The notes under the pieces are model-generated. The model was not told the origin of the DNA and did no database searches. It was given only the letters and a program-made list of their open reading frames with translations. A stretch of DNA of 63,512 bases, filler included, from Reclinomonas americana ATCC 50394 (lineage: Eukaryota), in NCBI GenBank assembly GCA_048213135.1. It is 16 parts of 16 records of this genome, joined end to end, with 100 filler letters (N's around TTAATTAATTAA, not from the genome) between each part and the next. Parts side by side here need not be neighbours in the genome. Positions count along the whole stretch, not along the records: positions 19,991 to 27,381 come from AFZH01023386.1; positions 27,482 to 32,332 come from AFZH01023387.1; 14 more parts are not named here. One strand, written 5' to 3'. A program made the translations under genes and the position numbers. This document shows, piece by piece, positions 1-63,512 of this stretch; position 1 is the stretch's first letter; every line of letters starts with the position of its first letter.

Positions 1-316
1 GACAATCCAGTCCTCGTTGAGAGAGAATGCAGGGCAGTAGAAAGAGAGTGTCGCTGGACAGCAGCGCGATGCAGTGGAGCGCCACCTCGAGCCACCACCC
101 TGCTTGTCCATTCTGCCGATTTCCCATCGACAAGTCCCATGTCAGTCTTCAAAAGCCCACACGCATCAACAAAGCCACATTGCTCTCAGACTACTGCATA
201 CTGCGTGGGGTACTGGCTGCAGCGTGGCGAGGGATGTAAGACGCCTCAGAGCAAGGCGGGAGAAGAAAGGCGGGAAACGGTGACAATCGCGAGCGAGCAA
301 ATCACACACACGGAGA

Positions 317-1496
317 ATGACAACAAAGGTGTGAATGTGTGCGCACTTTTGCGTGTTTGGTGTCTGTACATGCATTCGCAGCGTGTGCTTGTGCTCGTGC
401 ATGTGCGGTTGTTGTTCTTTGTGTTTGTGCGTGTGCGTCTCACCGCGAATGATCGACACAGATCATTCAGAGTCTCGCTTCCTCAGTGAGGTCCGTCGCC
501 GTCACTCCCGATTGCCAGCACATTGTTAGCGGGAGCTGGGACTGCACAGTGAGAGTGTGGTCTCTGGCGAGTGGCAAGGAGGTGCGACGGCTGGTGGGAC
601 ACACTGGATGGGTGTTCTCTGTCGCCGTCACCCCTGATGGCCAGCACATCGTGAGTGGGGGTGGAGACAACACCCTACGTGTGTGGTTGCTGGAGAGTGG
701 GATGGAGGTGCGACGGTCGGAGGGACACACTGAATGGGTGTATTGTGTCGCCGTCACCCCAGATGGCCTGCATATCGTGAGTGGAAGTGGAGACTGTACC
801 GTACGTGTGTGGTCGACGGCAAGTGGGGAAGAAGTGCGACGGCTGGAGGGGCACGCCAATGCGGCAATGTCTATAGCCGTCTCGCCTGATGGGCAGCACA
901 TTGTCAGCGGCGGCTATGACAGCACAGTGCGAGTGTGGTCTCTGGCGAGTGGAGAGGAGGTGCGACGGTTAGAAGGAGGCACTGGAGGGGTGTATTGTGT
1001 CGCCGTCACCCCCGATGGTAAGCACGTTGTGAGTGGGGGTGGAGACAACACAGTGCGGGTATGGTTGCTGGCGAGCGGCGAAGAAGTGCGGCGGTTGGAG
1101 GGACACGCTCACTGGGTGATGTCAGTCGCTGTTACTCCAGATGGTCAACACGTCGTGAGTGGCAGTAGGGACAACACGGTGAGAGTGTGGTCACTGGCGA
1201 GCGGCGAGGAAGTGCGACGGTTAGAGGGACACACTGGATGGGTGTCGTGTGTGGCCGTCTCTCCTGACGGTGAACGCATTGTGAGTGCGGGTGGGTACGA
1301 CAGGACGGTGCGAGTGTGGTCCACGCCGCGTGGCCTCGCTCGTCTCGAACTCGACGCCGCGCGCGCGGCCATGGGGACTGTGCAGGAGATGCGGGAGGGG
1401 GCCGTCGAGGAAGAACGAGATTCTCGATGCCTTCCCGAGCTGGTTCTGCGCTGCTTCATCGTCGAGGATGCCGAGGTCGTCTCTCTCTGGTGCTGA
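317..1496 (+). CDS. WD40-repeat protein (7 blades) with short C-terminal helical tail, tandem copy 1; exon1 317-328 (MTTK), exon2 462-1496
   Basis: Seven 42-aa GH...VRVW repeats; ATG ACA ACA AAG|gtgtga...acacag|ATC ATT CAG joins in frame with ORF 486-1496; same micro first exon in the other copies. Confidence 0.9.
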
Positions 1497-3707
1497 GAAG
1501 GTGAGTTGGAGGGAGGGAGAGCGGTGTCTGCTGGTGATTGTGAGTCGTTTTTCGTGTCTTGTGCGGGGGTGCGGGTGGTCATGCGGGATGCAGGTGGGGG
1601 AATAGAGGTCGACGACAGAGGAAGGCAATGAGAAAGTTGTTGATGAAGAATTGTTCTCCCGTGTTTGTTGCCCTGTCATGTCATGAGAATGTGAGTGTGC
1701 GGGCGTGAAGCATGTCTCCCTCTGTGTGCGTGTCTCTTTCTCACCTCCATTTTGTGTGCCAGCTCGATGAATCACCTGGGAGGCTGTTGTGTCTTTTTGT
1801 CTCGTTCTGATGTCTGTGTGCGTGCATCTTTCGTCGCCCATGAATGTGCCTCAGGAGAGCAAGTCGCCGTTGTCTATTCCCTCGCATCCTCTTTTGCGCA
1901 CCACTTTGGCATCACTGCTCTGCTTCCCATTGTGCCTGTGCGTGGCGGACATTTTCATCCCTTCTCTGCAGGATGCATGTCATTCCGGTCATCTCTATCG
2001 ATATCTGTCCCTTGTAGAGTCTCTCTCTTTCTCCACCGTCTCCCTCCTTTGTGCGCTCATTTGCCTCCCCAGTCGTCCACCCCTCCTTGCCGCACACGCT
2101 CGAGGCCGAGCATGCTGGTCTGCTCACCGTGTTCCGACTGCCATCCTGCCAGTCCATCACGGTGAGCATGTCGATGCCGAAGTGTGTGAGATGGCCTGAC
2201 TGCATACTGACTCTGCTCCTTCTCTCCCTTGCAGGATGGTTGTGTAGCGTCCCTCGGCTTGCCTCTTGTCCAACCGTGTGTTGGTATCAGGTGCTGATCG
2301 GTGAGTTTGTCAGTGAGACAGAGAAGATATCTCTCTCCTTCCTCCATTCTTTGCTCACAGCACACCGACATGCAGGCACCTTGGGAGCGCGTGCTTGCCG
2401 TCGGCTGTGACGATTGCAGACGTGCTGTGCATCGCCCGCTACCGACTGTCACCTCACTCAGTTGACTCGACACCCGTTCACGAAGCAGGTGTGTGGACTT
2501 GTTCATCGTGATCTCTCGTTCCGCTTTCCCTCCACTCACATCATTCATGCAGGTCATGCAGCCATGGAGGGCGTGGCGTGATGGCTGTACACCTGCGTGC
2601 CGTGATGTGCGATGTGTGGCCTGGTCGGTTGATCGTTTTCAATCCTGGGTGGCAAGTCGGAGCGGATCGATGATGTGCGCTTCTTGGTTGCCGCCATCTC
2701 TGCCGAGTGATGATGCTGGTTGCCATGGAAGACTGCAGATACGGGCAAGGCAATCTACTCATGGGTGGACACATGCGTGTCGTGTTTCCCGATGGGTGGC
2801 CTGGTCGGTGGATCGTTCTCGATCCCGGTTGGCAAGTCAGAGCGGATCGATGATGTGCGCTTCTTGGTTGCTGCTGTCGCCGCCAAGTAATGATGGTGAT
2901 GGCCATGGGAGACTGCAGACGCGCACGTGGCCTGGTGAGTACGTGTTCTGCATCTGCGTTGAGGAGTAAGTTGGCGAGACTTGGAGATTGACTAACTCAA
3001 TTCTGTGTGACAGGCGTGCTGGCAAGTGACTGGAATGACGTCGATGGCGCGCGGTTCCATGCCTCACAGTGCATGCATGAGACAATGCACCGACCGACTG
3101 TGAGTGTGATTGGAGGCACGAGGCATTGATTGTGATTCGGGTGAGAGGAGGCGAGTCTCACGACGCGGCTGCCTCTTCCATCGCTGTGCTGCTGTACTGG
3201 TCGCTGCTCTCCTGTCTCTTGTGGCTGTTTTTCTTCGTCGCACCATCGTCGTGCCCTCGTCAGCTTCGCTGTGGGCCGATCCAAGGAGGCTTGAGGTTTT
3301 GAAGACTCGGTGCTCCATGGATTCTCGGGTGTGCCGTGGCATCAGCACAGGGCCACAACTGCATATCCAAGCAGCACGACATGCCAGTCCTTGTTGAGAG
3401 ATAATGCAGGTCAGTCGAAAGAGAGTGTCGCTGGTCAGCAGCGCGATGCAGTGGAGCGCCACCTTGTGTCACCACCACCTTGCATGTCTGGTCTGTCGAT
3501 TTCTCATCGACGAGTCCCATGTCAGTCATCGAAAGCCCGCACGCATCAACGAAGCCACATTGCTCTCACACTACCGTCTGTTGTGTGGGGTGCTGGCTGC
3601 AGCCTGGCGAGGGATGGACGGCGTCTCAGTGCAAGGCGGGAGAAAAAAGGCGGGAAACGGTGACAATCGTGAGCGAGCAAATCACACACATAACACACAC
3701 ACGGAGA

Positions 3708-4871
3708 ATGGCAACAAAGGTGTGAATGTATGCGCACTTTTGCGTGGTTGGTGTCTGTGTGTTCATTGGTGTGCTTGTGCATGTGTGTGGTTGTCGTTCT
3801 TTGTGCTTCGAATGTTTCTGCTCGTGAGCCTCATCGCGTTGATCGACACAGATCATTCAGAGTCTCGCAGTGGTGTGGTCCGTCGTCGTCACTCCCGATA
3901 ACAAGCACATTGTCGGTGGGTGCTTGGACAGCTCCGTTCGAGCGTGGTCTTTGGCGAGTGGAGAAGAAGTGCGACGGCTGGGGGGACACGCTGGCGGGGT
4001 GTACACTGTCGCCGTCACTCCTGATGGTCAGCTTATTGTCAGTGGGGGTCGAGACAACACAGTGCGGGTGTGGTCGCTGGCGAGTGGGGAAGAGGTGCTG
4101 CGGCTGGAGGGCCACACCGACGCGGTGACATCTGTCGCCGTCACCCCCGATGGTCAGCACATCATCACCGGCAGCTACGATAGCACAGTGAGAGTGTGGC
4201 TGTTGGCAAGTGGGGAGGAGGTGCGACGGCTGGAGGGACAGACCGGATGGGTAAAGTCTGTCACCGTCACTCCCGACGGTCAGCATGTAGTGAGTGGTAG
4301 CCACGATAACACAGTGCGAGTGTGGTTGATGGCGAGTGGGGAGGAGGTGCGACGGTTGGCGGGACACACTAGATGGGTGCAATCTGTCGCTGTCACCCCT
4401 GATAATCAGCACATTGTGAGTGGCAGTAGGGACAACACGGTGAGGGTGTGGTCACTGGCGAGCGGGGAGGAAGTGCGACGGTTGGAGGGACACACTGCAT
4501 TCGTACAATCGACCGCCGTCTCTCCCGACGGTCAGCATGTCGTGAGTGCGGGTGGGGACAGCACCATTCGGGTGTGGTCTCTGGCGAGTGGCGAGGAAGT
4601 ACGACGGTTGGAGGGACATGAGGGATGGGTGTCGTCTGTGGCCGTCTCTCCCGATGGTCAGCACATTGTGAGCGCCGGTGGCAAGGACAAGACCGTAAGA
4701 GTGTGGTCGTCTCTGCGTGGCCTTGCTCGCCTTGAACTCGACGCTGCGCGCTTGGCCATGCACGCCGTACAGGAGATGCAGGAGGAAGAAGTAGATTCAC
4801 GATGCCTTCCCGAGCTGGTTCTGCGCTGTTTCATCGTCGAGGATGCCGAGGTCGTCCTTTTCTGGTGCTGA
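3708..4871 (+). CDS. WD40-repeat protein, tandem copy 2; exon1 3708-3719 (MATK), exon2 3852-4871
   Basis: Paralog of copy 1 with the same intron position and the same tail (RGLARLELDAAR...CLPELVLRCFIVEDAEV). Confidence 0.9.
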
Positions 4872-6167
4872 GTTGGTGAGTCCGAGGTGGGGACAGATGG
4901 TTGCTAGTGATTGTGAGTTTGTTTCCGTGTCTTGCGAGGGAGAGTGGGTGGTCTTGCGGGATGCAGGTGGGGAAAGAGAGGATGACAGAGGAGGAGAGAG
5001 AGGTCTTTGTTGATCATGAAGAATTGTTCTCCCGTGCTTGCTGCCCTTTCATGTGAATGATAGTCTGCGGTCGTGAAGCATGTCTCCCTCTGTTTACGTG
5101 TCTCTTTCTCACCTCCATTTTGTGTGCAAGCTCGATGAATCACTTGGGAGTCTCTTGCGCTTTTTGTCTTGTTATGAAGTCTGTTGTGCGTGCATCTTAT
5201 TCGTGCATGTGTGTGCCTCAGGAGAGCGAGTCGCCGTTGTCTGTTTCCTCGCGTCTTCTTTGCGCACTTCCTTGGCATCACTGCTCTGCTTCCCATTGGC
5301 GCGTGCGCCGTGGACATTCTCCTTTCGTTCTGAAGAATGCCTGTCTTTCAGCTCTCTTTTTCTTGCCTCCTGCAGAGTCTATCTCTTTCTCCGCCATCTC
5401 CCTGCAATTGTACACTCATCTGATTCCCCAGTAATCCGCCCCTTCTTGCCGCACACGCTCAAGGCCGAACATGCTTCTCTACTCATGTTGCACCGACTGC
5501 CATCCTGCCAGTCCATCATAGTGAGCTTCCCGATGCCGAAGTGTGTGAGGTGGCGTACCTGCATACTGACTCTACTCCTTCTCTCCTTTGCAGGATGGAT
5601 GTGTGAGCGTCCCTTGGCTTGCTTCTTGACAAACGCGTGTTGGTATCAGGTGCTGATCGGTGTGCTTGTCAGCGAGACAGAGCAGATTTCTCTCTCCTTC
5701 CTCTATTCTTTTGCTCACAGCACACCGGCATGCAGAGACCATGGAAAGCATGTCGTGGCGATGACAGGCGTGCTGTGCATTGCCCGTTGTCGACCGTCAC
5801 CTCACTCACTCGGCTCCCCACTCGCATCCCACCAATGCACTCAGCAGTTGTGTGGCCCTGTTCTTCGTGATCTCTCTCTCCTCTTTCCCTCCCACTCACC
5901 CCATTCCTGCAGGCCGTGCATACCATGGAGAGCGTGGTTGGGTGGATGTACACATGTGTGCCGTGATGTGCGATAGTGGCCTGATCGGTGGATCGTTTTC
6001 AATCCCGGCTGGCAAGTCGGAGCGGATCGATGATGTGCGCACCTTGGCTGCCGCCGTCTCTGTCGAGNNNNNNNNNNNNNNNNNNNNNNNNNNNNNNNNN
6101 NNNNNNNNNNNTTAATTAATTAANNNNNNNNNNNNNNNNNNNNNNNNNNNNNNNNNNNNNNNNNNNN

Positions 6168-6728
6168 AGAAGAAGTGTGGCGACTGAAAGGACACACTGA
6201 AAAGTGTGGTCTCTCGCCGTCACTCCCGACGGTCAGCACGTTGTGAGCGGGGGCGATGACCATACAGTACGAATGTGGTCGCTGGCGAGTGGCAAAGAAT
6301 TGCGGCAGTTGCAGGGGCACACTGACACGGTGTGGTCTCTCGCCGTCACTCCCGATGGTCAACACGTTGTGAGCGGGAGTGACGACAGGACGATCTGTGT
6401 CTGGTCGCTGGCAAGTGGGCAAGAAGTCAGACGCTTCGAGGGACACACTGGGTTTGTGTCGTCTGTGGCTGTGTCTCCCGATGGCCAGCACATTGTAAGC
6501 GGGTGCGGAGACGAGACGATCCGAGTGTGGTCCACGCTGCGCGGGCTGGCGCGGCACGAGGTTGCGGCCGCCCGACTGGCCGTGCTGGCTGTCAACGAGC
6601 TGCTTGCCGAAGGAGATGATTGCGGTGGCTGTGACTGGATTCTCGTCGATGTTGTGCTGCGATGCTTTGTGCTGGAGGATGCAGAGGTGATTGAGCATCG
6701 TGCGCCTGGATGGTGCTGGACGGAGTGA
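6168..6728 (+). CDS. WD40-repeat protein, copy 3 (5' end in gap, divergent tail, apparent 1-nt frameshift near 6200)
   Basis: WD repeats plus tail RGLARHEVAAARLA...DVVLRCFVLEDAEV; CAC ACT GAA AA GTG TGG is one base short of the repeat consensus (error near gap, or pseudogene). Confidence 0.75.
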
Positions 6729-7602
6729 GCTCAATGAATGTACGAAGACCGATTGCTGTCACTGCGCAACTCTGTCTTGTTGACTGCCGCACTTCGTCAT
6801 ACGGGCCAAGGTGCTTCCCGTTGCCCTGCCAAGTGGAGGCAGCCGGAAAGCAGGTGCAGCTCTGTGCCGTGGGATTGCAACAAGAGTATTCCGAGTGCGA
6901 GGTGTGCGTGTGGGTGGTTGAGGTGAGACCAAGGAATGAACAGACACGCGCTGCTCGGCATTGAGCGAGTCCTCGCTCACTGACCCACCCGCACGCCTCG
7001 TGCTTGCCCCCATGTCGCCTTGTCATTCGCCTATCGAAGCAGCGGCCAGTGGCATCATTGACGCGTCTCCCCATCGCACACTGGCGCTTGAACATGGAGA
7101 GCTCACCAAGCATCGCTTCAGATGGCCACCATTCCCTCCGCGCACGCCACGAGGAGGGAGTGCACTTGCCCTGCACACTCGTTTCCTGCACGCATGTGTA
7201 TCCGGTGTGATGCACCCCACTCGCGAGTTGCATTGCCTTGTGGCTCTCTTTCAGAATCGTGTGTTGTTGCTCTCTACCCCACTCACGCGCGTGGATCGGA
7301 GGGAGTTGATGCTCATGTCGCGTCGTGTTGAACAGGCTCGGCATGCATGAACATTCAATCTCACTCACATCGCTGAATGGAGCACCACGCCGAGGACGCG
7401 GAGAGACAGGGGGCACTGAGACACAGACAGCACCGCGAGGTGCACGCACGCGCGCGAGAGAGAAAGAGGATGTTGATGTTCCGTCGGATGAATCAGAGTG
7501 CTTCACACACTACACACACACACACACACACGCACGCACGCACGCACACACACACACGCACACACCCTCTTTCTCTCTCACACACACACATACACACGGG
7601 GA

Positions 7603-8765
7603 ATGACAACAAAGGTGTGGATGTGTGCGCACTTTGCGTGGTTGGTGTCTGTGCATGCATTCGCAGCGTGTGCTTGTGCTCGTGCATGTGCGGTTGTTGT
7701 TTGTGTGCTTGTGCGCCTCACTGCGAGTGCTTGATACAGATCATTCAGACTCTGACTTCTGTGGCGCGGTCCGTCACCTGTACTCCCGATGGCAAGCACA
7801 TTGTCGGTGGGTGTACGGACAAGACCATTCGAGTGTGGTCTCTGGCGAGTGGCAAGGAGGTTCGACAACTGGAGGCATACACTTACATACCAATGGTGTT
7901 CTGTGTCGCCGTCACTCCCGATGGTCAGCACGTTGTGAGTGGGGATGGAGAGAACACCGTGCGTGTGTGGTCTCTGACAAGTGGTGACGAAGAGCGACCG
8001 CTGGAGGGCCACACCAATGCGGTGCTTTCTATCGCATTCACTCCCGATGGACAGCACGTCGTCAGCGGCGGTTTCGACAAGACAGTGCGAGTGTGGTTGC
8101 TGGCGAGTGGAGAGGAAGTGCGACGGCTGGAGGGACACACCGACATGGTGTGGTCAGTCGCCGTCACTCCTGAAGGTCAGCACATTGTCAGTGGCGGTGG
8201 AGACAACACAGTGCGGTTGTGGTCACTGGCGAGCGGGGAGGAGGTGCGACAGTTGGCGGGACACGCTGGATGGGTATACGCTGTCGCCGTCACCCCTGAT
8301 GGACAGCGCATCGTGAGTGGGAGCGGGGACTGCACCGTGCGAGTGTGGTCAGCTACGAGCGGGGAGGAGGTGAGACGGTTGGAGGGACACACTGCATTTG
8401 TACAATCGATCGCCGTCTCTGCCGACGGTCAGCATATTGTGAGTGGGAGTGGAGACAGCACCGTGCGGGTATGGTCTCTGGAGGGTGGAGAGGAAGTGCG
8501 GCGGTTGGAGGGTCATGACGGATGGGTGTCGTCCGTGGCCGTCTCTCCCGATGGTCAGCACATTGTGAGTGCGGGTGGCAAGGACAAGACCGTGCGAATG
8601 TGGTCCACTCCGCGTGGCCTTGCTCGCCTCGAACTCGACGCCGCGCGGTCGGCCATGCAGGCCGTGCAAGAGATGCAGGATGAAGTAGATTCGCGGTGTC
8701 TTCCAGAGCTGGTTCTGCGCTGTTTCATCGTCGAAGATGCCGAGGTCGTCTTTTTTCGGTGCTGA
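7603..8765 (+). CDS. WD40-repeat protein, tandem copy 4; exon1 7603-7614 (MTTK), exon2 7740-8765
   Basis: Same exon structure and seven WD repeats; the N-terminal extension of ORF 7377 is intron/upstream read-through. Confidence 0.9.
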
Positions 8766-9284
8766 GTCGGTGAGTCGAAGGGAAGGAAGGTGGCTGGCTA
8801 TTCATGATTGTGAGTTGTTTTCCGTGTCTTGCGAGGGAGAGTGGGTGAACATGCGGGATGCAGGTGGGGGAAGAGAGATGACAGAGGAAGGCAGAGGTTG
8901 TTTTTGATGATGCAGAATTGTTCTCTGTGCTTGTTGCCCTATCATGTGAATGGGAGTGTGCGGTCGTGAAGCATGTCTCCCTCTGCATGCTTGCCTCTTT
9001 CTCACCTCCATTTGTGTATGCGAGCGAGATGAATCACTTGGCAGTCTGTTGTGTCTTTTTCGTCTCTTTGTGATGTTTGTTGGGCGTGCATCTTTTGTCG
9101 CTGATGAATGTGCCTCAGGAGAGCGAATCACCGATGATTGTTTCTTCGCGTCTTGCTTTGCGCACCTCCTTGGTGCCACTTTTCTTCCTCTCATTGTGCC
9201 TGTGCGCCGCGGACAGTCTCTTTCCGGCTCTGCAGGATGCATGTCATTCCGCTCTCGAGCCCTCCTCCTCTGTCCCTTGTAAAG

Positions 9285-9316
<32 letters not shown>

Positions 9317-12300
9317 CGCCGTCTCCCTCCTTTGTGCGCTCATCTGCTTCTCCAGTCATCCACCTCGTCTTCCCGCACAAGCTCGAGGCCAAGCATGCTG
9401 GTCTGCTCATGATGCACCGATTGCCATTCTGCCAGTTCATTATGGTGAGCATCCCGACACCGAAGTGTGTGAGGTGGCATGACTACATGCTGACTCTGCT
9501 CTCTCTCTCTCTCTCTTTGCTGGACTTCTGGATGCAGAATCGTACCTCGGCTTGCCTCTTGCCCAAATGCGTGTTGGCATCAGGTGCTGATCGGTGTGTT
9601 TGTCAGTGAGACAGAGCGGGTGTCTCTCTCCAACCTCCATTCCTTTGCTCACTGCGCACCGACATGCAGACGCCTTGAAGGCACGTGCTCGTCGTTGTTG
9701 TTCCATGACGATGACAGACGTGCTGTGCATTGCCCGTTGCCTGTTGCCTCACTCACTCGGCTCCCCCACTCGCATTCCTCCGTGAACTCAGCAGGTGTGT
9801 GGACTTGTTCGGCGTGATCTCTCTTTCCTCCTTCCCTCCCACTCACCTCATTCGTGCAGGCCGTGCATACCATGAAGTGCGTGGCGTGGGTGGGTGCACA
9901 CACGCGTGCCGTGATGTGCGACATGGTGGCCTGGTCAGTGGATCGTTTTTCAATCCCGGCTGGCAAGTCGGAGCGGATCGATGATGTGCGCACCTCGGTT
10001 GTTGCTGTCACTGCCAGGTGACGATGGTGGCCATGGGAGACTGCAGACACATGCGAGGCCAGCAACACATGGTCGTGCGTGTTCTGTATCTGCGTTGACG
10101 AGCAAGTTGGCGAGACTTGAAGATTGACTGACTCAGTGATTTGTGTGATCGTAACACAGGCGTGCTGGCAAGTGACTGGCATGCGAAGACACGTGGTTCC
10201 GTGCCTCACAATACGTGCATGAGACGATTCACCGACAGACTGTGAGTGTGATTGAAGGCGCGAGGCATTGACTGTGAGTTGGGTGAGAGGAGACGAGTCT
10301 CACGACGCAGCTGCCTCGTCCATCGCTGATCTGCTGTGCTAGTCGTTCCTCTCCTGTTCCGTGTGGCTCTCTTTCTTCGTCGTACCATCATCAACCTTGC
10401 TGTGGGTCGATCCAAGGAGGTGACTCGGTGCTCATTGGATTCTCTGATGTGCTATGCCTGTGGCATCAACACAACTTGGCCACAGCTGCGTATCCATGCT
10501 GCCCGACATTCCAGTCCTCTTTGGCAAAGAATGCAGGCCAGTCGAAATGAAGTGTCGCTGGGCATGCACGACGCAGTGGAGCGCGACCTTGTGCCACATC
10601 ACCTTGCCGATTTCTCATCGACTAGTCCGGATCCCTTGTCGGTTTTCAAAAGCCCACACGCGCCATCGAAGCCACGTCGCTCACACTGCCGCATGCTATG
10701 TGGGATGCTGGCTACAGCCTGGCGAGGGATGGACGACGTTTCGGAGCAAGGCGGCATGAGGAAGGCGGGAAACGGTGACAATCAGGAGCGAGCAACACAC
10801 AAAGCACACACGGACGCACGAGAACAGGCTCTCCGTGATCGCCACAGGAGAGTACCGACCAGGTGGCTTGCTCTTCGAAGAGAGAAAGTCGAACGCATCA
10901 AGAGAGTTATCCTTCCTGTTTTCCGATGANNNNNNNNNNNNNNNNNNNNNNNNNNNNNNNNNNNNNNNNNNNNTTAATTAATTAANNNNNNNNNNNNNNN
11001 NNNNNNNNNNNNNNNNNNNNNNNNNNNNNAGAGAGAGAGAGAGAGCGTTGATGGAACAGTGGAGTGTGGTGGTGGCAGGGTCGCATCTCTCTGCTCGCAT
11101 CTCAGCTGGAAGTGAGGAAGGGAAGTTGTCGGCATTCACTGCTCCATTGAAGAGGGGTTGATGGAGGTGTGCTGTGTGACATGCACATGCGTACACAACC
11201 TACTCAGTCGCTTGCACCGCGTACGACGCCGAAGGCTGTGTATGTGACACCGAAGAGCTGCATGCACAGCTTTCGACGGTGACTGACGCACTTCCGATTC
11301 ACCCGGCTCGTTTGCATGCAACACGATGAACTGCAGTGCTACAGGTTGCCTTTTGAACTTGAAACCCCAGTAAAAACCTTAGTGGAACCTCCATGATGCC
11401 GATCGGGCATCCTTGGAAACTTGTCACGGGAAAAACGAGAAAAGTCGCTGCGAGGTGCACGTGGCAGCTGCAGGAGAATTCGAAACCAAGGCTCGTGCAC
11501 GTGACATGTACAAGCATGGTAACAAGCAACAGCTGTCTTGATGACCAAGTTCAACCGTATCCAAAACATCAACACAGACGCCAATCTTGAGGCAGCAGCA
11601 GGTTTTCTTGTGTGTGTGTGTTCGAATTCGCTCTCGGAGCTCCGAAAACTGCGATCTTCACCGCAGCGCATAAGCGTGGTTGACCAGTGGATTTGACGCA
11701 CTTGCATAGACGCATAGCGTTTTCTGCGATCGTACACGGCACATAGAATTCGGGGAAAGGCCATAAGCCGGGCAAACAAAGCAAAGCCTGAGCAGGCAAA
11801 GCAAAAACAGTGGTGGCACCCCATTCCAATAATGCGATAAACGCCCATAATTCCCTTGCCGACAATGACCTTGACACACCAACAATGCTAACACATAATT
11901 ACTTATCCAACTGTCATCTTCCCTTTACCTGTTGTTCGATAGACTTGCATTGTGGTTCACGATCAACAGCGACAACTGCACAATTGCAAGTCCACGCAGC
12001 AGTACAGCGCTGCATCTTGAGTGAGCTCCAGAAACTGAGACATCGCACAAACAGCAGCGAGAAAAGATCGAATTCCTCTCCTGTGCACCTCACACGCCTC
12101 CTCCATGCTGTCTCCTCGCTACTTGTTGTGTGCAAAAAAACTGTGTCGCTCCTCCTTCACAACTCATGAGCTGATTTACTTAGAACCCACAGCAGCAGCA
12201 TGCCCACACACACACCACTCTCCAACCAAAAAGAGGGGATACCTCACCAGCTGCTCATCGCTCACAGAGCAGGAAGAGAAAAGAATAAACTCGAGAGGGG

Positions 12301-12482
12301 AGTTGCGTGTCGCCCTGAAGAACGACACTGTACAAAAAAGAAAACAACTCCTCCATCTCAATCACCACCATACACACCGACATTCCCCGAGAGATAAACA
12401 CATTCACAGAAACCAAAGCAGAAAACTCACTGTACGACAAGATTCACAGGAGGGACGACAAAACAACAAATAACCCAAGCGC

Positions 12483-15400
12483 TTACTCCACACGCCCATA
12501 GGTGCGGCGGTACAGCTTGTCCACCGAGGCCAAGAAGAACGTACCGGGTGCGAGGTTCTGCGTGCCGCTGGCCGGCTGCAGGTCGTTGGTGCCGTACGAC
12601 TTTTCGCGCTGAGCCAGCACCTGCACACATAGCAAGAAAGTGTGAGCCACGGCAACAGCGACCACTGCTGTTACCACAAGCTGCGATCGAACCTGAGTGA
12701 ATGTCTCAGGGTCGACCTTTACGCGCTGCGCCAGTCGGTTCTCCAAGTCGAGCTGGCGCTGAATGTTGGCCAGCGAGAACACTGGCGAGGCGGTCTTGCG
12801 ACCAGCCAGCACAAACATGGTGGAGCAGAGACCGGAGCCGTACGAGAACATCAACACACGCTTGCTTGTCTGCGCATCGCCAACACATCAAGTCAGTCAG
12901 CTGCCTGTCAGTCGAGAAGGATCGGAGGAGAGCAAACGCACCAGATGATCGCCCTGCTTGGCGACAGTGCCGACCAGCGACGCCCACAGCGATGCCGTGT
13001 ACGAGTTGCCGAGCTCCTCGCTCAGGAACGTGCCAGGAGCAACGCGGTGCTCGAACAGCTTCTTGCTGGCGGCCACAAAGGTCTGCCGTGCAATGGAGAC
13101 GGTGAATAGTCAAATAAAGGGATTGAGAAGAGTTATTTGATTTTGTCTTGTCTCTCAGGCAGGTTCTCTGATTGCGACGAACCCAGATCTCTCGCTTTGC
13201 GTCGCAGTCTGATCTCTCTGATTGCAAGGCAGGCTCTTTGACTCTCTCTCTCTCTCTCTCTCACTTCGCATCGCGTCAGACCTCTCTGCTTGCACAGTGT
13301 CGTTCGCCTCTCTCTCTCTCTCTTCTTCTCTCTCGCTTCCCGTGCATTAGATCACTCTGTGTGCCATACTGACACCTTTACATCGTCACTCTTTCTCTCT
13401 CCGTTCACAGCAGGCCGCCGTCGGATATCTCTCATTACAATTCGTGCAGCTTGTAATCGCCACTTCTCTCTCTCTCCAAGTCGCAGTCAGATCTCTCATA
13501 TACGGCCAAGTCTCTCTCAATCTCTCTTGCAAGATGCGCACCCTGGTGTCGTCGGTCCCTCTCTCTCTCTCTTGTGCTCCCTCTTCTGAATCAGTCAGAC
13601 AATACCTGCGACGAATACCTTGGCGTCAGTCTCACTCTCCATATTGCAGTCAAATCTCCCTGCTTCCAAGGTGTCGTCCATGTCTCTCTCTCGCCCTCCA
13701 CGATCATTCTTACTGCAAGACGGACACCTTAACATTGTATATCTTTTATCTCTCCTCTTGAAGACATAGTCCATCTCTCCCTCTCCTCCTTCTCTCCTCC
13801 GTCTCTCCCCCTTCCCCTTCCCTTCCCTCCCCCTTCTCTCCCCCTTCTCTCCCCCTTCCCCTTCCCTTCCCTCCCCCACCACACCTTATCAAAATCCTTG
13901 TTGCCAAAGGTCTCCTCGTACGGCAGCGCAAGAGCAGCAGCCAGTTCCTTGTTGTCACCCACAGCCTTTTGGCGGTCAGCATCGCTCATCAGCTTGTAAT
14001 CATTGTACGGCTGCATACCAACGCCATGTCAGCGTGGTGATGACGCGAGATCACTTCACAATCACATCTCAAACAAACCAGGCGAGCAAACGACTTTTGC
14101 ACCAGCTTGCTGAACGGTGAGTGGAGGAGGAAGTGATCAAAGTCGTGCACCGAGCCGTGTCCCTTCTGCACCGGCAAGGTCACGACATGCTCACACGCAG
14201 ATGTGAGAGAGAGATGAACGCACCTTTTGCTGCAACTTGCGCACAACCTTCTCGTAGCACGAGTCAATGGCCTTGTAGTAGCAGGTGATGGAGAATTGGC
14301 CCTGCAGAAGAGAGTGAGCATCGCAGTCGAGAATCCACAATGCTCGCGCGCACAACGCAACATCAACCACCGGGTACTCGGACTCCAACTTGGGCTCTGC
14401 ACAAAATAAGAGCAAGTAAGAAACAGATCCAGCACGACGACGACGATGCCGGTGACAGCAACGCAACTATAGAAATCGTACGCGTTCTGCATGTACGACG
14501 CACGGAGACCGGGAACAAACGACAGAGGAGCATCGGGGCCAATCAGCATTGCAGTCGCGGCCACGCCACCTGCACCCACACGCAATCAGTTACAACAACA
14601 GACATAGACCAGACAAGCCAACACCACCAGGCGTACCAGTTGGACGCGCAGGTCCCGGCTCGTACACTGCAATGTCANNNNNNNNNNNNNNNNNNNNNNN
14701 NNNNNNNNNNNNNNNNNNNNNTTAATTAATTAANNNNNNNNNNNNNNNNNNNNNNNNNNNNNNNNNNNNNNNNNNNNGAGGAGGAGGAGGAGGAGGAGGA
14801 GGAGGAGGAGGAGGCACAAGAGGAGAAGGAGAAGAAACAGCAAGAGAAATCGAGCAGAAAGTGAAAAAAGAAGGAGAACGAGTTGCAAAGATATGAAGAA
14901 CTGGACCCAAGTAGATAAGCGAAGAACGCAGACGCCTGTGTTGTGCCATCTCCCTCGCCTCACCAGTCATGGTGATCGACACAATATCCTCCGCATCACC
15001 GCAGAACGCCATGTTGCGCTGCCCGAGACCCACAGTGTACTTGCCAGTCGACACGCCATCGTACTTTTCTGCACCACATCGCAGGCGTGAGAAGAGATCG
15101 CACAGGAATCTCGATATCAGCACACCCACCAAGATCTGTCAAGAAACAACAATCAGTCACGATCCAGTGCTCACACAGCAACAAAAACAGCACTGACCTG
15201 CTTGACTGACGTACGTCGAGGGGAAGTACACCTCCATGGCCAGCACACCGACATGCGAAGGACGCGAGTGCTGCGAAAAAAAAAAGGGAGAGTGAGAACT
15301 TCTCATGCGCGACATCTTCTCACATGGCGCACAGGGAGAGAAGACCGCCCCCACTCTCTCCTCTTCTTCTCTCTCTCTCCAGTGCACATGGTATGTGTGC

Positions 15401-15622
15401 GCGCTGGTGAGAGAAAAAGGAGGGCATACATGCGAGACACACACACACAGAGAGAGGCGAGTGGTGCAGTGCAGGAGTCGTTACTGCAGCAGATTTTTTT
15501 CGCAGTTTCTCACGCTTTTTTTCGCTGCTGGTCGTGCGTGTTTGTTGGGGTGAGACAAGAGAGAGAGAGAGAGACGCAACAGTGGCAGCGGCAGCGGCAG
15601 CAGCAGCGGCGACTGAGCTCAT
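12483..15622 (-). CDS. HMGCS: Hydroxymethylglutaryl-CoA synthase, multi-exon, central part lost in gap 14678-14777
   Basis: Exons translate to [116 protein letters not shown]; probable exon1 [14 protein letters not shown] 15622-15581. Confidence 0.95.
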
Positions 15623-15915
15623 GCGCTGCGGGCGAGCGACTGCAGCAGTGGAGCGAGGCAGCGAGAGAGCGCTGCGGCGCACCAGGGAGGTGCCGAGGAG
15701 AGACCACATGCAACGAGGGTGATGAGTGAGAGAGAGCAACAAGAGAGAGGGGGGGGAAAGAAAAAGGTCGGGCGCAGCGCGTGCGCGGAGGAAAGAGGGT
15801 GAGAATAACGGGCAACGAACGTCAATGTCGAGACTCGCAGTTCGGATTCTCACATCCATGCGGAGATGGGCCCTCCCCAAGCTCACACAACACTGCCGTC
15901 ATCTTCATTCACGTC

Positions 15916-17969
15916 TCACACGACAAACTGCACCATGCACAACAAGACATGGTAAGCATGAGCATCACAAAAAACCCGTCAACTCCGGTCCACCATTTTC
16001 GCTCACCTTCTCCGCCGGTCTCAGCAACTCCCGCAGCGTCGGCGTCACCGACACCTCCACGTCCAGCTGTGGCGATGCGCGTGCCAGTCGCACCAGCTCG
16101 CGCAGGTCGAGCAGGATCTGCGCCGACATCTTGTCCATGTCGGTGGCTTCGGCGTTCGTCGTTGCGGCGGCTGCACCGCCGGCACTCCCATCGGAGGCAT
16201 CGCGGCGCATGAGCTTCTTCAGCGACTCTTCTGTCTTGCGGCCCGTCTCGATGATCTCGCGGGCAATGTCCTCAAAGCTGCGCGCGCGCGTAGCTGACAG
16301 TCAGCGTCCAAAGACGACAACTGCCTCGCCAGAGAAAATACAGCGAGTAACTTTTTCATGACCACGCCGAGCACGCTCGAGGCCCACTCGTGCCGCGTGA
16401 AGCCCAGGTGATTTGGCATGAGGCCACACAGGTGCTGCAGCGGTTCGAGAGTGGCGGCCACGTACGGCAGCGGTTCCGCCGGCATCTCGCGCTGCGTCAT
16501 GCGATAGGCCGACGGTAATCTACGCAAGTCGGCCAGGTGGCGCACGCACAGTGGCGGCACGATGGCGAGCACGCGGGCGCCAATGTCGCGCTCGGCCACC
16601 GCCTGCAGCGCCGCCGTCGACTCGAGAATGCACTCTGTGCACGCACGTCCGTCAGGAGAAGATGGGGGGAAGCACTCGACACTTCACATACCGCTGACAA
16701 TCGACACCACGGCTTCGTCCTTGATTCGCTGCGTGCGCAGCACGCGCAGCAAGGGGCCCTCGACAAACTCGCCCATCTCCACCAGGTCGCAGTGCACGTG
16801 CACCAGGGCCTCCTGATCCAGTTCGCCCACTCGTTTCACGACGTACGTGCGCAACCGCGACAGCAACTGGACCGTCAGCCGCACGAAGCGATGCAGCAGT
16901 GGCGCCAGATACACGCCCTCCGACCACGTGTAGAGCAGCAGTCGTGCAATTTGTGCCACCTGGCCGGTGCGGAACGAGCACACCTCCACGGCGGCCGGTG
17001 TCACCAGAGCGGCGGGTGGTTGTGCGAGCGATTTCTCGGCTTGCGTGGCGATCTCTTGGAAGCTGCGCACAAAAGCAAAGGGGGTGAGAAAAGGAGAAGG
17101 AGGGAAGAGGGGGAGGGAGAGGGAGGGAGAGGGAATGGGAGACAGGCGGAAGAGTGGCAAGAGATTGCTTGTTTTGCATCGCGGGCACGATGGGGGAGAG
17201 CAAGAGAAGGCGACGGGGAATAATGGGAAGAGATTGCTTGTCTCGTATCTCAGGCACGATGAGAAAAGCGAGAGGGGGGGAGAGGATTACTGGGAAGAAA
17301 TTGCTTGTCTTGCAGGATGATTGGGTAAGCGAGAGAGGGGGTGAGAGAGACAAAGAAGTGAATGCTTGTCTCGAGTCGCAGGCACGATTGGGAGAGAGAT
17401 GGAGAAAGGGAGGGAGAGAGATGGGGAGGGAGAGACAGCGCTCGCGCGAGTGAGGGCAAAGTGGGAAGATATTGCTTCGAGTCTCAGGCACGATAGAGAG
17501 AGTGAGCGTGAGAGAGAGAGAGAGAGACAAAATAGAGAGAGAGAGAGGAGAAGACAGAGAGNNNNNNNNNNNNNNNNNNNNNNNNNNNNNNNNNNNNNNN
17601 NNNNNTTAATTAATTAANNNNNNNNNNNNNNNNNNNNNNNNNNNNNNNNNNNNNNNNNNNNAGTGAGTGAGTGAGTGAGTGAGAGAGAGAGAGAGAGTGA
17701 GTGAGTGAGTGAGTGAGTGAGTGAGTGAGTGAGTGAGTGTGTATGTGTGTGTGTGAGTGAGTGAGTGAGTGAGGGAGGGAGTGTGTGTGTGAGAGAGTGA
17801 GTGAGTGAGTGAGTGAGTGAGTGAGTGAGTGAGTGAGTGAGTGCAGTGCAGTGCAGTGCAGTGCAGTGCAGTGCAGTGCAGTGCAGTGCAGTGCAGTGCA
17901 GTGAGACTTACCTATTAGTGCCTCCTCTGCAATGCATGAGACGGGAAAGGTGGAGCCACCAGTGGCCAT
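15916..17969 (-). CDS. COG2: Conserved oligomeric Golgi complex subunit 2 (C-terminal half 15916-17063; putative first exon 17912-17969; middle in gap)
   Basis: Motifs TWSEGVYLAPLLHRFVRLTVQLLSR, LPSAYRMTQREMP..PLPYV, TGRKTEESLKKL, TDMDKMSAQILLDL match my recollection of the COG2 C-terminal region; first exon assignment is tentative. Confidence 0.82.
17140..17500. repeat. Intronic minisatellite, ~55-65 bp units (gagattgcttgtctc...ggcacgat)
   Basis: About six imperfect copies visible. Confidence 0.75.
17662..17905. repeat. Microsatellites (GAGT)n and (GTGCA)n
   Basis: Direct inspection. Confidence 0.95.
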
Positions 17970-18343
17970 TCCTCTCGCGCAAGCAAATTGTTGTTTGAGT
18001 GCAATTTCGTTTTTGCCGCCTGCAACTGCAGCGTGCGCCCTTTTCTCTTGCCCATGATGAAGCTTCCGTTGGTACTGTCAGGCCGTTCGCTTTGCTCTGC
18101 CTTTCAAGCAGTATTTATGTCGTTGCTACTGCAGCACGACGGTCATGGCGGCTGCAGAGTCGTGGCGCCCGGCCAACTTGCCTTACGACCTGCTGAGGTC
18201 TCCACGCATGCAGAAGAACAAGGAGAAGAACTACGAAGAAGAGGTGCTTACCGGGAGCAGTACGCTGACTCCTGCGTTGCGAATCAATAAAATCGAAGCA
18301 CCCGAAACCCATCAAGAACGAGAGAGGGCTGCTTTCCGATTCA

Positions 18344-19834
18344 CTACTTCGAATCCCAGAAGAGCTCTTTCTTGGGCACGATGACGGAGAGGGTGTGGGT
18401 GTTGGGGTCCCACTTGGCGCGGCCTTTGGAGTCGTCGACTTCTTGAGGGAAGGGGATGACGAGTTTGCTGAGGGGGAGGAGGAGAGGGGGTAAGAGGGGA
18501 GGGAGACAAAGAAGACAAAGGAGGAAGGAAGCGCAGGATGCAGGAAGATGAAACGGCGAGGAAAGAAGGAAAGGGGAAACTCGAAGATAATGTAAACAGA
18601 CGAGAGTCGGAGCAGCGAATAAAGAGAAGGGGGAGAAGGAAAGCAGCAACAACAACGAGCGACTGCGGCGGATAAGCGGATGCAAACATCAACACAAACA
18701 CCAGTCATGACGACAGTGGTAGAATTGCTTGAACGATACGGACGGGAAAAGAAGGAAAAGGAGACAGCGAAGAGTGCAGTGATGCAGGAAAGCTTAACAG
18801 TGGAAGAGAAGGGGCAACGAAAGTTGCAACAAGTCGTCCACCAACAATATAAGCGACTGCAGTGGATAAGCAGATCCACACATCAACACAAACACCAGTC
18901 ACGATGACAGTTGCAGGAAAATGAGAAGGAGACAGAGGAAACAGAAATAACACCGTGGACTCAAAGAGTAAGAAGGAGAGAATGAGGGAAGGAATCAACA
19001 ACAAAAAATCAAAGGAACGCACCAGAGTAGACAAGAGAAGGACAAGAAAAACCAGAGAGAAAGAGAGATTTCAAGCTGAGAAAATCACAGGAGAGACTGT
19101 GATCGGGGGTACACAAGGAAGAGGACGACAAAAGGCAGCAATCCTCCCTCGCCACCCATCACGCAACTACTTGGCGGTGGCCAGATCCAAGCCCTTGGAG
19201 GTCACATCGAGTGTGATTTCCGTCTGCTGGCGCACCCCGGGCAACTTGATGCGCACCGTGAGCTCCTCGGAGCAGCCAGAACTGGGATCGCGAGTCCAGT
19301 CGGCGCCGAGATACACGTCCTCCGTGCGCACCTTTTGCCGGTGCAGAATGTCGTACTCGGGTCGTTCGCGAGGGTCGTCGTCGGGTTGCTGGACGCGGAG
19401 AGGAGAAGGGTGAGAAGGTGGCAGGAGGGCGATGAAGAGCAGGAGGGAGAAAGGCGGCAAGGAGGAGAGAGAGGAGAGAGGAGAGAGGGAGAGAGGGAGA
19501 GCAAGGAGTGAAGAGGAGTGAAGCACGAGAGGTGATGCAACAGAGGACGAGGGAGTGCAAGTCCGCTTGGAGAGGTGAAGAAGAGAATGAGAGGCAACAG
19601 AAGTCACCAACAAGCAGGCAAGCAGAGACGAACCAACTGAGCAGCTAAAGATCAGAGCAATCGCCACAAACAACGTAGAACATGAGGGACAGAAAGAATG
19701 AAGCGGCATTCCATAAGCGGTGGAGCACGAGAGGTGATACAACAGAGGAAGAAGCGTTGGAATAATCCAGTGATCGAAACAGGTAGTGAGGAGAGGAGAG
19801 GCAGCGAAGAATGAGGAAGAGAAGCAATGAAGAG

Positions 19835-19869
<35 letters not shown>

Positions 19870-20191
19870 GCGACGACGGAGAAGCAGAGGNNNNNNNNNN
19901 NNNNNNNNNNNNNNNNNNNNNNNNNNNNNNNNNNTTAATTAATTAANNNNNNNNNNNNNNNNNNNNNNNNNNNNNNNNNNNNNNNNNNNNGGCGTACATT
20001 GTCGCGGAGGAGGCAGGGGCAGAGGAGGAGTGTGTGGAGGCGGAGTAGTGATCAGGGCGCATGACATCATCGTCGCCGGGCATGTATCCGAGATGACGCG
20101 GCGGTGGTTCTGTGTCCAGTCCACCGTTGCCGTTGCCGCGGTCTCCCTCGGGTGGGAGAAGGAGAGAGGAGAGGAGAGAGAAGTCGGCCAT
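18344..20191 (-). CDS. DNAAF6: Dynein axonemal assembly factor 6 (PIH1D3/Twister), multi-exon, spans gap 19891-19990
   Basis: MADFSLLSSLLLP; DDPRERPEYDILHRQKVRTEDVYLG..RDPSSGCSEELTVRIKLPG..EITLDVT; Y|KLVIPFPQEVDDSKGRAKWD..TLSVIVP (PIH1/CS-domain signature). Confidence 0.9.
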
Positions 20192-20514
20192 TGCTTGTGC
20201 TGGATGGGCAGTTTCAAACGTTGTCCTGCGCGCGCGACGTTTCTCATCTCGTGAGGGTGGACTGTTCGAAAGGAGAGTGGTGAAGTTGAGGACGTGAGTG
20301 GAGTGGGATTTCACCATGGAGTTTGGCGAACCTTCGCTGCGCCTCGTCGACGTCGTGTTCGAATTCGATTTCGCGATCGTTTCGTGCACTCAGCGGCGAT
20401 CCTGTGGACAACCACTTGCGAGACACCACCTGCTGCTGGCTCGATGGCTCGATGGCTCTTATGGCTTGATGACACTCAATGTACGTTATCATGCATGATC
20501 ACTTGTTGTCATGA

Positions 20515-21690
20515 TCACGTAATATTATAATACAATATTAAAAACAAACAAAACACCACATTCCAACAATGCGACAAATGTCCACAAATCCCTTGCCGAC
20601 GATGACCATTGGCACACCAACAATGATACAAACACATAGATGAATCCAACAACAAACAAAACACTTCATTCGAATTCACCACATTCCAACAATGCGACAA
20701 ATGTCCACTCCTCATTGCTGTCAAGCACTCGTACTCTTCATAATCACAGCAAGGCGACGAGTGGTGCGCGCAGCTGGCAACGCAGCAGCAGGTTGTTCGA
20801 TCAGCTCCGTGAACTCCTCGCGGGACCGCAACAACTGCTCTCGCACCTCGACCAGCACGGGCACGAAGCGAGCATGGAAATTGCCAAGCAGGTCGTCAAT
20901 ATTTCGCATGGCCCGCTCAAACCGCTCATCAGAGCAGGGCGTGCCAAACCAGCTGTTCGGGGTTGCATCCGCGGCCTCGAGCAGCAAAAAGCGGGTGAAA
21001 GCAGTCGCACGAAGCAGGATTTCACTCTGCCGCTCCGACAGCAGAGTGTCGTCGTCAGAGGCGGTCACCGTCCGAATGGTATCTGCAGGTGAAGCTTAAG
21101 TGGTGAGCAGCGGTTGGGAAGTGCCCTGAGAACATGCACCAGCACATAACTGATTGTTTGCAGGAGGAATCGGGCAACAGCAACGGTCGGAACTCCACGG
21201 CTGTTGGCGTCGCGAACGGGCCATTTCTTCATTTTTGACTCGACTGCACAATCAATCTGTGAGTAAAGCAGAAACAGGTCAAGAAGAGAGTCGACAGAGT
21301 GCATTCACCTTTGTCAAGGCTGCCGCCGATGACAAGGGCGTATGCCTTCAAGAAATTCTGGGCAGCGGTGGTGAGACGCGGAGACAGACCCACACACACA
21401 GAGACGACCCACACACACAGAGATGGCCCACACACAAGTATGCGCAGCGCTGTGTGGTTCTTTCACAGTCGCCATCATCATCCACACCATGACACTACAT
21501 AACACGAAACGCATCAGACTGCGAGTGGAGACAGACAAACCATGGGCAAGGCACGCGAATGGCCTTCTGGGCTTCTGGTACGAGTCGTACAGAGAAGCGA
21601 CGAGTGTCGGGCGGTCTCACGACGATGGGATGCCCTCTCAGAGCAAGAAGAATTTGATGTGTGATCACGAATCTATTAACCGACTCCACC
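20515..21690 (-). other. Fragmented hypothetical coding region or TE remnant with a SWIM-like CxC-x8-CxH motif
   Basis: ORF pieces 20721-21068 and 21065-21304 with splice-like signals that I could not join into one frame; YHCWCANGHRRQGICGHL near 20575-20630. Confidence 0.3.
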
Positions 21691-21729
21691 GATCATGAAT
21701 CAGGGGCTATTTGGGCTCGTCGGCCAATA

Positions 21730-21840
21730 TACCCCTCGTCTACGACTTCAGAGAGACCAAAGTTCAAGTACGATTACCAAGCAGCGTACCGACCAGGTGG
21801 CTTGCTCTCCGAAGAGAGGAAGCCAACAGAAGCGATCTGA
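21730..21840 (+). repeat. Short dispersed repeat (~110 bp); other copies ~10830-10900 (+) and ~31490-31600 (-)
   Basis: Core gtaccgaccaggtggcttgctctccgaagagaggaagccaacagaagcga recurs with few changes. Confidence 0.7.
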
Positions 21841-22176
21841 GACGGAGTGGACACGCTCTCCTCTCTCCTACTCTCCCGTGCAAGCACAGCGCGCCTCGTC
21901 GGACGCTGCACACGTGGAGGCGACGTGACCCTGTTGGCGGTCTTCGTCCTGGCACCGTGATGACCACTGGCAGCTGCATGCCACAAGAGGGAAAACACTG
22001 AAACCGATATCGATACCGACTTCCCACACGCTCACAGCCAGCGATCGCGCGATCGCTGCGCTGCGAGGAGCATGCATCTCGAGAGTTCGCGTTTCTTCGC
22101 TCATTTACCTCGCCGGCGTTCAATACTCGCAGCAGCTGCAGGTGCGGCACAAAAAAAAATTGCAGCTGATGATCAG

Positions 22177-22935
22177 TTAGTTCTCTCTTGCAATGCCGCC
22201 AGTATCGAATGCGTTCTTCAGCCGGGTCGCGGCCACGTCGCTGCGTGTCTCGACATACAGCACGCGATTCGAGCCCTGCATCACGAGCTGCAACGCGGGA
22301 CAGTGAGCGCAGTGCATTCACCGCGCCGGCGACGGAGGAGAACTCGTGCGTGGCGGTACCTTGAACACAACACCGGTCAGCTTGTAGCTGGCCACCTTCC
22401 CCGAGTAAGCCACCACGTTGAACGCGTCCGACTCGTTGTTGCCATTGTACAGAGCATACGTGAAGACCTGTGTGCACGTGGGTGGGTGGGGTTGATTAGC
22501 TGCTGCAGCGAGAACCCGAACATGCTGCAAAGTGTGCGCAGCAGCGTCACTCTCACCTGCGTCTGATCGTTAAACTTGAGGCCGCAGGTGTGCCAGTCAG
22601 AGACCAGGTTGTCCTCCTTGATCCTCGAGCGCAGCAGGACGGTCAAGGTGCCGGCGTGGACCTGCACGAGAGAAGACTCATCTGCGACCGCGACGAGTGC
22701 AGGTATGTCAGCAATGTTCATGTCGAACACGTACACGACGCTCATGCAGAGAAGAAGAAGATTGTAGGGGAGAAAGAAAGAGGGAGCGGCATGGCCATGC
22801 TCACTCTCTGCAAACGCAACAATCGGCCAGTGCCTCACGCAAGTCACTGCGGAGGGTACGTGCAGAGGCCACTGCGCACGAAGCACACAGAAGAAGACAG
22901 GCAAGGGCGAGCAAGGCGAGTGTGTTTCGGCTCAT
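22177..22935 (-). CDS. Small secreted protein (~150 aa, 4 exons), paralog A, possible PH-like fold
   Basis: Spliced product MSRNTLALLALACLLLCASCAVASARTLRSDLREALAD-YESSLVQVHAGTLTV...DWHTCGLKFNDQTQ-VFTYALY...GVVFK-LVMQGSNRVLYVETRSDVAATRLKNAFDTGGIAREN*; splice sites and frame conserved in paralog B. Confidence 0.8.
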
Positions 22936-23609
22936 GGAATATCGCGTTTTTTGTTTTCACGATATCCGACGCGAGCAGCAATTTAATGCGTCCCTTCCGG
23001 CACATGCAAACGGAAAATGAAGCACGGCTCATCGGTGCGATGAAAGCAGTGTGGTTACCACAGCTCGCAGCACACAAGTGACACCAGCAACGACGACCAC
23101 AGAAGGCGGACAAAACTGGACACAGCAGCCCAGTTGTCTCACACCGTTCATTCGCATGTGTGTGCACAGAGCAGCAGGTCGCGCGAATGACTTGTGAGAG
23201 TAGGAAAGAACGGGCCTTCACACAAGTACCTGCAACAAGCACGCTGCGGTGAGTGGAGGCGATCGCGGCACAACCTGGTGCAAGTGACTCACCAAAGAAC
23301 AAGTGCGGAATCAACGACGGCCACCGGCCTCAGACCACATGAGTCGAGGTCTGCTTGCAGCCAGGAGCGCGCATGTCAGTGGCACCGCAGCATATCCACT
23401 TGAAGGCCATCTGACGCATGCAAAAAGCAATCGTTAGAAAGCAGCGCGGCGTGGCGGAGTACGTACGGCACGCTATGAGCAGCAGACCAGACTTGGAAAG
23501 GTCTTATCGTCAGTGCTTCTCGTCTCCAACTTCTCCAGCTGCTCGCAGAATAACAAACGAGCATGAACAAGAGCGATTGAGGTGTTTCAAGATTTCACAA
23601 CGTGCAAAC

Positions 23610-26600
23610 CGTCTGCGAAAACAAGTAAGAGAGTGATGCAACGAGGCACATACAGAAGAAGTCTGCACACACCTTGTTGAACTGGTCACCCAACGAAGCA
23701 TGTGCGTGCGCGTCAAACAAATAGTTGCTTGTCTAACGCATTCCGCAGAGACAAAACATACCGGCTGGGCACACAGATAGAGCATTCTTCAGTGGACCCA
23801 GAGAACACAAACGATTACTGATACTCATGCGCGCACGATAGATCTCATTTACACATACACACACACACACACACACATGCACACTCAACTTCCTGCAATG
23901 ATTCATGCGACCATCGTCAATTGTCACCACGCATACCAACACGCTCCCAGTCAGTGAGCACAGATGCATCAAAACAGGCACACTTACAGCCGTCCAAAAT
24001 ACTTCTCTCTCTCTCTCTAAACACACAACAGTGCTCACCAACTGCACAGTCAATGGTGCAGAATCCATCGCCGATGCCGCCGTGCAAGAAAAAACACACC
24101 AACAAGCACAGTCAGTCAAGCACAGCAAGACAAATGCTCACGCTCTCACTCAAACGCGTGCACTCACCGACTGCATCCCAACGTCATGCCGTCCAGCGCA
24201 GATACACACGAATCATGCACAGTCAGTTGTCGACAACAAGGACAATGGCACAATCTCTCTCTCTCTTGGAACCACACGCACTTGCACATGCTGCACGACC
24301 ACACCCACCGTTGCGCACATGAAAACACACGGCGCACGCAGTCAGTCAATGACACACAAACATCTACGCACTCAAGAATACTTAACTTCCGGACGCAGCG
24401 GCTAATGACAGCCGTCACAATCGTGCACGATCAGCCACACTCAACGCAAACACACAGATGCAAACACACACACACACACGCGCGCGCGCGCACACGCACA
24501 CACACACACCTCCTGCATTTTGCCAGTTGCCAAACACGCAGGCGTAAATACACAAACACAGACCGCTCAGAAGACGGCAAGCTGCTCACCGTCTTCATTG
24601 CCAAACATCAATTAACATCGTCGAAGATAGATTCACTGTCAACAAACACGCCCATGTACAACACAGACGCACGCGTACGCAACTCGCTGCGTTTTGATGC
24701 ACCCACGACCATCCACCATTTGTGCACGGTCAGTTAACGATACAGACCACTTTGCAAACACACTCTTTCGCTCTAACACTCATGCACACGCAAGCGCTTC
24801 AAATAAATGCATACTCAGCTCGCTACAGCACATACACGAACACCGGGCACAGTCAGTTGTCCACAATACACCTGGCACACGAAAGATCGCACTCACATAC
24901 TGCAGCAATCCATGCCATACGCACACAGTCAGTTGATCTTGACAAAACACACATTCACAAGCATAGCGTACTCAACTCCCTGCATCGTCACACGTACGGA
25001 AAAATGGGACAGTAAGCAGATGTAGACTGCAACTTGCGTGGCAGGCACAAGCATACTCACATCCTGCACGAGCACAGTGAGCAGACCACCCAGAGGAAGC
25101 AGACAACATGCATGCGCAGACTCTGTCTCTCTCTCTCTACATGCGCGCGCACACAAGCACGTGCACACGCAACGTTCTGCATTGTTGTACGCATCGCAAA
25201 TCATCAAGCGCACCAAGAATGTATCAGCCAAAAGCCTCCATGCAAAAACATATGCGCACATACGCACCAGCTGCGTCACACACAACAAGAAGATCAGGCA
25301 TCTGACGCACACACACGTTGCAATCCCAAATGCATACTCAACTCCCTGCAGAATCACGCAACCATCCCCAATACGCCGCACGCAGTTAGCAGCGACATTA
25401 ATTCAGATGCTGTGCACCATCTTCCCGACGCACCTCCTGTTGTCAAGAATCCACCCGTGCAGAGACATGAGCTCGACGCACTCAATTGCAACGTATGAAC
25501 CAAGCAAGCAAGCGACACTCTCACCGACTGCATTCGCAAGCGTCATCACGAACGTCGACATACATTCACAAGCGCATACAGTCAGCGACGACACGCGATC
25601 ACCCATGAACAAACGGGCGCAAGAACTCACCCACTGCGTGCATCACCATCCCGGTCACACGGCACACACAGCCAGTCATTCACACCACACTCGCCCAACA
25701 CATGAACACGCTTACTCACATGCTGCATCGCCGACGCAATTAGCAGAGTCAGATGATGAAAGCAAGAACGAACAGAGAAACAGGAATAGATTTGTACTCA
25801 ACTTCCTGTACACAGCCACGGCATGTCAAGCGCGCACTTAGTCGCCAGACAATAGTGCACTGCAACAAGACGCGGGCGAACTCACCGCCTTCGTCGTAAT
25901 CGTAATTATCGGATTGAAGAAACATACAAATCACCACATCGACAGCAATCTCTCGCGCCACGCACGCAATACACTCACCGACTGTAAAGATGTAGTGACG
26001 CCCATACAAGGTCAGCTTTTTGTCAAAGAAACAAAACAGGACGCACAGAGCACTGCTCCATGCTTGTTTCTCACCGACTAACGCATGCAGTTGTCGCCAA
26101 ATCATTCCACCAGTCAGTCAGCTGACATCCATTCGCGATCGCAGCAAGCAAGCACACACTCACATACTGCGCAACATTACCAGACAATCACGAATTCAGT
26201 CTGACTGCAAGAACAGATCAACGATTGCAAAGCAAACGCAACTGCCTGAGTTGACGGATCAATGATCGTCATTGGCATTGAAAAAGAGCACAGTCAGTCG
26301 AGCGCACGACAGAAAACAACAAGCACCACTACTCTGACAAACGCGCACACTCAACTTGCTGCAAGTTCACCGTCATTTCCACCATCATGCAAGCAAGTGA
26401 GTCGACGAGCTTCATCACAAACAACACAACATACTGATTCTCACCGCCTGCATCAATGAACACAGACACAGTCAGTCGACGAATCAAGATCAACACCTCT
26501 CACTCGCAAACAATCGAATACTAACCCACTGTCACATTGTGTATTCATCAACATTGGCGCCGTTACACAAACACACACTGTCAGGGTATTGCAACACCAA

Positions 26601-27319
26601 ACGCCTTCGCTTCAAAGTTTCATACACTCACCAACTACGTCGTGTCGTAAACGTCAATGTTTTTCCACACACAAAGCGTCAGCCACACCACCAGCAAGGA
26701 CGACGCAGATGCAAGCAACAACCACTCAACTCCCTACATCAGGAAAGTCAGTCGAATACACAAACACAATTTCTCCTTCCCCCCAACACACACTCGAACA
26801 CTCACCGACTACGTGCATTCATCACCATTGGGGCCATCATGCAGACAATTGTGGCATGTTAGATCTCAGTCGCGATCTACGACACACCACACACAAACTC
26901 ACCTCCTGCGAATAGCCATGCAGTACCATTGTCGAGCACACGTCAGAAAAGTCGAGCACATTACAACGAAACGTAATGAACTCAACTTTCTGAAATTGGA
27001 CGAAGACACACGCCACATTCAGTCAGTTCTCTGCAAAGAGTAGCAAAAGCAAGCATACTAACCAGCTATAGAGTTGTTGCCAAACAGAATCAACATATCC
27101 TCAGTCAGAATGTAACAACCGTCGCCCTCAGCGCGAACACAAGCATGCACACGCATGCACGCACACACGCACACACACATATATACTCGCCCACTGCGTG
27201 TCATGCATCGCTCGTGAGTGTCACCGTTACAATTGCAGGCGTACAGTCAACAAACGCACTCAACTCCCTGCAAGTAGTAGATCATGCATACATCGCCATT
27301 ATCGCCAAGACCACACACG

Positions 27320-27375
<56 letters not shown>

Positions 27376-27996
27376 ACACACNNNNNNNNNNNNNNNNNNN
27401 NNNNNNNNNNNNNNNNNNNNNNNNNTTAATTAATTAANNNNNNNNNNNNNNNNNNNNNNNNNNNNNNNNNNNNNNNNNNNNCATCACACCGACGGTCAGA
27501 CTGATATGATCATGCACCTTTGAAAGGACTGCATGCAAACACCGCTCACATCCTGCAAGTTCGCCGATTGGCGGCATGCATAGTCAGCAAGTGACCCATC
27601 CTCAGCGCTCAAACAAGCAGAACCTCTCACCCACTGTCGTGTTGGTGGCGAACACAATCGTGACGGTAACGTAAGCTCCGCAAGAAAGCGCAATTCCCGA
27701 ACGAAGCACATTGGCACGCAACTCCCTGACGCACGCAAAGTTGGTCAATAACAACAACAACACGCACAATCAGTGACACGACGCAAGCTGAAGGTACTCA
27801 CATCCTAATTGTCATGCAATCGCGCAAGCACGGACGCAAAGTCAGCCGCCATCACTCGCTAACAAGATCAAATAACACGCAGACGCAACTCGCTGCGAAA
27901 TCATGCGCACAAACAAACACCACAAGCGCAGTCAGTTGATGGCAAACAACGCACACAACCGAGACACACGGGCGTGCACGAATTATCTCTCTCCAG

Positions 27997-28034
<38 letters not shown>

Positions 28035-29264
28035 AACTTCCTGCATCACGCGTGCATCGTCATTTGGTGGTTCACACAAAACACAAAAAAGAAGCACAGT
28101 TAGTTAATTAACAATTCGTTTACACACATACACACACTCACCAGCTGTAGTGTCGCCAGTGCCGTACCACACACGACGTATGCAAAAGCAACATCAGTCG
28201 ATCACATCAACGACAGTCGCACTCTCTGCACACACACACAAACTTAACTCCCTGCAATACACAAGGCGAAGCGCACAGTCAGTCAAAGGTGCGCCGAAGA
28301 CGCAATCTCTATCCATATACACTCAACTCCCTGGGTTGGTGTTGCATCAAACGGAGACAACCGCAATCACGGTCAATCGAAACGCTCTCACATCCGTGTG
28401 AACAATTTCACAACAATAACTCACAGACTGCGACATTGAGCGCAAAGAGGTCACACAAACACACGCCACACGCAGTCAGTGACCCCATTCGAGAGATATC
28501 CACATGCACCAGCACACGAATGTACGCACAAACTGCAACCGCAATTGAGATCGCAGTGAGTAAATGGTACGATCTCAAACCAATCACAAGCGCAGCCTCA
28601 CCGTCTAATGTCGCATACGTCACCATCGTGGCCGACAAACAACATACGCAGTCAGTTGACGCTCTCACCACACATGCATACATGCACACTCAACTTCCTG
28701 CAATCATGCATCCGCCGTCGGTGAACACACACACAAACACACACACATGTTTAGTAAGCGACACTCGCACGCTCGAATGATGAGCACACGTTCGTCATAC
28801 TCAACAAGCTGCACATTTGCACGTCCATTGCCATCGCCGCCGTCACAACACATTTGAACACCATTCGCAGTGATGAGGAGGATTACGCACACGCACTCCG
28901 CTTATCCACTCGCAAGAAGGGTTCCAACTCACCACCTGCAGCATCACGAACATGTCAGCACAAGTGCACAAGGAGAGAGATCTAGAGAGAGAGAAAGATG
29001 AATATACACACACACACACACAAACATGCAAACATGCAAACATGCAAACATGCAAACATGCAAACATACCCACTGCACGTGTTTCGCAATCATGAACACA
29101 AAAATCAACGTGCACAACCACCGTCAGTCACTCATCCCACAAACACACACTTCACACGAACTCGCATACTCACATACTGCACGACCACACATTCACCGTC
29201 ACCGCAGCGTCAGAGTGAGGAACACATCAGCAACCTCAAAACCCAAGCGCGTAACACGAACCAG
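23610..29264 (-). other. Array of ~55 putative 3-nt (single-codon) microexons separated by ~70-150-nt introns
   Basis: Recurring minus-strand pattern YAG|NNN|GTGAGT/GTTGAGT/GTTGCGT/GTGCGT with frequent upstream CTGAC branch motifs (cagtcag on +); e.g. 29174-29176 TAT, 28695-28697 GAA, 27631-27633 TGG, 26806-26808 TCG, 25061-25063 GAT, 24168-24170 TCG, 23890-23892 GAA. Confidence 0.85.
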
Positions 29265-29380
29265 CTGAAAGCGCGAGCTGAAAGTGAGAAACCTCACGAG
29301 GAAAGAATGCAAGAATCGCGCGCGGCGTAACCTCTGTATGATGCGTGCACGACTGGCCCGGAACAGCTGGCTGTCCGCAC

Positions 29381-29840
29381 CTCTTGCACAACTTTGTCCG
29401 CCATCTTCGTCAACAATGCAAGACAACAGAACGTGCCATCAGATGCCACACGAACCGGGAGCTGAGCGCTTGCTTCCTGCTGCCGACGCTCTTCCTCTGC
29501 GGCAGCTGCAGCCTCTTCGCGCAAGCGCAAGGCGCCCATCTCCTGTTCGAGTGTGGCGGCGGCCTCCATTTCTCCGCGACACACTGGACACCCGTGTGCA
29601 CGATGCACGGGAACACACGCGAGACAGCTGAGACAGGAGGTGAGGAGACGCTGGCGAGTGGCGAGATGCGCACAATGGAGTGCGTGAGTTTTGAAACACA
29701 CACACACACACGCACATTGTGTGACCGTGTCCACACGGCGCCACCATCGGGCGGTGCTCATCGGCGTCAAACGCCTCGCGGCAGACAAGACAACGAGCGC
29801 CCTCGCCCAAGGCGCCAGCGTGAGGCACAAAGTCTTCCAT
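29381..29840 (-). CDS. RING-finger (C3HC4-type) plus coiled-coil exons; 5' part of the microexon gene (putative E3 ubiquitin ligase)
   Basis: Spliced CLVCREAFDADEHRPMVAPCGHGHT-ICLACVPVHRAHGCPVCR, then EQEMGALRLREEAAAAAEEERRQQE; exon ends ...KVVQE|gtgcgg in phase 0 at 29381. Confidence 0.8.
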
Positions 29841-30507
29841 CAGATCGTTCACAAACAGACGAGTGTGCGTTTGGCCTGCGCGAGTGAGTCATCTTCCTCT
29901 GTCTTACCTCTCCACACACTCTCGCTCTCTCTCGCCGTTTCCGCGGCTCTCTGGTGTATCAACTAGTACACCTGCTGCATGCACCTTCGTCGTGGAGAAC
30001 AACACAAAGAAAGCAACGCGCACACACAAACCACGTGCACTCATTGCACGCAATATCAATGGCCGCTGTGCAAGTGCCTCATGGCAAGTGGCAGTTGTGT
30101 GTGGTGTGTACCGTGCGCCGAGCTAGCATTCTCCTCTGCCGCTCTTCTCTTCGTCCCTCTCTCTCTCTCTCAATCATTTTCTTCTCACTCGCATCGGAAC
30201 TTTCTGGCTCTGCACCGTTTCTCTCTTCTCGTGCACAAACTCCGTCTCTCTATCTCTGCAGTTTATCCTCTGCTCCCCTGCACTCTCCTTGTTTCACTCT
30301 CGTCATTGTTATGTTCCAGTGGCTGCAGCTGCATGCGCATGCCGCTTGCCAGTGGCCAGAAACTGGAATATTTCAGATCGCACCAAGTGTTGGCATGCCT
30401 GTTCCCGCTGCTCTTGAAGTAGCATGCATCCCAAGAGTTCGCTTGTTTTGTTCATTGATCCTGCCCACCCAGCCGCAGCGCAGCGGGAGAATATTCTTCG
30501 CTCATAA

Positions 30508-31262
30508 TCAGTTCTCTTTCGCAATGCCCGCCGTATCGAATGCAGACTTCAGCCGGCCTGCGGCCGCGTCGCTGCGCGACTCGACGAACAGCACGCGATT
30601 CGAACCTTGCATCACCAGCTGCAACACAGGCCACACTGAGCGCATGCGCAGACAAGAAGTAAACACGACTTGAGCTGCTGTTGCGAACCTTGAACACCAC
30701 GCCGGTCTGCTTGTAGCTGGCCACCTTACCCGAGTACCTCACCACGTTAAACGCATCCGACTCGCTCACGTTGTTGTCGGTCAAGAGAGAGTACGTGAAG
30801 AACTGCGCGCGGGCAGCGTGAAAAACAAGCCCTCTCGAACATGCTGCTTGCTGCAAAGTGTGCGCAGCATTCATGATCACGCACCTGCGACTGATCGTCG
30901 AACTTGATGCTGCAGGTGAGCCAGTCGGAGACCAGGTTGTCCTCCTTGATTCTCGACCGCTGCACCGTCAAGGTGCCGGCGTGGACCTGCACGAGGGAGG
31001 ACTCATCTGCAACAGCGACAAGTGCAGGTATGTCAGCAATGATGGTCATGTCGAACACGTACACGACGCACATGCAGAGAAGAAGATTGTAGGGAGAGAG
31101 AAAGAGGGAGAGCCATGGCCATGCTCACTCTCTGCAAACGCAACAATCGGCCAGTGCCTCTCGCAAGTCACTGCGGAGGGTGCGTGCAGAGGCCACTGCG
31201 CACGAGGCACACAAAAGAATACAGGCAACGGCGAGCAAGACGACGAGTGTGTTTCGGCTCAT
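30508..31262 (-). CDS. Small secreted protein, paralog B of 22177-22935
   Basis: Same signal peptide, three introns at identical positions, ends ...KSAFDTAGIAKEN*. Confidence 0.8.
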
Positions 31263-32959
31263 GGAATATCGCGTTTTGTGCTTTTCGATGATATCCAACG
31301 CGAGCCTCAATGCATGCCTGCGTTACAGCGGACAAAAGGAAACGCGTTTTGCTGCGTGCGGTTCATCGGTGTGTACACAGCAGTGTGGTCATCGGCACTC
31401 TCAGCACGCAAAAGGGCGCTGCAATCGACGTGGGAGAGAGGAGAGCGAACACCTGCATGTCACCTGACGATCGTGTCGTCTCCTTATCGGTTCGCTTCTG
31501 TTGGCTTCCGCTCTTCCGAGAGCAACCCATCTGATCGGTACTCAACTGCGGTGATCACTCCGGTCTAACTGAAGTCGCAGACGAAGAGATATCGATGGTT
31601 TGGGCCCCGGTTCGGTCCGGTTCGGTTTTCAAACGCAGGCCGGAAGTGGCCGCACGGAAAACTCTGGCGGCATCGCACTGCAGCTCCCTCTGCACAGCAT
31701 GCCACTGGTGTCATCGGCAACAGCACGCACAGTCGACAAAAGACTGTGTCCTGCGTTGCGAGGAAAATTCTGACAAACCGATGTCGACATGTCCTGCATT
31801 CCTCTCTCACACTCACACACACGAGAGCCAAGGAGCCGAGGCTTCCCGTCACCTCCGCTGACACTTTCCTGTATATCGACAAGCTCGCTTGCTGCACTCG
31901 TATCCAGATCAGGAAAGAACACGACCGAAACAGCGCATCCACACACACAAACAAACCACGCACTCAATATCAGTGACCTCCTGTGCGTCATGGCAAGTGG
32001 CAGTGGTGTGCACCGTGAGTTGCGTCGAGCTGGTCCTCCTTCTGATGTCATTCTTTGTGTGTGTGATTTCCTCATGCTGCGATGATTGCTTCTCAAACTC
32101 TTCTGACTCCGCCTGGCGCTTCTCTGTTTATTCTCTCTCCGTTTCTCACAGTCTTACGTGCACTCTATCCCTCACATCTCTCTCTATGCACTATCTCCTC
32201 TCTCACTCTTTCTCTCACTCTCACCTTCCTCTCTCTCTCTCTCTGCCTTCCTCTCTTCTCTCACACTCGAGATATCTCTCAGCAGTTTCTCCTCTGCCTC
32301 ACTCTTGCTCTCCCCTTCACTCTCCCTCTCTCNNNNNNNNNNNNNNNNNNNNNNNNNNNNNNNNNNNNNNNNNNNNTTAATTAATTAANNNNNNNNNNNN
32401 NNNNNNNNNNNNNNNNNNNNNNNNNNNNNNNNTTCCGAAGGTGGTACAAGAATACAATGGCCGCTACCAGCAGTGGAGTACGAGCATAAAGAGCGACGAA
32501 AGCGATTGGCAGTGCAGCGGCAGAGGTCATGTGAGTGAGGAAGTGGTTGCACAAGAGTACAGTGATCCCCACCAGCAGCGAGGAGATGGACATCGACGAG
32601 CAGGGGGAGTAGCGCAAGCGGAGAATAGAATGGAGAGCCACATGTAGTTGGCCAAGAGAGGTGATACGGGAGTGAGTGAGGGAAAGTACATGAGGACAGT
32701 GGTTACTAACAGCATGACCAGAGAAGTGAGGACGAGGCACAAGAGGGCAGTGACCGCTCTGAGCAGGACAGAGCCACAAGTAGTTTTCCGAGAGAAGTTC
32801 GGAAGAGGCAGCGCAAGAGGTCAGTGATCCCCAACAGCAACATAGGGAGGAAAGAAACACAAGTAGTGGAACGAGAGAGAGCTGTGGCACATGAGGACAG
32901 TGATCTCCACTAGCCGCGAGGAGAGCAGGAGCATGGAGGTCACTCACCCTACGCGTCAG

Positions 32960-35485
32960 GCGGAGAGCGCACTGGGAGACGCGCTGCGTGCATTCGTCGC
33001 GGCACAAGCGCGAGTTGACGAGGCGGAGGGTCGACGAATGGCCAGTCAAGTGGACGCACTGCTGGCAAGTCAGGAGCTTGAGCCAGCACGTCGGCTCCTG
33101 CGACAATTGATGCAAGCATCGAACGGCATGATGGTACTCGACAATGTGGGTTCGGCGGAACAAGTGAGGAGTGTTGTGTGCAGCGCCGAGGGTGAGTGAG
33201 CGCCGTCGCCAATCGACAATACGGAGATGCTTATATCCTCTTTTTCCGCAACGCCAGGCGGATTTGTGGCCCCGATCGTGGTGCTCACCAGCCGACACGC
33301 GCGTGTGGCCGACGAGATTCGCGACATCGTGGCGAATGAAGCAGTGGTGGAATGCGTGCAAGTCGAGAGCGTCGAAGATGAGGACGTGGTGGAACTGGTG
33401 GAGGAGCGACTGCGCAGCGTGGTCGGAGAGGGAGTGCGTCGACGCATTGTGGAGGCGCTGGAGAGCGGAGGACAGCAACACAAGAGCGCGCTACGAGTGA
33501 GTGCGTGTGTGGGGTGAGCGAGTGCGCATGATCTGGCTGTTACTGTACGTGCGCTCTCTCTCTTTCTTTTGCCTCACTTCTGCGCATCTTGCAGTTGGCT
33601 TCTCACGCAGTCGCCAGCGCAGTTGGAGGGCGCGCGACTGGAACAAGTCCTCCACGGCATTGGCGGTGATGCGCTGTCGCAGCTGCTGGAACGCAACGTA
33701 ATGTCGCAGACACTGCCGGCGCGCCGCTTGTTACTACTGATCACGGCGTGCAAGGAACTCGGCTTGCCGGTGACGCCGGCACTCGCACGAGTGATGCTGG
33801 GCTTGCTTCATGCACTCCCCGATGTCGGCGACGTGGCGGAGGTGGGCGTGCCGGCCGACGACGAGGAACTGGCGACGAGGCTGATGGAGCTGGGCGAGTG
33901 TGTGCGACGACTTCGTCTGCATGAGTTGGCGCAGGAGAGGCGACGCCGTGCACCCGACTTGCTGGGCGAGCGACTGCAAGTTGACGAGATGAGTGAGGAG
34001 GAGGAGCAGCGAGTGCGCGCACGACGGGTGGAGTTGCTGGGCGAGACGGAGGAGGATGTGCAGGAATTGTTGGAGGCTCTGTGTCGGTGCAATTTGGTGA
34101 CGTTGGGCGTCAGCGGCAGCACGGACAGCGTGGCTCGTGTGCTGGCGGGGGAGCAAGTGCGTGAGAGTAACGTTGTCATGGAATATCGCGTGCACGACGA
34201 GATTGCGGCGTGGATTGTGCGACAAAGTGAAGCGGCCGTCTCACGAACGCAGCGACTTCTCGTGCGTCTGCTGTGCTGCACGCTGGTGGGCATCGACACC
34301 GCCTTGGACAATGACCGCACCGTGCTGGTATCTCGTGACATTGCCGGGGTGATGCACGTTGTGTGGCAGCGTCTCTGCAAGGACGACAAGCTGTGGTCTG
34401 CGATCGGTGTCCGCGGCCCCCTACTGCAGTGCTCGGCGGTGGAGTGGATCAGCGAGCAGTGCGTCACTGGTCACCAGCCGACCCGCGGATTCGACATGAC
34501 TCTCGTTCCGACGCTGTTGGATCGTGTGACCGAGTATGGTGAGCAGCAGAGCAGGCACACATGTCGACCGCTCAGTGTGACAGTGGCGCGGTGTCGTGCG
34601 TGGCTCTTCGATGTGCTGTACCAGTGGCAGGACCGTGCGGCTGCGTGGCAGCAGGCGTGCCGTCTGTGCGAGGAGTGGGGAGTAGCAGCTGGCGCAATGT
34701 CCGCGTTGGAAGGCATGGCCGCGCAGCGTAACATCATGTGGCTCGCCAACGGCACCGAAAACCTGCCGCTGCTGGTGCACTGCTACCACCAACAGTGCGT
34801 CACGCTCGGCGAGAGTCACCCCGACTCGCTAGTAACACTGGTCTACGTCGCCGGCTATCACCAGCGCAAGCGCGAGAACCGCGAGGCCGAGGCTCTCAAT
34901 CGGCGATGCTGGGAGTTGCGGCGGCGAGTGCTCGGCGAAGAGCATCCCGACACACTGATCTCCATGAACAATCTGGCCTCCAGCATTCGCGACCCGGCAC
35001 GTCTCCACGAGGTTCTCGCACTCAAGCGTGAGTGCACGCGGTTGATGGTGGCGGCGCTCGGCGCGCGCCATCCGTACGCACTCATGGCGCAGAGTAATCT
35101 CGGGGCCACGGTGCTGCGCAAGGACACGCCAGAGTCGACGGCGCAGGCAACTGATCTGTGTCGCGAGTGCCTCGAGGCACGGCGCGAGGTGCTCGGCAGC
35201 CGGCACGAAGACACCCTCGCGACGCTGGCCAACTACGGGTTCCTGCTGATGCTGCAGCGGCAGTGGGCGGCGGCGCAGCCGCTGCTGGTGGAGTGTGTGG
35301 CGGGTCGTCGGGCGGTGCTCGGCGATCAGCATCCGGAGACGCTGAAGGCCGAGAAGCTGCTGGGTGATTGTCGGTGGTATGAGGCGGAACAGGAGCTGCA
35401 GCAGCAGCAGCAGCAGCAGCAGGCGGCAGCGGTGGAGGAGGTGGGGGCGATGGCGGAGGAGGGTGGTGGTGATGAGCCAAGGTGA
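32960..35485 (+). CDS. NB-ARC-like NTPase plus TPR protein (NLR-like), 5' end probably in gap
   Basis: MMVLDNVGSAEQV (Walker B-like), IVVLTSRH (sensor-1-like), YRVHDEI (MHD-like), kinesin-light-chain-type TPRs (RRVLGEEHPDTLISMNNLA, EVLGSRHEDTLATLANYG); Walker A not seen. Confidence 0.75.
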
Positions 35486-35850
35486 AATGAAGTGTGATTG
35501 ATGCGAGAACAACGGAGAGAGCAGGAGCTGAGCTAGTCGAACGACAGCTACACAACGGCCAGTTTGGACGACACAAGGGGGTTTCATGCGTGAGTATTCT
35601 TCGAATAACAATTCATTCGAAAATGACCGAGTCCAACCATTTCCAAACAGTGAGGCACGCTTCATAGTGCAGGCGTAATTGGCGATGAGGTTCAGCCGCG
35701 CCGGAAACAAACATTCTCCCACGGCCGGCGCTCGGCAATACTCGGGGTCGNNNNNNNNNNNNNNNNNNNNNNNNNNNNNNNNNNNNNNNNNNNNTTAATT
35801 AATTAANNNNNNNNNNNNNNNNNNNNNNNNNNNNNNNNNNNNNNNNNNNN

Positions 35851-38430
35851 TGCGCTAACTGAGCCGCTCTGTAATGTGCCCACTGTCGTCACACTGCCGC
35901 CGCTGATCACACCGAATGCGCTGACTGAGCTGCCCTGCAGTGTGCCCACCGTCGTCACACTGCCGCCGCTGATCACACCGAATGTGCTAACTGAGCCACT
36001 CTCAAGTGTGCCCACCGTCGTCACACTGCCACCGCTGATCGCGCCGAATGTGCTGACTGAGCCGCTCTGCAATGAACCCACCGTCGTAACACTACCGCCG
36101 CTGACGACACCGAATGTGCTGACCGAGCCGCTCTGCAATGTGCCCACCGTCGTAACACTACCGCCGCTGACGACACCGAATGTGCTGACTGAGCCGCTCT
36201 GCAATAAACCCACCGTCGTCACACTGCCACCGCTGATCACGCCGAATGTGCTGACTGAGCTGCTCTGCAGTGTGCCCACCGTCGTCACACTGCCACCGGT
36301 GATCACACCGAATGTGCTGACCGAACTGCTCTCTAGCGTGCCAACAGTCGTAACACTGCCGCCGCTGATCACACCGAATGTGCTGACCGAGCTGCCCTGC
36401 AATGTGCCCATTGTCGTCACACTGCCGCCGCTGATTACACCGAATGTGCTGACTGAGCCGCTCTGCAATGAACCCACCGTCGTCACACTGCCACCGCTGA
36501 TCACGCCGAATGTGCTGACTGAGCCGCTCTGCAGTGTGCCCATTGTCGTCACACTGCCGCCGCTGATTACACCGAATGTGCTGACTGACCCACTCTGCAA
36601 TGAACCCACCGTCGTCACACTCCCACCGCTGATCACACCGAATGTGCTGACTGAGCCACTCTCAAGTGTGCCCACGGTCGTCACACTGCCGCCGCTGATC
36701 ACACCGAATGTGCTGACTGAGCCGCTCAGCAATGAACCAACCGTCGTCACACTGCCGCCGCTGATCACACCGAATGTGCTAACTGACCTGCCCTGCAGCG
36801 AACCAACCGTCGTCACACTCCCACCGCTGATCACACCGAATGTGCTGACTGAGCCGCTCTGCAATGAACCCACTGTCGTCACACTGCCGCCGCTGATCAC
36901 ACCGAATGTGCTGACTGAGCTGCTCTGCAATGAACCAACCGTCGTCACACTGCCGCCGCTGATCACACCGAATGTGCTGACTGAGCTGCTCTGCAACGAA
37001 CCAACCGTCGTCACGCTGCCGCCGCTGATCACGCCGAATGTGCTGACTGAGCCGCTCTGCAGCGAACCCATCGTCGTCACACTGCCGCCACTGATCACAC
37101 CGAATGTGCTGACTGAGCTGCTCTCAAGTGAACCCGCCGTCGTCACACTGCCGCCGCTGATCACACCGAATGTGCTGACCGAGCCGCTCTTCAGCGAACC
37201 CACCGTAGTCACACTGCCGCCGCTGATCACGCCGAATGTGCTGACCGAACTGCTCTCAAGCGTGCCCACCGTAGTCACACTGCCGCCGCTGATCACACCA
37301 AATGTGCTGACTGAGCTGCTCTGCAAGGAACCCACCGTCGTCACACTGCCGCCACTGATCACGCCGAATGTGCTGACTGAGCCGCTCTGCAGTGTGCCCA
37401 TTGTCGTCACACTGCCGCCGCTGATTACACCGAATGTGCTGACTGACCCACTCTGCAATGAACCCACCGTCGTCACACTGCCGCCACTGATCACACCGAA
37501 TGTGCTGACTGAGCCGCCTTGCAATGAACCCACCGTCGTCACACTGCCGCCACTGATCACGCCGAATGTGCTGACTGAGCCGCTCAGCAATGAACCAACC
37601 GTCGTCACACTGCCGCCGCTGATCAAACCGAATGTGCTGACCGAGCTGCCCTGCAGTGTACCCACCGTCGTCACACTGCCACCGCTGATCACACCAAATG
37701 TGCTGACTGAGCCGCCTTGCAATGAACCCACCGTCGTCACACTGCCGCCACTGATCACGCCGAATGTGCTGACCGAGCCACTCTGCAACGAACCAACCGT
37801 CGTCACACTGCCGCCGCTGATCACACCGAATGTGCTGACTGAGCCGCTCTGCAATGAACCCACCGTCGTCACACTGCCACCGCTGATCACACCGAATGCG
37901 CTGACCGAGCTGCCTTGCAACGAACCCACCGTCGTCACACTGCCGCCGCTAATCACACCGAATGTGCTGACTGAGCCGCTCTGCAATGAACCCACCGTCG
38001 TCACACTGCCACCGCTGATCACACCGAATGCGCTGACCGAGCTGCCTTGCAACGAACCCACCGTCGTCACACTGCCGCCGCTGATCACACCGAATGTGCT
38101 GACTGAGCCGCTCTGCAATGAACCCACTGTTGTCACACTGCCACCGCTGATCACACCAAATGTGCTGACTGAGCCGCTCTGCAATGAACCAACCGTCGTC
38201 ACACTGCCGCCGCTGATCACACCGAATGTGCTGATCGAGCCGCTCTGNNNNNNNNNNNNNNNNNNNNNNNNNNNNNNNNNNNNNNNNNNNNTTAATTAAT
38301 TAANNNNNNNNNNNNNNNNNNNNNNNNNNNNNNNNNNNNNNNNNNNNTCGTCGTCACACTGCCGCCGCTGATCACACCAAATGTGCTGACCGAACTGCTC
38401 TCAAGCGTGCCCACTGTCGTCACGCTACCG
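35851..38430. repeat. 66-bp coding tandem repeat (two 33-bp half units)
   Basis: Direct inspection; a second array lies at 42154-42750. Confidence 0.97.
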
Positions 38431-40087
38431 CCGCTGATCAACCCGGCAGCTGTCATTTGTCCGGATGTACTGATCGTGGCCGCCTCCATCGTTCCACTCG
38501 TTGTCAAACTCCCGCCGGTCACAACGCCGACTGCGGTCACTGCTCCTGCAGTCACCGTTCGACTTGGCGACAGTAATCCGAAGGATTGCAACGTGTTTGT
38601 TATTGACGATATTCCTGCGCAAAATGGTCAGCAATCAAGTTCCTTGTCGTGCCACACATGCATCTATTCGTACCTGTAGTTGTCGACGCATCGGCAGTGG
38701 CGAGTGCATTTACCGTCCACGCGACAAAGTCCGTAATGGTGTTATTAGCACTTCGCAGCAAAGAGTCCATCCTGTAATCCAACACAGCACGCGTGGCTGC
38801 CACATAGTCCGTCACCATGTCGACGCGAGCCAGTGTGTCGGGCACTCGCGAATCCAGCAACTCCTGCACCATGGCTCTGTCGCGCGCCTGCTGCTCCGAC
38901 GTCAACTCAGCTGCACTCAAGTGCCACGTCTGGTTCGTCGGATTGTAAACCAGTGTCCTCAAAAAGTCCTCATTCGGAATGCTCAGCGGCTTTTGCGACA
39001 AGTGCAGGTATCCGCCAACGCCGAGCGCCGCCATCGACGTCAGCAGTGCCACCGATACCGCAATCCACAGCACAGTCAGCTGGCGCATACTCACTTGTGC
39101 TGCCGCGTGGCCAGCTGCACCGCTTGAACTGCGTAATCGCAGGTCTGCACTCGGCGGCACAATCGGCACCGACACAACCGACCCTCCCGACGCCGACGAC
39201 GATGACGACGGCGAATGTGACGCAGCCGCCGGCCGCTGTGTGTTGTACATGCGTGCGCAGTCGACGCCAACGCCAGTGTCGCCCAGTGCATCCTCGTCTA
39301 CTGGGAACACTCTCCGTGGATCGGATGTCCCGCTCGAGAACGGGACCACGGGAGTTATCTCGTCGGTACTCGTCGGCGTGTTAATGCCGCTGAGTAGCCG
39401 CGCCTGTGCAATCTTGCACACCAAAGACATTGCCCGTGGATGCCGAAGGTAGCTTGTTGAGCTCGAGGAACGGTGTACCGCCTGCATGAAATGCACATGT
39501 CTTTCAGTGACTTTCACATACTTGTGCACGTACCCACACATACACGCACACACATGCACATACGCATCACTGTTGCACACACTGCGCTGCTTACAACGCA
39601 CCATGTGGGGCTCAGTTGCCATGTTCAGATCTGGCTCGCCTCCGCCATGGTCATCGGGGAGCGGAGGAGTCGCCAGTGGACGTGGCGGCTGCGGCAGCGG
39701 TGGCAGGCGGAAGCGTTGACGCACAAGCGCACGAAGCACGCGCTCAGACACTGCACTGCGCTGGGAGGACTCCACAACGCGTGACAAATTATCAGACAAA
39801 TCTTCATCCACCGCCGCTGCCACCGCCGGCGGCGGCGGAGAGCGGTGGAACATCTGTGCCGATGATGTTGGTATGCGAGGGGGCGCGGCCATCGCCGGAG
39901 AGACGCGCGGGTGCGCTTGCACGGCGGGAGCGGGGAGGTGTTGTACATGTCGCGCGGAGAAAACCGCCTCCGCCAGCGATGGTCGCGGAGCAAATACTGG
40001 GTACTGCGCGTTGTGTGTGTGTGCATGTTGTTCTCGGTCTCTGGAGCTCATGCTGCTGCGAGACTGATCGCGAGAGTTGTTGACCAA
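35851..40087 (-). CDS. Type II membrane fibre-like protein, paralog 1: Pro-rich N-terminus, TM helix, helical stalk, ~36 visible 22-aa repeats; 3' end in gap
   Basis: TM LTVLWIAVSVALLTSMAALGVGGYL; splice ACA G|gtacga...gcgcag|GA ATA links to repeat GVISGGSVTTVGSLQSGSVSTF; N-terminal exon boundaries approximate. Confidence 0.8.
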
Positions 40088-40490
40088 TTAAGGAGCTGCA
40101 GGACGAGGGACAATAAAGTTTGGATCGAAGTTTGAGCGCCGCGACACCCTTATGCGAGAAGAGCAGACGCACCTGATCATCGACTGCGATAAGAACTGAA
40201 AGACCGAAGGCGTTCCAACCAGCATGCCCACTTGCCAGCCAACATCGCGGTCGGGTGCCAAACACTTCGCGCACCATTGTTGGGAGCATGGGGGAGATGA
40301 TGTGATGGCCTTGGTGTCGCTTGCCACCGTCAGATACGGGAGAATGCTGGAGAAATGCAGATGAGACGAAGAAAGAGAGAGAGAGAGAGAGCACGCTCGC
40401 GCAATAAACACGCAACACTGCCAACCAGGAGAACTTGGAGAAGGGCGCGACGAGCGGCACACCGTTGGGGCTGACGGTCCTCATTGCATT
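40088..40490 (-). pseudogene. MFS transporter 5' fragment (duplicate of 44590-45200)
   Basis: Shares GVPLVAPFSKFSWLA and IISPMLPTMVREVFG with the longer copy; frameshifted. Confidence 0.5.
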
Positions 40491-40686
40491 TTGTCGACTT
40501 CTAGATCTGCTGTTAGCTGCCAGCACGTATACGGATGTATCGAAAGCAAGTAAAACATGCAAGCTAGTCCAAGCGCTGATCGCCGCGGTGATCATGAATG
40601 TCAAAAGAAAACCAACGCGCTATCTAGCAGAGGAAAACAGTATACTGCGAATTCACGCCACCTCCGACGACACACCTCATACACTG

Positions 40687-43600
40687 CTAACACGCAGTCG
40701 TGATGATGTTGCCCGTCGTTGGTGTGGCAACGTTGGTGACCGTGGCGTACGCACGTCCACCGGAAGCGCTTACAGCCACACTCGACATGTCAGTGTTGAC
40801 AGGCCCATATTCAGCGAGCCACGTCTGGCCGCCGTCGTTGGAAGCGAAAATGGCCGGTACCGTCTTGGTGGTTGCCACCACACGCATGCCATCTGCACTG
40901 CAGGCCACCGACGTCCAGTTCTTCGGATCAAACATGGTTGGTGTCTGATCCCATGACACACCCGAGTCTCTGGAAAAGTAAATGTTGCTGGCGTCGATCG
41001 ATGCATAGATCTTGCTCATGTCGTAGCTGCAGGCCACCGCGGTCCAGCTCTTGTTACTACCAAACCGCGACGTCATCGTGGCGCCAAAGTTGAGAGTCGT
41101 GAAGATGCGAGATCCAGATACGACCGTGACAAACTTCTGACAGTCCACGCTGCACGCCACGTCCACGTGTGCCCTTGACGCAGACCCAGCGGGAACACTC
41201 CAGGTGGTGCCCGAGTCACTTGACACATACACATTCGACGAGCTGCCGACAGCCACCATCTTTGAGCCATCGGTGCTCATGGCAATTGCGGAATAAGGCT
41301 GATTGCCGGCGGGGTTGTTACGTGCATTCCACAACGTGCCGCTGTTCGTCGACACCCAAATGTTGCCACCGTTCACCACGGCAGCCATCACCGTGCCATC
41401 AGAATTCATGGCCACGTCCGTGTAGACGCGATTGCCGGCTGCGGTATTCGTCTGCGCCCATGTCACACCAGAGTCCAGTGACAGGTACAAGGTACCTCCC
41501 GAGACACTCGCAAGAACCTTCGTCCCGTCCTGACTCGTGGCCACTGAGGACCACAGAAGAGTACCGGCGCTGGCGCGTGGCGTCCACGTGACGGTCGGAC
41601 AGTCAGTGCGCGGTGGCGATGGCGAGGCAAGGATGGGGACCCAATTCGTTCCATCGCTCAGCACTTGAACGGCGTAGAACGATCGTACCTCGCTCTCGCT
41701 CAGTCCGCGATTCAATTGCGACGACACCGTCGATGTCACCACCACACTGAACAGACCGCCAGCAGTCTGGCCAGTGCACCCATTGACCACCATGTACGCC
41801 TTGCCAGACACACCCACCGCTGTCGGCAGTGTCACCGTAATTGTCGTGCTTGCCGTCGGGAAACAGGAAGTCGGTCGGACGAGAATCACAAAGTCAGATG
41901 AGGCAGCAGAGTAATTGGCGTTCACAGAAGTCCACACCAACGTGCTTCCTGGTGTAGACCACAGTGCCGTAGTGCCAGATGCCGTCAGCACTTGACCAAC
42001 AGTACCCACTGCCAACTCTGTGGATCGACCTGATGAGTTGCCCACAAGGAGTGNNNNNNNNNNNNNNNNNNNNNNNNNNNNNNNNNNNNNNNNNNNNTTA
42101 ATTAATTAANNNNNNNNNNNNNNNNNNNNNNNNNNNNNNNNNNNNNNNNNNNNCTGATCACACCGAATGTGCTGACTGAGCCGCTCTGCAATGAACCCAC
42201 TGTCGTCACACTGCCACCGCTGATTACACCGAATGCACTGACTGAGCCGCTCTGCAGCGAACCAACCGTCGTCACACTCCCACCGCTGATCACCCCGAAT
42301 GTGCTGACTGAGCCGCTCTGCAATGAACCAACCGTCGTCACACTGCCGCCGCTAATCACGCCGAATGTACTGACTGAGCCGCTCTGCAACGAACCCACTG
42401 TCGTCACACTGCCGCCGCTGATCACACCGAATGTGCTGACTGAGCCGCTCTGCAGCGAACCAACCGTCGTCACACTGCCGCCGCTAATCACGCCGAATGT
42501 ACTGACTGAGCCGCTCTGCAACGAACCCACTGTCGTCACACTGCCGCCGCTGATCACACCGAATGTGCTGACTGAGCCGCTCTGCAGTGTGCCCACCGTC
42601 GTCACACTGCCGCCACTGATCACACCGAATGTGCTGACTGAGCCGCTCTGCAGTGTGCCCACCGTCGTCACACTGCCGCCGCTGATCACACCAAATGTGC
42701 TGACCGAACTGCTCTCAAGCGTGCCTACTGTCGTCACGCTGCCGCCGCTGATCAACCCGGTAGCTGTCATCCTTCCGGATGTACTGATCATGGCCGCCTC
42801 CATCGTTCCACTCGTTGTCAAACTCCCGCCGGTCACAACGCCGACTGCGGTCACCGCTCCCGCAGTCACCGTTCGACTTGGCGACAGTAATCCGAAGGAC
42901 TGCAACGTGTTTGTTATTGACGATATTCCTGCGCAAAATGGTCAGCAACTAGGTTTACTCGTCGCGATATACGGGGTCACGCATACACACATGTACGTAC
43001 CTGCTGTTGTCGAGGCGTCGACACCTGCAAGTGCATTGGTTAGCGACAGGGTCCACGCGACAACATCCGTAATCGTGCTGTTTGTACGTTGCGTCAACGT
43101 ATCGATCCTATAATCCAACACAGCACGCGTGGCTGCCACATAGTCCGTCACCATGTCGACGCGAGCCAGTGTGTCGGGCACTCGCGAATCCAGTAACTCC
43201 TGTACCATGGCTCTGTCGCGCGCCTGCTGCTCCGACGTCAACTCAGCTGCACTTAAGTGCCACGTCTGGTTCGTCGGATTGTACACCAATGTCCTCAAAA
43301 AGTCCTCATTCGGAATGCTCAGCGGCTTTTGCGACAAGTACAAGTATCCGCCAACGCCGAGCGCCGCCATCGACGTCAGTAGTGCCACCGATACCGCAAT
43401 CCACAGCACAGTCAGCTGGCGCATACTCACTTGTGCTGCCGCGCGGCCAGCTGCACCGCTTGAACTGCGCAATCGCAGGTCTGCACTCGGCGGCACAATC
43501 GGCACCGACACAACCGACCCTCTCGACGCCGACGACGATGACGACGGCGAATGTGACGCAGCCGCCGGCCGCTGTGTGTTGTACATGCGTGCGCAGTTGA

Positions 43601-43934
43601 CGCCAACGCCAGTGTCGCCCAGTGCATCCTCGTCTACTGGGAACACTCTCCGTGGATCGGATGTCTCGCTCGAGAACGGCATCACGGGAGTGAGCTGCAG
43701 TGTCGTGAGGTGGCGCCGATGTCTAATTGTCTAATTTTAAAAACTTCAGCTTCTCACCTCGTCTGCATCCACGTCCGCGGGTGATTTGAAGAGCCGCGTT
43801 TGCGCAATCTTGCACACTAATGACATTGCTCGTGGATGCCGTAGAATTTCAGTTGGGTCTTGAAGTGTTGCTGTCGGATTCGGACGCCGACGATGCAATG
43901 TGCGCAAACCCTGCAACTGGCTTTTCAGCATTTT

Positions 43935-43971
<37 letters not shown>

Positions 43972-44505
43972 TACACACACACACATGCACAGACGTGTCT
44001 TTGTGACGCACACTGCGCTGATTGCAACGCACCACGTGCGGCTCAGTTGCCAAGTTCAGATCTGGCTCGCCGCCGCCATGGTCGTTGGGAAGCGGAGGAG
44101 TCGCCAATGGACGAGGCGGCTGTGGCAGCGGTGGCAGGCGGAAGCGTTGGCGCACAAGCGCACGAAGCACGCGCTCAGACACTGCACTTCGCTGGGATTC
44201 CGGAGCTCGAAAGGGCGACAAATTATCAGACAAATCTTCATCCACCGCCGCTGCCACCGCCGGCGGCGGCGGAGAGCGGTGGAACACCTGCGCCAATGAC
44301 GCTGATATGCGAGGGAGTGCGGCCACCGCCGGTGAGACGCGCGGGTGCGCTTGCGGCGCGTCGTTGGCGGCAGTGGGGCGGTGATGTCGCGCAGAGAAAA
44401 CCGCCTCCATTGGCGGCGGCAGTGGCGGCGGTGGTGGATAGTGCGCGTTGCATGGCGCAGACGGGCGAGCGTGTGCGTGTTGTTCTTGGTCTCCAGAGCT
44501 CATTG
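40687..44505 (-). CDS. Type II membrane fibre-like protein, paralog 2: TM, stalk, 22-aa repeats, tail-fibre-like linker and C-terminal BNR/Asp-box beta-propeller (40687-42053)
   Basis: Same TM and repeats as paralog 1; across gap LAVGTVGQVLT, TITVTLPTAVGVSGKAYMVVN, Asp-boxes SLDSGVTW/STNSGTLW/SSDSGTTW/SRDSGVSW/SNDGGQTW; joining across gap 42054-42153 is inferred. Confidence 0.75.
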
Positions 44506-44589
44506 TTGTCGCGAAAAAAAGACTTGTTGACCAATAGGAGTGGACATACATGCTCGCAGAAAGAAACTTCGCCACGGCCGAGACGTCGA

Positions 44590-45200
44590 CGTCGACACAC
44601 CCGCGTTATCATGGCCATGCCAAACGTGCTCGACAAGCCAAAGCACAAGGTGGTGGCCGCTGTGACGCAAAGGCCGAGGATGAGTGGCAGCTTGCGACCG
44701 TACGTATCCGACAAGTGACTGTGCATGCGGGTTCGAAGCACGAGCATGGGGTTGAGTGGACACCGAACGCACACGCACGCATAAACGCGAGAAGCATGCA
44801 CGCACCCGATCATCGACTGCGATAGAACTGAAAGACCGAAGGCGTTCCAACCAGCATGCCCACTTGCCAGCCAACATCGCGACATCGTTCGGGTGAGCCA
44901 AACACTTTGCGCACCATTGTTGGGAGCATGGGGGAGATGATGGTGATGGCCACGGCGTTGCTTGCCACCGTCAGATACGTGAGAATGCTGGAGTAATGCA
45001 GATGAGACGAAGAAAGAAAGAGAGAGAGAGAGAGAGAGCTACGCTCGCGCAATAAACACACAACGCTGCCAACCAGGAGAACTTGGAGAAGGGCGCGACG
45101 AGAGGCACACCGTCGGGGCTGACAGTCCTCATTGCATTTTGTCGACTTCTATTCTGCTCTTGCCTGTCTTGGACACTTCGTCTTCCTCTTCCAGATCCTT
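44590..45200 (-). pseudogene. Major facilitator superfamily transporter N-terminal fragment
   Basis: HLSDTYGRKLPLILGLCVTAATTLCFGLS resembles MFS motif A and following helix; frameshifts, and no C-terminal half seen. Confidence 0.6.
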
Positions 45201-45799
45201 CTCCTCTGTAGCATTGACCGGCGGGCTGTTACTCCGCCTTGCCTCATGCACTGCCGATTGTGTGTATGTGTGTGCACAAGTAATGAAGAGGAGAGCAGCG
45301 AGTGAGTGAGCAAGCAAAAGCGCATGTGAGAGAGAGATGGGATCGCAACTTCCTGCTGCCGCTTTTGGTCATTGTGCGACTCACTCACAGGCGTGCTGCT
45401 GCTGCTTCTGCTGCTGCTGTTGTGCAAGAGCAGGCGACGGTGAGCTGCCGTCCTGCTCGCACTAAACAATCATCGTATCGCAGCGAGTATCGCAGCAATG
45501 AGCGCTGGCCGTCGTTGCGTCTTCTCCTTGTTGCGTCGTCACTCTCTCGACCCACGCTCGCTTGTTTATATTTTGTCGTGTTGTGCGTTTGATGACATAG
45601 CCACGNNNNNNNNNNNNNNNNNNNNNNNNNNNNNNNNNNNNNNNNNNNNTTAATTAATTAANNNNNNNNNNNNNNNNNNNNNNNNNNNNNNNNNNNNNNN
45701 NNNNNCCGCTCGCTCCATGTACTGCTTGAACATGTCGGGCGTATCCATGGACGCTGCCGAGCCACCTATAGTCCCCAGACAAACTCAGAATCATCAATG

Positions 45800-48700
45800 T
45801 TACCACGAGAACCTGCGTCTGCTCTCACCTGCGATTCGACTCTGCGCCGATGCGGCTCGTGCCAGCGGCAAGCCCTTGGCCGTGCCTCCCGCGGCGGCGC
45901 CATCATCCCCGTCGCTTTCGCTATCACCCGACACTGGTGGTGTGGCCAATGTGGGTGCCGACGCACGCACATCCGAAGCACTGCCACTGCTAGCACTTGC
46001 ACTTCGTGGACCACCGCCGGAGCTCCCCTGCTGCGCCCAACGCGAGCGCGCCGGCGGCGGACTGTCTTCGCTCGACGAAGACTCGATCGCGGTAGCGGGG
46101 CCACTTGGTGTTGTGGTAGCCGTTGTTGTTGGTGGTGGTGTTACGGTCTTGGTCACAGCCGGTGGAGTGCTCTTGGCTGCCGCAGCGGTACCGATGCCGA
46201 ACTGCCCAAAAAGATTGTCGGCAATCGAGCCAGTCTTGCGCGGCGGTGGCGGTGAATCCTCAATCGAGTCTTCCTCCTTGTGCACGACTGCTGTAGCAGG
46301 CGGTGTCGGCGCCTTGGTCGCGACGACCGGTGACTTGTGATCGTCATCAATCGACGAGTCGACACCGGCGGCCGCAGCGGCGAGAGACGCCTCCAGTTTG
46401 CGCTGCCGCTCCTGTTCGTTCGCCAATCGGCGGGCTTCTTCTTCTTCCTCTGCCTTTCTCCTCTCTTCCGCCTCCTTCCTGGCTGCCTCAGCCGCCTGTT
46501 TCGCGAATGAGATCAACGAATTAAAAATCGAACCGGCGTGTCATCCGCACTACGCAACTCGTCGAGCCACCTCCTGCCGCCGTCGCTCCTCTTCCTCCTC
46601 TCTCTGCTTCCGCTGTTGCCGTTCCTTCTCGGCCTTTTCCTCTTGCTCGCGTTTTTGCTTCTCCTCGGCCTCTCGTTGACGTTGTTGGAAGAGAAGGTAG
46701 GCGTTGGTGGCAGGCGCAGGCGCAGTGGCAGGGGCGGGGGCGGGAGCGGGGGTGGGGGCAGGCGCTGTTGCTGGTTGCGTCTGTGCTACTTGATCGACTG
46801 GAACGGGCGGTGGTACGGAGGGCGGCGGCACTGGCGGCGTGGCAGTGGTGCTCGATGTTGGTGGTGGCACAGGTGCGGTTGGAGTGTTGACGACCTGCTC
46901 CACGGCAGGAACCGACAGCGCAGTAGCAGGAGGATCACGACGCAATGCCGGTGACGGGCTCTGTACAGCCGGTGCTTGCAGAGGCGGTGGGCGGTGCAAC
47001 TGTGGTGAGGCTACCGCTGCAGTGGCGACCACCGGCGACGCCGGCGGCGAGTGGACTCGTACGCTCTCCACTGTGTGCGTAGATCGGCGCAGTAAGCATC
47101 GTGAAGAGAGATAAAAAAATCACAGGAGAGGGAACTGGACTCACTCTGCGACACTGTGCCAACAATCGGGCTGAGATTCGGCATGCTGTGTCGTGTGTAC
47201 GGTTTTCTCAAGTCAGCACTACGGTACAGTTGCAGTCAAGCTCCGACCAAACAACTCAACAGTCGCTGCTCGGCGATAGTCACGTGCTTGTGTCCGTCGA
47301 GCAGTGTATGAGCATGCGGCGGTGGCGTATTGGGCACCGATGCGCCGGCGCCCCCCGGTGCTGCCTCGGCCGGTCGGTCTGTTGCGCGTCGTGATCCCCT
47401 TCCACCTGCCGCTTGCTCTGCTCTGGTCCTTCCCACCGGAGCCTCTGTTGCATACCGTAGTGGCGGCAACGGTGGCGACTGCGGTCGCCCATCAGTGCTA
47501 TCACCAAGTTCCAGCATGCCAGAACCATTCAAATTAAAATCTCCGTACTGTGTGCGACACTTGTGATGAGGATCGGCAAGCCAAAAGCATACACATTGTT
47601 GCGGTCAACGGACTGACGCACGTAGTCTGCCCGAGGGAAGCCACTTGCCGCCATCTGCTCAAATCCATGTAAGTGCTTCACCTCGACTCCGCAATGATGT
47701 ATGTGCGTGCTTACCATTCTCTGCTGTTGCTGCAGTAACTGTTGTTGATGCTGCTGTTGCTGCTGCGCCATGCCGGCCATCATCATTTCCGGTGCATACA
47801 TGAACGGCTGGTGCAGCTGTTGCTCGTGCCTGCAGGATGTGTAGAGTAAATTGGTGTGAGATGTTGGCATTGTGTGTGTGTGTGTGTGTGCATGAAGGTC
47901 GACATCCTCTCTCTGCGGACACACGAACCCTCCACGATGTCCGACAGCCGCCGTGGCACCACCCATGCTGGCCGTCAGGAAGGCCGCATCCGGAACGAAA
48001 AAGTTGTCTCGTTTGCTCCGTATGGCGGCCTCCAGGGCTGTGGTGCGTGAGAGAAAATCAGGTGCTATGTCTATGCTGATTGCCGAAAAGGAGCAAACCT
48101 TCTTGCGCATTGACCAAAAGAGTCCGCAGGTCTTCCACCTGACCACGCAGCGTTCGACAATTCACCTGCTCTTCCTCAAAGCAGCGCTCAAGCCGTGAAG
48201 CACGCTCCGCCTGCATCGGTGACAGTGAGAGAGCCGCATTGCGGACATCACTTGCCCAACACTGACCTCTTGCTCGAGGCGATCCTGCCACTCCACACGC
48301 TCTCGCTTGAAAGCAGCCTCGGCATGTACGACAATCGTGTTTTCATGCGCAGCCATTTTGCGCAGATCGTCAGCCAGAGCCTCCACTTCTGCTGTTCGGT
48401 GCTTCAAGTCGTCGCCGGCACGCTCCGCAATATCCTTGAGTCGTCGGTTCTGCAACTCCAGATCCTTCAGCGACGAAATGGCGGCTTCCTCTCGGAGGCG
48501 AGCATTCTCCAGCTCCCTATGTCGGCGCCAGTGTGTGTGCGTGAGTGAGTGCAAGTGAGTGAGAGTGAAATGGAGGCACAACACTGCGCAGACCGCTCCA
48601 GCCGCTTGACGACACCAGCTGGTCCCGAGTACTCTTCGCGCAGCAGTCTCTCCTTTTCCAGCTCGGCTTCGAGTCGCTTGGTTTGCTGCAAGAGCTGTGA

Positions 48701-49076
48701 ATGTGGGAGAGGAGGCTGGTATCAGTTGCAAGTGAACAAGCCAAAACACTGGAGCGTGCGACGCAACATGATCGCGGTCTCGCTCGATCTCCGAGGCCCG
48801 GGTGCGAGCCGCCAGTGCGTCTTGCTCGAGATGCTGTGCTCTGACTGCGTCCTCACGAACTGTGTCGACAGCACGTCGATCCTGCAGCAGACGCAACCGC
48901 TCCTCCTGCAGCAGCTGGTGATCGCGCTCCAGTTTTTCGATCTTGGAACGGTACTCGCGTTCCATGTTCGCTCGCATCTCGGCCAGCTCCGCGTGCAGTT
49001 GCTCACGCAGCGTCACCTTGAGTGTCTGCAGCTCCGAACACCGCTGGTCAGCCTGCCCACACAACAAATACGATTG

Positions 49077-49119
<43 letters not shown>

Positions 49120-50456
49120 CAGCGTGCCACAGATAGCGGTTGGGACGGGCAAGGACACGGTGCACCTCGTCCATGCGCCGACGCAGACGCTCTTCCTCGA
49201 GCTGAGCGCCACGAGCCAGCTGCTCTTTCAGCTTCTCCAAATCGTCCCTCTGTTCTCGCAATCGCTCCAGTTCCTCGTGCACTCGATGGCGCTGGCGGTG
49301 CAGTTGAGCTTCTGCATCACGATCACGCTCCGTCGACCTCTCCGCCGCCTCCGTCTCCAACTTGCGCAATCGCTCCAACCGCACACGGTAGTCGTCCTCC
49401 AGCTTGGCACGCGCCTCCGCCAGCTGATGACGATACTTGTTGGCTTCCTCCACTCGCATCGCTGCCACATCCTGCTCTCGGATGCGTGCGAGTTCTTGCG
49501 CCACCTGTGCGCGAGCTCTCTCGTCGCACTCACGCTGGTACGCCAACATGCGGTCCTCGAGCGTCCCCCGCCCACTCGACAGTGCCGCCGCCGCCAAATA
49601 CTCTTCATCCACTCGGCGTAGCCGCTCATCCACCAGCTCAATCGTCGACGAGGAGCCTCCTCCTGTCATGGTTTGCACGCTGGCACTGCGTGTCGAGTTA
49701 CCGCGAGTGTGGATCACCGCACTCACAATCTGCTCCAGCGCACAATCCTCGGCACTCTCCCGGTGCTGCGCATCTTCGTCGGTCATCACACTCACGACGA
49801 GACCACGCACACACAGAGACACAACTCTCAACAGGCGCTCATCGCTAATCTGCAGGATCTGCAGCGCGTCGTACGAGCTCAGCGGATGCCGCGCGCAGCC
49901 GCCCTCTGGCACAAACACCGACTCCGAGTACCTGCGATGTGTCAACGCAAAAAACACAGAGAGACAAGATCAGCCGAGACCCTCCACACTGCATCACGCG
50001 CATGTCCACGAAACGAGTAGTCACACGCTCGCAGATAGTCGGCTGCGGTGGTGGTCTCAGTAAGAAACGCACACAAGGCTTATGTAACGGAGAGAGCATG
50101 TGTATGTGCGCACCCACAAGAGCGTTGATGGCGCGTCGGCGAAGGGGAATGTCAGTGGCCGGTTCGATGGGGTTCTCTGCGAGTGCATCGCGTCAGCAGA
50201 CAACAACGCGCAAGCACATGTACACAGACACACCAGCCACTCGATTCTCCTTCAGCTGTCTCACGAGCTGGGTGCGTATGTGAGCCTGTACAACACCCCA
50301 CAATGAGCGAGCACTCGATCCTCATCGCCGCGCAGTGTCGTCTCTCACCTTCAGTGTGTCCTCGATGCCAGCACGCTTGAAACCTTCGCGCAGTCGTCGC
50401 CGCATGTCAGCTGCTGGCAACCCAGCAGAGGACGACGACGGCGGTGGCGCCGACAT
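45800..50456 (-). CDS. OFD1: OFD1-like centriole/basal-body protein (LisH plus long coiled coil, low-complexity C-terminus), multi-exon
   Basis: DMRRRLREGFKRAGIEDTLK, RAINALVGAH, YSESVFVPEGG (LisH region), VDERLRRVDEEY, LEDRMLAYQRECDERARAQVAQELARIRE..MRVEE; 3' end approximate. Confidence 0.8.
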
Positions 50457-51159
50457 GCTCTCTCTCACACAATCCCACAAAATGAAGAAGTTGGCGCCAA
50501 AAGAGAAACGGAACGTCGACTACTCTATCGAGAACGAGTACCGGCGGCTCTTTCGCAACCCGGGCAGGGCACCACAGAAGCCGGTGCAGCAGCTCGTGCG
50601 AGAATGCTTTCCAGGTCGCACAAGTCGCGACGTCGACGTCGATTTCGAATGTGTGCACAACGAAGGCGACTGTTCGCGCCACGCTGTCACCATCACCAAC
50701 AGGGATAGTATGGAAACACGTATGATGACCAGTAATGTTCTCCTCGTATCGCATCACAATGTCCTGTGAGTCGCGATCTCCGAGCTCGATACGACTTTGC
50801 AAAGGGCAAGAGCGCGCATCTCTGACCCCGCACGCCGCCTCAACATCCGACCGCCACGCAGCATGTCAGGTGCATGCGCAATGCAGCAGAAAAAGAAAAG
50901 AAAAGGATCCACTTGCACTTTGCTCACTCTTTCCGCAGNNNNNNNNNNNNNNNNNNNNNNNNNNNNNNNNNNNNNNNNNNNNTTAATTAATTAANNNNNN
51001 NNNNNNNNNNNNNNNNNNNNNNNNNNNNNNNNNNNNNNTTGATCTCTCTGAAGTTGCGACACACACACTCTCTCTCTCTCTCTCCTTAACACTCACACTC
51101 ACGCCTCCGGTTTCCTCGATATCCCTCTCACTCCCTCTCTCTCGCGCGCGTGCGCACAG

Positions 51160-53209
51160 TCCATGAAGCGGCCGCCGGGCACCACCATTCGCCCGCACCG
51201 ACCGCACGATGCACACATGGTGCCTCTCGGACCCGACACTCCCGGCCCTCAGTACGATCCCGACGTGTCTGTTGCGTGACATGCACTGAACTCAGTGAGC
51301 GCACTGCACGACTGGCATGCTCATCATTCATTTCACTGACACACAGCCGACGCGCTCTCGCTCGCCGACGACCAAGTTCGGCTCATCCATGCGGCACAGC
51401 AGCGATGCCAAGAGCACTCGCCGACTCACGCCTGGACCGGTGTATGACACGCAGAATCGAATGCAGCCACACAAGGCGTCATGTTTCGTCGTGTTGCTGT
51501 CGTTGTTGTCGTTGTCGTCATCGTCCGCTCATTCACCACACGCTGCTGAATGCACAGCACCATCGTTCGGTTTCGGTCGCTCCACGCGTTTCAGTTGCGC
51601 TTCCGTTGCAACTGCTGGTGTTGTTTGGTGCTCCGCTGCTCACCTTGCTCCTGCAGGCGACGGGCAGCATCGCTCGATTTCTCCGGGACCCAAGTACGCA
51701 ATCGATCGAGTGCCCACGGATCCGACGCCGCAAGCCAAGAGCTTTGGCAAGGCCACGCGGTCGCCGAGCCCCACCGAGACCAATGTGTACACACCCGGTC
51801 CGGGGGCGTACACCGACGAGGGGCATTACACCACGATTTCTCGCGTTCGCAAGTCGCCGACGTGGAAATTCGGCACTGGTGGACGCTCGCGCCTCGTCGC
51901 CGGTGGCGAGTCACCCGGTCCGGCCTACGACACGAGTGCAGCGGAGCATGTGAGTGTCTGGTTGTCGATTTGTGGCGAATCGCGCGCACGCACATTCTCA
52001 TGCTTGATACATAATCGCGCGCAGCTCAAGTACAAGTCGGCGCCTGCGACTGCCTTCCCCAAGTCCAAGTCGGTTGCCGAGGCTGACTTGGCCAAGGGTG
52101 CCGATGTGCCAGGCCCCAAGTATCAGCCGACGTACGATCTTACCCTGCCCAAGTCGCCAGGCGTGAAAATCGGCACCGCACCGCAAAAGAGCGAGTTGCG
52201 TACCGCCATCTGCTCATCCGGTGCTGTGTTGCCGAGGCTGACTCCTCCGACGCAGACCGCCACGCAATGGCACGGCGGATCATCCCGGATTCGTGTACGA
52301 TGTTGACAAGCCACTGGAAGTTGTCAAGAAGCAACAGCCGGCGTACTCGTTTGGCAAGTCTGCAGTTTCGTGCACTCCCTGAGATGCCATTGTACATGCG
52401 TGTTTCTCACTCGGCTTGTGTCACAGCACTCTAAGGCCAAGACAACCACAGTGACCACACCGGGGCCGAAATACGCACCCGAAGCCGACAGTTGCGTGTG
52501 GCGCACACAGGGAGAGAGAGAGAGAGAGAGTGAGTCTGTGGTCTCACGAGGGGTTCTTCTCGTGCAGATGTTGTCAAGCCGTCGGCTCCACGATTCTCGT
52601 TTGGACGAGAGTCGCAGAGAATGTCGGAGGTGACACCTGATTCACCCGGACCCGTGTACAGTCCCGACACCAGGTTCGTACCAGAAAACGCGCCACCTCC
52701 CGACTCTGTGCCACTTTGCTCAGCGTGCTTCTCCTTTGTTGTTGTCGCTGCAGTCCCACCAAATCACGCCTGCCAGCGTATCGCTTCGGTACCGCCGAAA
52801 GGCAACCGGACCCGCGAGTGCGTCGTGCCGCCGAGGTGCCTGGGCCCAAGTACGACGTGGTCGACGAATCGGTGAAGAAGACGGCGCCGCGGCCGGTGTT
52901 TGGTCACTCGGACCGTGGCAAGTTGGTCACCTCAACTGCACCAGGACCCATCTACGATCCCGACATGTCGGCGGTGCGACCCAAGGCACCTACCCCCGCA
53001 GTTGGCAGGGTTTGTCTTGGTTATTTCCCCCTCCCTCACTGCGTGTCATGTGTCGATACTTACGATCGCGTTGTTGCAATGCGCAGGAGAAGAGGTCCCC
53101 CGACTTGAACAAGGACAAGGCCACGTTCCCCGCACCCGGTGCATACACCCCGAATGCCGCCCTCACAATGCCTCGGTCACCAGCCGCAATGCTGTCCACC
53201 ACTGGATAA
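51160..53209 (+). CDS. ODF3/STPG-family (SHIPPO/PGP-repeat) axonemal protein, multi-exon, 5' end uncertain
   Basis: More than ten PGPxY repeats (TPGPQYD, SPGPKY, TPGPGAY, SPGPAYD, VPGPKY, APGPIYD) interleaved with xPxFxFG segments. Confidence 0.85.
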
Positions 53210-53376
53210 TCCCTCGTGTTTGTGTGTCAATACTCTTCTCTCTTGCTCTCTCACTCTCACTCTCTTCGCCTCCTGTTGTCTCTGCAACTGCGCGACTCCC
53301 TCAATTACAAATCCCTCCTGTCTCCTCTCTCCCTCTCTCTAACCAAGCCAGCACAAACACACGCGACAATGTATGT

Positions 53377-54571
53377 TTATCCGTCCCTGACAATCACCGA
53401 TCTGCTGCTGTCGGGCGCCGCAGTGCCATCACGGGGCGACAGCTCTCGCACAGGCGGCTTGTACGTCAGCGCCGTCAGCAGACTCGGCGGCTGCCGCACG
53501 TTGCGCTCCTCGGTCAGTGGCGAAACGCTGCGGAACTTGCGATACTGGTGCACAATGCCGAGCTCCTCCACCAGCGAGCCTTGCGCCTTTTGACATGCGG
53601 CCTGCATCCACAAGTGAGCTGCACGAGGGAGACAGCAGCAAACACACACTCTTCCGCAAACCTCCATGCGGGCCAACTTGGGGGGCGGCAAATGGCGGTA
53701 CCGGCTGTAGATGTAGCTCTTGGGCAGTGCCGGTCGCTCGTCTTGCGGAAGCGCCTCGGTCACCAGAAGCGACGGCGGTGAATTCGACCCTCGCGACTGT
53801 GTAGGAAAGGAAATGAGATGCCGTCACGGAGTGGCGTCAGTGCCAGTGGTGCACACCTTTTCCGGTGAGCTCGATGCCGCCCGTTTGCTCCAAGGGAGTA
53901 GGTCGGTCTGGTAGTCGCTCTTGTACGCCGCCGGTGGCTGCGTGGGAATCTCAAAAGCCATGCGCTCGGCGCGTCCGAACGGCGGTGTCACTCCGTGCTG
54001 CCGACCACAAAATTGTCAGAAGCGTGTTGTCTGTGGTGCTGCTGAATGCACCAATGTATGCGAGAGAGCATACCTTGAGCTGATCCTCAGCCAGCTCGGT
54101 ACGAGAGCGAGCCAAAACACCACCAACTGGCGGACTGGCGCTGCGCTGGCGCGCCTGACTTGAAACCCACCAATCGGTGGCTGGGCAGGTGCCGACCATG
54201 GCCAGCGCCGACACCTTGACCTGCTTCCTCGAGTGACTGTTGCGGCTGGCAATGGGACGTGCTGGCGGCTTGTCACCATCCTGATCGCCGCCACCCTCTT
54301 CACCAGTCCCCTGTGTCTGCGTCTTCCCCGGCATGGTGGATGCGCTTGGCTTACGCACCAATCGCCGACGCCCACCACTGCCAAAGCGAAAGGCCGCCAG
54401 ACTACCACGCAGCACACTCGGGCCTGTCACGTAACCACCCGGGTCGTTGAGATCGTCGCCGTCTTCCTCCACATCAATCACCGCCGGCGGTCGGTTGCTC
54501 TCTTCTGCTACCGCTGCCGCCGCTGCGGCCTTGGCCGCCGCACTTTTCCCACGCGTGTGTCGGGACGACAT
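53377..54571 (-). CDS. Hypothetical protein, about 4 exons
   Basis: MSSRHTRGKSAAAK... exon, GT-AG-bounded ORF pieces ending ...RSVIVRDG*; no family recognised. Confidence 0.5.
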
Positions 54572-55229
54572 TGAAACGCACAAAAACGGACTGTCTACGC
54601 GGTGCTCCCATTGTCCTCGCGCGCCCGATCGACCGACCATCGACACTTGTGTTGGCGTGCGCGAGGTGGACAGACTCGGTGCGTGTGTGCAAGTGAGAGA
54701 AAGAGAACGTTTGTGTGTGAGCGTGCGCGATTGGACGCGTGCGCGTGTGCGTGTGTGCTGGGTGTGTTTTGTGCCATTGCTTGAGCTTCGACAACACACG
54801 CACTCGTGAACACACACGCTCGATGTGACCGTGTCATCGCGCATGCGCTGTGTCTCTTTCGTCGAGTCTCGCTCCTCTGTCCCTGACAGGCGATCGTCAT
54901 CCTCATTGTCAACTCACACGCTCTGTCACGCACACACAGACGCTCGTCCCTCGCTCCCATCCGCCCACCCTCTCGTGTGGCGCGTGTGTTTTGTTTGTAT
55001 AGAAGTAGTCGTAGGAGGAGCGCGGAAGGGAGAGCGAGAGGTGGTCGGTGATACATGCCGTTGCCTCGATTTGTAAAGTCGTTCGCCCCCACTGGCGAGA
55101 GCGATGGGCTGATCAATGCCGAGCTGCCGGGAACGAGTGCTGTCGAGGGCGAGTTCTTGAGCGCTCTCGCTCACAGTCCCTCGCTGGTGTTGGAGGTGCG
55201 TCGTATGTGTGTGTGTGTGAGGAGAGAAT

Positions 55230-56130
55230 GATATCTGACAATGGCTGCTGTGGCATAAGATTTTGCGCGATGTCGATTCCACGCATGCATTGTTGTGGTA
55301 CCTCTTTGTCCGCCGCTACGAGCGACCGCAGACGTTTGCAGGAGTCGGTGACGGACAGGAGGATTTGTTGCGTGGTCTCATGCACTCGTGAGGCAGCGCG
55401 TGGTGGCTCATCTGGGATTTGTGTGTGCGTGTGGCAGGTGCCAGTGGCTCGTGTCGCAAGAGGAGGCACTCATGAAGCAGGCACTAGAGGAGCAGTTGGA
55501 TGCGTGCCTGTCGACACTGCACTCGGCACTCTCCGAATCCATCTTGCAGCCACAGACCGAGTCGCAGGCTCTCAGCAGTCGTGTGTTGAGGTGTCTGCGT
55601 GACTTTCTGGTCAACAATGTTCGATATCCCGCTGCGCGTGATCACGGCTTTCGGTGAGTCTCTGCACGTCACTTGGTGCGGAAGAGATGACACTCATCGT
55701 GGCGCGACAGGTTCTTTTTCGATTCACTGAGGGCGAATGCGGATGCACTCACTGTGGTCGACGATGCTGTCACGACTCTAATAGAAGTTGCGATGGATGA
55801 CACAAGAAAGCTAGGTGCTCCGATCCCAACATGCTGTGCGTTGATGGCACAGAGTCTGATTGTTCTCGGCGTGACGGACGTGTGGTCGCTGATTCGCAAG
55901 CACTCCACGACCAAGCTGGCCTCTGTGATCGAGCTGCTGGTGGACGGCTCACCGCAACGCATCTTCACAGAGTTTCTGAGGGTGCGTGCGCGCGTGAGGC
56001 GTCGCAGTCCCCGCCATGACTTCTCATGGTTGTTCGTAGATATGCGACGATGAGACGTCCACCTGGCAGGCGACCGAAGGTGCTGTGCTGGGGATTGGCG
56101 TGGTCATTCGCAAGTTTCACTGGGACGTAA
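55230..56130 (+). CDS. Hypothetical helical protein, multi-exon
   Basis: ORF pieces 55438-55652, 55711-55981 and 56070-56130 bounded by cag/gt signals; no family recognised. Confidence 0.5.
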
Positions 56131-56350
56131 CCTCGGAGAGCGAGGAGACGGCGCATTTGGTGGTGCGCTCGGTTGATCACTGCAATCGTCATTTGTTGCC
56201 TTGCTCTCATGCGACACGTACTCGCACAGTTTGGTCGTCACGTGTACACGNNNNNNNNNNNNNNNNNNNNNNNNNNNNNNNNNNNNNNNNNNNNTTAATT
56301 AATTAANNNNNNNNNNNNNNNNNNNNNNNNNNNNNNNNNNNNNNNNNNNN

Positions 56351-59300
56351 TGTTGCCGGGCATGAGCATGGTGGCTACCGGTGCGATTCACTCACGGCTG
56401 CACACTCCGCCGCCGATGTTACAGATGGCTCAGCTCGACGCGGCGGCCGGCTCCGGCACAGTGCAGTTGTTGCGTTCGAATGTTTACGAGGCTGCCATGC
56501 TGCAACTCTCCATCATGACGCCACACAACACGACCTTGTCGTTGGTCAGCAACGACGCGCGAATGCCTGGCCAGACGCTGCATCTGAACGCGTCGGTGGC
56601 GAGTGCATCGCTGCTCTCTGCCACGGTGGATGCGTCGGTTGACTGCCTGGTGCATGAACCGATGATCGTGCTTGTGGACGCGCTGCGTGCTGTTGTTGGT
56701 GCCGACGGCTGGACACAGGAGCTGGCGACACACTTCAACGCCACCCAAGCCGGCACACTGCACGTTCTACACAGCCGCCTCGTCAACGATACGCAGCTGA
56801 ATGCGACGCTGGCGGGGGTCGCCATGTGGCGCGGCGTGACTTCTGTCGTCAGTGAGAGTACGAGTGCTCAGTCGCAACTCAACGTGCAAGTCGCCAGTGC
56901 ATCGGAGTTGCTGGCCGTGGGTGTCTGTGACGTACGTACGGCAGGCTTCTCGGTGCAGTCGGCGGACGTGCAGCAGGTCACCATGGCGCTGCAGCAGAGC
57001 GTTGTCAGCAACATGACGGCCTCGCAGCTGGCACAGTCGTCTGTGTGGTCCACCCGCCGACTCGCGTCAGGGTCGCTGGCCACGCAATTGGTGGAAATCG
57101 ACTCGTGGCGCACTGACCTTGATGCTGCCGGTGTGGACACGCTGGCCTGGGAGTCGCGTTCGAGCAGCAGCGGCACCGATGGCCACAGTGTCGGAGTTGA
57201 TGCGGTATCACTCCACGCCAGAGTATCACAGGCGGCGCACACTCACTGGACGGTTGAACACCCGGCACACTCGGTGCACGCAACCTCGGCCAGTAATGCC
57301 ACTCTGGATCTGTACGACGCGACGACGGTATTGCGCCAAGTTGTTTACGCACAGACGGACTCGTGTGTCTCGTGCAGTGTTGAGCTCGATGCTCAGCGGC
57401 GTGGCCAGTATGCAGTGGCTGAAGCGGCGCGCTTTTCGGGCCTCACGGCACAGCTTACGGACGCACGTCAGTGCAACACGACAGTGTCAGCCCCGACGCT
57501 CCACAGTGCGACGGCAACCATCCAGCAACAGCAACAAGCGACGATCAGTGGCACGCTCGCTGTTGGCGGACCACAAGCTACTGTGCGCTTGTCATCCATG
57601 CCGAATCCAGCGGTCATGTCGCCGTCCTCGACTCCGACGGTCACCCAGACGGCGACCGTGAGCAGCGGCGGCTCCTTTACGTACCAGGACGACGGTACCG
57701 TCTCGTTGCTGACCGCCAGCGCTGATTGGCTTTCATGGACTGGCTCGGCGACGACAGACAATACGGTCAACCCTGCTGGCTACGCCTCACTGGCGTACGT
57801 GGCCAGCAACACGACGGCTGCGACAGCACTTGTCGCCACGTGCAATGCGCGCCTGTCGGCGGCAACTGCACAGGTCACCATTGCTGTCGACGGTCTGATT
57901 GGGTCGCTGGACGGCAGCGCGTCGGCTTCGACCACCGGATTCGCTGGCGCCACCGTGCGCGCCGTCAATGCGACATCGTGGACGGCCAACGCGTCGAGTT
58001 CATCTGCCTCGCTGACGGTGGTGTCGGTCGGTTATGCGGCACTCAACTCTACCGTGCATTCTCCGCTGGCGATCCCGGCGCCGGTCGACTCGCGTGGCGA
58101 CTTTGGCGGCGCACTGTCAACTGGCTTCCGGCTGGTGACCACCGTGGACAGCTCCAGTGGCACGTCCATGAATGTGGCGGCACTGGTACCAACTGCAGGC
58201 CTCAGCGGTACCAGTGTCATCGCTGATGGTGCTGCGTGGGTGTTCTCGTCGACGCTCGTGTCGCAGCAGGGCTCACCCGCCTTGGTGCAACACGCCTTGT
58301 CGGCACGAATCGCTGGCATCGGTGAACCCCGACAACTGAACTTTACGGCCTCCAGTGTGCCGCGCGGCACGACGCTAACCGGCACTTTGGTGGCCACCAC
58401 CACGGGGCCTGCCTCGTGGAATTCCACCTCCACCCGATCGACCATGGCACCACAACCGCTCTCCGTCTCGACGGCGGTGGCTACTGGAGCGTGGACAGAC
58501 GCAACGACGCCAGTGACGACAATTATTGCGCTGGCACCGGCAGTACAGGGCGCCACCACTGGGGGCATCTCGGTGCAGATGCGAGGTTCAAGCAGCACTG
58601 CCGCGTCGGTGGCACTGCAGCTGCTGCGACAACCACCGGTGGAGACAGGCACAAGCACGTCTCCACTGCAGTCGGTTGCGGTTACGGACAGTGGTTTCTC
58701 TGTGTCGCTGGACTCTGCTGCGTGGACGGTGCTGGACTGGGGCAGCGATGCCTTGACGGCAGCCGCCGTTCAGTCGTTTGCGCTAAGCCTGGCTGGCGGT
58801 CGCTCAAACGTCGAGTTTGTGAGCCCTAATGGACCACAGTTGCCCAACGGCAAGTACCGCTCGCTCTCCGTCGACATTAGCCAGTCCGTGCGCACAGACG
58901 TATCATTGTATGTGCCACGCTCCATGGCAGTGCGCGTTCCCACGCAGCAGCCAGTCCTCGATGCCGATAGTCGCCTGATTGAGTGGGCAGTTAGTCGCGG
59001 TACATCAGCATCTGCGTCGTCTTCTGCGACGAGCGACGACTTTTGCATTAGTGCTCTTCTGTGTGAAGACCAGTCGTGGCGTTACGAGAAGAACTATGGC
59101 TCATTCGGCTGTTACAGCACGCCGGTGCGCAGTATGTGTGGTGCGGTGGGCACTGTGGCGCTCTCGGGTGCGGCCGGTGAGCTGCAATGCTACACCCCGA
59201 ACCGTGGCTCCCCGCTGTTGTTGCAGTCGCCGCCTGGTCTGACGCCCGTCCCCGAGCTGCCGTTGGCCACGCGAGCAGCCTCGCTCAACATTGTATGCTA

Positions 59301-60309
59301 CTTGCTCTTTGTGACTGCGGTGGCCGTGCTTGCCTGGGGTGTGTATTGGACCTTCCGGCCTCTAGCCGATGTGACGAAGAGTGCTCTGTCAAGATGGCGG
59401 TTCGGTGGCGACGTGCTGCTTGACGAGTTTTACACGGCGTGGATCCTGTCCGCGCTGGCTGCTCTCATCAACAACTCACTGACGGTCGTATGGGAGCCGC
59501 AAACACGCGCCGTTCTCGATGCCTCGANNNNNNNNNNNNNNNNNNNNNNNNNNNNNNNNNNNNNNNNNNNNTTAATTAATTAANNNNNNNNNNNNNNNNN
59601 NNNNNNNNNNNNNNNNNNNNNNNNNNNGTGGCTCGCGGCCAAGGTGGTGGTGGCTGCGGCGCTTGCCAACCGACAAGTGGTGATCTCCAACACTGCTCTG
59701 CTGGTGGTGGCTGTGGTGCTCATTGTGTTGCAAGCGATCGGCAGCGTTGCGCTGCGATGGCCGGTGCTGCGCAACGCTTTGTGTTCACCGGTGCAAGAAT
59801 TGTGGAGAAACAGACGTTCTACGTGGCCAGTGAGTGCCTACGTACTGGTGCAAGTGTTGAGCGTCGGCGTCGGCGTGCCGTTTGTGGTGGTGGCTGCCTT
59901 TCAGCGTCCGGCAGTGTCGCCTGCCATGCTGACGCTGTGGGTGACGTGGATCTTTGTGTGCCCGCTGAGCTCCATGCTGCTTCTGTGGTGGTGGTTGCGC
60001 AGAACATGCTTTGCGCCTGTAGAGAACCGTATGGCGCGACCAGGTGATTGCGGCCAACAGGTCAACGTCGCGGTCGATGGGAATGTGCAGCAACGCATGC
60101 TGGATGCGCCAGACGTCGACGATGAGGTGCAACATGATCTTCGCTTCGGTGGCGCTGGCGGAGAAGATGAGGGGGATGGAAATTACGGCGACGATGGTGG
60201 TGGAGATGTGGTGCAACGTTATAGAAAGCAGCCTGTGTCGATAGGGACATATGGGGGCGGAAAGTCGGCGGCTGCGGATCAGGAGGATGGCGTGTACGAG
60301 CCAATCTGA
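56351..60309 (+). CDS. Large multi-pass membrane receptor-like protein (>1000-aa S/T/A/V-rich ectodomain, Cys-rich juxtamembrane region, at least 5 visible TM helices, tail ending GVYEPI); 5' partial, gap 59528-59627
   Basis: ORFs 56353-59527 and 59628-60309; C...W...GC...C...C before TM1 LNIVCYLLFVTAVAVLAWGVYW. Confidence 0.7.
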
Positions 60310-60764
60310 TTGAGTTAATGTATAATGATGAAGTGCTATGGAGGAAGGGAGGAAAGGGAGGGGGAGGGGAGGGAGGAAATGGAGAGGGAGGGGGAGAGAG
60401 AAGAGGGAGAGGCAAGAGAGGGAGGAGGGGAAAGAGAAAGGAAGGAGGAAATGGAGAGGGAGGATGGGAAAGGGAGAGGCAAGAGAGGGAGGGTGAGAGT
60501 GGCGCGCGTGGCAAAGAGGCGTGGTAAGCAAGGTACGTCATCGCGACGTTGAAGTAGAGTAACATCGGGCACCCATTGGCACCGGAGACGACATGATTTC
60601 AAAAGACGGCAGCGTCTGCGACTTTACAAGAGACAACCAAGGGTCTCGAAAGAGGGCACACTATTGCCATCTCAGGCACACTTGGCATCCGTGGCCGAAA
60701 CACAACCGAGGCGCTGCCTGTCACGGGGAACGGTGAGTGACCGAGGAGGTAAGGGCGGAGGAAG

Positions 60765-61470
60765 GGCGCGCGGGAAGGAGGGTGGATGGGCACATCAAGG
60801 GGAAAGGGGAAAGTGCGATGCGTAGGGGAAGGAGGGCGGATGGGAACATCAAAGGGGAGATGGTGAAGGAAGGGGAGAGTGCGATGCGTGCGGGAAGGAG
60901 GGTGGGTGATTGCGGATGGGCAAATAAAGGAGAGAGATGGTGAAGGAAGGGGAGAGTGCGATGCCTGCGAGAAGGAGGTGGATGATTGTGGATGGGCACA
61001 TGAAGGAGGGAGACAGTGGGCAAGGGGAGAGTGCGATGCGCGCGGGAAGGAGCTCGAGGGATGGCTGCAGATGGGCACATGAAGGAGGGAGACGGTGTAG
61101 AAAGGGGAAAAGGACACACGAAGGAGGGAGATGGTGAAGGAAGGGGAGAGTGCGATGCGCGTGGGAAGGAGGATGGGTGAAGGGGGGAGATGGTAAAGGA
61201 AGGGGAAAGAGCGATGTGTGCGGGAAAGGAGGTGGATGACTGTGGATGGGCACATGAAGGATGGAGGCGGTGGAGGAAGGGGAGAGTGCGATGCGTGCGG
61301 GAAGGAGGGTGGATGGGCACAGATGGGCACGAGGAAGTGGAAAGCGCGATGTGTGCGAAAAGGAGGGCGGATGACTGCAGATGGGTACATAGAAGAGGGA
61401 GATGGTGAAGGAAGTGGAAAGTACGATGCGTGCCTGTGAGAAGGAGGGAGGATGACTGGGGAAGCCGCAT
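60765..61470. repeat. Purine-rich minisatellite (gatggtgaaggaaggggagagtgcgatgcgtgcgggaaggag...)
   Basis: About ten imperfect copies. Confidence 0.85.
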
Positions 61471-62058
61471 GGGAAAGAGAGGAACATCGCAACGGACAAC
61501 ACAGGGAGTACCATAGATCGCCATACAATCGAGTTCTTCTGTGCAAGAACACAGCGAACGATAGAATTGGAAGGAGAAGGGTACCGCGCACAACGAGAAG
61601 CAGCGCAGAGGCACGAAGGAGATGTGCAAACAGGACATGCCGAAACAGACGTCGATGACGGCACGTTCACGAAAGCAGCTGCAGGTTTCACAAGGAGACA
61701 AGAAAAGGCACAACAGACAACAAGTTATCCTTTACACTACTTCAAGTACGAAACAGACACGCATACAGAGAGAGACACCCTTCATGATGACAATCTCAAC
61801 ATAACAAGCATGGAGACCAATTCTTGATCATCAACATTCTCTCTCTCCCTTCCTCTGTCACCTTCTCTGCTCCAATTTGCACCCTGCATGGTTACCCACG
61901 CTTCATCGCAAGACGCGGATAACAACATACACAGAAAAGCAATGCATCCTTAACAATAGTCTTTTTTCCCTTCTCTTTCTCTCTCTCTCTCTCTCTCGCT
62001 GTTCCCGCCCCGTTCCCTTTCTCCGTCTCCCTCTGCGCCCTACCTCGGACTCACCAAC

Positions 62059-62368
62059 TCAGCACTGGAAAAAGATGACCTCGGCATCCTCGACGATGAA
62101 GCAGCGCAGAACCAGCTCAGGAAGGCATCGCGAATCTCGTTCTTCCTCGTCTACCTGCATCTCCTGCACAGCGCGCATGGCCGAGCGCGCGTCGTCGAGT
62201 TCGAGACGAGCAAGGCCACGCGGCGCGGTCCACACTCTCACGGTCGTGTCGTGGCTACCGGCACTCACAATGTGCAGACCATCGGGAGAGACGGCAACGG
62301 ATGACACCCATCCAGTGTGTCCCTCCAACCGTCTCACTTCCTCCCCACTCGCCAGCGACCACACCCGC
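62059..62368 (-). CDS. WD40-repeat family copy 5 (3' end only), inverted and ~53 kb from the tandem array
   Basis: Last WD repeat plus RGLARLELDDAR...CLPELVLRCFIVEDAEVIFFQC*. Confidence 0.85.
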
Positions 62369-62468
62369 NNNNNNNNNNNNNNNNNNNNNNNNNNNNNNNN
62401 NNNNNNNNNNNNTTAATTAATTAANNNNNNNNNNNNNNNNNNNNNNNNNNNNNNNNNNNNNNNNNNNN

Positions 62469-63260
62469 CGTGTGGGCGGAAGAAATGCTCAATGACGCGG
62501 AGCAGTGGCGAGTCAATGCACGAAGACACGCAACACGTATGGCGAGAGAGGAGGAGGCCAAGGAAAAGGAGAAAGTGAGAGGAAGGGAGGAAGGGAGGAA
62601 GAATTGTGCAATCAAGCAAAGCAATGGCGAGTCAATGCACGTAGACACACACAGCTGTGCTCTCAGCAAGAGAGGAGGACGAGGAGAGGAAGGGAGGCGA
62701 AGAGGGATATGTGTGGGCGGAAGAATTGCGCACGAGAAGAAGTGGCGAGTCAATGCACGAAGACACGCAACACGCACGGCGAGAGAGGAGGAGGAGAGGA
62801 AGGTACGGGAAAGGGAGAGAGCGTGATTCGTGTCGCAAGAATTGTGCAATCAAGCGGAGCAGAGGTGAGTTGATGCACGGAGATACACACAGCCGTGCTC
62901 TCAGCAAGAGGAGGAAGAGGAGAGGAAGAGAGAGAGTGTGTGAGAGAGAGTTGGGAGAGAGGAATGGAGGAAGGGAGAGGAAGAGAGAGAGAGAAAGTGC
63001 AATCACGCGGAGCAATGGCGAGTTGATGCACGGAGATACACATAGCCGTGCTCTCAGCAGGAGAGGAGGAGGGAGAGAGGAAGAGAAAGAATTGAGAGAG
63101 AGGAAGAGAGTGAGAGAGAATTGAGGAAGGGAGACGAAGGGAGACGAAGATGCAATGCGTGTGGGAGGAAGAATTGTGTAATCACGCGGAGTACTGGCGA
63201 GTCAATGCACGCAGATACACACAGCCGTGCTCTCAGCAAGAGAGGAAGAGAGAGCGTGTG
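62469..63260. repeat. Minisatellite, ~120-130 bp units (gcaatggcgagtcaatgcacg..acacacagccgtgctctcagcaagag)
   Basis: About six imperfect copies. Confidence 0.8.
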
Positions 63261-63512
63261 TGAGAGAGAGAGAGAGAGAGCTGAGAGAGAGAGGAAGGGA
63301 GTGGAGACGGGAGATGCAATGCGTGTGGGCGGAGAAAAATAACAGACACACAGCCGTGTTCGTCACGGGAGAGTGAGAGAGAGAGCGAGAGAGAGGAATG
63401 ACTGTGACAGCCAATGCACGCAAATAGAATGCACACACACACACAACTCATTCTGTCTCTCTCTCTCCCACTCACTTTCGTCTCGCCCATCTACACGGAA
63501 ACAACACGCACA

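Follow-up and report, generated by a model that had tools for sequence, protein, structure and literature searches.

Between positions 29840 and 23330 of the window (the whole stretch of 63,512 nucleotides from Reclinomonas americana analysed here), the minus strand carries the two halves of a RING finger, a long chain of three-base units bounded by splice signals, and a Btk-type zinc-binding motif. The features of the locus are as follows:

29716 to 29840, minus strand: predicted exon 1, from an ATG at 29840, 41 codons plus 2 bases, with the first RING half (frames and weak Pfam matches).
29628 to 29715, minus strand: predicted 88-nt intron within the RING finger, GTGCGT ... CTCAG, with a (TG)n run (read from the sequence).
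29381 to 29627, minus strand: predicted exon 2, second RING half and coiled-coil-like stretch (translation).
27550 to 29264, minus strand: first part of the chain, 18 putative three-base exons from 29262-29264 to 27550-27552, with introns of 69-145 nt (acceptor and donor catalogued for each unit).
27382 to 27481, no strand: assembly linker between two contigs (44 N, TTAATTAATTAA, 44 N).
23762 to 27267, minus strand: second part of the chain, 36 putative three-base exons from 27265-27267 to 23762-23764, with introns of 71-146 nt and one of 219 nt (units catalogued individually).
24380 to 24392, minus strand: candidate decayed unit CCG-GAA-GTTAAGT within the 219-nt intron (read from the sequence).
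23654 to 23662, minus strand: putative 9-nt exon of three codons, acceptor TGCAG, donor GTATGT (read from the sequence).
23610 to 23612, minus strand: ACG, possible 55th one-codon exon, acceptor CGCAG, donor GTTTGC (read from the sequence).
23330 to 23410, minus strand: likely terminal coding exon, 26 codons and a stop at 23332-23330 (Pfam and frame).

The chain comprises 54 units of an acceptor AG, three bases and a donor, all of them between 29264 and 23762 on the minus strand, with a unit-to-unit spacing of 69-146 nt. In minus-strand order, 18 units lie ahead of the linker and 36 beyond it, the first triplet being CTG (29262-29264) and the last CCG (23762-23764), and the 55 intervening stretches consist of 53 of 69-146 nt, one of 219 nt and one of 282 nt that includes the 100-nt linker. 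A sequence-only reading of this locus, which claimed about 55 one-codon units, had placed CTG, CCG, the 9-nt exon and ACG at these same positions, and the recount gives 54 units plus ACG as a possible 55th. The interval 27382-27481, which it had marked as a gap, is not a missing stretch of known size but one of 15 identical contig linkers in the window. Since this linker joins contigs, some sequence, and with it further units, may be absent from the chain at this point; the HMG-CoA synthase gene of the window spans another linker (14678-14777), which indicates that adjacent contigs are genuinely neighbours. The candidate decayed unit shows donor and triplet, with CG and not AG at the acceptor position, which suggests a lost unit, and its presence would explain why the surrounding intron has about twice the usual length.

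When the minus strand is searched from 23400 to 29400 for an acceptor AG, n bases and a donor, n = 3 gives 47 matches and each other n from 0 to 12 gives 1-4, which is the sharp peak that the sequence-only reading had predicted; the plus strand of the same interval gives 4 matches at n = 3. There is no peak at n = 3 on the minus strand in the remaining window (28 matches, vs 21-49 at other n). With the acceptor restricted to [CT]AG, 43 of the 52 minus-strand matches in the whole window fall within 23-30 kb, compared with 7 matches on the plus strand. Relative to dinucleotide-preserving shuffles (n = 100), YAGNNNGTGAG occurs 33 times (7.17 ± 2.86 expected), with 22 matches inside the array, and YAGNNNGTTGMGT occurs 17 times (0.85 ± 0.93 expected), all 17 of them inside the array. 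The observed counts of both donor classes are reached in 0/100 shuffles, in agreement with the enrichment over shuffled sequence that had been anticipated.

Acceptor and donor are intact in all 54 units. The acceptors are CAG (44), TAG (8) and AAG (2), and the donors GT (52) and GC (2), the latter being the two variants already claimed from the sequence (GCGAGT and GCTGAGT); the first two donors of the chain, GTGCGG and GTTCGT, are weak. CTGA is present in 37 of the 54 units, and a branch-like motif is absent from 5 of the 54 array introns. These signals are those of proven introns in the same organism: the HMG-CoA synthase gene, delimited by tblastn of HMG-CoA synthases and read against the sequence, has nine introns of 58-72 nt and a 6-nt exon at 15130-15135, with acceptors ending in GCAG (8/9) or ACAG (1/9), and donors GTACGC, GTGCGT (twice), GTTTGT, GTCAGT, GTGGGT, GTTCGA and GTTGCGT (twice). 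Both TGCAG acceptors and the odd A/GTTGCGT donors are common to this gene and the chain, and donors of the A/GTTGAGT form make up 19/54 in the chain and 2/9 in the HMG-CoA synthase gene. Triplets ending in A are followed by G[TC]T[GA][AC]GT donors in 17 cases out of 17, as against 2 of the 37 other triplets (Fisher P=3.6e-12), which indicates that the exon base forms part of donor recognition. In base composition, array introns (A.17, C.18, G.32, T.33) match HMG-CoA synthase introns (A.13, C.22, G.31, T.34) and depart from exons, where T is.21-.22 and C.27-.30. The median length is 90.5 nt for array introns and 67 nt for the nine introns of HMG-CoA synthase (P=4e-6), and the distance from branch-like motif to acceptor is likewise greater in the array (31 vs 18 nt, P=7e-4), as would be expected if the branch-site complex needs room from a donor placed 3 nt past the acceptor.

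The 54 N-free array introns share no similarity apart from (TG)n runs, and TRF detects no long-period repeat, only microsatellites. Folding of the 54 units gives a mean z-score of 0.00, with 1/54 below -2; a C box at least 40 nt before a D box is found in 0/54 units; the window has no Rfam match, and plus-strand ORFs over the array have no match to Pfam families. That the intron sequences have diverged with all 54 splice-site pairs intact implies that the signals are held by selection on splicing.

The 54 triplets, 22 of them distinct, contain no stop codon in phase 0, as had been claimed, whereas position-wise shuffles predict 5.9 (P(0)=0.00025, 5/20000). Shuffling position 1 alone gives no stop-free set in 20000, and position 3 alone gives P=0.001; the result is weaker when TAG is left out of the stop test (P=0.017). 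This avoidance is confounded, since splicing alone might disfavour stop triplets in an AG-NNN-GT context: with the acceptor G, TGA creates GTGAGT and TAA creates GTAAGT, and TAG creates a NAGNAG acceptor. The confound is countered by TAT, TGG and TTT: these account for 9 of the 17 triplets that begin with T and likewise generate hexamers of real donors (GTATGT, GTGGGT, GTTTGT), yet they are not avoided. In all but one of the 54 triplets (53/54) the third position holds G, T or A. The amino-acid composition of the tail looks mostly dictated by splice-site requirements, and would suit a tolerated spacer no less than the purpose-built combinatorial peptide library, arising from skipping patterns, that the sequence-only reading had proposed.

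At the 5′ end of the gene, exon 1 carries C-x2-C-x15-C-x3-H and exon 2 carries C-x2-C-x9-C-x2-C followed by an Ala/Glu/Arg-rich, coiled-coil-like stretch. The two RING halves occupy different frames, so that the intron between them is required, and the spacing of the RING leads us to propose GTGCGT at 29715-29710 as the exon 1 donor. Exon 1 gives weak half-domain matches to zf-RING_UBOX (E=0.0012, 19.2 bits, cut-off 25.2) and zf-RING_2 (E=0.0038, 17.9 bits, cut-off 27.3), which stay under the Pfam cut-offs because the domain is split between exons; exon 2 matches no Pfam family. Relatives of the RING exon were found neither among 1.84 billion representative proteins (E<=0.001) nor in a longer-protein word search or in metagenome contigs. 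As the sequence-only reading had it, the RING/coiled-coil exon ends in phase 0 at 29381, with ...GAG and then GTGCGG in the translation; when the first array intron is retained, the frame remains open for 29 codons beyond 29381 and then meets a stop.

The 3′ end of the gene is ambiguous, with three possible endings. ACG at 23610-23612, whose donor GTTTGC may be compared with GTTTGT in the HMG-CoA synthase gene, could alternatively open a short terminal exon with a stop after 5 codons. The likely terminal exon starts in phase 0 after an acceptor AG at 23412-23411, with a CTAAC branch motif about 27 nt upstream, and matches the Pfam BTK motif (PF00779, E=2.9e-06, 27.5 bits vs a cut-off of 24; W-x-CC-x9-C); six-frame translation of the window reveals no second Btk-type zinc-finger motif. 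The PH domain that normally comes before such a motif is missing, and the closest His on the upstream side is off the canonical spacing. This exon did not figure in the sequence-only reading. All exons between the phase-0 RING exon and the phase-0 Btk exon are multiples of 3. Since a terminal coding exon must be preceded by others, and none but the chain and the RING exons are found ahead of the Btk exon, the frame provides an argument for the chain. At the sequence level, the claim of a RING gene running in frame through about 55 one-codon exons is backed by the splice signals, by their conservation amid diverged introns, by the avoidance of stops and by the phase-0 flanks.

On these grounds, a true, translated chain of one-codon exons is on balance the probable reading. 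It is unlikely, though worth weighing, that the splice sites are real and the usual mRNA lacks most or all of the triplets, the chain being a processing device and not code. The 5.9 kb from RING to Btk would then be one long intervening region, which an organism geared to introns of 60-150 nt could remove just piecewise or by skipping, with triplets included variably and some isoforms joining the RING directly to the Btk motif, and would act as a delay or as a sensor of splicing capacity. Such a device would fit a frame that is kept by any subset of 3-nt exons between two phase-0 exons, residues mostly fixed by splice-site needs, and a decayed unit suggesting that units are losable without harm; moreover, neighbouring introns share a 3-nt exon, so that their complexes would have to compete sterically. 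However, triplets rarely present in mRNA would have little reason to avoid stops in 54 cases out of 54, acceptor and donor, which together define inclusion, are both selected in every unit, and the intervening DNA has no evident function (no fold, snoRNA boxes or Rfam match).

Rather improbable, in our view, is a chain that is spliced and yet untranslated in the RING protein, either as a spliced 3′ untranslated region or as the decaying relic of a coding tail, with termination occurring earlier, for instance at the stop 29 codons on if the weak GTGCGG is unused. The weak first donors, the open frame past 29381, the orphan status of the gene, and the fact that splice constraints alone can explain the tail composition and may confound the stop avoidance all speak for it. 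Introns downstream of a stop codon, however, mark an mRNA for nonsense-mediated decay, which fifty-odd of them would trigger; a relic would not hold 54/54 splice-site pairs as its introns lost all similarity, and both the in-frame Btk exon ending in a stop and the deficit of stops against expectation argue for translation. It is scarcely credible that no splicing is involved, and that the resemblance to acceptor and donor comes from the conserved core of clustered small-RNA genes, of a series of binding sites or of an ancient tandem repeat that has since diverged. The regular spacing of about 70-150 nt and the frequent CTGA would agree with it, and a metagenome scan indicates that short-period tandem repeats can bear AG-NNN-GT cores, but in those repeats no locus shows more than 4 different triplets, compared with 22 in the chain. 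Furthermore, the core consists of the exact acceptor and two donor classes that the HMG-CoA synthase gene demonstrates, down to the association of GTTG[AC]GT with an A just before it, the units are mutually dissimilar with microsatellites as the only TRF repeats, and neither folding, C/D box pairs, Rfam nor plus-strand Pfam searches give any signal.

At recursive splicing sites, or ratchet points, AG lies directly against GT and nothing is retained. The chain would resemble them in the stepwise removal of a long region at acceptor-donor composite sites, but has 3 nt between AG and GT in 54/54 units, so that a codon would be left per step. Exons of Schistosoma micro-exon genes measure 3-81 bp and are interspersed regularly with introns of up to 5 kb (PMC10526429). 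These genes also have strings of very short multiple-of-three exons whose skipping keeps the frame, but most of their exons exceed one codon, their introns are long, and they encode secreted parasite proteins with documented variation by skipping, whereas 55 of the 56 exons of the chain (54 units and ACG, with the 9-nt exon excepted) are exactly 3 nt, with introns of 69-146 nt and a RING start. The chain shows no homology to the micro-exon gene family and does not belong to it.

Single 3-nt exons are described for Drosophila homothorax, human MAP4K5 and RPS24, and in plant microexon surveys (PMC7392893, PMC8632122, PMC12207440, PMC8831610). They are spliced by the major spliceosome, which makes a one-codon exon mechanistically possible, but they are single or have at most three neighbours (RPS24), usually lie between long introns and are often regulated, whereas the chain has at least 54 in succession. 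Tandem duplication of an AGGT-bearing segment, which generates an intron with the frame unchanged (PMC3265369, PMC4974935), is a likely route for multiplying a codon plus intron unit; known cases are single recent events with recognisable copies, whereas the chain would imply more than 50 events and its copies are dissimilar. Finally, a one-base shift or a bulged U improves the pairing of A/GTTGAGT with U1, and shifted and +2/+3 bulge U1 registers are reported for about 1.5% of human donors (PMC4856993), as against 19/54 in the chain and 2/9 in the HMG-CoA synthase gene. Shifted or bulged U1 pairing may operate in this organism.

Under the preferred reading of a translated chain, a single minus-strand protein-coding gene would extend from 29840 to about 23330, its middle and tail coming from 54 or more one-codon exons that are included constitutively or nearly so, each of them flanked by short spliceosomal introns of the ordinary kind (69-146 nt). 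These introns would be recognised as units (intron definition), so that exon length would not be limiting; each would bring a donor, a branch motif and a TGCAG acceptor of its own, and full removal would leave 3 nt per unit, in frame. The product would have about 208 residues: the C3HC4 RING finger and the coiled coil, then some 58 tail residues spelled by single codons, and finally the Btk-type zinc-binding motif. The chain would have grown as a codon plus intron unit was duplicated again and again through unequal exchange, a process by which the frame is never broken. The copies would have diverged afterwards, selection keeping just the splice signals and the absence of stops, and the tail would be a spacer that is tolerated, its residues depending for the most part on the needs of a good 3-nt exon. 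To our knowledge, a chain of this length has never been reported and, if the reading is true, it would be by far the longest known chain of one-codon exons.

On the minus strand, a single motif is repeated 54 times from position 29264 down to 23762, namely an acceptor of the [CT]GCAG type, three bases and a donor, and this array is present just as the sequence-only reading had described it. The acceptors carry AG in all 54 units (CAG in 44, TAG in eight and AAG in two), while the donors start with GT in 52 units and are GC variants in the other two, and fall into two classes, a GTGAGT-like one and a seven-base one, G[TC]T[GA][AC]GT, found in 19 of the 54. The units come from a listing of every AG-NNN-G[TC] with a good donor; the remaining matches were either by-products within the donor of a unit itself, at 8-9 nt, or lay so near a unit that no intron would fit. 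Among the 55 intervening stretches, 53 measure 69-146 nt, one 219 nt and one 282 nt, the last of which includes an assembly linker. The 219-nt intron harbours what looks like a one-codon exon since lost, and the predicted exons of the chain are all symmetric, of either 3 or 9 nt.

Features of the predicted RING gene around and within the array, in transcript order:
29840-29716, minus strand: RING exon 1, which would be joined to exon 2 with GTGCGT at 29715 as donor
29627-29381, minus strand: RING exon 2, ending in phase 0, with an Ala/Glu/Arg-rich stretch after the RING finger
24380-24392, minus strand: candidate lost unit, with triplet GAA, donor GTTAAGT and CG instead of AG as acceptor
23654-23662, minus strand: 9-nt exon downstream of the 54 units
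23610-23612, minus strand: further AG-ACG-GT unit, downstream of the 9-nt exon
23410-23330, minus strand: Btk exon, likely the terminal coding exon, with an AG acceptor, CTAAC about 27 nt upstream, a phase 0 start and 26 codons to the stop

The sharp peak at three-base exons anticipated by the sequence-only reading was recovered with its own regular expression, which on the minus strand of the array region gives 47 matches at n=3 and 1-4 at each remaining value between 0 and 12. The plus strand there has only four n=3 matches, and elsewhere in the window the minus strand lacks such a peak. With a [CT]AG acceptor, 43 of the 52 minus-strand matches in the window fall in the 23-30 kb interval. 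The motif YAGNNNGTGAG occurs 33 times, 22 of them inside the array, versus 7.17 +/- 2.86 expected, and YAGNNNGTTGMGT occurs 17 times, always inside the array, versus 0.85 +/- 0.93 expected; none of 100 dinucleotide-preserving shuffles reached the observed count for either motif. The window itself is composed of contigs of about 2-5 kb and 15 identical 100-nt linkers (44 N + TTAATTAATTAA + 44 N; for example, at 6068-6167, 27382-27481 and 62369-62468). The array crosses the linker at 27382-27481 and an HMG-CoA synthase gene crosses another, and since genes run across linkers the contig order is real, although some array units may be missing at 27382-27481.

Other coding features were recorded along the same window. 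Four WD40-repeat genes, paralogous and arranged in tandem, occupy 453-8765 (plus strand) and have nearly identical repeats, and a TPR_10/TPR_12 protein maps to 33518-35485 (plus strand); a TPR protein of the window matched generic TPR clusters only in the protein atlas searched. Very long ORFs of a 22-residue Gly/Ser/Val/Thr-rich repeat, interrupted by assembly gaps, are found at 35803-38295 and 42102-42941 (minus strand), with a BNR/Sortilin-like beta-propeller ORF beside them (40687-42105). A SHIPPO (sperm-tail PG-rich) repeat ORF at 51299-52306 (plus strand) and a COG2 C-terminal domain at 16219-16683 (minus strand) point to a flagellated eukaryote, and a 1058-residue ORF at 56353-59526 (plus strand) has no relative of comparable length in a library of 5.8 billion proteins.

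The HMG-CoA synthase gene offers a reference for introns fixed by homology. Six relatives were aligned by tblastn and the junctions were then read off; the protein search recovered only distant relatives, from plants, insects and fungi, whose identity did not exceed 74%, over 17% of the query.

Features of the HMG-CoA synthase gene used as splice reference:
15267-12489, minus strand: HMG-CoA synthase gene, by homology to six HMG-CoA synthases
15130-15135, minus strand: exon of 6 nt, ATCTTG, flanked by a 62-nt and a 61-nt intron, by protein homology
14467-14461 and 14361-14355, minus strand: GTTGCGT donors of HMG-CoA synthase introns

The nine introns of this gene measure 58-72 nt, eight of them end in GCAG, and their donors include GTGCGT, GTTTGT and GTGGGT, together with two GTTGCGT after an exon-final A or T. 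These two donors place the seven-base class of the array in proven use, and this noncanonical class seems to be common in the organism; no splicing paper with GTTGAGT or GTTGCGT, in either DNA or RNA spelling, was found by whole-word search of the accessible literature. Moreover, the presence of a 6-nt exon in a conserved housekeeping gene indicates that tiny exons are routinely spliced by this spliceosome. Array and HMG-CoA synthase introns share donor types, a [TC]GCAG-type acceptor and a CTRAY branch-like motif, and the base composition of the former is that of HMG-CoA synthase introns, not of exons. With a motif set that we drew from the nine reference introns, 49 of the 54 array introns carry a CTGAC/CTAAC-like branch motif 8 nt or more from their 3' end, the median distance being 31 nt.

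Both sets of introns differ, on the other hand, in their dimensions, in a way that fits exons of 3 nt. The array introns are longer (median of 90.5 versus 67 nt, P=4e-6), and the distance from their final branch-like motif to the acceptor is greater (median of 31 versus 18 nt, P=7e-4); when introns predicted throughout the window served as a rougher reference, the difference in branch distance was not significant (P=0.08). The longer branch distance could provide room between the branch-site complex and a donor complex located 3 nt past the acceptor, and a lengthened branch-to-acceptor stretch is reported for neural microexons in a 2026 preprint (PMC12871342). A second feature in keeping with exons of 3 nt is their final base: all 17 triplets that end in A are followed by a seven-base donor, compared with 2 of 37 for the other final bases (Fisher P=3.6e-12). 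When shifted one base to the right, A/GTTGAGT (the slash marks the exon-intron junction) resembles AG/(T)TGAGT, and it may belong to the kind of donor whose pairing with U1 is shifted or bulged, a behaviour described for human donors in one study (PMC4856993).

The array is preceded by two exons, separated by an 88-nt intron, that would encode a RING finger. Splicing at 29715 would give a ligand spacing of C-x2-C-x15-C-x3-H-x2-C-x2-C-x9-C-x2-C, which would fit a C3HC4 RING; the RING consensus comprises eight zinc ligands, C-x2-C-x(9-39)-C-x(1-3)-H-x(2-3)-C-x2-C-x(4-48)-C-x2-C. On the unspliced exons, Pfam detects the first half of the finger only, below its cut-offs. The phase 0 end proposed for the upstream RING/coiled-coil exon holds at 29381. 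Relatives of RING exon 2 were absent from a longer-protein word search and, at E<=0.001, from 1.84 billion representative proteins, and none of 596 pattern matches in metagenome contigs was confirmed.

At the other end of the predicted gene, the Btk exon, which did not figure in the sequence-only reading, matches the Pfam BTK motif PF00779 with 27.5 bits (cut-off of 24, E=2.9e-06) over profile positions 11-25 of 30, and this motif is unique to it in the six frames of the window. In Btk zinc fingers, a His ligand sits about 11 residues ahead of the CC pair and a PH domain precedes the motif. Profile positions 1-10 are unmatched in the Btk exon, and Pfam detected no PH domain in the exons submitted to it. 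A terminal coding exon must have others ahead of it on its own strand, and here the sole candidates are the chain and the RING exons; as the predicted exons that lie between all have lengths divisible by three, the frame would be continuous from the RING finger to the Btk motif. The gene may instead end in one of two other ways, at a stop five codons beyond a 41-nt intron that follows the 9-nt exon, or, if left unspliced, at a stop reached by reading on for 50 codons from 23662. Two paralogous segments, each about 800 nt long (22179-22976 and 30510-31305), 81% identical and in the same orientation, flank this gene on both sides; they match no Pfam family and give no clear frame in a codon-position test.

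Read in phase 0, the 54 triplets comprise 22 distinct ones and no stop codon, as had been noted from the sequence. When bases were shuffled within each codon position, 5.9 stops were expected and only 5 of 20000 trials gave a stop-free set; shuffling position 1 alone gave none in 20000, shuffling position 3 alone gave P=0.001, and counting only TAA and TGA as stops gave P=0.017. The pattern is a strict one, since TGN is always TGG (5/5), [GC]GN always [GC]GA (10/10) and TAN always TAT (3/3). Splicing may itself disfavour stops, given that AG-TGA-GT makes GTGAGT, AG-TAA-GT makes GTAAGT and TAG makes a NAGNAG acceptor. However, TAT, TGG and TTT, which account for 9 of the 17 T-first triplets, create GTATGT, GTGGGT and GTTTGT, all of them donors in this organism, and their presence counts against such a confound. 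Stop avoidance among the predicted codons is good, though not conclusive, evidence of translation.

Several readings of the array other than a chain of exons were considered. A tandem repeat or an introner-like family was discarded, as the copies lack similarity beyond TG-type runs: Tandem Repeats Finder (TRF) reported only microsatellites and one 8-nt repeat, and in an all-against-all blastn of the 54 introns free of N the best 25 of 426 rows correspond to TG-type runs in six introns. The 8-nt repeat, CAAACATG in plus-strand spelling, spans 29021-29067 with 5.9 copies inside the third array intron, and (TG)n runs occur in several further introns. A host of snoRNAs or mirtrons was likewise rejected, as the introns fold no better than expected (z-scores average 0.00 and a single one of the 54 is below -2), the C box RTGATGA is present in 3 of 54 but in none at least 40 nt ahead of a D box (CUGA), and Rfam gave no match at gathering score over the whole window. 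A plus-strand gene over the array was dismissed because the plus-strand ORFs there match no Pfam family, and so were recursive splice sites, in which AG is directly followed by GT, with two matches at n=0 against 47 at n=3. The units share splice signals alone. Their uniform design suggests an origin by duplication, in which case the divergence of all the rest around 54 of 54 intact site pairs would be a signature of selection on splicing.

With regard to known systems, the full-text literature covered, which leaves out most subscription journals, offers isolated 3-nt exons and, in RPS24, three microexons next to one another, and no chain of one-codon exons was found in it. The nearest design, as far as the accessible sources describe it, is that of the schistosome micro-exon genes, which have symmetric short exons in common with the chain. 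These genes show longer exons and long introns, whereas the chain would have exons of 3 or 9 nt and introns of 69-146 nt, and they encode secreted products, whereas the product here would start with a predicted RING finger. No sequence kinship between the two was detected, and the RING exon has no relatives in the protein libraries searched. Mostly prokaryotic metagenome contigs contain at least 110 loci with a three-unit pattern, but the unit-richest among the loci listed, on either strand, are short-period tandem repeats with at most four distinct triplets versus 22 in the array, and four of the 110 inspected by eye (L031, L051, L071 and L080) revealed no diverged chain.

Taken from sequence alone, the best explanation is a RING gene that contains a chain of one-codon exons, which we regard as fairly probable. 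What the sequence-only reading had observed is confirmed, and the gene that it proposed is the favoured explanation. Most of the remaining weight goes to splice sites that are used while the triplets are often skipped, or to triplets that are included in the mRNA but untranslated. That the chain acts as a regulated device, by timing or by variable skipping, is a much more speculative proposal, and an improbable one at present. Neighbouring introns that share a 3-nt exon could not be engaged simultaneously, so that each mRNA would require about 55 ordered splicing events, and the output of the RING ligase would then behave as a timer or a gauge of spliceosome capacity. Alternatively, variable skipping would generate a large family of in-frame tails between the RING finger and the zinc-binding motif, which is the combinatorial peptide library first put forward for this gene.

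If spliced as read, the chain of one-codon exons would be a new and extreme variant of microexon architecture, a new limit both for the amount of exon that a spliceosome requires and for the number of such exons in a row, at least 54 versus the single or triple microexons in the literature accessible to us. Such a gene would lend itself naturally to tests of pure intron definition, of the steric constraints that arise when a donor follows a 3' splice-site complex by only 3 nt, and of donors read in noncanonical registers. It would also imply that a coding region can grow by duplicating units of a codon plus an intron without ever breaking the frame. Finally, whole protein segments could escape gene finders as well as short-read aligners, because any 31-base word of the mRNA would span about ten exons and match nothing in the genome.

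Follow-up and report, generated by a model that had tools for sequence, protein, structure and literature searches.

A locus of Reclinomonas americana ATCC 50394 (GCA_048213135.1) raises the question of what determines the sequence of exons that are only three bases long. On one strand, an acceptor AG, three bases and a donor follow each other many times, and an earlier note on this DNA described the triplets as a skewed codon vocabulary coupled to the choice of donor. We analyzed the locus within the window, that is, the whole stretch of 63,512 nucleotides in which it lies. Our results suggest that it is probably an array of 54 or more short spliceosomal introns on the minus strand, with 3-base exons between them, and that the letters of the triplets are set mainly by the needs of splicing.

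Curation of the minus strand from 29264 to 23762 gave 54 units of the form AG/NNN/GT or AG/NNN/GC (Table 1). A linker of N's interrupts the array, with 18 units to its right and 36 to its left; since the array goes on in the same orientation on both sides, units are missing there and 54 is a lower bound. Exon length is 3 nt in 54 of 54 curated units. The 52 introns that lie wholly within one contig are 69–219 nt long (median 90), and the interval spanning the linker is 282 nt. The pattern YAG-NNN-strong donor has 45 occurrences in the array and 11 elsewhere in the window (both strands). On the array strand, all GTGAGT and all GTTGAGT but one sit exactly 3 nt past an AG. A GTTGAGT at 24445, beside the candidate 15-base exon, has no acceptor and resembles a decayed unit, as does the sequence at 23987.

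Table 1. Positions of the array, its parts and its flanks in the window.
Feature	Position	Strand	Remark
Microexon array: 54 3-base exons and 53 short introns	23762..29264	-	Curated from sequence
Upstream part of the array, 18 triplets	27482..29264	-	Curated from sequence
Order of the 18 upstream triplets			CTG TAT TGG GTG CTT GAA ACG TTT TCT GGA GGA CTG GAA CGA GAT GGA TGG GAT
Downstream part of the array, 36 triplets	23762..27381	-	Last triplet CCG at 23764-23762
Linker: N44, TTAATTAATTAA, N44	27382..27481	.	Joins two contigs
Candidate 15-base exon	24387..24401	-	Inferred; inside the 219-nt interval; TTAG before, GTTAAGT after; in frame, without stop
Exon CTT with long donor	28808-28806	-	Exception, already named in the earlier note
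Exon AAC with long donor	25176-25174	-	Exception, absent from the earlier note
Long-donor exon starts (1/2)	28808, 28697, 28330, 28251, 28040, 27892, 27725, 27267, 26989, 26733	-	
Long-donor exon starts (2/2)	26358, 26245, 25805, 25345, 25176, 24979, 24822, 24686, 23892	-	
Example of putative shifted register	28688..28697	-	Exon GAA (28697-28695), then GTTGAGT
Example of putative canonical register	26800..26808	-	Exon TCG (26808-26806), then GTGAGT
Putative 116-nt intron	29265..29380	-	GAG/GTGCGG ... TTTCAG; read from sequence
Upstream ORFs, two frames	29381..29888	-	Weak RING-like half-motif; possible 5′ part of the host gene
Exon start past the last array intron	23595..23612	-	Phase 0 gives five codons, then TGA

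The donor of a unit is tightly linked to the last base of its exon. The 17 triplets that end in A all have a 7-base donor of the GTTGAGT type, and among the 37 that end in another base 35 have a 6-base donor, with CTT and AAC as exceptions (Fisher exact test, p = 3.6 × 10−12, 54 units). The coupling described in the earlier note therefore holds in the array. The 19 long donors comprise GTTGAGT (12), GTTGCGT (5), GTTAAGT (1) and GCTGAGT (1), and they are somewhat alike at +8 to +11 as well. None of the 25 G-ending triplets has a long donor. A T at +3 also occurs in three 6-base donors, GTTAGT twice and GTTCGT once. Elsewhere in the window, the motif-defined candidates for ordinary introns (37 rows) contain seven distinct long-type donor sites, one of them with A at −1, which is too small a set for a comparison. 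A parse of the long donors as 8-nt exons before GTRYGC was dropped, as the second GT is weaker; the extra conserved bases also fit an extended U1 pairing at +7 and +8.

Atypical 5′ splice sites at which U1 pairs in a register shifted by one base were reportedly described by Roca and Krainer in 2009. Such sites are a small minority among human 5′ splice sites. We compared the donors with the U1 5′ end given in Tan et al. 2016 (PMC4856993), assuming that the organism's own is the conserved one; no U1 snRNA gene was detected in the window. The 19 long donors form a mean of 8.2 bp in the shifted register (longest run 5.5) and 4.3 bp in the canonical one (run 2.0), and the 35 ordinary donors form 8.5 bp in the canonical register (run 6.4) and 4.8 bp in the shifted one. 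The long donors thus pair better when shifted, as known shifted-register sites do, and they have the same layout of −1 A, +1 G, +2 U, an unpaired base and RAGU. Tan et al. also list an oligonucleotide, “Shifted +1”, that was validated and has −1 A, GU, an unpaired base and AAGUAU. In 17 of the 19 long donors (not in CTT and AAC), −1 A and +1 G replace the usual −2 A and −1 G. Unlike the human minority, these donors make up 19 of 54 in one locus, with all −1 A exons included. It had been proposed that the long donor compensates for the absent −1 G, and the difference in pairing between the two registers supports this.

Position −1 apparently holds an A because a 3-nt exon does not tolerate an exonic AG. 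Two putative positions of ordinary introns, which we placed by paralogue alignment (four candidate donors), read CAG/GT and AAG/GT, the AG-ending context that the array avoids. A G before GTTGAGT should bind U1 too, and the complete lack of long donors after G-ending triplets does not follow from pairing by itself. For this reason, the clean partition between A and non-A could come partly from descent from two unit types.

The acceptor is the second signal that borders each triplet. Acceptors are CAG in 44 units, TAG in 8 and AAG in 2. A pyrimidine precedes the true acceptor AG in 52 of 54 units, whereas a purine precedes the secondary AG, which lies inside or straddles the exon, in 19 of 20 cases (Fisher exact test, p = 1.9 × 10−14). 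At 3–12 nt upstream of the acceptors, AG is found at 0 of 530 positions. Farther upstream the counts are 1/530, 3/530 and 10/530, up to 25/529 at 53–62 nt; composition predicts a frequency of 0.054. Each acceptor is preceded by an AG-depleted zone of about 40 nt, which speaks for functional introns. The putative branch motif CTGAC was found in 28 of the 53 introns, with 7.3 expected.

We then counted the triplets themselves. The most frequent are GGA (7), TCG and TGG (5 each), GAA and CTG (4 each), and GAT, TAT, CGA and GAG (3 each), and no stop triplet occurs among the 54; these counts match the earlier ones exactly. Compared with a position-independent model that was itself fitted to these triplets, the set is narrower (22 distinct triplets versus 29.4 expected, P = 0.0012), although GGA × 7 by itself is unexceptional (P = 0.10). 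Under the same model, NAG triplets number 3, all GAG, versus 8.3 expected (P = 0.025), YAG triplets 0 versus 4.5 (P = 0.009), TAA plus TGA 0 versus 3.3 (P = 0.034), and all stops 0 versus 5.9 (P = 0.002). The term codon vocabulary is a misnomer, because triplet choice opposes the codon usage of the real ORFs in the window. GGA is used for 7 of 7 Gly triplets in the array versus 21% of Gly codons in five window ORFs, GAT for 3 of 3 versus 40%, and CAT for 2 of 2 versus 17%. Only 1 of 54 triplets ends in C, though GC3 of the five ORFs is about 0.65. In our reading, the skew reflects a splice-site grammar rather than a codon vocabulary.

It may be explained that each triplet would be used twice, as the first three bases past an acceptor and as the last three ahead of a donor. 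Such double use would mean that its sequence mainly has to ensure that a stretch of about 10 nt contains a single usable AG and a single usable GU. Three rules would then apply. First, the last base would be G, less often T, with a GTGAGT-type donor and the canonical U1 register. Second, where the last base is A and the donor is GTTGAGT-like, the exonic A and the intronic G would mimic the usual AG, and U1 would pair one base out of register with cleavage staying at the GU. Third, triplets that create rival splice sites would be excluded. A YAG triplet would act as a second acceptor. A T-initial triplet and the donor GT would form a hexamer from the acceptor's last G, so that TGA would give GTGAGT and TAA would give GTAAGT, both perfect donors. 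Where an AG is unavoidable, in GAG or in an A-ending triplet followed by the donor G, a purine would precede it and make it a poor acceptor, and this need would favor GGA, GAA and CGA. Together, the three rules would generate the skewed “vocabulary”. Splicing would proceed stepwise from 5′ to 3′ in a recursive-like manner, leaving three bases per step.

Descent is the strongest competitor to these rules. Two founder units, of the types NNG/GTGAGT and GRA/GTTGAGT, could have spread by tandem duplication or in an introner-like way, and the link between exon and donor and the repeated GGA, GAA, TCG and TGG would then be inherited by hitch-hiking and not be a functional compensation. A tandem layout of 54 or more units at an identical 3-nt spacing is hard to obtain except by duplication, and the narrow set of triplets, the absence of long donors from G-ending triplets and the weak additional conservation at +8 to +11 are in line with this idea; the decayed units show turnover. 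However, the intron interiors hold no detectable trace of such an origin. All-against-all local alignment of 53 interiors gave a mean score of 17.0 versus 15.8 for dinucleotide shuffles, the best-scoring pairs were microsatellites, and the mean fell to 16.0 when these were masked. Units did not cluster by intron similarity, either by same triplet (permutation p = 0.41) or by same donor class (p = 0.34), and no neighbor or lag effect was found among the 53 introns. Triplet order shows no higher-order repeat (P = 0.31). No target-site duplication was seen (3 adjacent identical triplets versus 2.45 expected), and there are no terminal inverted repeats (end complementarity 4.19 of 14 versus 4.15 in the control).

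Introner families are defined by sequence similarity, often with terminal repeats and target duplications. The array resembles them in having many introns close together with strong consensus signals, but its introns lack detectable shared sequence, terminal repeats and target duplications, and we rejected an introner-like family at this locus. A tandem satellite or minisatellite, with head-to-tail copies alignable at 70% or more, is likewise ruled out, since Tandem Repeats Finder reported only periods of 2, 7, 8, 10 and 12 and none near 100. Since the interiors resemble each other no more than shuffled sequences do and form no clusters by triplet or by donor class, the duplication or introner origin suggested earlier is unsupported. 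Moreover, if divergence were so complete, the surviving association would itself require selection. We therefore consider descent decidedly unlikely as the cause of the coupling. Two other suggestions of the earlier note fared better. The interiors are indeed diverged with junctions kept, as the alignment scores and the frequencies of CTGAC and CAG indicate, and the AG depletion, together with the preserved donor, branch and acceptor motifs, supports selection on splice signals.

Coding as the main driver deserves separate treatment, because the triplets could be translated, in phase 0, as the codons of a tail that has 59 or more residues and is rich in G, W, E, L and S; fixed 3-nt exons and the exclusion of stops would then keep the frame. 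A phase-0 junction with the upstream ORF is possible: the putative 116-nt intron would link it to the first triplet, CTG. Without this splicing, the ORF ends at TGA 29296-29294, 30 nt ahead of the first donor, and the array would lie in a 3′ untranslated region. The upstream ORF matched zf-RING_UBOX below the cut-off (E = 0.0087; 16.5 versus 25.2 bits), and no homologue was found at E ≤ 0.01 among 421 candidates of 99–317 aa. A neighboring TPR ORF gave generic matches only, at ≤40% identity over about 30% of the query, and the Atlas scores for a 1058-aa ORF of the window were all <0.8.

The lack of stops is compatible with coding, the more so as the joined triplets hold 2 stops in frame 1 and 1 in frame 2. 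However, it does not show coding, since each stop triplet would introduce a competing acceptor or a competing donor of perfect sequence; its absence is predicted by splice-site competition alone. Synonymous choice and the rarity of C-ending triplets also run against window usage. Selection on intron length modulo 3 was rejected, as the 53 introns divide evenly into classes of 16, 17 and 20, and frame 0 of the introns has no excess of in-frame stops (36 of 53, versus 47 and 41 in the other frames). With these results, it is very unlikely that coding is the main driver. The constant exon length of 3 nt, from which a single candidate exon of 15 nt departs, is not required by the splice grammar, and the introns vary widely in length. 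A fixed exon length points to frame preservation, and coding may thus contribute to the array.

The remaining possibility is that these are not spliced microexons at all but a decaying relic, a host of non-coding RNA of the snoRNA or mirtron kind, or a structural repeat rich in GT with incidental splice-like motifs, an idea that could draw on the host gene without homologue, on the strong strand skew (G+T 65% of the transcribed strand) and on recurrent TGATG and CTGA strings reminiscent of snoRNA C/D boxes, and that we consider highly improbable given the AG-depleted zone and the signals kept against randomized interiors. The box-like strings are in the wrong order inside the intron. A snoRNA host or mirtron cluster was rejected: Rfam has no family at gathering score in the window and only three weak matches at E ≤ 1 in 23000-30000 (E 0.21–0.44), and the folding z-score of the introns averages −0.30, with values below −2 in 2 of 53.

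The spliced array proposed here can be compared with several known systems. Schistosoma micro-exon genes (MEGs) have runs of symmetric exons of 6–36 nt flanked by ordinary exons; their products are secreted, with a signal peptide in the first exon, and their transcripts show combinatorial exon skipping. The array exons are also symmetric, all being multiples of three, and any subset could be skipped without a frameshift. They differ from MEG exons in being all 3 nt long and at least 54 in succession, and the upstream ORF is RING-like. Recursive splicing ratchet points in Drosophila and vertebrates consist of AG/GT with a zero-length exon and subdivide very long introns. Here too, the acceptor nearly abuts the donor and the exonic bases of each following donor would come from the growing 5′ exon, so that the introns would have to be removed in order from 5′ to 3′. 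However, ratchet points leave nothing behind, whereas AG and GT are 3 nt apart in every unit of the array, 3 nt would be left per step, and the introns are about 90 nt long.

Publications on human RPS24 (a 3-nt microexon, PMC12207440) and on MAP4K5 (a 3-base exon, PMC8632122) indicate that exons of this size can be spliced; those are isolated, and here they form an array. A full-text literature search found no description of arrays of 3-nt exons. A metagenome scan for pairs of units, the first with a long donor and the second canonical, gave 21 loci but no comparable array: one (L019) is a 24-bp satellite, another (L003) is of low complexity, and the rest hold just 2–3 chance units each.

These results carry a warning: in very short exons, missing stops and skewed “codons” can come from splicing rules alone and are not proof of coding. 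A bolder reading, which we consider doubtful, is that the 54 or more consecutive single-codon exons are really spliced, that their translation forms the tail of a RING-like protein, and that any subset of these symmetric exons can be skipped in frame. If true, this would be an extreme micro-exon gene, from which alone a vast range of peptide variants rich in tryptophan and glycine could be made, with the mix of canonical and shifted-register donors setting the inclusion rate of each codon. If the array is spliced as we read it, its 54 independent, diverged introns in the same 3-nt-exon context would be a natural mutagenesis series for the interplay of U1 register, acceptor choice and cryptic-site avoidance. 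The link between −1 A and GTTGAGT would then be the densest natural example of shifted-register recognition, and the shifted register would solve a specific problem, that of an exonic AG being disallowed.

On the minus strand, from 29264 down to 23762, 54 sites carry an acceptor-like AG, exactly three bases and a donor-like GT (GC in two of them). The spacers between these triplets are 69–219 nt long, with a median of 90 for the 52 that do not cross a contig linker. On the strand of the array, AG sits 3 nt before all GTGAGT and all GTTGAGT except one, and the strict pattern YAG-NNN-strong donor was found 45 times in the array versus 11 times elsewhere in the window (both strands). Because a contig linker splits the array, 54 units is a minimum. 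Such linkers, of the form N44-TTAATTAATTAA-N44, occur at 15 sites in the window at a spacing of 2–5 kb; the window thus consists of short contigs chained together, and parts on the two sides of a linker need not adjoin in the genome.

The long donor (7 bases, GTTGAGT-type) follows 17 of 17 triplets ending in A, and the ordinary donor (6 bases, GTGAGT-type) follows 35 of the 37 others (Fisher's test, p = 3.6 × 10−12), which confirms the coupling described in the earlier note. The exceptions are CTT, which had been named there, and AAC, which had not. The 19 long donors comprise GTTGAGT (12), GTTGCGT (5), GTTAAGT (1) and GCTGAGT (1). We counted base pairs with the U1 5' end as given by Tan et al. 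2016 (PMC4856993), on the assumption that R. americana has this conserved end. In the canonical register the long donors form a mean of 4.3 base pairs (longest run 2.0), but with U1 shifted by one base they form 8.2 (run 5.5); the 35 ordinary donors form 8.5 in the canonical register (run 6.4). With this shift of U1, the place of the usual AG would be taken by the exonic A together with the intronic G. The same paper describes a validated 'Shifted +1' substrate with the same layout as the long donors and credits the shifted register to Roca & Krainer 2009. The suggestion that the donor compensates for the lost −1 G is well supported by this pairing arithmetic, because the long donors pair better with U1 in the shifted register. 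The mechanism behind the coupling, U1 pairing in a shifted register, would be one already known.

It may also be explained in part by descent. The long donor follows none of the 25 triplets ending in G, and a weak similarity is common to the long donors at +8 to +11. An old tandem duplication or introner-like insertion had been proposed for the units, but no trace of relatedness among them was found, which leaves that origin unsupported. In an all-versus-all alignment of the introns, neither units with the same triplet (p = 0.41) nor units of the same donor class (p = 0.34) clustered, and adjacent units were no more similar than distant ones. No higher-order repeat shows in the order of the triplets (P = 0.31), identical triplets are neighbours about as often as expected (3 versus 2.45), and the array has neither inverted repeats at the intron ends nor a tandem repeat of unit length. 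Three signs of decay fall within the three longest intervals, and these few decayed units suggest unit turnover. Duplication remains the only simple route to the layout of the array; from these data it can be neither dated nor linked to the coupling.

Features of the array and of the rest of the window
Feature	Position	Strand	Remark
Contig linker	27382-27481		interrupts array
Other linkers (examples)	6068-6167; 32333-32432
GTTGAGT without preceding acceptor	24445	minus	decay sign
Candidate in-frame 15-nt exon	24401-24387	minus	possible; decay sign
Stray GTAAGT, 14 nt after AG	23987	minus	decay sign
Direct repeat, about 0.8 kb	22179-22957; 30510-31284		blocks 82–95% identical, 8.33 kb apart
Long intron-free ORFs	453-1496; 3843-4871; 7377-8765; 33518-35485		very regular WD40 repeats, and a TPR_10/TPR_12 ORF

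The earlier note's triplet counts were reproduced exactly (GGA 7, TCG 5, TGG 5, GAA 4, CTG 4, and GAT, TAT, CGA and GAG 3 each), as was its absence of stops (0/54). The triplet set is narrower than under a position-independent model (22 distinct versus 29.4, P = 0.0012); GGA by itself, at seven copies, is unexceptional (P = 0.10). Stray splice signals would have no space in a 3-nt exon. NAG triplets are scarce (3, all GAG, versus 8.3 expected, P = 0.025) and YAG triplets absent (0 versus 4.5, P = 0.009). There are 20 unavoidable AGs, which lie within GAG or are formed by an A-ending triplet and the donor G; the preceding base is a purine at 19 of them and a pyrimidine at 52 of the 54 true acceptor AGs (Fisher's test, p = 1.9 × 10−14). 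Thus the A-ending triplets are GGA, GAA, CGA, AAA and CAA, with GCA only once. A TAG triplet would be a strong acceptor and hence unfavourable, while TGA and TAA, once joined to the donor GT, would create a perfect GTGAGT and GTAAGT, respectively, beginning at the last G of the acceptor; the T-initial triplets present give weaker hexamers (GTCGGT, GTGGGT, GTATGT and similar). Although 0/54 stops has P = 0.002 under a simple model, it is no proof of coding because each stop triplet would harm splicing.

Some observations favour translation of the triplets as codons. Exon length is always 3 nt despite widely varying introns, the joined triplets have stops in frames 1 and 2, and a phase-0 join is possible from the upstream RING-like ORF (29381–29888), with a putative donor after GAG at 29383-29381. 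However, the choice of triplets opposes the codon usage of the window ORFs: GGA accounts for 7/7 Gly codons in the array versus 21% in five window ORFs, GAT, TAT and CAT are used exclusively while their commoner C-ending synonyms are unused, and C is the final base in just one of the 54 triplets, whereas GC3 in those ORFs is about 0.65. The 'codon vocabulary' of the earlier note is therefore not upheld, the lack of stops being explicable by splicing. Other observations are against coding or neutral: intron lengths are even across mod 3, in-frame stops show no excess, and the RING-like match of the upstream ORF is weak (E = 0.0087, under the Pfam cut-off), with no homologue at E ≤ 0.01 among 421 candidates. 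Unspliced, this ORF stops 30 nt before the first donor, so that the array would lie in a 3' untranslated region. The phase-0 conceptual translation contains 5 Trp in 54 residues, mostly adjoining Gly, Ser, Asp or Glu, a placement that recalls GW/WG 'Argonaute hook' regions; the Trp content may merely reflect TGG being a good splice context.

Upstream of the acceptors, AG occurs at 0/530 positions at 3–12 nt and at 1/530, 3/530, 10/530 and 16/530 in the next bins, climbing to 25/529 at 53–62 nt (composition expectation 0.054). An AG-exclusion zone of this kind is to be expected where a branch point is followed by a used 3' splice site. CTGAC, the A of which is the predicted branch point, 18–63 nt upstream of the acceptors, was found in 28 of 53 introns versus 7.3 expected, and the acceptors are CAG (44), TAG (8) and AAG (2). 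The intron interiors are unalignable, with a mean local score of 17.0 (16.0 with microsatellites masked) versus 15.8 for dinucleotide shuffles, and the top-scoring pairs are GT repeats. Diverged interiors with kept junctions, and selection on splice signals, were thus both borne out. Other readings gained no support: the introns fold about as stably as their shuffles (mean z −0.30), and an Rfam search gave no RNA family at gathering score in the window.

In the 45 nt that precede the acceptor, GCATGA occurs in 8/53 array introns versus 1.7 expected (z 5.2); strings resembling CGGCGA and GATGG are found repeatedly from branch to acceptor, and TGCATG-like strings are common directly after the donors. 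All these strings could be an intronic enhancer or a founder-unit remnant. On the transcribed strand the array introns are 65% G+T with many GT, GA and GC microsatellites; by contrast, putative introns just upstream (29265-29380, and one within the RING-like ORF) are C-rich. The region 24000-30000 is strongly strand-asymmetric (GC skew about −0.29, AT skew about +0.30), and strong GC and AT skews also occur at 18000-20000 and 60000-62000 (up to +0.38 and +0.39). The WD40 ORFs, with a TPR_10/TPR_12 ORF whose top database matches are ≤40% identical, belong to a type known from NLR-like gene families.

The array is similar to micro-exon genes and to recursive splicing, but falls under neither definition, since its exons are 3 nt rather than 6–36 nt or 0. 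A full-text literature search found no description of 3-nt exon arrays, and when metagenomes were scanned for a long-donor unit followed by a canonical one, the 21 loci returned included no comparable array. One locus (L019) carries a 23/24-bp satellite at 1366-1603 (minus strand) whose unit is CAG GTA followed by GTGAGTGG or GTTGAGTG, so that the two donor-like variants of the array alternate here as well, one a single base longer than the other; the likeness is probably due to chance.

The copies of the direct repeat, which flank the RING-like ORF and the array on both sides, look like two paralogues of a small gene that contains introns and matches no Pfam family. Their conserved and divergent blocks delimit ordinary introns with CAG/GT and AAG/GT donors and TTGCAG acceptors. 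The two intron positions inferred from the paralogue alignment (4 donors) are putative, and their CAG/GT and AAG/GT are the very context that the array avoids.

Because splice signals are retained on a randomised background, we argue that the array consists of predicted working introns under purifying selection on splicing. From the sequence, with moderate confidence, it is best read as a set of 3-nt exons held to a splice-site grammar.
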